From contig NC_043003.1 of NCBI RefSeq assembly GCF_006345805.1, forward strand, positions 94,736,001-94,800,000: DNA of 64,000 nucleotides, read 5' to 3'. The position numbers were made by a program, and so were the translations under genes. This DNA is from Octopus sinensis. Its lineage: Eukaryota. Positions 1-64,000 of this stretch are shown in pieces (the stretch's first letter is position 1; the number at the start of each line of letters is the position of its first letter). The notes under the pieces are model-generated. The model was not told the origin of the DNA. It worked only from the letters and a program-made list of their open reading frames with translations, and did not search any database.

Positions 1-115
1 TATATAAAAAAATATATATTAAAATATATTTTTAAAAATATATAAAGAAATATATTTTAAAAAATATATAAAAATATATTTTAAAAAATATATTAAGAAA
101 TATATTTTAAAAAAC
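1..115. repeat. AT-rich degenerate tandem repeat (about 22-26 bp unit AAAAATATATA..AAATATATTTT)
   Basis: The same A/T block recurs about 4-5 times at the window start. Confidence 0.7.
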
Positions 116-405
116 CCAGAAAAACAAAAAAAAAACCAATATGAGAAGCTACACTTCAACAATATTTGTAGAAGTGTAGTTGTAAAATGTCACTTCATTT
201 CTTCTGCAGTAGCAGTGGCAAGAGCAGCAACAGTAACGACTGCAGTGGTAGCAGTAGTAGCAGCAATAATAAACCGCAACCATCAATAGAACTGCATCTA
301 CTGCAGCAGCAGTAACAACAATAGTCGCAATAGTGTTGGGATAAACAGACAACGCTACTATTAGTGTTATACTTTTTTCAAAGAAATCAACTGTCAACGG
401 CATTG

Positions 406-419
406 GTAGTAGTAGTAGC

Positions 420-490
<71 letters not shown>

Positions 491-552
491 CAGTGGTAGT
501 GGTGGTGGTGGTGGTGGTGGTGGTAGTAGTTGTAGTAGTAGTAGTAGTAGTC
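406..552. repeat. (GTA)n/(GTG)n microsatellite
   Basis: Directly visible; explains the poly-V, poly-T and poly-Y ORFs at 364-672. Confidence 0.95.
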
Positions 553-764
553 AAAGAGAAGTGAAGGTGAAGTGACTGTATCGATGGGTGGGTACTGCCA
601 CAGAGCTGACTGACCATTACCACTTTCTCTGAAATTTCTTAGAGGAAATAACAACAACCACAACAACAACACCGACTACAACAACAACAGCTACATTACA
701 AATTAGCTAAAATCTTATCTTGTATATAATAGACAAATGCCAAATTCTTGGCTTGCTGATAAAT

Positions 765-960
765 CAGTCACTCTTCATGGATTTCAGATTACCGTCTCCT
801 ACTCTCCATGTTTATATGTGAACGGACAGCTGATAGTGAGCGAGCGAGCTGCGGAACATCACAAAAACTGTGCTAACAACATTTAATCAACAAGGGCCTT
901 TTAGTAATGGGAGGGGTGTTCTTTACCTCTTCCTGTTGCATTTTCTGTTCAGCTAAGTAA
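765..960. other. CpG-containing unique island, possible short exon or promoter
   Basis: Non-repetitive and retains several CpGs (ACCGTC, AACGGA, AGCGAGCGAG, TGCGGA). Has TCAGTC (Inr-like), CAGCTG and a possible donor AA|GTAATT near 956. No homology recognised. Confidence 0.2.
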
Positions 961-1659
961 TTCAAGTTACAAAAAAAAAATTATAAAACAACATTTAAGC
1001 AAGTAAAATAAATATTAAAATATTTTAAAAGATATTTTTTTTTCTGTTAATTAAAATTATAGCCTAAATATATTAATTCCATACAAAAACAAAAATATAT
1101 AAATATGCATGCATGTTCATAAAACAAATATATTTATATGTATATACATAAGGAGATATATAGTTATAAATATAAATAAAAATTATAGATAATATATATA
1201 TGGTATATGTATATATTTTCCTGCATCATATCGGATGTGGATACAAAAAGAAAAAACAATATTATTTCGATGAAGACAATCAAAGAATTTTTTGGTAAAT
1301 GAAATGGATATCTTTGAAAAAGGAATGAGAAAGATTAAATCTGATAGATAAGTTGGCTACTAACTAATTACAAATTATACAATTAATTGGACTTGCAATT
1401 TCTTCCAAACCAACAATGAGTCAAACTTGGGTTACATGCATGTAAGTTCTCTGAATATTTCTACTAATTCTATTTAAAATTTTAATTCCACATAACTATC
1501 AGATATTATTTATTTATTTTTCCCTTTTTCTTTTGACTATTGTTGTTTTGTTGCTGTAGCTGTTATTATCATTATTGTCATAGATTTTGCTGTTTTATCT
1601 AAACTGGATAATACTATTTCACTCATAATATCCTCTCATTCATTGCACTAATAAAATAA

Positions 1660-1751
<92 letters not shown>

Positions 1752-1762
1752 CATCATCATTA
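1660..1762. repeat. (ATT)n microsatellite
   Basis: Directly visible. Confidence 0.95.
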
Positions 1763-1764
1763 AC

Positions 1765-1988
1765 ATGGCAAGCTGACAGAATTGTTAGCATGTTGAACAA
1801 AATGCTTTGTAGTATTTTGTCTGTCTTTATGTTCTGAGTTCAAATTCCACCAATGTCTACATTGCCTTTCATGATCTTGGGGTCAAGCACTAGGGCCAAT
1901 ATAATTAACTAGCCTCCTATCCCACAATTTCAAGCGTTATGTCTATAGAAGAAAGGACTATTATCATTATTATTATTACAGCTGCCTC

Positions 1989-2045
<57 letters not shown>

Positions 2046-2918
2046 CATCTTTATTGAGGGTGGTGGATAGGCATAGTCATCAGCTCATTGGAAAAATTTC
2101 TTTGCAGTTATTTTTGATGCTCTTAACATTCTGAGTTCATATCCTGTCGAGGTCAACTTTGTCTTTTATCTCTCTGAAGCCAATAAATTAAAGTACCAGT
2201 CAAATACTTGGGTCAATATAATCAGCTAATTCCCTCCCCTCAAATTCACAACCCTTGTGCCTAATTTAGAAACCATTATCATTATTATTGCTGCTGTTGT
2301 TGTTGTTGGTAGTGGTGGTCATGGTGGTCGTGGTTGTGGTATTATTATTAAGGTGGTAAGCTGGCAGAATCATTAGCACACCAAACAAAATGCTTCATGG
2401 CATTTCGTCAGTCATTACACTCTGAGTTCAAATTCCACTGAGGTCACCTCCGCTTTTAATCCTTTGGAGGTCAATAAAATTAAGTACCAGCCAAGCACTG
2501 GGGTTGATATAATTGAGTAGCACCCTCCACCAGAATTTCTTACCTTGTGCCTATAGTAGAAAGACTATTACTATTGTTGTTACCTTTAAATGTACTGTAA
2601 AGGCGGTGAGCTGGCAGAATCGTTAGCATGCTGGGCAAAATGCTTAGCAGTATTTCATCAATCTTCACATTCTGAGTTCAATTTCTGCCTAGATCGAGTT
2701 TGCCTACCATCCTTTTAGGGCCAATAAAATAAGTACCAGTTGAACACTGGGGTTGCTTGTAATCAACTATTCAGGCTATATACCTAGAGTGGAAAGGTTT
2801 ATTATTTTACATTCTGAGTTCAAATTCCACCAAGGTCAATATAATCACCTTACCACCTCACCTGAAATTGCTGGCCTTGTACCAAAATTTGAAACCATCA
2901 TCATTATTATTATTATTA

Positions 2919-2957
<39 letters not shown>

Positions 2958-3607
2958 GTTGACAAGCTGCCAGAATCATTAGTACAATGGACAAAATATT
3001 TTGCAGGACCCCTGTCTCTTTACATTCTAAGTTCAAACCCCACTGAAATCAACTTTGCCTTTCATCTTTTTAGGGTCATTGAAATAAGTATTGGTTAAGC
3101 ACTATACCCACTCTCACTAAAACTGTAGTCCTTATGCCTATATCAGAGACTTGTTGTTATTATTATTATTGAGTATGCCATCAAAGTGACACTGGGGTAC
3201 AAGTATATGAAGCCTAATATACTCATCATGACTACCTATCTGATAAGGGTACACCAGGCACATGCCTCACACCCATATGTGTGTAACATTGTGATCTCAT
3301 ATCAAGAGAAACAGCACATGACCTTGCAGTTGGGACCTAATTAGAATTTTCTTCAGGTCAAGAAGCCCATCCCACTCAAAAGGTTTCTGAATAAAGTTTG
3401 TTTAAAGATAATGAATGCAACACCTATGTTTCCAGAGGTGAATTATTCAAACCCCAAAGAATTTCTTTCAACACATGGCTATGATGCTCCACAGATACTT
3501 CTGCTAGTGATCAAAGATGGACATATCGTCAGTCACTAAGGGTCATGCTCAACTGGTTATGGTCAAGGTTAAGCTATGAGAGCCACTGCCCAATACTGCA
3601 TCAGGGC

Positions 3608-3667
<60 letters not shown>

Positions 3668-3870
3668 TGAAGGCGGCGAGCTGGCAGAATTGTTAGCATG
3701 CCGGGCAAAATGTTTAGTGGTATTTCGTCTGCCACCACATTCTGAGTTCAAATTCCACCGAGGTCAATTTTGCCTGTCACCCTTTCAGGGTCAATAAGTT
3801 AAGTACCAGTGAAACACTGGGGTTGATGTAATTGATGTAATCCCCCAAAAAAACATTGCTGACCTTGTAA
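1765..3870 (+). mobile_element. Head-to-tail cluster of about 6-7 copies of a ~200 bp tRNA-derived SINE (family B) separated by (ATT)n
   Basis: The motif GGCGGNGAGCTGGCAGAATCGTTAGC..TTCTGAGTTCAAATTCCNCCGAGGTC..AAGTACCAG..CACTGGGG recurs at about 1765, 2058, 2351, 2600, 2805 (partial), 2958 and 3670. GAGTTCAAATT is B-box-like. Confidence 0.85.
3169..3609 (+). mobile_element. Unclassified interspersed repeat X, copy 1 (internally deleted)
   Basis: Aligns by eye with 11833-12260 (+) and 17041-17598 (-), sharing GACACTGGGGTA..CCCATCATGACTA..CAGAGGTGAATTATTCAAACC..CAACACATGGCTATGATGCTCC. Confidence 0.8.
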
Positions 3871-4261
3871 TCTTGAATTAACAATGCTTTTTAACAAGGC
3901 CACAACTTTGTGAAAAGGCATATAAACTATCTGACTGTCTGTCAAAGGATTACTCATTTTAACAGGTGGACTGCAATGTGAAACAAAGATTTCCATCCAA
4001 GAGCACAACAGACACATCATCCAGTTCAGGAATCGAAGAGACAATTTTTCAGTCATGAGTCCAACACCCTAACTACTATGTCATAAGCCTCCACTAAAAA
4101 AGAATATGATTATAATGCCTGTTAAAAAGCACTATAATTATATTTTTGCTCATCCATGATTGAGCAGACCAATTATTTAAGGTTTTGCAGTTGTTTCCAC
4201 CCCAGATGTAGTATATGAAGAGCTACATGATTCAGTGGGTCTTTTTATTTTTATAATAGTA

Positions 4262-4440
4262 GGAGCCTTAATTTTGAAGGGTGAGGGTAAGTTGATTATA
4301 TCAACCCCAGTACTCAACTGGTACTTATTTTATTGACCCCCAAAAGGATGAAAGGCAAAGTTGACCCCAGCATAATTTGAACTCAGAACGTAATGAAAGA
4401 CGAAATACTGCCAAGAACTTTGCTGGACATGCTAATGATT
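4262..4440 (-). mobile_element. SINE family B
   Basis: Reverse complement of the family B body (CCCAGTACTCAACTGGTACTT..AATTTGAACTCAGAA). Confidence 0.75.
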
Positions 4441-4477
4441 TTAATGTAAAAGAAATAACTAAACTCGTTATTATTAT

Positions 4478-4950
4478 TATTAGTTTTGTCCACCACAAAA
4501 CATATTTTGTTATTGCCACAAGACAGAAAAACACCACCAGCCCTGCCTTATTAAAGGCGGAAGGGGGAACAATCCTTATGATGGTTTCAGCCAATAGTTG
4601 GATTAGTCCCATATGTGGTAATTACAGTTTAACATAATTCCACAAATCAGCAATACATGGACACTGCACAAGTACATGTAGAGCAATTTCACCACTCTAT
4701 GCACATCTTGATCAGTCCCACCTGGCAGTGCCTCTGTACTTGTAGAGTTTATCTCAAACCAGCATGGAAATACTGCCAGGCAGAACTGTCCAAGCTGCAC
4801 ACATAGCAATGAAACCATTCTACGCACAATCATTGTTGAGTTGTGAAGTTATGTCAAAAGAGGTTGTGTGGTGGGAAAGGCTGAAAGGTCTGATGAACGA
4901 TACATTCCACTTTAGTCAAACCCTCATCAGGGTTTTTAAATTCTTTGTGG
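4478..4950. mobile_element. Decayed L1/Tx1-type ORF2 C-terminus with internal inversion
   Basis: The minus strand gives DKLYKYR..RCA*SGEIALHVLVQCP (CCHC zinc-knuckle-like) and LLAETIIRIVPPSAFNKAGLVVFFCLVAITKYVLWWTKL. The plus strand at 4848-4950 continues MSKEVVWWERLKGLMNDTFHFSQTLIRVFKF. Clade assignment is from recall. Confidence 0.55.
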
Positions 4951-4954
4951 AAAG

Positions 4955-5325
4955 GAGTGGCTGTGTGGTAAGTAGCTTGCTTACCAACCACATGGTTCCG
5001 GGTTCAGTCCCACTGCGTGGCACCTTGGGCAAGTGTCTTCTACTATAGCCTCGGGTCGACCAAAGCCTTGTGAGTGAATTTGGTAGACGGAAACTGAAAG
5101 AAGCCCATCGTATATATATGTATATATATGTGTCTGTGTTTGTCCCCCCAACATCGCTTGACCACCTATGTTGGTGTGTTTACATCCCTGTAACTTAGCG
5201 GTTCGGCAAAAGAGACTGATAGAATAAGTACTAGGCTTACAAAGAATAAATCCTGGGATCAATTTGCTCAACTAAAGGCAGTGCTCCAGCATGGCCACAG
5301 TCAAACAAGTGAAACAAGTAAAAGA
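4955..5325 (+). mobile_element. Bipartite tRNA-derived SINE (family A): head/core, TA-rich microsatellite, right arm
   Basis: A-box-like TGGCTGTGTGG, B-box-like GGTTCAGTCCC, core CCTTGGGCAAGTGTCTTC; right arm ends GAAACAAGTAAAAGAGTAAAAGA. Many copies in the window. Confidence 0.9.
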
Positions 5326-5717
5326 GTAAAAGACTATTAGTATTATCCATGTTTCTGTTTTTTTATGAAATCTTGTATTGAATTGTCTGGTACTATCCTC
5401 AGTCTTTTTGTCAACCATTTTGGTTACTAAAGAAAGATCTGGAGATTGGGATTTCATTTCCTAGACCTGGTGGTGCATTATGTTCTTGAGAAAAACTCTT
5501 CATGTCATGTTGTTCTTCAGTTACTTCAACATTTGATGTGTGGTACACTGTGCAACCTGTTCAGACAACATTGATTTGATGGAGGAAGTGAGCTAATGTA
5601 CAGAACGAACAATTGATCACTATAAAGAAATCATTTGTGCAAGTCGTTCAGCATAAAAGCTGAACACTCATATGTTGTCTTCAATGAGAGAGTCCATCAT
5701 TATTATTATAGTCAGTA

Positions 5718-5930
5718 AGGTGGTGAGCTGGCAGAAGTGTTAGCATGCCAGACAAAATATTTTGTTGCATTTTGTCTGTCTTTATGTTCTGAGTTCAAAT
5801 TCTGCCAAGATCGACTTTAGCTTTCATCCTTTCAGGGATCAATAAAATAAGTACCAGTTTAGCACTGGGGTTATGTAATCAACTTACCCCATCCAACGAG
5901 AACTGCTGGCCTTATGCCAAAATTGGAAAC
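5718..5930 (+). mobile_element. SINE family B
   Basis: GGTGGTGAGCTGGCAGAAG..CTGAGTTCAAATTCTGCC..AAGTACCAG. Confidence 0.8.
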
Positions 5931-6210
5931 CCCTATTATTATTAGAAATTATCTTTTTGATTTCAGTTTGATTTTATTCCTAGTAAAATTCATGTGATAT
6001 CCATGTGATTTCAATAAGTCATCAAATACTCAAAACCCTTCTGATGATTTTCCTTCTTCTTAAGAAGCAAACTGTCTTATCATTAGATCTGCTTTGCCTT
6101 TTATCCTTACAAGGTCAATGAAATAAACTTGGAACTTGGGTCAACGTAATTGATTAGCACCCTTACCTGAAAAATTTCATGCCTTGTCCTTGGACTAGGA
6201 TTCACCACCA

Positions 6211-6242
<32 letters not shown>

Positions 6243-6439
6243 GAGCTAAGTGGGCAGAATAAATAACACTCTGGATAAAGTGTTTAAGGGAATCCAGCTT
6301 TATGTTTGTTTTTACGTTTTCGTTTCTCGTTGAGTTCTATGTCTATTTGTGGTGTCCTGTACTCACGTATATATATTTATATATGCATGTATATATACAT
6401 GTAGATGTAGGTACGTACTATATGTATGTATGTATGCAT

Positions 6440-6850
6440 ATATTTTATTTATTACACTATTGTATGACTGAGCGCCCTCGCATCGATTCAATTCATTTCG
6501 TTTCGTTTCATTTCCTCCAAGTAAGTTTTTATATATATGTATCACTGACGAAGAGAGGGCTCTTAGTAGCTAACTCTGAAATCGGTCCGATATGGTAATA
6601 ATGGAATTTTTTAGAAATTTCTGTCGACCTTTTTTCGAGTAGCGTGCGTATTGTGAAAAAATTATATGGTTAATGGACAATATGTCCAATTTTTCGGCAT
6701 ATTTGGCATTAGAATTTTTTTCCTTTGCCCTCATTTATGAATTGTTTATAAATTTAACCGTTAAAGGTATAATTTAATATGCTGGCCATTGATGAGATTT
6801 TTTCGAGAAAATTTTTTTTTTTTCGAAAAGAATTTTATCCTCACATTTGA
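6440..6850. mobile_element. Penelope-like-derived insertion next to (TA)n, carrying a hammerhead fold
   Basis: The reverse complement of 6700-6850 matches 40870-41010 (AGGAT..CAGCATATTAAA..TACCTTTA(A)CGGTTAAA). Contains the CUGACGA..GAAA fold. PLE assignment is inference. Confidence 0.55.
6539..6593 (+). ncRNA. Minimal type I hammerhead ribozyme fold (near-intact)
   Basis: CUGACGA 6545-6551; stem II AGAG/CUCU (6552-55/6574-77); GAAA 6578-81; loop UCGG; GUC triplet ending 6587; stem I GUAUC(A)/(C)GAUAU with the closing pair mismatched. Confidence 0.6.
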
Positions 6851-6877
6851 TATATATATATATATATATATATATAT

Positions 6878-7050
6878 GGAAAAAAAGTAAAGATAGAAAA
6901 TGCTAACATAATTTTATAAAAAACATTTCAGTACCGGTTTCAGTCATTGAGACTTTTTCAACTGTAACAATTAAATAATTAAATTTAGAAAAATTAAAAG
7001 AAAAGTTTTTTTAAAAGAATATTTGTATAGAGTTCAAATACAATTGGCAT
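6878..7050 (-). mobile_element. ~170 bp AT-rich element adjoining (TA)n; second copy at 13325-13497
   Basis: Near-identical inverted copy at 13325-13497; carries a hammerhead fold. Confidence 0.7.
6929..6964 (-). ncRNA. Minimal type I hammerhead ribozyme with U3-A8 core variant
   Basis: The minus strand reads CAG UUGAAAA AGUC ucaau GACU GAAA CCGG UA CUG: stem I CAG/CUG, stem II AGUC/GACU, palindromic ACCGGU stem III, GUA cleavage triplet. Confidence 0.65.
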
Positions 7051-7130
7051 TTTCCTTGTTTCTGCCTATCTCTGTGTCTCTTGTTTACTCTTGTGGATTC
7101 AAGGTCCTTATGAATTCTTGGTTGGGAAGA

Positions 7131-7250
7131 AGAAGAAAAGGAGGAGGAGGAGGAGGAGGAGGAAGAAGAAGAAGAGGAGGAGGAAGAAGAAGAAGAGGAG
7201 GAGGAAGAAGAAGAAGAGGAGGAGGAAGTGGAGGAGGAGGAGGAGGAAAA
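7131..7250. repeat. (GAG)/(GAA) polypurine microsatellite
   Basis: Directly visible. Confidence 0.9.
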
Positions 7251-7621
7251 GAAGAATGTGTGAGTGCTGTGACAGTAGTATGTTGAATGGTTAGCTAATG
7301 ACCAACAGTGGATGGTAGTAGTCGCTGTTCAATTCATGAAAATATTTCTTTTGAATGTTTTGTTTATAGAATTTGTGTAGGTGTTATATATATATATATA
7401 TATTACAAATATTATTACAATACAATAGTATCATTTTCCAGTGAAATAAAGCACCATAAAGGTATAATTATAAATAGGAAATAGTGGCACAGCAAGATGC
7501 CAATTTATGCTGGCAATAGCAGTTGATAATCGTTGGACACTGGGTAAAGCTTCACTGAATGTATAGAGGCAAAGATGTATTCGGGTGGTGAATATAAAAA
7601 AAATATATATGTGTGTATATA

Positions 7622-8610
7622 TCAGGCTGAGTAAAATGTAAGCAACGTTTTGACACATGAAATTCATCACAATATATTTCAACAATGTGGAAATTTTATA
7701 CATCAAAGTAAGTACCATTACAATCAACACATTTTTGCCAACGAGTTACAAGTTTGTTTATTCTGGTAACATAGAAATCTAGAGTTCTGGAGCTGATGAA
7801 CTCTTAGAATGCACTTTCAGCATCAGTTTGATTTTTGAACTCCTTCTCTTGCATGAAACCATCAAGGTGCTTGTAAAAGTGGCAGTCAGTAGGAGAAAGG
7901 TCTGGGATATAAGCTGGGTGGAGAAGAACTTCGCAGACAAGTTCTCTCAACTTCTGGAGTATCATTAGTGATACGTATGGTCGAGCATTGTCGTGAAAAA
8001 TTATCGACCCTTTTCTATTGAACTGTGTGGGATGGAGGACTCGCAGTTTTCTGTTCATTTTGGCAATTTCATGACAATATGTTTCTGCAGTAATGGTTTT
8101 TCTGGGTTTTAAGAAGTTATAGTGGAAGGGTCCAAGAGTACACCACCAAACATTAACCCTAACCTTGTTTTTGAAGAGCTCAGCTTTATGGAAGGTTTTC
8201 AGTGCTTCATTTTGGTCCAACCACTGCTAAGAATGTTTTTTATTATTATACAGAATCCAATTTTTATCACAAGTTACAAAACTGTCAAGAAACGAATTTG
8301 TCTGGTTATGGAGAAAAAGCAACAAGCAAATTTCTGTATTCAAATCGTGTAGTACCCATTTGTCAAACTTTTTTGATTTTTTGATTGCATGCAAATGGTT
8401 GCAGGTAGTATTCTGGCTAACTTGAAGTTCTTTTGCCAGTTCTTGAGTGGTTTTACATAGCTCTTTCTCGATGACAGTCTTTAATTGACCATCATTGATG
8501 GTTGATGGGCATCCACTATGCTCATGATTTTTAAGGCTCAGGTCTCCACTGCAAAACCATTTTCAAGCTGACCACTCACTGGTTATTTTCTCACCAAATG
8601 CTTCGTTGAT
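7622..8610 (-). mobile_element. Mariner (DD34D) transposon remnant, 5'-truncated, transposase pseudogene
   Basis: INEAFG..WFCSGDLSL..SGCP (HTH), DKWVLHDL, VTCDKNW (first D), FHDNARPY, then 34 residues, then SPTDCHF. Stops and frameshifts are present. TA followed by a TIR-like end TCAGGCTGAG at 7620-7631. Confidence 0.9.
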
Positions 8611-9000
8611 AGAATGTTCTTTGTGCCATTCGGTAACAACTTTAGCTGTGTGAATTGGTGCATTATCATCCTGAAGATTGCGTTTCCCTTCGGAAACAGT
8701 TCTGCAGGCATAAGATGAATTTGATCAGATAAAATGCTTAAATCAACTTGATTACTAATCCTGCCATGAAGGGAAACCATTGGGCTGGTGGATTTCCAGA
8801 TCATCAAAGATCCTCTTCTGTGTTTAACAGTTGGAAGAAGGCAGCATGGGTCAAATGCTTCTTTTGGCTGTCTCCATACATATACTCGGCCGGTGGTTGG
8901 AAATAAGGTAAAGAATGTCTCGTCTAAGAAAATAACATTCTTCCACTGCTCTAGGGACCTATTCTGTTCAACTTCTTGCCTAGAGCGAGCCCATAGCAAT
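8611..9000 (-). mobile_element. Tc1-type transposase fragment
   Basis: WKNVIFLDETFFTLFPTTGRVYVWRQPKEAFDPCCLLPTVKH, then after a 1-nt frameshift QDDNAPIHTAKVVTEW. Confidence 0.85.
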
Positions 9001-9696
9001 ATCATATCTTCTCCACTATTTCAGTATTACATGTTAAAAGTGAAACAAAAACATTTCTCTATTTTATGTCAAATGCTTTCACTTTAGCAATAAAAATAAT
9101 AATAACAATTGAATTATATGTAGTAAGTAATAATTAAAATCAAACTAAAGTATAATATAATCGTAACATAACAAAAGTAAAAATAGCAATTGGTATAAAA
9201 TTGCATCAATGACTTGAACTTGAATAAGTGGTTTCACATGAATGGGAATAAATTAAAAATAAAATTAGCGTGCAGAAATGGAATAGTCCAGATGGAGCTG
9301 TGCTTTTACATTAGATTATCTGCTAATTAGCTAGCATTAGGTATCTATATGAAGTTTGGCTGTATGTAATATCTGTTTTCTCGAACAGCCGCTCCTACAG
9401 AATACTGCTGTTGGTTTATTTCTTATACATAAAGGACTAAAGCTTCAACTGCTTACTGCTTTCTGACTCATCGTAAGGTTTGTTGTTATTATTATTACTG
9501 TTTAACTATTGTTATCACGTTTGTTGGTTCCTCATAAAGGAAACATTGTTGTGTTGCATTTGTTAAATAATTGTAAACTGTAACCCTCCCCCTTTGGGAG
9601 AAGGAGCTTTGGTTATTGTTTAAAAATTGAATTGTGTCCCTGTTTGGGGAAATTGACAATATTTTCACCGTTTACACGGAAGCATTTTTGTTAGAA

Positions 9697-10230
9697 TGCC
9701 TTCGATAGAAGAAAGTCCAAAACTGAATTTCGCTGCAGCCGTCGGCGGGCACGAACTCATTGAAATTAAAATGGAAGAAATACGGATTGATCACTGACAA
9801 AGTCGGTGAATCTAGGATAACATCACCAAATGAAATAAAAATTAAATTAAAGAAAAGACTATTGTCTATAAAGTATACAATATACAGAACAAAAAAAGAT
9901 TTGAACACTTGGAAGAAAGCACCATCGAAAAGTGTCTTGGTGTGACTATGAAAGATATCTAACCAGAGGCAGTAAATTCGCCACAATAGAAGCAAGGTTC
10001 AAGTCAACGGAGCGTGCAAGGGAGTACTCGACTCGAACCTTGCAAAGTGGAAATATTTTATTTTTACCTTTATATCTAGGACGTAGGACGTCCCGGATAA
10101 AAATTTAAAATGTCCCGCCCCAGAAGCAGAGGTAGGCTGGATTGTAGCCACACTTCTATACAAGAGGGAGGACAAGATACAATTGATCGAAATTGCAAGA
10201 GACGAGCCTACAATTCCAGTCTGTTATATA
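9697..10230 (+). mobile_element. Decayed ORF1-like segment of a non-LTR retrotransposon
   Basis: Frameshifted frames MPSIEESPKLNFAAAVGG / WKKYGLITDKV / FATIEARFKSTERAREYSTRTLQSGNILFLPLYLGRRTSRIKI. CpGs are retained. Family is from recall only. Confidence 0.4.
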
Positions 10231-10780
10231 TTTTAAGTATTGTTATCACTAGCGGTATCAAGATATAACTTTGCATTTTGTATTTTATAATACTTATCTT
10301 TTCAAAGCCTGGTACTTATTCCATTTGTCTCTGTTGCCAAACTGCTAGGTTACAGGATTGTAAACACACCACCACCAGTTGCCAAGTAGTGGTAGTGGGA
10401 GAAATACACACACAAAGGCACACACACACATGTAATATATATATATATATATATGATAAAATTCTTTCAATTCCCATCAACAAAATACACCCACAAGGCT
10501 TTGGTTGGCCTGAGGCTCTAGTAGAAGACACTTATCCAAGGAAACATACAGTCCCACATATCAAAAACAAGCAATGTGCATGCACAAAATTAGAATGTAA
10601 AATGGCAACAATTTACCAATCATAGCCTGTGTATATATAGTATATATATATAATATATAGTATATATATAATATATATATATTATATTATACACAAACAC
10701 ATACACATATACATATATATATAAATATGTCCCAGCATGGAAAATTGGCATTAAACGATGATGTTGATAAATATATATAT

Positions 10781-10850
<70 letters not shown>

Positions 10851-11080
10851 ATATATATATGTATATATGTGTGAGTGTATGTGTGTATGATATTCTCTTG
10901 TTATTGGTTTCCTAATACAGACTAAAAGTGCAAGTCAATCACTAGACATTGATCAGTTATAGATGAATGAATTTATCGTATACAGTGGTCAGATGTACTG
11001 AAACAAAAAACTATTTACAAAAGTTTAAGTGTTTAGGCCAATATAGGCAGATATATACATACATACATACATACATACAC

Positions 11081-11122
<42 letters not shown>

Positions 11123-11229
11123 ATGCATGTATGTATGTATACATATATGTATGTGTGCTTGTGTGTATATATATATATACATATATATATATACATACAT
11201 ATATGTGGATGTGTGAGTGCATGCATGTG

Positions 11230-11270
<41 letters not shown>

Positions 11271-11521
11271 GCACGCTTGTACTTATAATTTTGGATTTAT
11301 GTAGTAACTTAATAATATTTCAAATTTACCCTGTAAATATACGGAATTGTATATTAGAATTTCCTATTAAGATTTTTATATGATGGATATATTATAATTA
11401 ACATCTTCAGTATAGTAAAACATTTTATTTAAAATTTAAGTTTTACCTACTTTTAATGCATTGTTTGATGCCTCATGTTTTTTGCACTTTACAGAATCAT
11501 TTTAAAATAATAATAATAATA

Positions 11522-11573
<52 letters not shown>

Positions 11574-11574
11574 G

Positions 11575-11775
11575 GGAGGCAAGCTAGCAGAATTATTAGC
11601 ACACCAGGCGAAATGCTTAGCGGTATCTTGTCTGCCGCTACATTCTGAGCCTGATTTTTCCTTTCATCCTTTCAGAGTCAATAAATTAAGTACCAGTGAA
11701 ACACTGGGGTTAGTGTAATTGACTTATCCCCTCCCTGAAATGGCTGCCCTTGTGGAAAAATTTGAAACCAATTTT

Positions 11776-11806
<31 letters not shown>

Positions 11807-12545
11807 TTATTATTATTATATTATTATTATTATTGAATGAGAGTGCAGTGCATGCCATCAATTTGACACTGGGGTAAAATATACAAAGCCCAGTATACCC
11901 ATCATGACTACCTGTCTGATAAGTGTACACCAGGCACATGCATCACAACCATATGTGCACGACATGGTGATCTCATATCAAGATAAACAGCGCTTGACCT
12001 TGCAGGTGGGGCTCAGTTAGAATTTTCTTCTGGTTGAGTAACCCATACCGCTCAAAAGGTCCCTGTATAAGGGTTGTTTAAGGATGTTGAACGAAACACC
12101 CATGTTTCCAGAGGTGAATTATTCAAACCTCAAAGAATCCCTCTCAACACATGGCTATGATGCTCCCCCACTACTTCTGCTTGTGATCAGAGATGCACAT
12201 ATCGTCAGCCAACTGGTTAAGGTCAAACAACTGACAAGCAAATCTGTGGTATTGAGAAGAATTATTATTATTATTATTATTGTTATTAATATTATTATTA
12301 TTATTACTATTATTATTATTGTTGTTGTTGTTGTTGTTATTATTAGGGAGGCAACCTGGTAGAATCGTTAGCATGCCGGACGAAATGCTTAGCGGTATTT
12401 CACCTGTTGCTACATTCCGAGTTCAAATTCCACTGAGGTCGACTTTGCTTTTCCTCCTTTTGGAGTCGATAAATTAAAGTACCAGTGAAACACTGGGGTC
12501 AATGTAATTGACTAGTCCCCTCCCCAAAAATTTCAAACCTTGTGT
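11575..12545 (+). mobile_element. SINE B (11575-11770), repeat X copy 2 (11833-12260), SINE B (12345-12545)
   Basis: Same motifs as the copies above, joined by (TTC)/(ATT)n tracts. Confidence 0.8.
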
Positions 12546-13099
12546 CTCTAGCAGAAAGGATTATTTTTATTATTACTACCATTATTATTATTGCCGCTGT
12601 TGTTGTTGTTGTTATTATTACTTTCACTGTTATGTGTATAGATCTGATTTATGTACACTCGAGGTATCGCATGTAACCTTAGAAACATAGTTGTTTTATT
12701 GCCAGCAAACTCTCAATATCGATTAATCACTTCAGCCATTGTCACACACAAAAATATATTCACAACTGGCACCATTATTATCATATTTTCTCTAATCTGA
12801 AAGTGTATTGTGCTGCAATATTTTCATACAGATTTCTTCTTATTGAAGAAAGCTAACAGCATTTGAAATAGGTGAACTTTATGTTCTTACTCTCTTATTT
12901 AAGTCATTGGACTGCAGCACACTGGGGTACCACCTTGAGGTTTTTAGTCAATCAAATTGAGCCTAGTGTTTTTTTCTTTTATTTTTTTAAAGTCTGATAT
13001 TGTTTCTATTCCTATAACTGCTAAGTTATGGGGATGGAAACAAACCTATACTGGCTGTCAAGTGGTTAGGAGATAAACACAGATACACATGTACATACA

Positions 13100-13146
<47 letters not shown>

Positions 13147-13147
<1 letters not shown>

Positions 13148-13502
13148 CACAGGTGTGGCTGTGTGGTCAGAAGCTTGCTTCTCAACCATATGGTTCTGGT
13201 TTCAGTCCCACTGCATGGCACTTTGGGCAAGTGTCTTCTACTATAGCCCCAGGCCAACCAAAGCCTTGTGAGTGGATTTGGTAGATGAAAACTGGAAGCC
13301 CATCATATATATATATGTATATATGCCACTTGTATTTGAACACTATACAAATATTCTTTTAAAAAATCTTTTCTTTTAATTTTTCTAAATTTAAATATTT
13401 AATTGTTACAGTTGAAAAAGTCTCAATGACTAAAACCGGTACTGAAATGTTTTTTATAAAATTATTTTAGCATTTTCTATCTTGACTATTTTTCCATATA
13501 TG

Positions 13503-13571
<69 letters not shown>

Positions 13572-13576
13572 ATATG

Positions 13577-13608
<32 letters not shown>

Positions 13609-13835
13609 TGTATGTATGTATAAATATATGTATACATGTATGTGTCCTTGTATCTGGGTTTGTCCCCTCTTGACAACCAGTGTTGCTGTGTTAATGTCCG
13701 TGAAACTTAGCAGCTCATCAAAAGAGGCTTAAAAAAGGAAAAATATGAAGTCCCGGAGTCAACTTATCTGACTAAAACCCTTCAAGATGGTGCTCCAGCA
13801 TGGCTACACTCAAATGACTGAAATGAAAGAATAAA
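13147..13835 (+). mobile_element. SINE A with the 170 bp element (13325-13497) nested in its central microsatellite
   Basis: Left arm 13147-13305 and right arm 13625-13835. The nested copy has the hammerhead fold with G12 changed to A (GACTAAAAC). Confidence 0.8.
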
Positions 13836-14258
13836 AGAATATATATATATGTGTATACACACGCGCGTGCACACACACACACACACCATCATCATCACCC
13901 TCATTCAATGTCCGTTTTCTATGCTAGCATGGGTTGGACAGTTTGACAGGAGCTTTCAAGGCCAGGAGTCAGTGTTTGTGGTTTGTTTTGTTTAGGTTGT
14001 ATTGTTGAATTGATAATGTCATGCATGGGATGTAGGCTGTTCCTAGCAGGTCTTTTTTGGATAGTATGTAGTGTTGTTGTTATTATCATTCGTATTTCAC
14101 CCATCGCTATGTTCTGAGTTCAAATTCCACCAAGGTTGACTTTGACCTTCATCCTTTTGGGGTCGATAAATTAAGTGCCAATCGAACACTGGGGTCGATA
14201 TGATCATCACATTCCTTCCCCCAAAATGGCTGCCCTTGTAGCAAAATTTAAAACCATT

Positions 14259-14329
<71 letters not shown>

Positions 14330-14340
14330 TATTATTATTA

Positions 14341-14380
<40 letters not shown>

Positions 14381-14591
14381 GTTATGTACAAGAAATACAC
14401 TTCCCAGTAAATCAGAGTTTATGATTATGCTATATGTTAGGTGAGCACATCAGATTTTCAAGTATAAATTTTATTTCAATACTGCCTTGCTTTTGAAACA
14501 CCTTGTTTTATTTCTATCAGCTATTTTCTGTTTCCTGTTTTTATTTTTTGCCATTTAGTTTTGTGTGTGATATCTACATACATACATACAT

Positions 14592-14630
<39 letters not shown>

Positions 14631-15916
14631 ATATATATATATGCATGTGGTATATCTCTCTGATTGTGTGTATGTTAAATGATTGCATGTATGCATGTGT
14701 GTAAGTATCTGTAGTTAATAGACGCTCAGCAATAATGCAGGTGCATCATTGAATTACAAATGTTCCATAAGAGAACATATTAGTTTAGTTATGATGCATA
14801 ACAAACTGTCATACTTTGTTTCACTATACATGTATAATAATAAATGTGTTCACTCATGTCTAAACATTTGCTCTGACACATGTAACCTTGTATGTCTAAT
14901 GAGCAATATATGAATTTAGATGTAATAGTTTCTTCATTGAGGTGGTAAACTGGCAGAATCATTAGTATGCCAGGAAAAATGCCTAGCGACATTTCATCCG
15001 TCTTTACATTCCGAGTTCAAATTAGTTTGAAACCAATATTAGTTTCTTCATCATATCAACTAAGAAGTACCATTGCTAGAAATGAGTCACATGGAAACCC
15101 AAAGTATCAGTTTTTGGCCATGTAGCAGTACTAATGGATTTTGATTTTAAAATAATCCCTGGTTTAGGTGCAAAGCCAGCAGTTTTGAGGTGATGGGGTT
15201 AGTTGTTACTGTCAACCCAGTACCAGATTGATATTGTATTTTATCTACCCCTGAGGATTGAAAAGCTAAAGGCATTTAACCCATTATTGACATAGTCACA
15301 AGGCCAGCAATTTTTAGGGAAGAGAGTTAGTAGCATTAGCCCTAGTACTCAACAAGTACTTTAGTTTGTCTGTCACAAAAGGATGAAAGGTAAAGTCGAC
15401 TTTTGCTGGTGAAAAGCAGCTACAAAAACTAGAAAAGCATTTATTCAAACACTCTAATGATTGCGCCAGCTGGCCACCATACATAGCAGTACTAATTATA
15501 AACATTTATCCTATTTATATCCTCATTTATTTTGCTTTGCTAAGTGAAAACTTTATAAACCTGACAATTGACAAATGAGTTAAATTAAAGAAAAGAAATG
15601 AGTAAAAGATTGAAGGAACAAAGTATTTTTCCATCCTTGCTCCTCTGAGCATTTGTATTTCTTGATTTTTATCTGGCATTAACCATTTTGTCCAATGCAT
15701 TAATGATGCAGTGTTTTGTACTTTGCAGTCTTCCCAGCAATTTCTTTGTTAACGCTTTCCACCAGTTTAATTATCTGTATATGGAATGCAAAGCATCTCT
15801 CTATAAATTTTTATTTCTAAAGCTATATGATTTTCTTCACTTTCACTATTCTAAAGTCCTAAAGGAATGCTAGCGTGTCACAGAAATTATCCTAAAAATG
15901 CTTGGTAACCTGTTCC

Positions 15917-16246
15917 CCTATCCATCCATCTATCCTCTCAGTCGAAGTCGACTCTCGGTTAGTCGTTGGATCAGTGTCCTCCAGTCAGTTCTATCCCAGG
16001 TCGCTTCCTTCAGATTGGCTATATCCATTCCAGTATCACTCTTGATGGTGTCAAGCCAGCGGATTCCTGGTCGGCCTCTTCCTCTCTTACCACTGACCAT
16101 TCCGAGCATGATGTCCTTCCCCAGGGATTTTCTCTGCATAATATGACTGAAATATGTCAATCTATGCTTGGTGATCCTAGCTTCTAGCGACATTTTCGGC
16201 CTGATCTGCTTAAGAACTTCTCCATTGGTGAGCCTCGCTGTCCATG
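15917..16246 (-). mobile_element. 5'-truncated RTE (BovB-type) LINE 3' end
   Basis: WTARLTNGEVL..RLTYFSHIMQRKSLGKDIMLGMVSGKRGRGRPGIRWLDTIK..DRTDWRTLIQRLTESRLRL, followed by a (GATA/GATG) tail. Confidence 0.9.
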
Positions 16247-16759
16247 AAAAACTGAAGCAATGTAGAACAAAATGACCCACTAAGAAACACAATCAAACTA
16301 CAAACACGAACTGCAATAACGTATGGTCTTGTTATCATATATCTTAACTACTCTATGTTTCCTAACCTTTATATACTAGTTAAGCATAACATTTTTTAAT
16401 TAAAGTCAAATTAAAATTCTGATGCTCAGTCTTTCTTTTGGTTCTTCATAGCTATGAAATCATTTCCTTTTCTGTTTTTTAAGATTCTGAATCAGTATGA
16501 TGAAAGCACCATCAGAATCAGGTCAGATCAGATATGGGGGCATTGCCACTGCTGTACATCACAGAATCCACCATCTATTGATATTTACTTCGGTCACCCT
16601 AGGCAACCCTCCAAGCAATGTCCCAGTTAGTTTCCATCCGTATGAAATACTTCCTCATCTGCCATGACCATGAGACATGTGGCTGACCAACAATAAGCTG
16701 TCACCTCAGCCAGATTCTCAGATTATCATAATCACCTCACTGATAATTATAATTCTTTC

Positions 16760-16950
16760 TTCTTCACAAGGCCTAAAATTTGGTGTGAAGGGTAGTCAAT
16801 TACATGGATCCCAGTACTCAACTGGTACTTATTTTATTGACCTCGAAAGGATGAAAAACAAAATCAACATTAGTGGCACTTGAACTCTGAATACAAAATC
16901 AGAAGGAATGTCATGCTAATGATTCTGCCTGCTAGCTACCTTACTACTAT

Positions 16951-17025
<75 letters not shown>

Positions 17026-17598
17026 TAATAATAATGATAAATGCCCTGATGTAGTATCAGGCAATGGCTCTCATGGCTTCTGATCTTAACTGATTGGAAG
17101 TGTTATCATGTACATTGTTTTGTCTTGGTATAAAAGATGGGCTACATCAAATATTCTGCTCAATACCACAGATTTGCTTGTTAGTTGCTTGACCATAACC
17201 AGTTGAGCATGTCGCTTGATGGCTGATGATATGTGCATCTCTGATCATGAGCAGAAGTAGTGGGGGAGCATCATAGCCATGTGTTGAAAGAAATTCTTTG
17301 GGGTTTGAATAATTCACCTCTGGAAATATGGGCGTTTTGTTCAACATCCTTAAAAAACCCTTACTCAGGAACCTTTTGAGTAAGATGAGTTACTCGACCA
17401 GAAGAAAATTCTAACTAGGCTCCACCTGCAAGGTCATGCGCTGTTTATCTTGATATGAGATCACCATGTCGTGCACATATAATTGTGATGCATGTGACTG
17501 GTGCACCCTTATCAAATGGTTAGTCATGATGGGTATATTGGGCATCATATATTTGTACCCCAGTGTCACTTTGATGGCATGCACTGCTCTCTCACTCA
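16760..17598 (-). mobile_element. Repeat X copy 3 (17041-17598, longest), then (ATT)n, then SINE B (16760-16932)
   Basis: Reverse complement of the X and SINE B motifs, in the same order as the + strand copies. Confidence 0.8.
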
Positions 17599-17789
17599 AT
17601 AATAATAAGAAGAATATAAATAGCACTACTAATATAAATATAGCACTACTAGGCACTGCACACATCCTATGTAAAACTCTTTCAATACAATAAAAATAAG
17701 AGCACCACAAAAAACCACAGCACATACCTCAGGCACACAGAGCTGTACTCAGAAGTGCAGTGAAAGTACATGATAAAACTAAGACTACT

Positions 17790-17862
17790 GAATGATGATG
17801 ATGATATGATGATGATGATGATATGATGATGATGATGATGATGGTGATGATGGTGGTGGTGG

Positions 17863-17960
<98 letters not shown>

Positions 17961-17999
17961 GTGGTGGTGATGATGATGATGATGATGCGATGATGATGC

Positions 18000-18032
<33 letters not shown>

Positions 18033-18093
18033 ATGATGATGATGATGAAGATGATGGTGATGGTGATGGTGATGATGGTGATGATGGTGGTGG

Positions 18094-18125
<32 letters not shown>

Positions 18126-18175
18126 CGATGATGATGATGATGATGATGATAATGATGATGATGAAGATGATGATC
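17790..18175. repeat. Long compound (GAT)n/(GGT)n microsatellite
   Basis: Directly visible; explains the poly-Ser/His ORF. Confidence 0.95.
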
Positions 18176-19429
18176 AATAACTACTCAGACATTATCATTA
18201 CTATCGCCCTCATCAGTAAATTCAGAGCACTTTAAGAGAATTTGAACTCAACACATGAACTTTTAATGCTCAACACCTTCATCCATTTTCCTTAAGTAAT
18301 GATTAACAGAAGAGAAAAAAAAGCATCAAATTTTCACTTTAATATCATGACTTGCTTATCAAAAATCAATTCTATAAAAAAATGTTTCTAAGAATTGGAA
18401 TATTTGATTCTTTGACCCAGTCTAGACACTTTATCATATCATAAACTTAGTAATTAAGTATCTCTTACAACTGACTATGTTGTCATTTTACTAAGGTTAA
18501 ATTGCTTTGCTTTCTAATTTTCAGCTTGTCTGATCTAATCATATAATTAAAGACAATTTGTAATTAATTCTCACTGCATTAATTATTGTAATATGTTCCA
18601 GATGTAAATTTTATCACTCAACTAATTTAACTGTGAATGAACTAAAAAAAGGATTTTTTAGTATATACTGAAGACTACATGACTATGTGTGCACATGTAT
18701 GCCTATGTATATAGATATATCTACATATATGAGTGTGTGTGTGTATGTATGCATGCGTTTATGTATGTATGTATGTATGTATGTATATATGTAAGTTTGT
18801 ATGTATGTGTGCATGTATGTATATACATGCAGAGACAATTGGTAAAATCAGCTGTAATAGATATATAATACTGTACATTTTGATTAGTATATGTATGTGT
18901 GTGTATGGGTGTATGTGTGTTTGTGCATGTCTTTGTGTCTGTGTTTGTCCCCCCACCATCACTTGACAACCGATGTTGGTGTGTTTACATCCTTGTAACT
19001 TAGCAGTTCAGCAAATGGGACTGATAGAATAAATACCAGGCTTTACAAATAAATAATAAGTACCAGAGTTGATTTATTCCACTAAAATTTTTCAAGGCAC
19101 TACTCCAGCATGGTGGCAGTTTAATGAGTGAAACAAGTAAAAGATAAAGAATATAAAAAGTGAAAGAAAGGGAATTATATCAGACAAATATTTCAGATTA
19201 AGAAGTCTGGAATAGTTTTGTTTTTTATCACTGTTTTATTTTCCAGTACACCTCACTCATTTATTCAATTTACATATCACTTAAAAAAGTTTAAAAGATA
19301 CATTGATTTCAATATTTTATTTATGTATTAATTACTACATGTTTCCTAATTTCATTAATATCTTATTAAAATGATAAAGAATTCTCATGTATTCTACATA
19401 TATATCATAATTTCATTTTAATTTATATA

Positions 19430-19456
19430 TTTCTTTTTCTTTCTTTGCAGGTGAGT
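19430..19456 (+). promoter_or_regulatory. Juxtaposed 3' and 5' splice sites (candidate recursive splice site / zero-length exon)
   Basis: TTTCTTTTTCTTTCTTTGCAG|GTGAGT, with AG at 19449-50 and GT at 19451-52. No AG dinucleotide between about 19380 and 19448. Confidence 0.55.
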
Positions 19457-19699
19457 ATTTATACCTATATATATATCTAAATATATATATCATTAAAGAA
19501 CTTGGTAAGATAAGGATTTTTTAATTCGTTCTTTTTTTAATATTTTCACATTAATATGTATGCATACTTTTATTTACAGTCTATATTCATTTAGCTAATA
19601 TCGCTACTTCACTAAGGAGGTGAACTGGTAGAGTCATTAACACACCGGGAAAAATGCTTAGTGGCATTTCATCCATCTTTACATCCTGAGTTCAAATTT

Positions 19700-19955
19700 C
19701 ACTGCTGCTTAAAAAGCACCTGCACTGATGCTGTGCTCATGCCGGTGCTGTGTAAACACATCCATGCTGGTGGCACATAAAAAGCACCTAGCACACTCTT
19801 TTAGGTAGTTGGCATTGGGAAGAGCATCCAACCATAGAAACCATGCCACAACAGACAACTGGAGTCTGGACAGCTCTCTGCTAGCCAGCTCCATGTTAGA
19901 CTGTCCAACTCATGCCAGCATGAAAAACAGACATTTAACAATGATGGTGATGGTG
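19700..19955 (+). mobile_element. SINE family C fragment ((GAT)n tail)
   Basis: AAAAGCACC units, GTTGGCATTGGGAAGAGCATCCA, CATGCCAGCATGAAAAACAGACATT, (GAT)n. Confidence 0.7.
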
Positions 19956-20672
19956 ATTATGATGTTGACTTTGCCTTTCAACCTTTCAGGGTTGATAAAA
20001 TAAGTACCAGTTCAGCACTGTGGTCGATGTCATCAGCTTATCTCCTCCCCAAAAGTTTCTGGCCTTGTGCCAAAATTTGAAACCAATATGTTTATTTATC
20101 CTACACAGTAATGTGAATATATAGACCCAACAGCTTGACCTCTCAGTCATTAGAAATAACTATGAATGGATGGTCAGCTCTGTTCTTTTGAGGATGAGGG
20201 GAGAAATAATTGTGAAAGTGTGTGGCCAAGTGGTTAGGGTTTTGGACTCATGATTGGAAAATTGCAGTTTCAATTCTTGGACCAGGTGATGCACCATGTT
20301 CTTCAGCAAAACACTTAATTTCCCATTACTCCAGTTCACTCAGCTGGTAAAAATGAGTAATCTTGTGACTGACCAGCATCCTGTTCTAGAGGTAAATATA
20401 TCTATGCTATGGAGACCAGGAAACTGGGAAACTGGCCTTTATGAGTCCATAGGGCTCAAGAAGAAATAATTGAAGAAGTAATTGATTATGTCAGCTCTCA
20501 GTAACTTTACTGATACTATTTTATGAACTCAGCAAAGATGGAAAATAAATTGAACATGATCAAGACTTGAACTCAGTGTGTATATAGCAGTAACTAGATA
20601 CCACAAAGCATTTCGCCTAACTCCCTGTCAATTTAACCAAACATGTGCTTTAAAATAACACTAAAATCTTAA

Positions 20673-20707
<35 letters not shown>

Positions 20708-20877
20708 TGTATGTTTATATATATGTATATATAAACATCATCATCATCATCATTGTTTAACATCTTACCAATCAGTTTCACACTAGGGTTTCAATAGGGT
20801 GTTAGGTAACAGTCTGGTTATGTTTCACTGTGCTCTTCAGAGGTAACCATTACAGAATGAAATATGGCGACATTTAA

Positions 20878-21205
20878 GTGAAGGCATTTGACTTAGTATT
20901 TAGGGTATTCAACTCATGATCATAAGGTCATGAGTTTTATTCCTGGGGGCATAATCTGTCCTTGAGCAAGACACTTTATTTCACATTGCTCCAGTACACT
21001 CAGCTGGCAAAAATGAGTTATATTTGTAATTCATAGGTCCAGCATTGTCACCTTCTGTGTCATGCTGAATTTCCCCAAGAACTACATTAAGGGTAAGCAT
21101 GATCGTGGAATGCCCAGCCACTTGCATGTCAATTTTATGAGCAGGCTGACCCATTGATCAGACCAACTGAAACCCACATCATTGTCACTAACAGAGTGCC
21201 AGTTT
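20878..21205 (+). mobile_element. tRNA-derived SINE (family E)
   Basis: Head ACTTAGTATTTAGGG..GAGTTTTATTCC, core GTCCTTGAGCAAGACACTT..CAGCTGGCAAAAATGAGT. Related heads at about 20208 and 41835. Confidence 0.7.
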
Positions 21206-21674
21206 GGATGCTTAAACTACATAATGAAACAGAAGGTTTTAAAATATGCCTTTTGGTATGATTTAGTTGACGATCAGAAACGTTAGCACGCCGGGTGAAA
21301 TGCGCAGCCGTATTTCGTCTGCCGTTACATTCATCATCATCATCATCATCATCGTTTAACATCTGTTTTCCATGCTAGCATGGGTTGGTGTTAAAATTCC
21401 GCCGAGGTCGACTTTGCCTTTCATCCTTTCGAGGTCGATAAATAAAGTACCAGTTACGCACTGGGGTCGATGTAATCGACTTAATCCATTTGTCTGTCCT
21501 TGTTTGTCCCCTCTGTGTTTAGCCCCTTATGGGTAGTAAAGAAATAGATAACTGAAAAGAGCCCATCATAAATATAACACATACATTTTTTTTTTTTTGT
21601 TAAAAGCAAGGATAAAATTGTGCAATTTGTACACAAGTAAATAATGTATATGTATGAATGTATGTATGGATGTA

Positions 21675-21852
21675 CAGGGGATCAATTCCATGGGGCAAAG
21701 AATGGCTATAAGAGGGATCAAGTTGAGCAGATATGGAGGCAACTATGCAGATAAACAAATTAGATATATTTAATGTCTGCATAAATGTTTCCATATCTGC
21801 TCAACTTCATCCCTCTTATAGCCATTCTTTATCCCATGGAATTGATCCCTTG
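21675..21852. mobile_element. Tc1/mariner-type MITE, 178 bp, almost entirely inverted repeat
   Basis: TA|CAGGGGATCAATTCCATGG..CCATGGAATTGATCCCTTG|TA; arms about 80 bp with roughly 9-10 mismatches. Confidence 0.8.
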
Positions 21853-21909
21853 TAAAGACATCAGTGACTAAGTTTGAATCATTTGAGCACTATTATATAT
21901 GTATGTATG

Positions 21910-21941
<32 letters not shown>

Positions 21942-22024
21942 TGTATGTATGTATGTATGTATGTGTGTATATATTTATATGTATGCAGTATATGTGTGTA
22001 CCTGTGTGCACCTGTATATGCCTC

Positions 22025-22076
<52 letters not shown>

Positions 22077-22297
22077 ATGTGTGTGTTTCTTTGCCTTGGG
22101 ATCATGTGATAATTTTAAGTAAGTGGTACTGTCAAACAAGCAGTGTCATTCATTTCCAATCTTCTATAAAAACCCTGTCCCATCATAGGGAAATATTACC
22201 TTAATCAGAAACAAATGAGGGTTGGCAGCAGGGAGGGCATCTGCCTCGATGAATTTCATCTGACCCATGCAAGCATAGAAAAGCAGACATTAAAACA

Positions 22298-22328
<31 letters not shown>

Positions 22329-23379
22329 CGACGATGATAACAGCAATGATGATGACAACGACGATGACATCAATGATGATGATTATGTTGATGATGATTA
22401 TGATGAAGTCGATGATGATAGTGAGGACAAGGAGGATGAGGAATTCAAAGGGACATAACCCAATAGCCTCCCATTTCTACTTAAACATCAATTTCTTTAT
22501 TTAAAACCATTCCCTGTCATACAGGATACCAATTATTCCATACCTCCTATTTCTCATTTCTTCAGATGGTTATTATAGAATGCTACATGTGAAAGAGGTT
22601 GTTTGTCCCTCATTTAGCCCTCCTTCTGTTTCTTGACAACAAGGGTCACCATGAATGATTGTGCCACATTGTAGTGTAACTGATTCTATGAGAGACAGAC
22701 AGACAGAAACAGTCAGGGACAGACAGACAGGCAGGCAGGCAGGCAGATAGGCAGAAACAGAGAGAGGAGAATCATCCCCATTAATTGACTGGTATTATGT
22801 ATATTAACTCCAGAGGGATGAATAGCAAAGTTGACCTTTGCAAGATTTGAACATACAACAGAAAAGGCCAAACCAATTAGTGCAAGACATTTGTTAGACA
22901 CTCTTATGCTTCTAAGAACTAACTGTTTTCACCCTAATTAAGAAAAATAAATAATAATTAAAATCAGTTTCAAAAATAATTTTGTAATTTAAAATGTTGG
23001 CAGTAGCTGTCAATTTCTGAAATTGTAAATTTCCATTAAATTCATTCTATTTTTCCCTTTTGTTTATTTCTGTTTGTTTTCATTTTGTTTTTGCTTTTGT
23101 AGTTTGTCTTGTTTTTCTTAGTCTTAGTACAAATTATGTTTGGGGTTTGTTTTTGTTTTTCCTTACACAGAAAGCTATAAAATAAATACTTGGCATCTAG
23201 GATTAATTATATCAGCTATATTATTTCTTCTATATTATTTACTTAAAAATAATTTATTTATATGTCAAAGTAAATCAAGATGTACATGGGAAAAAATGTG
23301 CTTGAAAAGAGAGCAATGCTTCTAAGTTCACTAAAGCAATGAAAAAAAAAAGAAGCATGGATATGCTATTATGAGAGGC

Positions 23380-24140
23380 TGATGGACATGGAAAATAAGT
23401 AAAAGCAAGAGGAACTATCTTCAGTATATGTGAAAGAGATCAGCAATTGAAGAGAGTAGTTATTTGGTCAAAACAGCAATATAAGATATGAAAACAAGAA
23501 AAGCAACTAAGCCATCAGGTATTGTTGCCGAAATGGTGAAAATATCTGACAAAGCAGTGTTTAAGCTAGTCAGTCACATAACCAAGCAGGTTCTACAGAA
23601 AAGTACCACACTCAATGGCCAGCATAACCAGATAATCTTTACCTGCAACAAGAGCAAAGGAGACGCTTTGAAAAGAAGCAACCACAAAGGTATCAAACTG
23701 ACAGACCAGGTTATAGAAGTAAGGAAAACAGTATTAGCATGATTAATTAAGAAAAGAACCAGCTTAGCTGAGAAGCAGTTCAGATTTTTCCCATGTCACA
23801 GTACTACTGATGTTTTTTTTTATAATGAGATGAACGGCAAGAGAAATTTTTACCTAAAAGTAAACCTCTTTACCTAGTATTTGCTCATATTGAGAAGAAG
23901 GCCTCTCACAAGATACTACAATCTGTAATCTGGTGTTTCTTGATAAAACTAGGTAGGTAAACAGCTTATGAGAGCAATGCAAGCCATATAGAACAATGCA
24001 ATCAGCAAAGTGATAATTGGCAAAGAGTTCTGTATGTAGTTTAGTGTGTAGGTAGGTGTTCACCAAGGGCTGATTCTCAAACCCCTCTTAGTATAAAGTG
24101 CATGAGGTCTAAATGGTATTTAGAGCTCTTTGTGCATCCC
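23380..24140 (+). mobile_element. Decayed RTE-X-type reverse transcriptase, N-terminal part
   Basis: GIVAEMVKIS, KGDALKRSNHKGIKLTDQV, KQFRF..STTD, VHQG motifs with many stops. Confidence 0.8.
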
Positions 24141-24203
24141 TATATATTGAAAGAAAAACTGCAAAGAGAACTTATGTAATATAGTTCAAGTTTCTTTTCA
24201 CTG

Positions 24204-24386
24204 GGAGTGACTGTGTGGTAAGTAGCTTGCTTACCAACCAAATGGTTCCAGGTTCAGTCCTACTGCGTGACACCTTGGGCAAGTGTCTTCTACTATAGCC
24301 TTGGGCCGACCAAAGCCTTGTGAGTGGATTTGGTAGGCGAAAACTGAAAGAAGCCCATTGTATATATGTATGTATGTATATATATG

Positions 24387-24445
<59 letters not shown>

Positions 24446-25265
24446 ATGTATATGTATGTATGTGTGTGTATATGTTTGTGAGTCTGTGTTTGTCCCCCTA
24501 ACATCGCTTGACAACTGATGCTGGTGTGTTTACATCCCCATAACTTAGCGGTTCGGCAAAAAGAGACCGATAGAATAAGTACTAGGCTTACAAAGAACAA
24601 GTCCTGGGGTCGATTTGCTCAACTAAAGTGAGTAATCCTGTGATGGACTGGTGTCCCATCCAGTAGGGAACATATATTCCTCAGAATCCAGGAAACCAGC
24701 CTTATGAGTCCATGGCCCGGAAAGTACCTTTGAGCCTTTATGTGTGTGTGTGTGTGTGTGTGCATATCTATCATCATCATTATCATCATCATTATCATCA
24801 TCATCATCAACATCATCGTTATTTAACATCCACTTTCCATGCTGGCATGAGGTAGACAGCTTGACTGGAGCTGGTAAGCTGGAGGGCTGCACAAAGTTCC
24901 AGTCTGATTTTGGCTTGGTTTCTAGGGCTAGATGCCCTTCCTGATACCTATTCTTTTACTCTTCTATTTGTTTCAGTCATTTGACAGCAGCCATGCTGGA
25001 GCACCACCTTAAGGGGTTTTAGTTGAACAAATCGACCCTAGGATTCATTCTTTGTAAGCCTAGTACTTATCCTATCAGTCTGTTTTGCCAGACCGCTAAG
25101 TTATGGGGACATAAACACACCAACATCGGTTGTGAAGCGATGGTGGGTGGGGGACAAACACAGACACAAACAAACAAATATATACATATATATATAAGTA
25201 CTACACAGTGGGACTGAACCCACAGCCAAAAGGTTGGTAGGCAAGCTTCTTACCACACAGTCACG
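24204..25265. mobile_element. SINE A (+, 24204-24628), SINE C fragment (-, ~24770-24950), SINE A (-, ~24960-25265)
   Basis: Family motifs as above. Confidence 0.8.
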
Positions 25266-26049
25266 CCAAGACATACATGCATATATATCTTCGTGTGTGT
25301 CTGTGCAGATCAATACATACACAAACACACACACACAACACACACACACACACAACATGCACACACACATAACCAAGTTATTAGGATGCTAGTCAAACGT
25401 GGATCATTTCATATCCCCTAATTGCCATTGCATCTATGGCAAGGTGCTAATTTATACTCCCTGTGGTCATATCCACCTAATTCATAGCAGATATGTCTAT
25501 ATATTATAATTTACTGTTGTAGCAACAACACAACTGTAAAACTAAATTCTGTAAAAAAAAAAAAAAGAGACCTTTCAGAAGATGAAGGCTTAAGAACTGA
25601 GCTGACAATACAACTTTACAAATCACCAAATGTCTCAGAGATCTGAGCATAGAACTGATATCAGGGCCATATTTACAAAACACAATAGTTGAATACAGAG
25701 AACAGGTAAAACAATGCTTTTACTACAGTAGAATAACACCTTTTTGGAAGAATCAAATATTAATGAAAAGAGGATTGTGAATTACTGTTTGATCAGCTAA
25801 GCCTCGGAGCTGTTCTTTGATCTATATCTACAAGTGAATTTGGGTCACATCTCACAGAAACAAGAGTTTGAACTGAGTAAAAAAATTGAAGGTCTTGACG
25901 TTTGTGCACATTCTTATGCTTGAATGCAGAAGCTTTTGTAGTAGCACAGATACCTGACATAGAGCTTAATACAAAATTTAGAGTAGATCTATGTATTTCA
26001 TACCATAAAATGTTACATTTACATGTAAGTTTTACTATATGTGAACCCT

Positions 26050-26275
26050 GGCGAGCTGGCAGAACTGTTAGCATGCTGGGCGAAATGCATAGCCGTAAAT
26101 CGTCTGCGGTTACATTCTGAGTTCAAATTCCTCCGAGGTCGACTTTGCCTTTCATCCTTTCAGGGTCGATAAATTAAGTACCAGTTACGCACTGGGGGTT
26201 GATGTAATCGACTTGATTCGTTTGTCTGTCCTTGTTTGTCCCCTCTATGTTTAGCCCCTTGTGGGTAATAAAGAA
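26050..26275 (+). mobile_element. SINE family B variant (similar copy at ~21270-21545)
   Basis: GGCGAGCTGGCAGAA..GAGTTCAAATTCC..AAGTACCAGTTACGCACTGGGG..GTTTAGCCCCTTGTGGGTAATAAAGAAA. Confidence 0.8.
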
Positions 26276-26370
26276 ACATATATGTAACCCTTCTAACCGT
26301 CAGACAAGCTACAAAACTTCTGTGTCACATGTTACAAAATGATATATTGAAACCATTATTAGGTCAACTC

Positions 26371-26415
<45 letters not shown>

Positions 26416-27860
26416 TACACACACATTATATAGGCCATATAAAATCTACCAAAATTATATTTTGCCTGATCTCTGTAAGCATGGAAAAATGGACATTAAA
26501 ATGCTACTGCTATTGCCGATGTGTGTGTAAAAGAGGGGTGTAGGTGTGGGTGTAATCAACTCCATAAGGATAATTTTTATTCTTCATTTATATGAAAAAT
26601 CTGTTTATGTAGCATGTTGTTTTTTTAGCCGTAGGTTTGTCTTAATTGAGAAATCTTATGATCTGGAATTCAAGTAATGATTCGAATCATATTACTTAAT
26701 CTTTTTTTTTTATAAATAGTATATCAAATCCTACATTGTTCTGGTTAAATATGTCTCCTATTCTTATAACAGCAGTGTGTGTTTTGAGAAAAATTCAGCT
26801 GCTATTTCTAGCAGGTCATTCAAGGACAATGAGTCCCTCTTTGCTGTGTCCTGCAATGGTTATGTAACAGATCAAAGTTGCCCAAGTATCATCGATCTGG
26901 CAGCACTCAGAGCGTCATATTTCATGTTCCACATCATAAAACAAGATTGACTTACAAATTACCGACTGACATTTTGCTGTTTATTTAACCCCAGGTTAGC
27001 TCTGATTGACCAAACCTGGGAGCAAAACATTTTTTACTTTTCTAGATAGTACATATAAACCTACATTATTCAATATAGTTTCTCTGTACCTTAAGCACGA
27101 AGTTCTGATTTTAGGAAGATTTAGCTGTTATTAACTGACAATTTTAGTTGCCTTGTTAGCTTGATACTATTCTTCATATTTTATCCAATACACTATTACA
27201 TGTGTCACTTTTGTCATTCACTTAAAAATCTGCTTATTTGAATGGTAATTTTGTTGTAGTTGCTGTTGCTATCGCTGTTGTTGTTGTTGTTACTTCATCC
27301 TAGAATAAGGACTATGATCAAATGAATTCCAATCATGAAATCAAACCATATTAACTGTGACAGACTTTGAATTCTTGATGACCACTGAGATCCTAAATGC
27401 AAGATAAACAAGGAAATTATGCCAATATCAAATTTGATAGATTTAGAATATATATTATCACCATGAACAACATTTTAATGCTCGTTTTTCTATGCTTGCA
27501 TGGATCAGGTGAAACTTACTGAGGCAGATTTTCTATGGTCAGATGTTTTTTTTTTTAGCTCAGACCCATATCTATTTCTAAGTTATGTAATATTTCCCCA
27601 GAACCAGACAAGCTTTTATTTAATCGAGCTTGCATGAACAGTGATGCAAGCACTGTCAATATGTGGAGACATCAAGATGGCAAGTTGGCAGAAACGCTAG
27701 CATGTCTTTACGTTCTGAGTTCAAATTCTGCAAAGTGATTTGTTTATAGTGATCAAATGTATGTGGTGGGCATTAGCTCACTCCCTCGATCAAATAAACA
27801 TTGTCTAAACAAGTATACAGTGTACCTACACATAGGGTGTCAAAGTGATATATATATATA

Positions 27861-27892
<32 letters not shown>

Positions 27893-27894
<2 letters not shown>

Positions 27895-28450
27895 ATAGAT
27901 GAATCACTACCTGATCTACAGAAGAAATTTCAGGTGTAGAAGCAAAGCTTGGAATCTAAGCGGCCTTGGAGTTAATGCAGCAAAAACCAAAATCTTTGTA
28001 AGTAGGAAAACAGACAAATCACAAGTCCCCTCAGAGAGATGGCCCTGCTTGATATGTAAGCAGGGTGGTGGTAGAAACTCCACACAGCGTACCCAGTGCA
28101 AGTTCTGGACACATAAGAGGTGTAGCAGTATCACAGGATGGTTAATGTATAAAATAGTATTTGTGTGAAGCAAATGTGTAGGTACCATAAGCACTAAATA
28201 TGTTCAGACAATAGACTCCCTCAAATGCTTAGCGGGGATCATTAGACAGCTTCTGGTAGCTAGGCGACCAAGTTAACAATGGTGGAGGATTTCTGAAAAT
28301 GTAGTTGCTAGAATGAGAATGGACTAGGAAAAGTTCAGGGAGCTTCTACCTTTATTGGAAACTAAAGTCCTTTCTGTCAGAGTGAAACGCAGATTGTATG
28401 ATGCTTGTGCATGTACAGTTATGCCACATGGCAGTGAAATGTGTGTGTAC
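27893..28450 (+). mobile_element. Decayed RTE-X-type reverse transcriptase, C-terminal part with Cys/His insert
   Basis: ESLPDLQKKFQV, LGVNAAKTK, WPCLICKQG..QCKFWTHKRCS, KFRELLPLL, HGSE. Confidence 0.8.
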
Positions 28451-28465
28451 CATTGGCAATTTTTT

Positions 28466-28640
28466 TTCCTCCGTCTTCCTTTCTTTGGATCTTTCCTTTT
28501 CCTAGGTTTCTGACGAAGAGCTCCGCTCAAAACATTAAACCTTCCTTCTTTCCTTCTTTCCTGAGCGTCCAATAATACTATACTTGTTCCACGTCCTTGC
28601 GTTGTGTTTTCTCTTTGTGTTTTCATGTTTGGATTAACTA
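28466..28640 (+). mobile_element. ~170 bp element ending in (TA)n with a decayed hammerhead fold (second copy 36536-36700)
   Basis: AGGTTT CTGACGA A GAGC tcc GCTC AAAAC ATT AAACCT; the core GAAA reads AAAA. Confidence 0.65.
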
Positions 28641-28654
28641 TATATATATATATA

Positions 28655-29060
28655 ATATAAATTGGACATGGGCGATCATTGTATTCTTTCTTGTCTTGAG
28701 GTTCACAGTCAAACGGCAGGGTGGATTTGCATAAAAAATGGCACACATGTGGAGACAGGTGCACAGATTGGAATGCAGTTTGTACTTTTTTTCTAACCCC
28801 CATACTTATTGAGAAAATCGATTAAAACGTTTTCTAATGGAATTTCCCTCTTTCTTTTGCCATTAAAACAACCAGCTGCTTAGAAGCTGTTTTCTGACGG
28901 GGCGTGGGTCAAGAAATTTTCATATAGCTGGAGGCTCCAATCAAAACAAGGGACCCGAAATGATAAGGTTGACAAATGCTGTTATAGATTATGCCTAACT
29001 GAAAATGATCACAGCCACATCATCCAAACAGACCAGGTGAAACCAGGCTTAGCTGCTAGT
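28655..29060 (-). mobile_element. Helitron/Helentron-type non-autonomous element
   Basis: The minus strand starts ACTAGCAGCTAAGCCTGGTTTCACCTGG and ends TTTATATTATATA; same terminal style as 29486 and 45239. Confidence 0.45.
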
Positions 29061-29485
29061 ATATATATATATATATACACATACACAACAGTCACCTTAA
29101 CTAAATACTATTGCATGTTTTGTTTAGATATTTCACTGAAGGTCAAAGAAAAGAACACTTGCCTGAGGAACTGCACAGTGGGACTGAACCTGAAACCACA
29201 TAATTGTGAAGGAAGCATCATTAATCACATAACCATGCCTGCACTATACTTTATTAAATGTGTATGAGTGTATGTGTTTGTGACTACATGTGTGTGTGAT
29301 TGTGTGTATTTTCAGGTCATGTGGTTTTACTATATGAATGTAATGAGAGTTTTGCCACTGAGGGAGTTCGTTTCTGATGTATAATGTCAGAGGAAGTCAC
29401 TCTAAAACCTTTTATCTTTTCATTGTACTTTCAAGAAGGAGTGAAGTCCTTTTAGTTGAAATATAGATTTAAATTTCATAAACAT

Positions 29486-29794
29486 ACAAGCAGTATCGCC
29501 CGGCGTTGCTCGGGTTTGTAAGGGAAATAACTATATAAGCATTTTTAGAGAGTTACTTCCCTTATATAAACCGAGCAAAAAATGCATTAAAAATCTTTTA
29601 AAATGATGGTAATTTTTTTTAAATCGTAGACTCATCGTAGACGTGCGCTAATACCCAGAAGGGCTCGATATGAATCATGGCTATAAGATACCTGCTTTAG
29701 GTTGAACTGCACCGCAAAATGTGGGAGTAGTTAGGAATCCAAATCGGAGTAAACAGACTCTCACACACACAACTTCAGTTTTATATATAAAGAT
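29486..29794 (+). mobile_element. Helitron/Helentron-type non-autonomous element
   Basis: Starts AC(A)AGCAGTATCGCCCGGCGTTGCTCGGG; has a subterminal ACAGAC-(CA)n; ends TTTTATATATAAAGAT. Confidence 0.55.
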
Positions 29795-30099
29795 TTTCTA
29801 GATGTATTACAAATATTTATTCATATGAAACTAATGTTTCACTCTATTGTTTCTCAGATTTTCCTTATCTGGACAGTTGTTCAAGTGAAATAAAATGAAA
29901 AGTTTAAAATAGTATTAGGAAAAGGTGTTGCATATGTCTATGCTGTTGATTATCTCCAGTCATATGGTATTAATGTGGTCAGTGAATTTGATAGAACTCT
30001 AGATAGAGGGAAATAACTGCCAATTAACCTGAGGCTTTAGTTGCTTGACTTTACTTGGAAGATCATTATGTATATTTATTTTAAGAAGAGCTGTTCACA

Positions 30100-30990
30100 T
30101 CCTTTAATTTGAAAAAAAAATTATCTAGCTTGGATTTCAAATGGGTCTAGTAAAGAGATATATTTGGGAAATGAAAGACTGAATTTTCTTCTGTGTCTTA
30201 TTTACTTTGACTCAAAATATTGATTAGTATCACAAGCATTTTCTGCAATACATAAATTGCATCTATTTTCCCCATCATTACATAGCATAACTTTCTCAAC
30301 AATGTTCTCTTTTATAGTAATATCACTGACTCCTCTGTCTGCAAGTTTCCATATATATATATATATTGGGGTAATGATGTATGAATGAATAAGCTGTGTA
30401 TATTGGGATTTGAAGATGTTTTCTATCAACACTACGTATTCCATTTTAAAATTATGTTTTGTTTTCTTTTACATCAGCTATCTACATGAACACCTTTGAT
30501 AGACATTTTCCATTGGAAGGATAGCTTAATGTGTTTTCACAGTTGCATTCACTACTGGGGAAAAATGGTGTTTTTGTGGTTTTTATTATAGTGGAAACTA
30601 TAGCCAGATTTTATGGAGTTCCCATTAAATATATTGTGGCATTTGTGTGTAATAGAGAAACATACGTTTATCAATGATAGGAAATTTCTTGCTATATTTG
30701 TAATTATAGTTATGATATATTGGAGGCTATACCAGATTATCTTCATATTTCTGTAGTTAATGATTTTGTATAAGCTGTTCATTGTTCTTAAGTTTATCTT
30801 TGAATCCATATTGTACTTAAGCTATATTATAGGAAAACAATTTATTGAATATTTTCTTATCTCATAAGTTTCATATTTGTCTGCTAATGTTATCTGTCAT
30901 CCATAAAATGAGCAATGATAAGGTTAGAATATTTTTAATAACATATTAGAATAGATTGATCTAAAAATTAAAATAAAAGCAAACTTAAAA
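30100..30990 (-). pseudogene. Penelope-like element ORF remnant (RT thumb-linker plus GIY-YIG endonuclease)
   Basis: KIIWYSLQYIITIITNIARNFLSLINVCFSITHKCHNIFNGNSIKSGYS (resembles PLE linker IIWFNPPY..HKIFNRN..VSYS), ECNC..NGKCL, EYVVLIENIFKSQY (YIG-like), RCNLCIAE..IRHRRKFSL. Confidence 0.75.
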
Positions 30991-31214
30991 ACAAACTTTA
31001 AAACATATACATATTTTCATTACCAAAAACCAAACGAATACACTAATAAGAATTAAATATTATAACACATATCACAAATAACTTTAACAGCCAAATATCA
31101 AATATATTATTAGATAAGAAGTATTCAATAAAGACACCATCCACCTTTCCATAATATTGGTTATGTGCATGGAAGTTTGTGTGTTATATATGTATTTTTA
31201 TTTAAATGTTGTGT

Positions 31215-31660
31215 GTGTGGGGGGGGGGTGATGCACTGCTTCTGTACAAAGTGTGATATTACCTGGTGGTAATAACATGGGTATTGAATGCATAGCTTGA
31301 TGTGTGAAAGTTGGTAAGAAATTAAGTAGGTGTGCTTTACTAGATGCGTAATACTAGCGAGCATGACGGACAGCACAAATGCTTAAGAGAACAAGCAATT
31401 CTGTATAAAATGAATTTGAGGTAGTGCCCGTTGGAAGATGATAAATGGGGTAAAGAAGTGCCAAGAAATCCAAGTGGGAGGAAGCTGCAGAGAATGAAGA
31501 CCAAGAAATACATGATAGAAGTAATGAAAGCTGATTTCTAGAGGCTTAACCACACAATGGAGATGACAAAGGATTGGCAAGAAATTGTGTTGAATAAGAC
31601 CCATCCACTACTTATAAGAATGGGAAAATTAACATAAAGTGTTGTTGATGATGATGATGA
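31215..31660 (+). mobile_element. Old RTE-X-type LINE 3' end with (GAT)n tail
   Basis: KKCQEIQVGGSC..RPR..EVMKAD..MEMTKD followed by (GAT)n. Confidence 0.6.
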
Positions 31661-31682
31661 TAACGTGTATTATGTGTGTATG

Positions 31683-31728
<46 letters not shown>

Positions 31729-31854
31729 CCAAATATTTTTATGCTAGAGGGCAAGGAGAAATATTGATCTCCTTACATTCATGTTTACTGCCTCTGTCCT
31801 TTTCTCTCACACCACTTCTCTGTCTCTTATCTAAATCTTCCTTCTCTCTCTCTG

Positions 31855-31908
<54 letters not shown>

Positions 31909-32040
31909 CCGTGTTTCTCTGACATCCTGACATCAACACTAATTCAGCCAACACTGCATTATACACACACACTCACAACCACAAATATACGATACACAAA
32001 CACACACGTGTGTATGTGTGTGTATCAATATATATGTGTG

Positions 32041-32092
<52 letters not shown>

Positions 32093-33470
32093 TACATACA
32101 CACACAGATACGTGATTGGTTAAATATATACATATATGTATATTTATGTATTTGGTTATTCTTCTAGGATCGTAAACAATTCAGAGAAAGCGATATTGTC
32201 AACAGGTTTGCTACTAAATTATTATTATCAGTAATGCTACCAGACTTTATGTCTTCAGCCAACATAGTTTAGCATCAATCATTGTTGTCAGAAATCTTTG
32301 TTATCAGCTTCAAGCCATTCCACTCTTTTGTAGACAAACAACCCAGAGATCTCACTCTGCATCAACCACCATAGACTGCGCAGAATAACTTCAACAAGGA
32401 AACAAACAAAAGGTTGTTATAGATAGGTTATTATTTAATCAATTTAGTTTTTTTAAACATATCTAGATAGCAATGCCATGAGTAATGTGTTGGGTTTTTT
32501 TTTTCCTTTTGTTTAAATGTTCTATTTACTTCATGCAAACACAATATATAGACTTAATTGCTTGACATATTCTTAACTAGAAATATCCACCAATAAGTAA
32601 TTAGAGCCATCGATTCAGAGCATTTGAACTCAGCAATTCAAGTTCACAAAGCACTCATGAATTTTACAGTGCCCCCACCTAACCTTTTTATTTAGAGACC
32701 AACTCACTTAAATTACATTGTGAACATATATAATAAATAGCAATAGAAGCAAAATATTCTTGCTTCTGTATAAATTACAGATCTTGCGTCTAATTAAATA
32801 GCGAATTGTTTTGAAGTAATGCTAATTAGTATGAAGATCTGTCTCTCTTTAAGGTGTCAGTTTGATAGACATTTCTCTACCCACTCAGTAACAGTAAATG
32901 ATAAACTGCTATCATATCAGCTTAACTAAAGCTGAATCCAATAAAAGACTATAATTATAAATTTTGTTTCCAGATGTGTTTCCTTTTATAAGCAGAATCT
33001 CCATTTGTATCTTTGTGATTTGGCAAAAAGGACTGAATAAATAAGCACCAGACTCAAAAAAAGTAAGAACTGGGGTCACTTTATTCAGCTAAACCCTTCA
33101 AGGTGATGCCCCAGTGTAATAATTGAAACAAGTAAAAGATCAAAGGTAAAAGACCTGAACATCTCTGTGATGCTACTAAGGAATTATTTTACAACCAGGT
33201 ACCTTTCCTGATGCTAACCCTTGCCTGTTTTTCAAATAAGGAGCCTCTTATTCATTTATTCTTTTACTTGGTTCAGTCATTTGACTGAGGCCATGTTGGG
33301 GCACTACCTTGGAGAATTTTTTTAGACCAACAAATAGACCTCAGTACTTATTTTTAAGCTGTGTACTTATTCTATTGGCGTCTTTTGTTGAACTGCTAGG
33401 TTATTGGGACATAAACACACCAATACGGGTTATCAAGCGATGGTGGAGGACAAACACAGACACATACACC

Positions 33471-33510
<40 letters not shown>

Positions 33511-33515
33511 CCGTC

Positions 33516-33554
<39 letters not shown>

Positions 33555-33885
33555 TCGTCATCATCATCATGAACAACATTTAATGTCTGTTTCCAGCCTG
33601 AAGTTATAGTAGAAGACATTACCCAAGGTAGCACAATGTGGGGCTGAACCTGGAACCATTTAGTTGGGAAGAAAACTTCTTACTACACAGCCATGTTGCT
33701 TATACTATGTATTTTCTAAAGCCTCGCGTTAACCTATACCTCATCAGAAAACTATGTAGACGAAAACTGTAGTTCAAAAAATACAGCTTTGGCACACGTT
33801 GAGAAGAATTATATTAAGGATATATGTGTCTGTAGCACACTCATTTCTTTACACCTCTATTCAGGAGCAGGTAAATAGTTTATTA

Positions 33886-34789
33886 CAAGGGGGTACCCAA
33901 AAGTAACCAGAAACGTTCTCTGTAATTCCAGCTTCTGCTACTAGAAGTCACTTGATGCGACCCTCAGGCATCAGTGTGCTGACTGGCATTGTCCAGTGAG
34001 GTCATACTGCTACATGCTGCGTCTTTGTTTTGCATTGCTTCTCCCATGTTTGTCAATTTTTGCTATGGCTGAAACAAAGGAACAGTGTGCTTCCATGAAA
34101 TTCTATTTTCTGTTGGGGAAAACAGCAGTTGAAACATTTCTCATGATTCAAACAGCTTACAGGGCCACTGCCATGAACAAAACACAAGTTTATAAGTGGT
34201 TTTCATGCTTTTAGAATGGTCACTTATCGCTTGAGGGTTAACCTCGTTCAGGGCAACTGTACACCTCTCAAATGAATGAAAACATTATGAAAATTCCTGA
34301 ACTGATCTTGGAAGACCGTCACCGAACAATTGATGAACTTGTTGATATGACTGGTGTATTCTGGTGCTCCTGCAATCGAATTTTGAGTGAGGAACTGCAA
34401 ATGAAAGGAGTTGCAGCAAAATTTGTGCCTTGCTTGCTTACAGAAAATCAAAAGCAGTCGTGACTGAATGCATATTGACCATTGAACTGAATGCATATTG
34501 TCAAGTGAAAGAAGTTGATCCTGACCTTTTTTTGAAGGTTATCACTTGTGATGAAAGCTGGTGATACAGAATTTGCAGATGTGAAAGAGGTGAAGTAAAA
34601 AAACAAGGAGGGGTTAAAAGGCATCGCTTCGCAAGAGTTCTAGCACTGCTTCCAACAGTGGTAAACACGTCTGTACTGATGCATTGCTTCAGATGGAGAA
34701 TACTTTGAAGGCGATAATAGTGTAAACATGTAAAATTAAGTGAATGAAATAATATTGCAAAATTCCAGTTTCTTTTGGGTACCCTTTTG
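33886..34789 (+). mobile_element. Internally deleted mariner with both TIRs and TA target duplication
   Basis: TA|CAAGGGGGTACCCAAAAGTAAC..GTTTCTTTTGGGTACCCTTTTG|TA. MAETKEQCASMKFYFLLGKTAVET..AAKFVPCLL..VITCDESW then jumps directly to FADVKEV..CIASDGEYFEGD. Confidence 0.9.
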
Positions 34790-35149
34790 TAAACAACTGA
34801 ATATTCATCATCAAAGGACAGAGATCCACTACTGTGTGTGTGTGTCTGCTTCTATGCATGCTTGTATGCATGCGTGTGTGTCTATGCATATGTATGTATG
34901 CACATGTATGTGTGTGCATGTGTATTTATGTATTTATTGAACAACATAACAGGCAAACTATTTGAAAGATATGAATTATCCATGTGATTTTGTAATTTTT
35001 TTATAATTTGTAATAGAACAATCCAGGATAATATAATTATCACCAGTCCACAACACTTTGATCTGTAACTACTTTGATAACTGTCAATGCATGAAACTCT
35101 CATCACTTGAATCACTCTGTTACTTCTGCTATATATATATATATATACA

Positions 35150-35420
35150 ATTTAAAAATAGGATAAAATCTTCATAAGAATTTATCAAGTAGTTAGCGTG
35201 AAAAACCTCATAAGGGAAAAAAAGCCATCGATTTTTTCCTTTAAATATATTTATTTATATTATATAGAGGGCATTATTACACATAGATGCCTCACGCTAG
35301 GAGGGACTCTTAAAGTCAAAACTATTAAAATAAATATTTATTTTAGTAGTTTTGACTTTAAGAGTCCCTCCTAGCATGAGGCATCTATGTGTAATAGTAC
35401 CCTATATATAATATAAATAT
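35150..35420. mobile_element. Insertion in (TA)n ending in a ~120-170 bp perfect fold-back palindrome
   Basis: Arms 35275-35335 and 35336-35396 have 2 mismatches and no loop. The 5' part AGGATAAAATC..ATCAAGTAGTTAGCGTG resembles 63043 onward. Confidence 0.7.
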
Positions 35421-35599
35421 ATATATATATATATATATGGCTGCCTATACCACAGGCACAGACCAATGTTGGCTTAGCTGGCTGTAACTTTGAAGACACT
35501 GTCAATACTGTTTTTGTTAAAGAATAATAAATTTGTAACCATGGCCTATGCCAGTGCAGCATAACCGACCAATTTAAGAGTACCTTTTAATCATTGGGC

Positions 35600-36065
35600 A
35601 ATAAACTATAGTTGTGAAGACCGGTGACATGTAAAAAGCACCATTCGAGCATGGTCGATGCCAGTGCCACCTGACTGGTCCCGTCCCAGTGGCACATCAA
35701 AAGTACTATTCGAGCATGTTCGATGCCAGTGCCAGCTGACTGGCCCATGAGGTCGCAAGCAAAAAGCACCATTCGAAGGTGGTCATTGCCTGTGCCGCTT
35801 GACTGGCTCCCATGCCGGTGGCACATAAAAAGCACCATTCAAGCATGGTTGATGCCAGTACTGCCTGACTGGCCCTTGTGTCGGTGGCACGTAGAAAAGC
35901 ACCCACTACACTCTTTGAGTGGTTGGCGTTAGCAAGGCATCAAGCCGTAGAAACTTTGCCAGAACAGATTGGAGCCTGGTTCAGCCTTCTGGCTTCCCAG
36001 CCCTCAGTCAAACCGTCCAACCCATGCCAGCATCGGAAGCAGATGTTAAACGACAATAATAATGA
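35600..36065 (+). mobile_element. SINE family C with internal ~62 bp tandem units
   Basis: About 5 units ending GTAAAAAGCACC, then GAGTGGTTGGCGTTAG..AACCCATGCCAGCATCGGAAGC and a tail. Confidence 0.8.
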
Positions 36066-36243
36066 TGAAAAGTATTTTGCATTAATCCTTCAGATTAATG
36101 TGAAAACTATTTTAATTGTAACTGAACAAAAGAACAAACATTATATGTGTGTCATTGTGTATGTGAATGTATGTACATGTGTGTGTGAGTATGTGTGTGT
36201 ATATGAGTGGAAGCAATATGTATATATGTTTATGTATAAATAT

Positions 36244-36291
<48 letters not shown>

Positions 36292-36408
36292 TATATATAT
36301 ACCTATAATATATATATATATACCATATAATATATATATAATATATATATATATAATATATATATTTATGGTATATATATATATATATATATTATACCAT
36401 ATAATATA

Positions 36409-36448
<40 letters not shown>

Positions 36449-36456
36449 TATATATA

Positions 36457-36500
<44 letters not shown>

Positions 36501-36535
36501 TATATATATTATATATATATATATACATATATATA

Positions 36536-36700
36536 TCCTCTGTCTTCCCTTCTCTGGATCTTTCCTTCTCCTATGTTCCGACGAAGAGCTCCGCTCAAAA
36601 CATTAAACCCTCCTTCTTTCCTGAGCGTCCAATAATACTATATTTGTTCCACGTCCTCGTGTTGTTGTGTTTTTTTGTGCTTTCATGCTTGGATTAACTA
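36536..36700 (+). mobile_element. Second copy of the 28466 element in (TA)n
   Basis: CCGACGA A GAGC tcc GCTC AAAAC ATT AAACCC; both flanks are (TA)n. Confidence 0.7.
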
Positions 36701-36723
36701 ATTATATATATATATTATATATA

Positions 36724-36765
<42 letters not shown>

Positions 36766-36904
36766 CATATATTATATATATATTATTATATATTATACAT
36801 ATATATATAATATTAATTCGAGACAAAACCACTATTTTGCAAAACAAACAAGGAAAGACTTAATCAATACATAAAAATTTTTTTTTATATAAAGGAATAA
36901 ACCG

Positions 36905-36947
36905 CCACTACAATCGTTTCATGTCTTCAATGACATTCGTCAGGTGG
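36905..36947 (-). ncRNA. Minimal type I hammerhead ribozyme, core intact
   Basis: CCAC CUGACGA AUGUC auugaa GACAU GAAA C gauu G UA GUGG. All core nucleotides present; GUA triplet; predicted cut between 36909 and 36908. Confidence 0.75.
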
Positions 36948-38576
36948 ATTTTCGATCTAAAATATCAATATATTAAAATATAAGTTTAAAATAATAAAAT
37001 TATCAATGATAAAATATAAATATATATAATCTATATATAATCTATATATAATCTAAAATAAACCCTATAAACAATTGAATATAAAGAAACCTATTATTAA
37101 AGTTCTCATATTTAAAGATGTACAAAAAACAAAAAACAAAAACAAAAAACAAAACAAAAAACAAAAAAAAAAAAAAAACAAAAAACAAAAAAAAAAAACA
37201 AAAAAAAAACAAAAAACAAAAACAAAGACAAAATAAAAATAAACTATATATACACACATGCTCATACACATATAACTAAATATATATAACCATATCTAAA
37301 TACATACACTAACTCACACCAATATATATATCTCTATACATACACATAAAAACGTCTAGGCAACGATAAATGAATAAATTAATAAAATAGCCAAATACTT
37401 CAACACATTACTTATTCATACTCCCTCACACACACATACAACCCACAGTCATAAACAATATACATATACCCGCTCACACATACATATACATACATACAGA
37501 ACTCGATATATACACCAATATATTCACACCCACACCCATACAGATAAATAAATTACGCAAACAATCACACACACACACACACATTCACACATACATAAAC
37601 ACTCAAAAGAAAAATAAACAATTCTTTGCGCGTGGCGATCGAACGTTTTTTTAAAAATTATGAATGGAAAGAATGTAATAATATTTAATCAACGTAAATA
37701 TACAGAATTTACTCCAAAATCATTAATAAACCAATCATGATAATGAAACCCATATATACATATAATGATAAAACACCCTTTACCATACACAATAATACCT
37801 ATATAGCAATCCCCATAATACATTCACACACAAAAATACACATACGTAAAACACACACCCATAACATATACATATACCCCCTCACATATACATATACATA
37901 CGTACTAAACTCGATATATACAACAATATATTCACACCCACACCCATATAGATAAATAAATTACACAACCAAATACGCACACACACACACATTCACACAT
38001 ACATAAACACTCAAAAGAAAAACAACATATCTACACATAATACGATATATAAAATACTCCATAAGTAACCAGATTATCATAAGTAACAAGATTAACATAG
38101 GAGGAAAAAAATACATACATCTCCTAATCTGTTTTAATTTATGAAGTGAATTCAAACTCTAGCCGTTATAACTTTAAACAAAATTACGTTACCATAGAAA
38201 CCGAACATATTTATAAAAATTCTTAGCTCGGTGAACGAACGTCATTTAAAATTATGAATGGAACAGAATGGAATTATAAAATTCTTTGCGCATGGAGAAC
38301 GAACGTTATTTAAAATTATGAATGGAATAAATGGAATAATATGTTAAACACTTAAACAGACAGAAATTATTACAAATTCTTTAATAAAACTACCATGATA
38401 AACGAAAACTCATATATACATATAACGATAAAATCTTTCTTTACTAAACACTATAACATACCTATATAGCAATCCCCCTATCTATACATTCACACACAAA
38501 TACACACATGTAAAACACACACCCACTACATATACATATACCCACTCCACTCACACATACATATACATACGTACAA

Positions 38577-38617
38577 ACCTGACGAATGTCATTGAAGACA
38601 TGAAACGATTGTAGTGG
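38577..38617 (+). ncRNA. Inverted copy of the same hammerhead, stem I truncated
   Basis: Core and stems II/III are identical; the 5' strand of stem I is AAAC instead of CCAC, leaving only 2 bp. Confidence 0.55.
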
Positions 38618-38807
38618 CGGTTTATTTCTTTATATTAAAAAAAATTTTTATGTATTGATTAAGTCTTTCCTTGTTTGTTTTGCAAAATAGTGGTTTTGTC
38701 TCGAATTAATATTATATAATATTTTACTATAAAATTGGATTTAATCCTAAATCTGATTTTTTCCCTGTAAATTTGGATTTATTCCCTAATATTTATTATT
38801 ATACATA

Positions 38808-38857
<50 letters not shown>

Positions 38858-38879
38858 TCATCATCATCATCATCATCAT

Positions 38880-39560
38880 TTAGCGTCCGTTTTCCAAGCT
38901 AGCATGGGTTGGACAGTTCAACTGGGGCCTGTGAAGCCAGAAGGCTGCATCAGGCCGTCTGATCTGGCAGTGTTTCTATGGCTGGATGCCCTCCCTAACG
39001 CCAACCACTCTGCGAGTGTAGTGGGTGCTTTTTAATGCCACCCGCACAGGAGCCAGATGGAGCTGGCAAACGCCACGAACGGATGGTGTTTTTACGTGCC
39101 ACCGGCACGGGGGCCAAGCGAGGCTGGCAATGGACATGAACGGATAGTGCTTTTACGTGCCACCGGCATGGAGGCCAGACGGCCACGAACGGATGGTGCT
39201 TTTTACATGCCACCAGCACGGGGGCCAGGTGAGACTGGCAACGGCCATGAACAGATGGTGCTTTTTACGTGTCACCGGCACGGAGGCCAGTCGGAGCGGC
39301 GCTGGCGACGGCCATGATCGGATGGTTCGCTTACTTGTCACCGGCACTGTATCACAGCCGCAATTTCCATTGATGCTGATCAACTTCGATTTTGGTTCTG
39401 CTTTCTGATATCTGATTTGATTTGGTTTGATTTGATTTTGATTTTGATTTTCACTTGCCTCAACGGGTCTTCACAAGTGGAGTTTTGTGTCCCAAGAAGG
39501 AAAGGTATGTATAAGTCGACTGGCTACATACCAGGTAGAGGCCATGGGTTATGGTCTCAT
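38880..39560 (-). mobile_element. SINE family C with ~5 CpG-rich tandem units and its 5' region
   Basis: (CAT)n tail at 38857-38879 and repeated TTTTACGTGCCACCGGCAC. Confidence 0.85.
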
Positions 39561-39562
39561 AT

Positions 39563-39594
<32 letters not shown>

Positions 39595-39595
39595 C

Positions 39596-39644
<49 letters not shown>

Positions 39645-39657
39645 CATATATATATAC

Positions 39658-39697
<40 letters not shown>

Positions 39698-39715
39698 CTA
39701 TATATATATATATAC

Positions 39716-39765
<50 letters not shown>

Positions 39766-40543
39766 ACCGTATAATATATATATATATATCAGCAAGGAGA
39801 GTGGAGTAAGCAATTCATTTTATTACATAATTCTATTCATCTCATTGAAATGTCAATCCAACAGTTGCAAAGTTATGTAATAAAACAACTTGCTCACTCT
39901 ATCCTGCATGCTAATATTCATATAAATTCTGCAGATATTTATGGATTTTCAGATATCTCATCATATCCATTTCCTTTTTATATTCCTAGCTGACAGCCAT
40001 ACATACATACATACATACATACATACATACATACATACATACATGCATACATACGTACATACATACATACATACATACATACATGCATACACATATATAT
40101 ATGATATGTATATATATATATAAAACATTGTTTCATCCTCATCCTGTTAACATCTACTTTTCCATATTTGCAAGAGTTAGATGGAGATCCTGTCGTGAAC
40201 CCTTAGCTATTTCCATGCAAGGTTATATTTCCCCATCGTCAGAAATGAATGATAGGGCATGTATGACAGTGTAACAGGAACACTAAACACAGTCATATAT
40301 ATACACACACTCACACACACACGCGCGTTTTCACACACACACACACACACAAGTATACACACATGACAAGCTTCTTTCAGTTTCCATACAGCAAGTTTAT
40401 TCACAAGGATTTAGTCAACCCAAGATTACAGTAAAATGCATTTGCCCAATTGAACCCAAAACCTTGTGATTCTAATACAAACTTCTTAACCAAATAGCAA
40501 GCAACACCTGACTATGTATATATATGTGTGTGTGTGTGTGTGT

Positions 40544-40843
40544 GGAGGCACAATGGCCCAGTGATAGGGCAGCAAACTTGCGGTTGGTGGATTGCGGTTT
40601 CGATTCCCAGACCGGGCATTGTGAGTGTTTATTGAACAAAAACACCTAAAGCTCCATGAGGCTCCGGCAGGGGGTGGTGGCAATCCCTGCTGTACTCTTT
40701 CACCACAACTTACTCTCACTCTTTCTTCTGTTGGCCTGCTCGCTTAGCCAGCGGGGTGGCGTCATTCGAAGGCTAAAACAATGCTAAGCGCATTGTGACC
40801 AGCGATGTGTAGCAACATCTGATAGCCTAGTTGGTCATGGTGA
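40544..40843 (+). mobile_element. tRNA-derived SINE (family D)
   Basis: GGAGGCACAATGGCCCAGTG (A-box-like) and GTTTCGATTCCC (B-box-like); ends in (TA)n. Confidence 0.75.
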
Positions 40844-40867
40844 TATATATATATATATATATACTAC

Positions 40868-41290
40868 TAATATAGGATGAAGTTTTTTATAGAAAAAAAT
40901 TCCATCAAAAAATGTGGCAGCATATTAAAATACCTTTACGGTTAAAATTATAAACAACTTATAAATAAGGGCTAAAGAAAATTATTTCAATGCCAATATA
41001 CTGATAACAGGCTTTTAAATCGTCAATTTCCACATATTATTTACTCGCTACAGAAAAAAACACGAAGAGCTGAAATCAGGGAAAGCCGGCCGATAGAATT
41101 TTAAAACAATTTGATTCAGTTGCATGTGATTTAAAGTTTTCCAGGCCTCTAGCAGAAGCCTGTCTCTTTCAGTCTATAGATTACTGGCTCATCCAGTAAT
41201 CTATAAGCCAGAAAGAAACAGGCTTCTGTTAGAGGCCTGCAAAACTTTAAATCACTTGGAACTGAATCAAATTGTTTAAAATAATACTTG
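40868..41290. mobile_element. Relative of the 6440-6850 insertion, ending in a ~183 bp fold-back hairpin
   Basis: Arms about 41099-41187 and 41193-41281 with loop CTCAT. Confidence 0.65.
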
Positions 41291-41357
41291 TAACTCCTAC
41301 TAAATGTGTTGACTGTTCTTTTCTTTTGTTTGTTCACTCATTCGTGTGTGTATAGGT

Positions 41358-41836
41358 GCATATTCTGAACGCCTTACTTCCCTGGGCATGGACGCATTGA
41401 AACTCCGACGTCTGGCAGCTGACTTGGCAGACACCCATAAAATTATTAACCATCTTACAAACAATAACTCTGAGCACCTTTTCAAACTCCACCCGTCTAA
41501 CACCCGTGGACATATTTACACAGTAAGAAAACAACACAGCTCCCATGACTTTAGGAAACATTTTTTCATGCTGAGAGTTGCTGAAGCATGGAACAAACTG
41601 CCGGCATTAGTTGTTAGTTGTCGGAGCACTGCATCCTTCAAAACTTCCATGCTTTCTGAGATTCGCCAACACTACACCTGATTTTCCCCCCTCCATACAC
41701 ATGCAAGCATGTATCTGACTCATACATTGTTCGCTTTCCAGACATTTGTACATTACTGCATATACTTTATATGCACTTTCTGACAAGTTGTGGTGCACCT
41801 GAGCACTGTATGTAATAATTTCATTATTATTATTAT
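41358..41836 (+). mobile_element. 5'-truncated CR1-type LINE 3' end
   Basis: YSERLTSLGMDALKLRRLAADL..NTRGH..RKHFFMLRVAEAWNKLP..SFK, then a 3' UTR and (ATT)n tail. Confidence 0.9.
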
Positions 41837-42337
41837 AGTTTAGTGGTTTGAGTATTGGACTTGTGATTGTAAGATTATGGTTTCAGTTCCTGAACTGGGT
41901 AATGCGTTGTGTTCTTGAGCAAAACACTTCATTTAATGTTGTTCAGTCCACTCAGTTAGCAAAAGTGAGTAATCCTGTGATGGACTGGTGTCTCATCCAG
42001 GTGGTAATATTTGTATATGCCATGGAAACGGAAATTTGCTAAAATGATGCAAAACAGATTGTGGCCAGTGATTTGTGACAATATCTGATAGTCTAATCAG
42101 TTACATGGTCACATGGATATATGTGTGTATATATATCCATATATATACATATATGTGTATGTATATATATCCATACATATATTCATACATACATTAGCTG
42201 TGGAGACTGGATGGAAACTGACGAACCCAATGTTCAGATACGAGCTGGAGCCGACAATACATACATATATATATCCATACATATATATTCATACATATAT
42301 ATCCATACATATTTCCATGCATATGTATGGGTATATA

Positions 42338-42408
<71 letters not shown>

Positions 42409-42495
42409 GTATAGATATCCATATACATATTAATCCTATGGAATTGAATAAGAAATTATCTTGTTCACTAAAAACGATAATTTCTTCAAGTTTTG

Positions 42496-42719
42496 TCAGC
42501 CTTTTAGCATTTAAACTAGCTGTATGTGGCCCAGATATTCTACCTATTTTGTGATCAAACCAGCCAGATATGACCTCTCACACTTACCCTACAAAGTCAT
42601 TCTAAAAACAATTAAATCATCAAAATCTTAGAACTATGAGATAATGCATTATTAACTCAAAATGATGTGAATAAATAAGCATTATATTTGACAGAGTAAT
42701 CTGAACACTTAAAGGTTAA
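42496..42719 (-). mobile_element. ~230 bp TTAA-flanked MITE (piggyBac-like), copy 1
   Basis: Reverse complement of the copies at 50050 and 56151; consensus ends TTAA CCCTTTAGCATT / AATGCTAAAGGG TTAA. Confidence 0.6.
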
Positions 42720-43439
42720 GAAGCAACTGAAATTACAGTTCTGCAAAAACATATTTTTGCAAAATTCTTAATATTTTCAGGGGGTGGGTTGTACTTTTAC
42801 TGTCTCTCCCATCTCATTTCCATAATTTTCTATTTTCATATTTATGTTTTAAAATTTTAAAATTACAATTCTGTGAAAAAAAAAACAAATTTCAAACTTT
42901 CAAATTTTTTTTCCCTTAAGTTCCCACTTTCCATGTTGTTTTCATATTTTACTTCTTTTAATATTTCTTTATTATTTTTATGGTTTTTCAAACATCTGGG
43001 ATTATGGAAAGAAAAAAAATATGATAGAAAGAGGTCAAGTGGGCAAAAAATTTAAGAGAATTTTAATTGCAGATAATCTGAAAAGCTTTCAGGAAAAAAA
43101 GTCAGAAATTATAAATTACAGAATTCAAGGCAGCGACAGAGACAAAAAACGCAAAAACATTCCTTAAAAAAAAAAGACAAAGAAATTATGACTTTTGGTG
43201 AACAAGATAACTTCATTCTGTATTCTATAGAATTGTGTGTGTATGTGCGTGCTTGCGTGGGTGTGTGTATCTCTTGGAAGTTAACTCATGACTAAGTAAG
43301 GCCACTTCCTAGACTTATTTCACTCTATGAAAATTTTTCGGATTTGGTCTCCTCATTACTGATAATATCTCTTATAGATCCTAAGGTCAACAAAGTGCTT
43401 AGGTAAAGGTTACCTCCTCAAGTCATGCCACCCTCAAAG

Positions 43440-44340
43440 TATGTACAAATCATTCAATACCAACCACAAGTCAGCCCTCAGCATCAGTCCGACCATTTAG
43501 ATGTTGCCACCTACAATATCAAGTGAGTTCTCTGGCTGACTCACACACTCTGCTATATAAGGTACACAAGAGGTTATGCTGGATATTCTATTAGTAGATG
43601 GTAGCTACATCTATGACCACACTTGTAGCTGTCTTTGAAAAGCAGATATGACTACATTGGTCAGATAAAAGAGACTCTTTTGTTCTCTTCTCCGGAAGTG
43701 GGTTCACATCTTCCATATATTTACCAGCATGCTTCAACCCAGTGAATTCTGTAACATCAGTAGCAGTCAAATTCCTTCTGATGCAATATCTTCTCAAGTG
43801 TTAGTATAGTTATTGATCTTTCTAAATGTATTTTTAAGATTGTCTTTGAAATACTTGCTCGACTTGCACTGGGGACACTTTCCTTTCTCCAGTTTACCAG
43901 ACAACACCTGTTTCGGCTTGCAGATATCCTATAAATGGGCAAGATGACCAGACCATATAAGATGGTGTTTTGTAATCATAGACTCAGCACTCATTACTTT
44001 CACAAGCTACAGTACTCTTGTATAAGGTACATGAGATCATTATGTGATCTTCAGGGTATTGCACAAGTATTGCTGGTGGAATCACTGGAGACATTAGATA
44101 TGCTTGCAATGGGTTATCCAGGTCTCACATCCATACAACACTATTAAGACACATGCATGATAGAACTCAATTCTCATTGCTTCTAGGATGTCTGACTGCA
44201 GCAAGAGCCTCAATCCATGTTTTCCAAAGGCAACACAGGCCTTAGAAAGTCTGTAACTGACATATTCATCCTATAATAGATTTAAATAGTGTGTTATCAA
44301 AGCAGAGAAACACATCTACGGTTTTAACATTTAACCCTTT
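43440..44340 (-). mobile_element. Decayed RTE-type LINE 3' region
   Basis: SYRLSKACVAFGK, KQVLSGKLEKGKCPQCKSSKYFKDNLK, EDIAS, HQRTH; many stops. Confidence 0.7.
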
Positions 44341-44661
44341 GCATACATTAATGTTAGGATATAGGGTATGCCTGATACTGGCCGTAGTATGACTATAGTC
44401 TTCTTATAGTCTTCATGCACTCAGCAGAAAAGCAGCCCCACAGGAGCTGCAGGTATTCCTCAGATTCTCAGAGATCACACTCACCAGTATAAAAGAGATC
44501 ACAAATGTATGTATGTATGTATGTATGTATGTATGTATGTATGTATGTATGTATGTATGTGCATGCATGTGTGCATGTATGTATGTATAAAATGAACTTC
44601 CATGCAGTTTCTATTTTCCAAATTTCACTGACAAACCATTAGTTAACTTGAGACTCAAGAA

Positions 44662-45008
44662 CAGTGGTTCTCAGCTGGGGTCCATATGGCCCCTGAGTGC
44701 CCAATAACATTTTGTGGTGTCCACATAACAAAATAATAAATTGGGAATCCACAATAGTATTTTAGGGTCCCTGAAAACAATTTTACTTTAGATGTATGTA
44801 TTGGTTTGTATTGCAAGAAACAACTAGATTTCTTTCTCTAATATTTTACATGGTTCAGCCCAGACAAATTAATGTGTGAAAAACAAAATAGGACTTTTGA
44901 AAGAAGTCTCTATAAAACTAGCTTTAAACACTGAATGGCTATGGATGTCCACCGGAATAAAATAGCAATCAAAGGGGTCCATAGGGGGAAAATGATTGAG
45001 AACTCTTG
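44662..45008. mobile_element. hAT-Charlie-type MITE
   Basis: TIR CAGTGGTTCTCA / TGAGAACTCTTG; 8-bp flanks CTCAAGAA and CTCTAGAA match the NTCTAGAN target consensus. Confidence 0.75.
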
Positions 45009-45238
45009 CTCTAGAAGGAGACACTTGGTGGAGATGCTAGACAGTAGAATTAAATGTTGAACTAGTGTTTGTGAAGTGGGATTCTTATCCACACTGACAA
45101 ATATATATAAAATTAGTGCCAAAGCACTATAAAAGATCTATCTATTGGATTTAAAAGCTTGGTTGTTTAAGTTGTCATTAAAATTCAATATATTATTACT
45201 TCAATGCACTATCTATAATAAGAATGATTTTATATAGC

Positions 45239-45602
45239 ACTAGCACTATGACCCGGCAACGCCAGGTCATAGTGCTAGTGCATGAATATACAGCTGTGTG
45301 CGTGCGCACATACACGCGAGTACTGTCCGAATCTCTGACCAATCACATACAGCTATCTGGCATTCAATTGGCATATCAAGTTTCGGGCATTTTGATTGGG
45401 TTTTGGATAGAAAATTCACAAAAAAAGTCATTTCTATCGATTTTTTAATGGCTTTGCAGAGTGACTGTTGAAATGTAAAGATGTGCACAACCACCCTTGG
45501 ATGGTTTTGAATGACCATAGAAAGTGCGAGCCCTCTAACTGAAAAATTATGGATTTGTATAAAGGACATGCACACAGACATTTTGCCGTTTATATATAGA
45601 GT
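45239..45602 (+). mobile_element. Helitron/Helentron-type non-autonomous element
   Basis: 5' perfect 15-bp hairpin ACTAGCACTATGACC..GGTCATAGTGCTAGT; ends TTTATATATAGAG. Confidence 0.55.
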
Positions 45603-45840
45603 GATTAGACTGGCTCAAATGGATGTGCAAGGTTAAATATTTAGAAGAATAGAAAGCAAAGTTCTCACTGATATTTCAAAATTTTGTAATGAATTTCCAC
45701 AACTGTTTCTACAACTAAAATACAAAGGCAATCATCCATATAATCATAGCATAATCAATATATAAAAATGTCTATTTAATTAATTTGAATGAGATGAATA
45801 AACCATTTCATCATGAACAAAATATGTATATATAGGTGCA

Positions 45841-46225
45841 GGAGTGGCTGTGTGGTAAGTAGCTTGCTTACCAACCACATGATTCTGGGTTCAGTCCCAC
45901 TGCGTGGCACCTTGGGCAAGTGTCTTCTACTATAGCCTTGGGCCAAACAAAGCCTTGTGAGTGGATTTGGTAGACGGAAACTGTAAGAAGCCCTTCGTAT
46001 ATATGTATGTGTGTGTATATGTTTGTGTGTCTTTGTCCCCCCCAACATCACTTGACAACCGATGCTGGTGTGTTTACGTACCTGTAACTTAGCAGTTCTG
46101 CAAAAGAGACTGATAGATTAAGTACTAGGCTTACAAAGAATAAGTCCAAGAGTTGATTTGCTTGACTAAAGGCGGTGCTCCAGCATGGCCGCAGTCAAAT
46201 AACTGAAACAAGTAAAAGAGTAAAA
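45841..46225 (+). mobile_element. SINE A
   Basis: Full head, core, microsatellite and right arm. Confidence 0.9.
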
Positions 46226-46374
46226 GAGTATATGCATGTGTGTGTGTTTGTGTGTATGTGTGTGTGTGTGTATGTGTGTGTGTTTGTAGATATATATATA
46301 TATACATATATATATTTCGTTTTTGTATTTGACTTGCAAGATTTTTTATGTGAATTTGTGTGTTGAAGCATATT

Positions 46375-46534
46375 TTGTGTCTGGGTAGAGTCATTTAATG
46401 CCTTATTAATTAACACAGTCACCAGTTCAATTTCTGCTCATTTATTTAAATAAATAAATGAATGAGTGGAAATTGAACCGGTGAGTATGTTAATTAATAA
46501 GGTATTCAAACTGAATGACTCTCCCCAGACACAA
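46375..46534. repeat. Imperfect long hairpin (MITE-like)
   Basis: TTGTGTCTGGG..CCTTATTAATTAAC..CACCAGTTCAATTTC pairs with GAAATTGAACCGGTG..GTTAATTAATAAGG..CCCAGACACAA. Confidence 0.65.
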
Positions 46535-46580
46535 CTATATATGCACATACACACTCACATGTATGTAAATGTATGTATGC

Positions 46581-46617
<37 letters not shown>

Positions 46618-46867
46618 CATAAGAAAAATATATGGAAAAATGTCTCATTGTTTCTATAATACATTTTTCTTATTCTATCTTATAAATACTAAGCAGGAAA
46701 AAAGATAAAATAAAGTCATATTATTAAATTACTGAGACAGTAGAATGCAGATGTATGTATTGGATTTAAAGGGATATAAGAATTTATGGAAATTTGTATC
46801 TGATTTTCACTTTTATTTTTCTTATGTTAAATTAATTAAGTGGCGAAGTTCAATAAAAGAAAATGTA

Positions 46868-47130
46868 TGCAGCGCCGCCCCGACTGGCCTCATGCCGGAG
46901 GCACGTAAAAAGCACCATCCGATCGTGGTCGTTTGCCAGCCTCGTCTGGCACCTGTGCCGGTGGCATGTAAAAAGCACCCACTACACTCACGGAGTGGTT
47001 GGCGCTAGGAAGGGCATCCAGCCATAGAAACATTGCCAGATCAGACTTGGGCCTGGTGCAGCCTTCTGGCTTCCCAGACCCCAGTTGAACCATCCAACCC
47101 ATGCTAGCATGGAAAACGGATGCTAAACAA
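46868..47130 (+). mobile_element. SINE family C (2 tandem units)
   Basis: Same unit and tail motifs as other family C copies. Confidence 0.8.
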
Positions 47131-47658
47131 AGATGATGATGATGATGATATTATATCAGAAGATGGTAATTTTGCTGATAAGCATAAGCTCTAGTTATTA
47201 CATCGATCCCAGTACTCAAATGGTACTTATTTCATCGACCCTGAAAGGATGAAAGACAAAGTCAACCTTGGTGGAATTTGAACTAGTATCATAAAGACAG
47301 CTGAAATGCCACTGAGCATTTTGTCCTGGGTCAAACATTTTGTCACTTCTTCAGTGACTTTCTGTTTGTGTCTCCTCTACTTTCTGGTTTTGTCCTGTCT
47401 ATTCCATCTTGTCCTTCAGTGGGATGAACAGGACATGACCAGACACAAGAGAATACACAAAGAACAGATACCCATCGAAGAGGTCACAGAATGTATGATG
47501 AAAGAACTCTGACAAATAAACTAATAATAATAATAAAGTTAAAGTGAAGATCAAATAAATAAGTTCATGTTTTTATTGACAAAATGATCGTTCCTTAATA
47601 ATATCTGTTTCAACACATGATTTCATGTAAAGAACTTTACAAAACAAATACATAAACA

Positions 47659-48653
47659 GGAGTGGCTGTGTGATAAGAAACTTGCTTCACAACCACGTAG
47701 TTCTGGGTTCAGTCCCACTGCATGGCACTTTGGGCAAGTGTCTTCTACTACAGCCTCAGGCCGACCAAAGCCTTGTGAGTAGATTTGGTAAACGGAAACT
47801 AAAAGAAGCCCATCATGTGTGTGTGTGTGTGTGTATTTATGTGTATGTTTTTTTGTTCCCCAACCATCACCTGAAAACCAATGCCGGTGTGTTTATGTCC
47901 CCCATAACTTAACAGTTCAGCAAAAGAGACCAATAGAACAACTACTAGGCTTACAAACAATAAGTCTTGGGTTCGATTTCTTCTAAAAACCCTTTAAGGT
48001 GGTGGTCCAGCATGGCTGGAGTCAAATGACTGAAATAAAAAATAAAAGAATATAAAAATTCTATTACTTTTAACTTGTTTCTTCTTTTTGTACATCTTGT
48101 ATATTTTGTAATTATATTTTGTCACTCTTGTCATCATGTTGTTATATGTTGTAAGTATGTTATGTATTGTAAATATATTGGCATTTATATTACATATGTT
48201 GGTATGTTTGTATACTATGTTACCAATGTTGGTATTTACGTCACTTAAGTATTGTCATGTATGCTGTCATATTGTAATTGTTTTTGTTATAGTTATTCTA
48301 TTCATGTCTGTGTCATCCATTCTTTCAAACACTGTGCCTTGAACAACATTATCCAATATTTACTTTCTTTCTTAAAATGAGAGAGCATGAGTTAAAGACG
48401 ATTTGGTTATTATTTCTAGTAGGTCTAATCATTATGTTGAAGCTCACTATTTTGACTCACAATATATGTATTTCCCTGTATATAAGGCATAGGAGTGGCT
48501 GTGTGGTAAGTAGCTTGCTTACGAACCACATGGTTCAGGGTTCAGTCCCATGCATGGAACCTTGGGCAAGTGTCTTTTACTATAACCTCGGGCCTTCCAA
48601 AGCCTTGTGAGTGATTTTGGTAGATGGAAACTGAAAGAAGCCCGTCACATATA

Positions 48654-48716
<63 letters not shown>

Positions 48717-48940
48717 GTTTGTATATGTGTGTGTATGTGTTTGTCCCCCCAACATCGCTTGACAGCTGATGCTGGTGTGTTTATGTTTACATAACCTAGC
48801 AGTTCGGCAAATGAAACCGATAGAATAAGTACTAGGCTTACAAACAATAAGTCCTGGGGTCGATTTGCTCCATTAAAGGCAGTGCTCCAGCACGGCCACA
48901 GTCAAATGACTGAAACAAGTAAAAGAGTAAAAGAGTAAAG
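47659..48940 (+). mobile_element. Two SINE A copies (47659-48050 and 48492-48940)
   Basis: Family motifs. Confidence 0.85.
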
Positions 48941-49659
48941 AGTATATATTGTCATATCTATCTTCACATTGTAAATTAAACAAATCCACACACTATTATT
49001 TATTCATTTCTCATCCTGGTTACTTATTCACTAATCTCCACAGTGCCACATTCGAGTTAATTTTTTTCAGTATAAGGTTTTACTTTAAATCCAAAATTAT
49101 TCCTTCATTTTCTTACTTACTTTTTTGAATCCTTAACTTTGTTTTTTTTACAAAAATTACAGAAAACTAAGGGGAGAAAGCATGGTAGTTTAAGCCCAAC
49201 AACTGTTTCTGGGGGCTCAGAATTATGTAATAGTTGTAATTTTCATAATTGGCTGATGGAGTGTGCAAAAAGTCTCTAGATTTCACCCGTTGACTGTAAA
49301 TATATATACATATATCCAAATTGAGAGAGTGGAATGGGTAAAATGCAGGCTATACATGTTTCTTAGTTAGCTGATCCTTTGATGTAATAATTACTCAACG
49401 ACAGGTGCTCAAAACTTAATTAATCATTAGGCTGAGATTACTTTAATTAAATGAAGGTTACATTGATGCTTGGAATTTCTGAGTTAACTCACCACAGAAG
49501 TGAACTGAAATGTTCATTGTTTGATAGATTTGGAAACATGTGGGGGTTGGTGCCAGCATTGGCATTCTGCCACAGAATTCTGCTCCAATGTAGTTTCATC
49601 TGACTCATGGAAGCATGCAAAAGTGGACGTTAGAATGAGGATAATGATTATAATGGTGG

Positions 49660-49912
49660 TGGTTGTGGTGGGGAGAGGAAAGGGAGGAGAAGGACAGTGA
49701 GGAGTGGAAGGAGGAGGAGGAGGACAGTGAGGAGGAGGAGGAGGAGGAGGAGGAGAGGAGGAGGAGAAGGAGGAAGAGGAGGCGAAGGAGAAGAGGAGGA
49801 GGAGGAGAAGGAGGAGGAGGAGAAGGGGAGGAAGAGGAGGAGAAGGACAGTGAGGAGGAGGAGGAGGAGGAGGAGGAAGAGGAAGGGGAGGGGAAGGAAG
49901 AGGGAGAGGAGG
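49660..49912. repeat. Polypurine (GAG)n tract with internal repeat GGACAGTGAGGAG x3
   Basis: Directly visible. Confidence 0.9.
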
Positions 49913-50049
49913 ATCACTCTTTTAGATAAAGAATATTACTTAACAACCAACATAATTCCAAAACTGGGTTTGGAGATAATCTTGTTGCACACATCCTTAG
50001 TGATAATACCTGCTAATTCCTTCTTTTGATCGACTATTTATCTAAGATT

Positions 50050-50297
50050 TTAACGCTTTACCATTCAGATTACTCTGTCAAATGTAATGCTTATTTATTC
50101 ACATTTTTCTGAATTAGGATTAGGGTTTTTATTTAATCATGCATTATCTTGTAGCTTTGAAATTCTGATGATGTGACTGTTTATTTTTAGAATGACAGGT
50201 TAGGGGTAGGTGTGAGAGGTCTGATCTAGCTGGATTGAACATAAAACAGGCAGAATATTTGGGCTGGATATGGTCAGTTTAAATTCTAAAGGGTTAA
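50050..50297 (+). mobile_element. TTAA-flanked MITE, copy 2
   Basis: TTAA at 50050-53 and 50294-97. Confidence 0.65.
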
Positions 50298-50341
50298 CCA
50301 GTCTCAGCTATTAACATCATCATCATCATCATCATCATCAT

Positions 50342-50871
50342 TTAGCATCCGCTTTACATGCTAGCATGGGTTGGATGGTTCAACTGGGGTCTGGGAAGCC
50401 AGAAGGCTGCACCAGCCCCAGTCTGATCAGGCAAAGTTTCTATGGCTGGATGCCCTTCCTAACGCCAACCACTCCGTGAGTGTAGTGGATGCTTTTTACG
50501 TGCCACCGGCACAGGTGCCAGACGGGGCTGGCAAACGGCCATGGATGGATGGTGCTTTTTACGTGCCACCGGCACAGGGACCAGGCAAGGCTGGCAATGG
50601 CCACGGTTGGATGGTGCTTTTTACGTGCCACCGGCACAGAGGCCAGTCGGGGCAACACTGGCAACGGCCACAGTCAGGTGGTGCGGGGGCCAGGCAAGGC
50701 TGGCAACGGCCACGATTGGGTGGTTCTTTTTACGTGCCACCGGCACGGAGGCCAGTCGGGGCGGCACTGGCAGCGGCCACAATCGGATGGTTCGCTTACG
50801 TGCCACCAGCTATGGTATCACAGCTGCAATTTCCATTGATGTTCATCGACTTCGATTTCTGATTTCCACTT
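50342..50871 (-). mobile_element. SINE family C with 5-6 tandem units
   Basis: ACGTGCCACC at 50498, 50561, 50623, 50732 and 50798. Confidence 0.85.
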
Positions 50872-51289
50872 GAAAACATCTTTACTTTTATAAATCACAA
50901 ACAACCTTCCTCATAACATAATAACAGCAAGTAAGACTAGCCATATTACAGTTGTTCTTGTTGTTGTTGCTGTTTTTGTTTAGCCCTGGGTCAGCCCTGA
51001 TCAAACAGAACTACAAGTAAAAAGAACTATTCTAGCCATAGTTATCCTCGGGCATGGTATATCTGTGACTATGCATTATCAAATATATTCTTTATCATTA
51101 TTTATTTTTAATGTGGAAATTTGGTTTGTATTTCTAGCAAACAAACCAAATAAATAGAAGTTTCTTTATATTCTTGTTTTCTACATTGTAAATCAAGAGA
51201 GTAAAAACTAGAATTTTTCGTTTTATTTATACCGGAGTATGAAGAAGTTACAGGTGTGCAGTATTGATTCTCTCATACCATACTAAACA

Positions 51290-51306
51290 CAGTGTTATTA
51301 TTATTA

Positions 51307-51357
<51 letters not shown>

Positions 51358-51630
51358 TTATTATTTTTATTATTATTATTATTTTTATTATTATTATTAT
51401 TTTTATTATTATTATTATTATATTATTATTATTATTATTTTTATTATTATTATTATATTATTATTATTATATTATTATTATTATTATATTATTATTATTA
51501 TATTATTATTATTATATTATTATTATTATTATTATTATTATATTATTATTATTATTATTATTATTATTATCACTATTATTGTTGTTGTTGTTGTTGTTAT
51601 CACCATCATCATTGTCGTCCTCATCATCGT
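51290..51630. repeat. Long (ATT)n compound microsatellite
   Basis: Directly visible. Confidence 0.95.
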
Positions 51631-52009
51631 CATCATCAAAAATGGGGTGAATGTAGCAAGAATGGTCTGAGAGAACTGGCCTACACTAAGCATGTTCCTG
51701 TAAACTGAAAGAAAATTATGTGAAGAGGGCATTTCCCCTAGTGATCAGAGTGCCCATGGTTTTGAGGGGCTTTCACGAGCAGCCCTAGGAAGTTATGCTT
51801 TTTGGGGGAATTATTCATCATTAGAATTTTTATTTTATTATTGTTTTTCTACTTTTTACATGCTTCTTTATTTAACCCAACATTATAATGTCCAGTACTG
51901 ACCCCAACGTTTTTTGTAAACCCTTAAAGGAAATAATGAAATCATTATTATCAATACAAAAATATAAACAACAACAAAACCAGAAAAGTATTCAGAAGTC
52001 AAATTTTTA

Positions 52010-52415
52010 GTTTACTCTTTTACTCTTTTACTTGTTTTAGTCATTTGACTGCGGCCATGCTGGAGCACCGCCATTAGTCAAGCAAATCGACCCCGGGACT
52101 TATTCTTTGTAAGCCCAGTACTTATTCTATCGCTCTCTTTTGCCGAACTGCTAAGTGACGGGGACGTAAACACACCAGCATCGGTTGTCAAGCAATGCTA
52201 GGGGGACAAACACAGACACACAGACACACAAACATGCACACACACATACATATATACGACAGGCTTCTTTCAGTTTCTATCTACCAAATCCACTCACAAG
52301 GCATTGGTCAGCCCGGGGCTATAGCAGAAGACACTTGCCCAAGGTGCCACGCAGTGGGACTGAACCCGGAACCATGTGATTGGTTAGCAAGCTACTTACC
52401 ACACAGCCACTCCGG
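52010..52415 (-). mobile_element. SINE A
   Basis: Reverse complement of the full element. Confidence 0.9.
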
Positions 52416-54376
52416 CACCTTTTTTTCTTTTCTCTCTTTTAGTACTGTTTACCATTCTTTTCTCCATGTTAGCAAACATGCTGGATGATTTACTTTACAA
52501 TAATTATCTTTTTAAGACACTCTTCTTATAATTAATCATTTAGCTGAAAAAATCAGAGCAGGTTATATTGTTGATGTTGCTACCACTGCTGTTGTTGTTG
52601 TTACTGTTGTTATCGATGTTATTAGTCAATCAGTCTGTTAATATATGTCAATCTGCCGTTCAAACAATGATGAACAGTGTTTTATACTTTGTCCAATAAC
52701 ACAGACAGTGACTGGAATAAGGTTTGAACTCCTGTGTCACATCAAGCTGCTACAAAGCTATCTGTGTACTTTAACAAATAAATTTTCAGGACTGTCTATA
52801 CATGACTTAAGTACTGGCTGATTAAGACAGCTTACCATTACCTTTTAGCTAATGTTTTAATCTACAGATTTAAATATTTTAAAAATGTCATCAGGTCTAA
52901 ATCCTCCCATAATACATAGGATATTAAAGTTAAATTTGGCAGTTAATCACTTGTAGTTGTGTTGTGTTCTTCAATTTTTTATGAGAAATCCATTTCCAAT
53001 TTGCTTCCTTATAATAAATTTACATGGAAACTTAAGATGCTGAAGATTATTGGATAAATTATAACAGAGAGGAGTACAAGAAACACACTTAGCTAGCTAA
53101 GAATTATTAAGCAGTCTACATCAAGTTCTTCCAATTTTATAGCATAATAAGTTGATGTCCTAAATATTTATCTCAACAAAATTTATCTATTTTTTATGTT
53201 TGTTTTTGTTTTTTGCTCTTTTATTTGTGGTGGGGTTAACATTAGTACAATAGAAAACATCTATTAAATAAAAGAACAAAATGTTGTTAAATTTTTCTGA
53301 ACAAGGTTACTAAAAGTTGTATAGGAAAACTTTGCAAACAACATCACTACCATCTGTAACCTCCCTCTATTCCCATGAAGATTCTTTGTCTCCCAGTAAC
53401 AATACTTGTATTCTGTTTTGAATTCAAATAAGTGTTGAGATGTCAAAAAACAGTGTGAAATACAATAAAATTTTATCTTATGTAAGTAGTTACTTTCTGA
53501 TATTGGTCAAGCTTGGGAAAAGTGAGACAGACTCAATCTCTATCCAGAAGTTGTTTTAGACAACATCTGAATTTATCATTAAAAGAAGGGAAACACCCAG
53601 TCTTCAGGATTTGAATTGTAATAGTTTCAAGATGGATATCAAAGCTTAAAAAAAGAAGATAATTATGGTTTCCTCTTTTAGATTATGATTTGTGGAGATG
53701 TAGCATAAACCAACAGCATGGCATAAATTCATTTAAGATACTGTAGTAAGATAAAAAGCTGAAAAGCCAATATGGTGGGGTTTTTTTCTTTTTTCTTTTC
53801 TTTTTTTTTTTTTTTACAAGCAATATGTTACAAACCTTAATTTTCTTAATCTTTTCACTCCAGTATAGGAAAAAATAATTTCAAAAAATACTAAAAACAT
53901 ATTATCATTCGTTTAAGACTGTAAATAATGTAAACATAGCAAAAACGTATGACTTTTCAAATGTTACTAAAAGGATTATCAAATAGTGATAAAATGGTAT
54001 TGAAAAGGATTCTTCCTTGCTTAATTTAATCTGCATCATCATCACCACCACCATTATCATCATCCTCATCATCATGGTGGGGGGGGGTGCTGGTGCTTGT
54101 TAATTTCTGGAAAATTCTGTATTTGTAGACAATCACACAAAACCCCATGCAATTATCTCTCTTTCACTCTCTTACTGTTTCACTAGTTTCAGTCTTGTTG
54201 GGGCAATGCCTTGGTGGATTTTACACAATTACATCATCCCTGGTTCTTATCTTTAATCCTGTTATTTATTTTAACATTTCTATTTGTCACATCATTAAGT
54301 AACAAAATGTAAATACTGACATTGTTTTTCCAGATATATATAAATATGTATATACACACATATAGCTGTGTATGTG

Positions 54377-54416
<40 letters not shown>

Positions 54417-56150
54417 TACATATATGTGTGTGTATGTGTGTGTATGTGTGTGTGTGTGTTTGTGCGTGTGTACACATATCTAAAACAATAGATTTATAAT
54501 AAAACAGATATTACTTGAAAAAATATGGAACATATATATGTGCTGGGCTTCCACACAATTTCCATCACTAATTTTACACTGAGCAGCATAAAGCTTTAGT
54601 AGGAAACACTTGTTTATGATAACATATAATGTGACCAAACCAGAGCTGACAAAGTTCCAATCCAACAGTCATGCCTGCAAATTCTAGTTAGATCTTAAAA
54701 TATAATTAGATGTTAATTATAAAAATCTCAATTTTTTTATTTTTATTTTACATTTATTGAGTCTAAAATTATTTTCTTGTGTTTCGAGGATATTGTTCAG
54801 AAACAAAGTGGCTAATAAAATTAGTGCCAATAATACACTGGACTTAACTCAATTCCATCCCAGAGAAAAACCGGCCTCATGTCTAATCAAAAGAAATCAA
54901 TATGCTATTCTCGAGAGTTTCTAAGATAGTTTTTGATCATAGAAGAAATATAGTCTACAGCATGGCCCATTGATTCTGTTAGTAAATAAATTAATGCCAA
55001 AGACTCTATTGACTTCCAGTTTTTGAATCAGGTACAAAAATAGCAAGATTTATAGAATTACTTTGTTGTATATGACCAGTATGTGACCAGAAGAGCCACT
55101 ACAATCAGCACAATTACCACTTAAACTCTTGCCACTACCACTATTTTCCCTATCACTATCACCATCACTATCATCATTCATACATCTTCCATAGTCATTT
55201 CTACTTACATTATATCCAAAGCTATAACAATTTGCATTTTTTCTTTTCTTTGATCTATATATCTTTCTGTTCACCACCAATCTTCTGCCCCTTTTTATCT
55301 CAGTTCTGTTTAAATCCTTCCCCCAGTTGTGTTTTTATCTCTCTTTGTAATCAGTCTTCCTAACCTTACTCTTCTTGCTTTTTCCTCTATTCCATAATTT
55401 CTAAATAATTATCTCTGTTTAGTAAGACAGCACTTGATCTCCCAACCCCACATCCAGTTGCTGCATGTGTAATTCATGTTTTAATTGACTGAGATTTTTA
55501 GAAATGTTGCTTCATGTTTGCCTTCATCAGATTTAAGTTAGTGTCTCCCTCTTCAAGAAATATTGGCATTTTTCTTTGACAAAAGAAATTATTATGGAAA
55601 ACATTATTAGGACAATCATTTGTTAAAAATATCAAAAGTACAAGACAAAATGACACATTATTTAAGCTCATCCATCTTCTGCATTCTATATTTAGCAAGG
55701 GGTCAACAATGGCATTTCACCTCTTTGGAAAATGAGGAGTAGGATCTTCATTTCAAGGAGGATTTAAGTTTTTGAAATTATTGAGTGATATTTGGCTGCT
55801 ATTTATAGTATGTTGCATAGTCTTAGAGAGTTTTCTATCAGTCTAATTTAGTTGTAAAAGTCCAATTCCTGGTTTAGTGACAACTAGATTCCATTTACTG
55901 GTTGTGGTTTCCTAAAATGATATAATGACGAGGCTGTAGTGTGGCTAGTTTTCTCGGGGGACTAGAACAGAGTTCTAGAGAGATAAAGTCCTTCCAAAAG
56001 AAGGACTGAATCTATATAGACTTATATAGACTGGTTTTAATAGTTTTTTGGTTTTTTTGCTTGTTCAGAACAAGAATTTGTACAAGTACAGTAGAAAAGA
56101 CAAAAACGATACACTATTGAGTTGATGAGTAAAGGTTTGCTATATATAAT

Positions 56151-56380
56151 TTAACACTTTAGCATTCATGTTATTCTGTCAAATGTAATGCTTATTTATT
56201 CACATTGTTTTGAATTAATTATGAATTATCTCATAGCTTGGAGATTTCAATGATGTGATTGTATATTTTTGGAATGACATTGTATGGTAGATTTAAAAGG
56301 TCAGATTCTGACAGTTTGAACACAAAAGAGGTAGAATATTTAGGCCAGATATGGCTGTTTTTTTAATGCTAAAGGATTAA
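56151..56380 (+). mobile_element. TTAA-flanked MITE, copy 3
   Basis: TTAACACTTTAGCATT..AATGCTAAAGGATTAA. Confidence 0.65.
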
Positions 56381-57623
56381 GATGGTAATGTGAGTAGAAT
56401 TTGCTCCACTCCATCTACTCTGTTATTACACAACATCAACAGTAATAGAATTGAGAGAAAATAACTCAAGGAAGTGATCTACATGCTAAAAACACATATG
56501 GTAGGGTCTCACACATGTAATACAATGAGTTGAAAAGCTTCCTTTAACTGATATTACCCATGTAATTTGTAGACAAAAACTTCCTAAAACAATAAGCAAG
56601 GGGGATAACCTCCATAATATTTTCTAAAAATTTGAGAAAATAAGACAGTGTAGATCAGAGTGGATCTTGTCTTTAACTCCAGCTGGTCAAAACAACTAAC
56701 ATGTTTCAAACTTATTTAACCTCATCAGCAAAGTAAATTCTACTCAGTTGCCAAGACATAAAAGTGATGAACATGTATGAAATCAAATTAGTGCAGTGAT
56801 GCACATCGGTTCCAAATCCAATGCTGATGATACCAATTGCAACAACATATTTCACTCCACTCATGGCTGATTTTCTGCAGCACTCCTCAATACTTGTTTT
56901 CTACCTGAGAAACATAATATTAAATTGGATTTATACTTTTATAAAGAATTTTGAATTTATACTTTTTAAAAAAGTATGTAATATATTGATCTATTTTCAA
57001 TTAGTTTTCTTTTTTCTTACTTTTTGTGCTATTCAATAAATAGCAAGTCAGGCAATACATTAGACATTTTTTCCTAAAATTTAAAGATTGAATATTAATT
57101 TTAAACAATTTTAAATATTAAAATCACCAGCCTATAAAACATGTAAAAATACAATTTCAAGTATACTACATATAATTTGATAACTTTCATTGGAATATGA
57201 TAAATATTTTGGTATAAAATCTATTTTACTTAAATTTTTTGTTTTCTTTCTTTAAAATAATATTTCAAAAACAAATTAAATAAAATAAAAGAAGTTGGAA
57301 TTGTGGGATATAAATGGAAGATTTGTAATATTTTCGGATAAAAGCAATGCTTTTATGTTAAGAAGTTGAATTAAACAAAGTCATGCATAGCAGGATTAAA
57401 ATTAAATTAGTTAAACAAGACTTTCCAGGATGTGAAAACTCTTCCATTTTCTTTTCATGATCTAATAGATAGAGGAGAGCACTGATCTGTTTGAGAAAGT
57501 AATGCATGCATGCATACATGCACACAGACACACAGACACACAGACGTTCACATACATATGCACATACATACATATATAGATTGGATACATATATACATAC
57601 ATACTCACACATATATACATATG

Positions 57624-57682
<59 letters not shown>

Positions 57683-57841
57683 CACATATATATATATATC
57701 ATATATTTTATACACACACACACATACATATATGAATTAAGAATGGAGTTAAATGCAGGTGTTATTCAAATCTTTATACTTCTAACATATGTTTTGAAGA
57801 AAACATTGATATTATTCTGAAGGGAATAAAATGTTGTAACA

Positions 57842-57973
57842 CAATGTCATCATCTCATCAGGGAAAAAAAAGAGCAGCAAAACACATCAATAAGCCATTT
57901 TAACTAAATGACATTGAGTTATAATGGCTTACTGTTTTGTTTCTCTTTTTTCCCTGACGAAATGATTGCATTG
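57842..57973. repeat. Imperfect inverted repeat (~130 nt hairpin)
   Basis: TCAGGGAAAAAAAAGAG..TAAGCCATT pairs with AATGGCTTA..CTCTTTTTTCCCTGA. Confidence 0.6.
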
Positions 57974-58378
57974 TTTTGTGCTAATCCCAGGGATACCAAC
58001 TCTGATGTCAAAATCATGTGATTTGAAACGTGCATAGTGATGTATTAAATATTTACAAATTCCATCCTATATAAATTTAATTAGAGGATAAGTTAACTTT
58101 GTAAAGGAATGGTAACATCCAAGGAAATACTAGTTCAATACCTAGTATTATTGGGAATTGAAATTCCCTAACAACAATAGGTATACATTATATAGTTTAT
58201 ATCCAGTTAAATGAAGAAAAGAAAATGGAGAAAAGCAAGTTAATAGTTATATATTATTAACAAATTGATCATCTTTACTTCTTACAGCCGTTTCAAGTAA
58301 TACTCAATAATCTCATTACAAATTTGTGCATTAAATTTGCATTTATGTGACATGAGTATAAATTTCATTACAGAAAAA

Positions 58379-58477
58379 GATATATCTTGAGATGTTACAT
58401 ACCAACCTATCAGTTCACTTCAGCAGACTCAATGAAATGAAACTGAGAGGTTGGCATGTAACATCTCATGATATATC
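58379..58477. repeat. ~99 nt hairpin with ~44 bp stem
   Basis: GATATATCTTGAGATGTTACATACCAACCTATCAGTT pairs with AACTGAGAGGTTGGCATGTAACATCTCATGATATATC (3 mismatches over 37 bp). Confidence 0.75.
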
Positions 58478-59292
58478 CTATATATACATCATCTTCTCTC
58501 TTTAACTCATTCTCATTTCTCTATTTTTTGCTATTTGTTTACGTTAACTACCCAGCTTCTCATATACCACTTCTTCATGCTAAACTTCATTCTTCTGTAT
58601 AGATTTTTTTTCTTTTTTAAATATATTATACTACATACTAATTTCAACAGTTAGTTTTAATTTTAATTTAAATTTGATATTGTCTCCTCATTGGATATTT
58701 CTATTACTTACTTGCCCTATGCTACATATATGGAGCTATAATTCTAATTTCCATACCCATCTATAGAGGGAACATCTCCAATACCACTTTGCTTATATCT
58801 TCAAATAACTATTGAAACCATTAGTTATGGTTCAATATCCGACATGACTCCCATCTCTTTCTCAGATGGATACCAATATGACTCTCTTAGATCCAATTTT
58901 TTCTGCTCTATTCCTTTTTAAGTTCTTTGTATTATGGTTTCTTTCCTTCCTACATTGAAGTGTATGTTGATATATATTTATTTAATTCAATCATGAATTT
59001 ATATTATTATACCTCTGTACAAAATGATCGCCTGCAAGAATTAGACTCCTTATAAATTTTAACAACTTGTTTCCTCCATTCTTAACAAAATTGATGGGAT
59101 TTATGGAACTTCATTCCATAAATTCGTCATACATTATATACAAGTACTATTTTCATATCCTCACAAATTTACACCTGTAAACTCCCAGCAAGTTACAAAG
59201 AATCAACATTAGAAATCTTTTTTGGAAACCTCCAATTAAAGGACGAATCCACATTCGACCTTTATACACCTATATATATATATATATACACC

Positions 59293-59338
<46 letters not shown>

Positions 59339-59710
59339 GACTGTGTGGTAAGAAGCTTGCTTCCCCACCACATGGTCCCAGGTTCAGTCCCACTGCATTA
59401 CGCTCTGGACAAGTGTCTTCTACTATAGCATCAAGCCAGCCAAAGCCTCATGAATGGATGTAGTAGATGGAAACTGTATATATCTAAGTGTGTGTGATTT
59501 TGTCTGTGCTTCCCCCCACCCATCAACACTTGACAACCGATGTTGGTATATTTACATCCCCACAACTTAGTGGCTCAGCAAAAGAGACTGATAGAATAAG
59601 TACTAGGCTTAGAAAATAAGTCCTAGGATCAATTTGCTCGACTAAAATCCTTCAAGGTAGTGCTCCAGCATGGCCATAGTCAAATGACTGAAACAAGTAA
59701 AAGAATAAAG
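59339..59710 (+). mobile_element. SINE A
   Basis: Family motifs. Confidence 0.85.
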
Positions 59711-59852
59711 AATATATATATTCTCACTCACCTACTTACATGCATATAAATATATATATATTGGATATTGCTAAAATTTTGAATGTTTTGCTTGATACTG
59801 TAGCACATGTGTATATATATGTATATATATGTATATGTGTGTATGTGTGTGA

Positions 59853-59896
<44 letters not shown>

Positions 59897-59936
59897 CTAT
59901 CTATCTATTTATCTATCTCTCTCTCTCTCTCTCCCT

Positions 59937-59973
<37 letters not shown>

Positions 59974-61627
59974 CATTAATAGCTTCATACAACACTATAC
60001 TGAAGAACTTACAACTGATCTAATCTGAGAATGTACTTATGCACAAAACTAACTTGTTCCATTATCTAAATAGACCTTATCAATTATCTCTGTAACATTT
60101 GCTGAATGTGTACCAATATCTTCAGGGTATTTATATTCTTCTCTGAATTGAGTTTCACTAACAATTATAGTTGCACTGACATGAGTGGCTTTCTTGGCAT
60201 CGTTGTATTTTAAGCAAGAATTCTTAACATACGTTTAGTCACTTGGAATAAATGCATCTAACATTGTATACAATGAAATAGCTTTTTGCAACATGATTGC
60301 AACAATAAATAAATATTTTACTTTTTATCTCCTATTTTTTACTTGCTTCAGTCATTGGACCAAAGCCATGCCGGGGCACTGCTTTGAAGGATTTTGTTTA
60401 AAAAATTGACCCCAGCTCTTATGTATATTATGTATATTTTTTCCCCCTAAACTTTGTACTTATTCTATCAGACTCTTTTGCAAAATTGTCAAGTTACAGG
60501 GGCATAAACAAACCAATACCAGTTGTCAAGTAGTGCAAGGGGGCAAATACATAGAGACACCCACACATATGTATACGTTTACATACACACATATATATAC
60601 ATATATACTAGCTGAATAGCCCGTCATTGTCAGGCAATTTTTACAATAGAGTATCTTATATAAATTTTTGTTTATTCCATGTCAGACCATGCCTTCCCCA
60701 ACAGATAGACCTCTTGATCAGGTCAGATTTGTGCAGTTTTTCACAAAAAACTTCATGCAGGGTATTTTTCCTTTCTAAATTATTTACATGTCTATTCAAC
60801 CATTTCACATGATTCTATTCATTAAAACTTATTAAAACTTCAGAAGTTCTTACAACTTTGATCATCGTAATACTTTACTTTTGCTTGTTTAATAAAAATT
60901 CCTCCTTAATGATTTTGCTTTCATTTTGTGATAGAGAGTTATGCAGAAAATGCCAGCTTACAAATCCTGTTTTCTGATTAGGTAAAATTGATTAAACTTT
61001 AAACCTCAGTAACGTTTTTCTGCAATTTTTCTGGAACAATTAAATAAATAACAAAGTCATATTTAACATGGAAAATTATTTCAATATGCCAAGTTTGAAA
61101 ATTTTGACCTAATTTTAAAATTTCACAATATGTGACAGCAACAGGGATGACCCTAAAAAAGTAGAGACAGACAGTTATAGGACATCACACACACAACACA
61201 CACACACATATATATATATATATACACAACGGGCTTCCATACAGTTTTCAACAATACCATTCACTAACAAAGCATTGCAGCTGAGGGCCAAAGTCAAAGA
61301 CACTGTCCCAGGGTGCTGTTCAATGGGAATGAACCATAAGTTACTTGGTTTCAAAGCAAATTTCCCAACCACACAGTTGATTCTTTTTTTCTTTGTAGGT
61401 TAGAAGTATATACAGCTTATCAATCAATCTGACGTTATAAGCCATAAGCAATTATACTGTCTATAAAACTACATTTTTTTTTTAAACATTTAATATTTTC
61501 TATAAACTCAATCCAATAAAGTAGATAAAAATCCAAAATCAGAGGAAAAAAAGTGTATCATTTAAGCTAGTCAGCAACTGATATTTTGTTCCAGCAATCT
61601 GTCTGACATTTGTTAATAAAGTTCTGA

Positions 61628-61781
61628 GTGGCTGTGTGGTAAGTAGCTTGTTTACCAACCACATGGTTCTGGGTTCAGTCCCACTTTGTGGCACCTTGGG
61701 CAAGGGTTTTCTACAATGGCCTCGAGCCAACCAAAGCCTTGTGAGTGGATCTGACAGACAGAGACTGAAAGAAGCCCGTTG

Positions 61782-61834
<53 letters not shown>

Positions 61835-62430
61835 GCATGTATATTTTTGTGTGTTTGTTTGTCCCCCCTCCATTGCTTGACAACCGATGTTGGTCTATTT
61901 GCATCACTGTAACTTTGCGGTTTGGCAAAAGAGACCGATAGAATAAGTACAAGGCTTACAAAGAATAAATCCTGGTGTCAATTTGTTCAACTAAAGTCGG
62001 TGCTCCAGTCAAAAAACTGAAACAAAGAAAAAAAAAAAGAGCTGTGGAGCTGAATCAATGGGACAGTTCTTTCATAAAATCCCTCTTCACAGTCACTAAG
62101 TTGAATTAAAGCATTTAACACTTATATTTGTCATTGACTGATACACATTACTGTTTAAAGCTACTATTATACCATAAAATTGAACCATATACTTTGCACT
62201 TTATTTAATTCTTGTAGCCATCATATAATTTATATATAGTAACTAAAAGGTTTATTTTAAACTAGTATATATGATGCAGGCATGGCTGTGTGGTAAGAAA
62301 CTTGCTTCCTAACTACATGGTCCTGGGTTCCGTCACACTAGATGACACCTTGGGAAGATGTCTTCTACTATAGCCTCAGGCTAACCAAAGGCTAGTGAGT
62401 AGATGGAAACTGGAAGAAGCCAGTTGTGTG
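61628..62430 (+). mobile_element. SINE A (61628-62040) and a SINE A left arm (62278-62430)
   Basis: Family motifs. Confidence 0.8.
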
Positions 62431-62441
62431 TGTTTTTGTAT

Positions 62442-63016
62442 GATATTTCACTTGGGTTTTTCACTATTGAGAGATGCAAAACAAGTTACAAATATTGACC
62501 TTGTTTGCTATGAGCATTTACAGTATATTTGAAGAGTTTTTCAAATTTAATACTTGTATTTCTATTTAAACATTCATTTCATCAGATCACTTTTTATATT
62601 AATGTGAAGTGTTTGACTTCATGTCATCAGATAACTGATACCTGTTTGCACATGGTTCTTGTTTGGGAAAATTGGCTATTTTGTCAGCTTGTTCTCTTGT
62701 TTCCTAACTGATTTAAGTTAACGACGTCGTGTTGATGATCAGATACCCAACACTTCACATTTGTTGAAGTTGACTTAAGGTTTTCTCATACATGTTCTGA
62801 GGAAGGTGAGACAATAATGCCAGTCCAGAAACCGGTCCACTTGAGTCCAAATACTTTAATGTATGCTGAGATATTGTCTTAGCCCGTTTGCCTTTGGATG
62901 GTTGATTTCTGTAGTTATTATCAGAGTATTTTGGCGATTTAAATAAGAGATTCAACTGTTATTTCTAGCAGGTAGACATACTTAGTATGTCCTTTGATTA
63001 ATTTTAATCCTTCAGC

Positions 63017-63047
<31 letters not shown>

Positions 63048-63897
63048 ATAAGATCGTTAATTTAAAAATAAAATAACGATTTTATCAAGTGGTCAGCATG
63101 GAAAAAATAACTTTCAAAGGTAATAATTATTAAAATTATAAATTAGGGTATTTACGAGATACCACCATGCTGAAAATGGCATTTTCAGTATGGTGGTATC
63201 TCGTAGATACCCTAATTTATAATTTTAAATATATATATGTGAAACAATTTATCCTTTCTTCTTACTTTGTTTCTGATGCTAGATGGCAACCTGGTTGATT
63301 GAACTAGTCATCTTTTAATGGTTAAAACTACAATAAAACTACATCTCAGGCATTGTTGCATCATTTGGATACCACAAATCATCAAAGATTAGATTGCTGT
63401 AATAAACATGCAATGGAAAGCAACTAAATTGATTACATTAAAAAAAATAACACTAATAAACTGCAATGTGCCTTTTCATTAAAGTATTTAGTTTAGGTTG
63501 ACTTCAATGCTCTGTAGACTTAAGTGCGTGACGAGATGATATATGTGCATATTACGTGTATCAGAAAACATTAAGTCAACTTCAACGAATGTGAAGTGTT
63601 GGATATCCACTGATCATTAACATAAATCAGTTAGAAAACAAGAGAACAAGCTGACAAAGTAGCCAATTTCCCCAAACAAGAACCATGCAAAACAAGTATC
63701 AGTTATCAGGTGATGTTGTGAAGTCAAACACTTCTAACTAATATAAAAAGGGACCTGATGAAATGGATGTTTAAATAGAAATACAAATATTAAATTTGAA
63801 AAATTCTTCAACTATACCGTAAATGCTCATTGCAAACAAGGTCAATATTTACAACTTTTTTGCAAATCTTAATAGTGAAAAACCCAAGTGAAATATC
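62442..63897. mobile_element. ~345 bp inverted repeats (62442-62794 / 63554-63897) around a ~760 bp spacer; foldback/MITE-like
   Basis: GATATTTCACTTGGGTTTTTCACTATT..GTTGAAGTTGACTTAA is the reverse complement of TTAAGTCAACTTCAAC..AATAGTGAAAAACCCAAGTGAAATATC; roughly 85-90% identity by eye. Confidence 0.8.
63043..63230. mobile_element. Insertion in (TA)n ending in a 99 bp fold-back palindrome
   Basis: 49-bp arms 63130-63178 and 63180-63228, 2 mismatches, 1-nt loop. The 5' part AGGATAAGATC..ATCAAGTGGTCAGCATG resembles 35160. Confidence 0.75.
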
Positions 63898-63904
63898 TCG
63901 TTCA

Positions 63905-63954
<50 letters not shown>

Positions 63955-64000
63955 TGCTTTCCAATAATTTATTTACTACATATTTCATGACTTACAAAAA

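What the first reader, a model, noticed from the sequence alone, without database searches (positions are those of the whole stretch)
19380..19456. Textbook recursive-splicing (ratchet point) signature in unique intronic DNA
Seen: a 17-nt pyrimidine run, then GCAG, immediately followed by a perfect GTGAGT. There is a ~68-nt AG-free zone upstream with branch-like TTAAT/CTCAT, and no repeat or ORF context. Established: AG|GT zero-length exons subdivide very long introns in Drosophila and in long vertebrate neuronal genes. Inference: the window is one large + strand intron spliced stepwise. I am not aware of recursive splicing being documented in cephalopods.
Basis: partly seen in the sequence, partly recalled or inferred. 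Interest (0 to 1): 0.75.

Follow-up and report, generated by a model that had tools for sequence, protein, structure and literature searches.

The report
Lone recursive-splice-like motif, function unproven
The sequence really does place a near-perfect intron-end signal directly against a near-perfect intron-start signal. However, nothing available here shows that this DNA is transcribed on that strand, so it is at least as likely a rare accident of repeat-rich DNA as a working stepwise-splicing site.

Summary
The motif is exactly as described: a 17-nt pyrimidine run (19430-19446), GCAG (19447-19450), then GTGAGT (19451-56). It is by far the best juxtaposed acceptor|donor site on either strand: 29.5 bits on my rough matrix, against 14.8 for the next + strand site and 22.3 for the best - strand site. 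No simulated window reached that score (0/300 Markov, 0/300 block shuffles). Motif counts give about 0.005 such sites per 64-kb window. That is rare for one window, but it means hundreds of sites by chance in a Gb-sized genome.

The supporting details are ordinary:
- AG-free gaps of at least 69 nt cover 20% of the window.
- The pyrimidine run looks like a decayed (TTTC)n repeat and the donor abuts a decayed (TA)n repeat.
- The site lies in a 416-bp single-copy gap between two SINE copies.

The interpretation could not be tested. I found no coding exon anywhere in the window and no strand asymmetry in composition or signals. No RNA data or orthologous sequence was reachable, and the taxon could not be confirmed.

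My estimates: fortuitous motif about 0.55, genuine recursive splice site about 0.25, boundary of an unannotated exon about 0.1. Interest is low to moderate until RNA or conservation data exist.

The parts
19380..19448 (+). AG-free stretch (69 nt) upstream of the acceptor AG. It is G-poor and A+T-rich.
   Evidence: Not unusual: the window has 110 AG-free gaps of at least 69 nt, covering 19.6% of its bases.
19418..19422 (+). TTAAT, a candidate branch point fitting yUnAy. The A is at 19421, 29 nt before the acceptor G. A second candidate, CTCAT, lies at 19384-19388 (63 nt before).
   Evidence: Read directly. The position is plausible, but the motif is trivial in this composition. Its role is inferred only.
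19430..19446 (+). 17-nt uninterrupted pyrimidine tract TTTCTTTTTCTTTCTTT, resembling a decayed (TTTC)n repeat.
   Evidence: The + strand has 9 pyrimidine runs of at least 17 nt in the window.
19447..19450 (+). GCAG, an acceptor-like 3' splice-site core. The AG is at 19449-19450.
   Evidence: acceptor part 16.1 bits on my rough matrix.
19451..19458 (+). GTGAGTAT, a donor-like 5' splice-site core. It matches 7 of 8 positions of GTAAGTAT, the U1-complementary consensus.
   Evidence: 13.4 bits. It is the best-scoring donor-like site on the + strand of the window.
19456..19495 (.). Degenerate (TA)n microsatellite directly abutting the donor motif.
   Evidence: In the self-BLAST, dozens of matches at 82-92% identity to (TA)n tracts across the window.
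19505..19510 (+). GTAAGA (TTG|GTAAGA), a moderate donor-like site 54 nt downstream. With the acceptor it could define a 54-nt 'recursive exon' (19451-19504) that has stop codons in two of three frames.
   Evidence: (6.9 bits). Chance of such a site within 54 nt is 0.08, and within 200 nt 0.26.
18887..19165 (+). SINE copy (family A, tRNA-like head, sense on +) bounding the single-copy gap on the left.
   Evidence: 11 other copies in the window at 66-78% identity. Polarity comes from the A/B-box-like head read.
19582..19704 (+). Start of a second SINE-like element (family B, sense on +) bounding the gap on the right.
   Evidence: copies at 2349, 2600, 3670, 5712, 12344, 14907 and others. Polarity read.

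Best explanation
Most likely this is a fortuitous juxtaposition with no dedicated function. A decayed (TTTC)n-type pyrimidine tract happens to be followed by GCAG|GTGAGT and then by a decayed (TA)n tract. It sits in a short single-copy remnant between two SINE insertions, inside a 64-kb stretch of transposon- and microsatellite-rich non-coding DNA.

If that strand is ever transcribed, the site would bind U2AF and U1 well and could be used sporadically. Nothing shows that it is part of a programmed stepwise removal of an intron.

What is shown: the motif, its rarity within a window, and its repeat-rich surroundings. What is inferred: the absence of function, from base rates and from the lack of any sign of a host transcript.
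For: **Base rate.** The expected number of sites this good is about 0.005 per 64-kb window (consistent). A 2-3 Gb genome would therefore hold roughly 200 by chance. In the one large genome with a careful census in the held library (mouse), only 20 recursive sites were found among 4.77 million sense-strand AGGT sites (PMC8797253).

**Components are typical local products.**
- Pyrimidine runs of at least 17 nt occur 9 times per strand.
- GTRAGT occurs 39 and 28 times on the two strands.
- 14% of the window is low-complexity and 31% is repeated within the window.
- The donor merges into a (TA)n tract.

**No evidence of a host gene or of + strand transcription.**
- No exon was found.
- There is no TA or GC skew.
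- Polyadenylation and splice hexamer counts are symmetric.

**No companion sites.** The next best + strand site scores only 14.8 bits, whereas fly recursive introns often carry several.

**Secondary features are ordinary.** This applies to the AG-free zone, the branch-like pentamers and the downstream donor.
Against: - For a single window the site is a clear outlier: 0 of 600 simulated windows reached its score.
- It combines the best acceptor-like and the best donor-like site of the + strand.
- In Drosophila, motif strength alone is a good predictor of recursive sites, which generally score above 0.85 on a normalised scale (PMC6110457).
- A moderate donor 54 nt downstream fits the exon-definition model of recursive splicing (PMC8797253).
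- The exon-free, transposon-filled 64 kb is what a very long intron would look like.
Confidence: 0.55

Rival explanations
1. It is a genuine recursive splice site (ratchet point) in a very long + strand intron. The upstream exon is first spliced to the acceptor at 19450, possibly after exon definition with the donor at 19505. The regenerated donor (exon end + GTGAGTAT) then removes the rest of the intron. Depending on whether 19505 competes, this is either a zero-length exon or a 54-nt recursive exon.
For: - The motif fits the published definition and is an outlier for the window (PMC6110457).
- The donor matches the U1-complementary consensus at 7 of 8 positions.
- A candidate branch A lies at -29.
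- A candidate downstream donor lies at +54. The 54-nt segment has stops in two frames, like a poison recursive exon.
- There are no exons in 64 kb. That fits the long introns where such sites occur: over 51 kb in mouse (PMC8797253) and the longest 3% of introns in flies (PMC6110457).
Against: - No host gene, strand, RNA or conservation evidence could be obtained.
- There is no strand asymmetry.
- SINEs lie mostly in sense on +. If sense insertions are disfavoured in genes, as in mammals (my own knowledge), that would point to the - strand.
- In large vertebrate genomes such sites are very rare, so chance motifs may outnumber real ones.
- There is no second candidate on the + strand.
Confidence: 0.25
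2. It is an ordinary splice-site boundary of an unannotated non-coding or poison exon. One form is a 54-nt cassette, 19451-19504, using the acceptor at 19450 and the donor at 19505. The other is an exon ending at 19450 that uses the GTGAGT donor. Such an exon would belong to an untranslated region, a long non-coding RNA or a cryptic exon.
For: - In mouse brain, 46 of 84 junction-supported intronic AGGT candidates turned out to be unannotated exons and only 19 were recursive sites (PMC8797253).
- The same paper describes cryptic exons that splice in a recursive-like manner.
- An acceptor and a donor 54 nt apart are both present.
Against: - The candidate exon is (TA)n-like, has stops in two frames and has no protein homologue.
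- The donor at 19505 is only moderate, and one this good is expected within 200 nt 26% of the time.
- An exon ending at 19450 would consist of the pyrimidine tract and lacks a credible acceptor upstream. The nearest AG, at 19378-9, follows A-rich sequence.
- There is no evidence of transcription.
Confidence: 0.1
3. The motif belongs to a dispersed repeat that happens to be single-copy in this window, for example the tail of the upstream SINE or a fragment of another element. It would then recur at many loci with no splicing role.
For: - The site is sandwiched between two SINE copies.
- 31% of the window is repeated within the window itself.
- SINE family A itself carries a donor-like TGGTAAGTA in its head, showing that these elements spread splice-like motifs.
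Against: - No other copy of 19166-19420, or of the core motif, exists in the window.
- The other copies of the upstream SINE end their similarity at about 19148-19165.
- This could not be tested genome-wide.
Confidence: 0.05

Closest known systems
Drosophila ratchet points (zero-nucleotide-exon recursive splice sites; Ubx, kuz, and the catalogues of Duff et al. 2015 and Pai et al. 2018, PMC6110457)
   Same: - A pyrimidine tract plus YAG sits directly against a consensus donor around a central AG|GT.
- The motif is very strong.
- The setting is tens of kilobases without exons.
   Different: - Fly sites are defined by RNA evidence (junction reads, saw-tooth, lariats) and show about twice the conservation of control AGGT sites. 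Neither is available here.
- Fly consensus favours GTAAGT, whereas this site has GTGAGT.
- The fly genome is small, so chance motifs are few. Here they are expected in the hundreds.
Vertebrate recursive splice sites with recursive exons (Sibley et al. 2015; mouse brain census PMC8797253; lungfish preprint 10.1101/2024.12.11.627982)
   Same: - An AGGT core with a strong pyrimidine tract and a U1-complementary donor.
- A possible downstream donor (+54) for exon definition.
- A large, repeat-rich genome.
   Different: - Vertebrate sites lie in the first or second introns (over 51 kb) of very long, brain-expressed genes and are highly conserved. Host gene, intron rank and conservation are all unknown here.
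- Such sites are very rare in mouse (20 in total).
Cryptic or poison exons and recursive-like cryptic exons in long introns (PMC8797253)
   Same: A strong acceptor is followed within tens of nucleotides by a usable donor, and the sequence is non-coding with stop codons.
   Different: In the described recursive-like cryptic exons the downstream donor is the strong one and the regenerated donor is weak. Here it is the reverse: 13.4 bits at 19451 against 6.9 bits at 19505.

Membership tests
Recursive splice site (ratchet point) | [quoted passage not shown] | tested here: met
   Y17-GCAG|GTGAGTAT at 19430-19458. It has the top combined score in the window and exceeds 600 of 600 simulated windows.
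Recursive splice site (ratchet point) | Lies inside a long intron, on the sense strand of a transcribed gene | tested here: inconclusive
   No exon was detected in 64 kb, which fits either a long intron or intergenic DNA. No strand asymmetry was found. The SINE orientation bias is uninterpretable. No annotated assembly was reachable.
Recursive splice site (ratchet point) | RNA intermediates: junction reads from the upstream exon to the site, saw-tooth coverage, segment lariats | not testable with these tools
   No RNA-seq data are accessible here. These are the criteria used in PMC8797253 and PMC6110457.
Recursive splice site (ratchet point) | Evolutionary conservation above neighbouring intronic sequence | not testable with these tools
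   No orthologous sequence was found. Frames near the site have no relatives in the protein collection, and a 26-mer scan of metagenome contigs found nothing.
Recursive splice site (ratchet point) | Downstream donor allowing exon definition of a recursive exon | tested here: inconclusive
   TTG|GTAAGA lies at 19505, 54 nt downstream, scoring 6.9 bits. A site this good occurs within 54 nt by chance 8% of the time, and within 200 nt 26% of the time.
Ordinary coding exon boundary | An open reading frame across the boundary with protein homologues | tested here: not met
   Frames crossing 19450 encode low-complexity peptides, with stops within 10 codons in two frames. There were no homologues at E<=1e-3.
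Dispersed repeat | Additional copies of the same sequence | tested here: inconclusive
   There is no second copy of 19166-19420 or of AGGTRAGT with a pyrimidine tract in the window. The rest of the genome could not be searched.

The most novel reading that the evidence does not exclude
The site is a working recursive splice site in a very long + strand intron of a cephalopod gene. If the window is indeed cephalopod, this would be the first recursive splicing reported in a mollusc or any lophotrochozoan. It would suggest that stepwise intron removal is an ancestral bilaterian way of handling very long introns.
Probability: 0.2. Interest if true: 0.5.

Novelty: not a real feature. Interest (0 to 1): 0.25.

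Why it matters
If real, it would extend recursive splicing from flies and vertebrates to a third major animal lineage with independently expanded introns and a large nervous system. It would also give a concrete locus to test. Specialists would not be very surprised: the mechanism uses the standard spliceosome and is already known on both sides of the protostome-deuterostome split.

The practical lesson goes the other way. In a Gb-sized, microsatellite-rich genome a 'textbook' AG|GT motif is expected a few hundred times by chance. Motif strength alone therefore cannot carry the claim. Strand, host gene, RNA intermediates and conservation are needed.

Tried and rejected
- **Orthologous or transcribed copies through public assemblies.** Exact look-ups of three window reading frames (17411-17725, 28324-28803, 8583-9005, all on -) found no record. 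A concatenate of 21 frames within about 1.3 kb of the site found no protein relative.
- **Host-gene exons.** Frames outside repeats, low-complexity DNA and obvious transposons were concatenated and searched against 5.8 billion proteins. The 58 frames of at least 64 aa gave no hit, and neither did the 91 frames of 44-63 aa. Frames under 44 aa and frames inside repeats were not searched.
- **Positive control and taxon.** The mariner-type frame 7804-8220(-) has 4771 relatives, the best at about 50% identity. The cluster look-up gave no informative organism; one hit is a nematode fragment. 'Cephalopod' therefore remains unverified.
- **DNA scan.** A 26-mer spanning the site found no match in metagenome contigs.
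- **Strand of transcription from composition.** TA and GC skews were not significant. AATAAA, ATTAAA and donor- and acceptor-like motifs were symmetric.
- **RNA genes.** Rfam and tRNA scans found none in the window.
- **The - strand AG|GT site at 23643.** Its score of 22.3 bits is reached in 105 of 300 block shuffles, and it lies antisense in a LINE fragment, so I rejected it as ordinary.
- **AG-free zone as evidence.** Rejected, because such gaps cover a fifth of the window.
- **Wasted search.** One literature search was badly phrased and returned nothing useful.

Full report
**1. The observation**

On the + strand the sequence reads ...atttatata TTTCTTTTTCTTTCTTT GCAG|GTGAGT atttatacc.... 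A script confirmed the coordinates:
- 17 pyrimidines at 19430-19446.
- GCAG at 19447-19450.
- GTGAGT at 19451-19456.
- The preceding AG at 19378-19379, which leaves a 69-nt AG-free stretch.
- TTAAT at 19418-19422, which places a candidate branch A 29 nt before the acceptor, and CTCAT at 19384-19388.

The description is accurate.

**2. Is it more than chance?**

The octamer AGGTRAGT alone is not unusual. It occurs once on each strand, against a first-order Markov expectation of 1.9 per strand.

The full juxtaposition is unusual.
- With a rough acceptor+donor weight matrix of my own (textbook-like frequencies, not a published model), the site scores 29.5 bits. The next best + strand AG|GT scores 14.8 and the best - strand one, at 23643, scores 22.3.
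- The donor part is the best donor-like site on the + strand.
- In 300 third-order Markov simulations the best site per window, both strands, averaged 18.4 (sd 2.1) and never reached 29.5.
- In 300 shuffles of 20-nt blocks the mean was 21.5 (sd 2.8), again with none at 29.5. These shuffles keep the pyrimidine tracts and microsatellites but break juxtapositions. Thirty-nine reached 25 and 105 reached 22.3.
- A component count agrees. Y10NYAG occurs 5 times (+) and 4 times (-), and GTRAGT 39 times (+) and 28 times (-), so about 0.005 juxtapositions are expected per window.

The site is therefore a real outlier for one window. The same rate implies roughly 200 such sites by chance in a 2-3 Gb genome (my extrapolation).

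**3. Supporting details that turn out to be ordinary**

- AG-free gaps of at least 69 nt occur 110 times and cover 19.6% of the window, because the DNA is 66% A+T and locally G-poor.
- Pyrimidine runs of at least 17 nt occur 9 times on each strand.
- The branch-like pentamers carry no information at this composition.
- A donor-like TTG|GTAAGA lies 54 nt downstream at 19505 (6.9 bits). With the acceptor it could define a 54-nt recursive exon with stops in two frames. A site that good is expected within 54 nt 8% of the time and within 200 nt 26% of the time.

**4. Surroundings**

The window is 34% G+C, and Tandem Repeats Finder returns 114 tandem-repeat rows for it, some overlapping. 31% of it has another copy within the window, and 14% is low-complexity.

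Self-comparison places the site in a 416-bp gap (19166-19581) with repeats on both sides:
- A SINE copy at 18887-19165.
- A second SINE-like element starting near 19582.
- A donor that merges directly into a degenerate (TA)n tract at 19456-19495.

So 'unique' holds within the window for 19166-19420. 'No repeat context' does not hold.

Transposon remnants are scattered throughout:
- Mariner/Tc1 transposase fragments at 7804-9005(-) and 33945-34561(+).
- LINE reverse-transcriptase fragments at 15930-16292(-), 23485-23739(+), 27899-28510(+), 41346-41681(+) and 44097-44270(-).

These were recognised by eye in the translations. Only the mariner frame 7804-8220 was confirmed by a search, with 4771 relatives. 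Rfam and tRNA scans found nothing.

**5. Is there a host gene, and on which strand?**

- **Protein searches.** I searched concatenated stop-to-stop frames outside repeats against the 5.8-billion-protein collection. The sets were 21 frames within about 1.3 kb of the site, the 58 longest frames of at least 64 aa, and 91 frames of 44-63 aa. None gave any hit at E<=1e-3. The mariner control shows that the separate 1.84-billion representative library holds eukaryotic transposon proteins; it was not run against the 5.8-billion collection searched, and whether that collection holds this species' own proteins was not shown.
- **What this means.** No coding exon of about 25-30 aa or more is detectable in the searched frames. 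Shorter frames and frames inside repeats were not searched. The window is either inside a very long intron or intergenic.
- **Strand signals.** The TA skew 95% interval is -0.012 to 0.032 and the GC skew interval is -0.039 to 0.017 on unmasked bases. AATAAA counts are 91 against 89, and donor- and acceptor-like motifs are symmetric.
- **SINE orientation.** This is the only asymmetry. Both families have their tRNA-like heads, with A/B-box-like motifs, in sense on +. Copies run 22:7 in favour of + (p=0.008), or 17:7 (p=0.06) if the cluster at 1.7-5.9 kb is collapsed.
- **Reading the bias.** A bias of this kind suggests strand-specific selection, which would mean transcription. In mammals (my own knowledge) the disfavoured orientation in genes is sense, which would put the gene on the - strand. 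The rule for this genome is unknown, so I treat it as uninterpretable.
- **Public assemblies.** Exact look-ups of three window frames found nothing. A 26-mer scan of metagenome contigs found nothing.
- **Taxon.** The source organism could not be established.

**6. What is it most likely?**

I weigh a chance rate of about 0.005 per window against the unknown density of real sites.
- If the genome is mouse-like, chance motifs outnumber real ones by about ten to one. Mouse has 20 recursive sites among 4.77 million sense AGGT sites, confined to introns over 51 kb in genes over 294 kb (PMC8797253).
- If it is fly-like, real sites would dominate. In flies recursive sites are described as abundant within long introns (PMC8605326, abstract), a census of about 10 billion reads found 130 recursively spliced introns, and recursive sites generally have strong motifs (PMC6110457).
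- Averaging over these possibilities gives my subjective estimates: about 0.25 for a genuine recursive site, about 0.55 for a fortuitous motif, about 0.1 for the boundary of an unannotated non-coding or poison exon, and about 0.05 for a repeat-borne motif.
- The 0.1 for an unannotated exon reflects the mouse census, where 46 of 84 junction-supported candidates were unannotated exons.

These are judgements, not computed probabilities.

**7. How it would work if real (inferred, following the cited papers)**

U2AF and U2 would recognise the tract, the AG at 19450 and a branch near 19421, perhaps helped by U1 at 19505 through exon definition. The upstream exon would be ligated to 19451. The new junction would recreate a donor (exon end + GTGAGTAT) that removes the downstream segment and leaves no trace in the mRNA. 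If the 19505 donor won instead, a 54-nt exon with stops in two frames would be included.

**8. Comparison with what is known, and novelty**

The motif meets the sequence definition of a recursive site. The other defining features could not be tested or were inconclusive here: a sense-strand position in a long intron, RNA intermediates and conservation.

Recursive splicing is established in Drosophila, human and mouse and has been examined in lungfish. In the held library no paper documents it in cephalopods; one paper mentions both terms, and only incidentally.

If confirmed, this would be a new member of a known kind in a new lineage. As it stands there is no demonstrated feature beyond the motif.

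**9. Verdict**

- The interpretation cannot be judged with the data reachable here.
- The best single reading is a rare but fortuitous motif.
- Interest is 0.25. If the recursive-splicing reading proved true, interest would be about 0.5.

Noticed in passing
window-wide; e.g. 4953-5337, 18912-19155, 45837-46232 (family A); 2349-2770, 3670-3835, 12344-12584, 19613-19704 (family B): Two tRNA-headed SINE families lie mostly in sense orientation on the + strand: about 22 copies against 7 (p=0.008), or 17 against 7 (p=0.06) if the cluster at 1.7-5.9 kb is collapsed. This may reflect strand-specific selection in a transcribed region or local duplication. Family A carries a donor-like TGGTAAGTA in its head.
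   Followed up: partly
36804-38718: A 1915-bp A+T-rich element (26% G+C) bounded by 142-nt terminal inverted repeats that are 99% complementary. The repeats start TATATAATATTAATTCGAGAC and the flanks are TA-rich. It contains a roughly 120-nt A-rich tract. It looks like a recently inserted non-autonomous DNA transposon.
   Followed up: partly
23643 (- strand): The second-best juxtaposed acceptor|donor motif in the window is GCGTCTCCTTTGCTCTTGTTGCAG|GTAAAGAT, at 22.3 bits. It lies antisense within a LINE reverse-transcriptase fragment (23485-23739). Its score is reached in 105 of 300 block shuffles, so it is ordinary.
   Followed up: yes
35621-35991(-), 38938-39392(+), 46870-47068(-), 50400-50860(+): A G+C-rich dispersed element built of tandem units of about 62 nt and 109-129 nt (GGTGCTTTTTACGTGCCACCGGCAC...). 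It makes the longest reading frames in the window, up to 163 aa with a repeated 'FYVPPA'. A similar peptide motif appears in frames at about 19700-19900. Its identity is unknown.
   Followed up: no
6850-7050 and 13323-13523: 201-nt inverted repeat arms, 95% complementary and 6.3 kb apart, bracket the mariner/Tc1 transposase fragments at 7804-9005. They could be a pair of inverted small elements or the ends of a composite transposon.
   Followed up: no
17792-18174; 51295-51580; 36216-36536; 39559-39789: Very long microsatellites: (ATG) x130, (TTA) x98, and (AT) x164 and x117. Trinucleotide arrays often sit directly 5' of SINE family B heads, for example (ATT)n at 3610-3668 before the head at 3670.
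   Followed up: no
whole window: Strong CpG depletion: observed/expected 0.36 overall and 0.30 in unmasked sequence, with GpC at 1.07 and TpG/CpA at about 1.3. This suggests germline methylation of the region. No CpG island was found.
   Followed up: no
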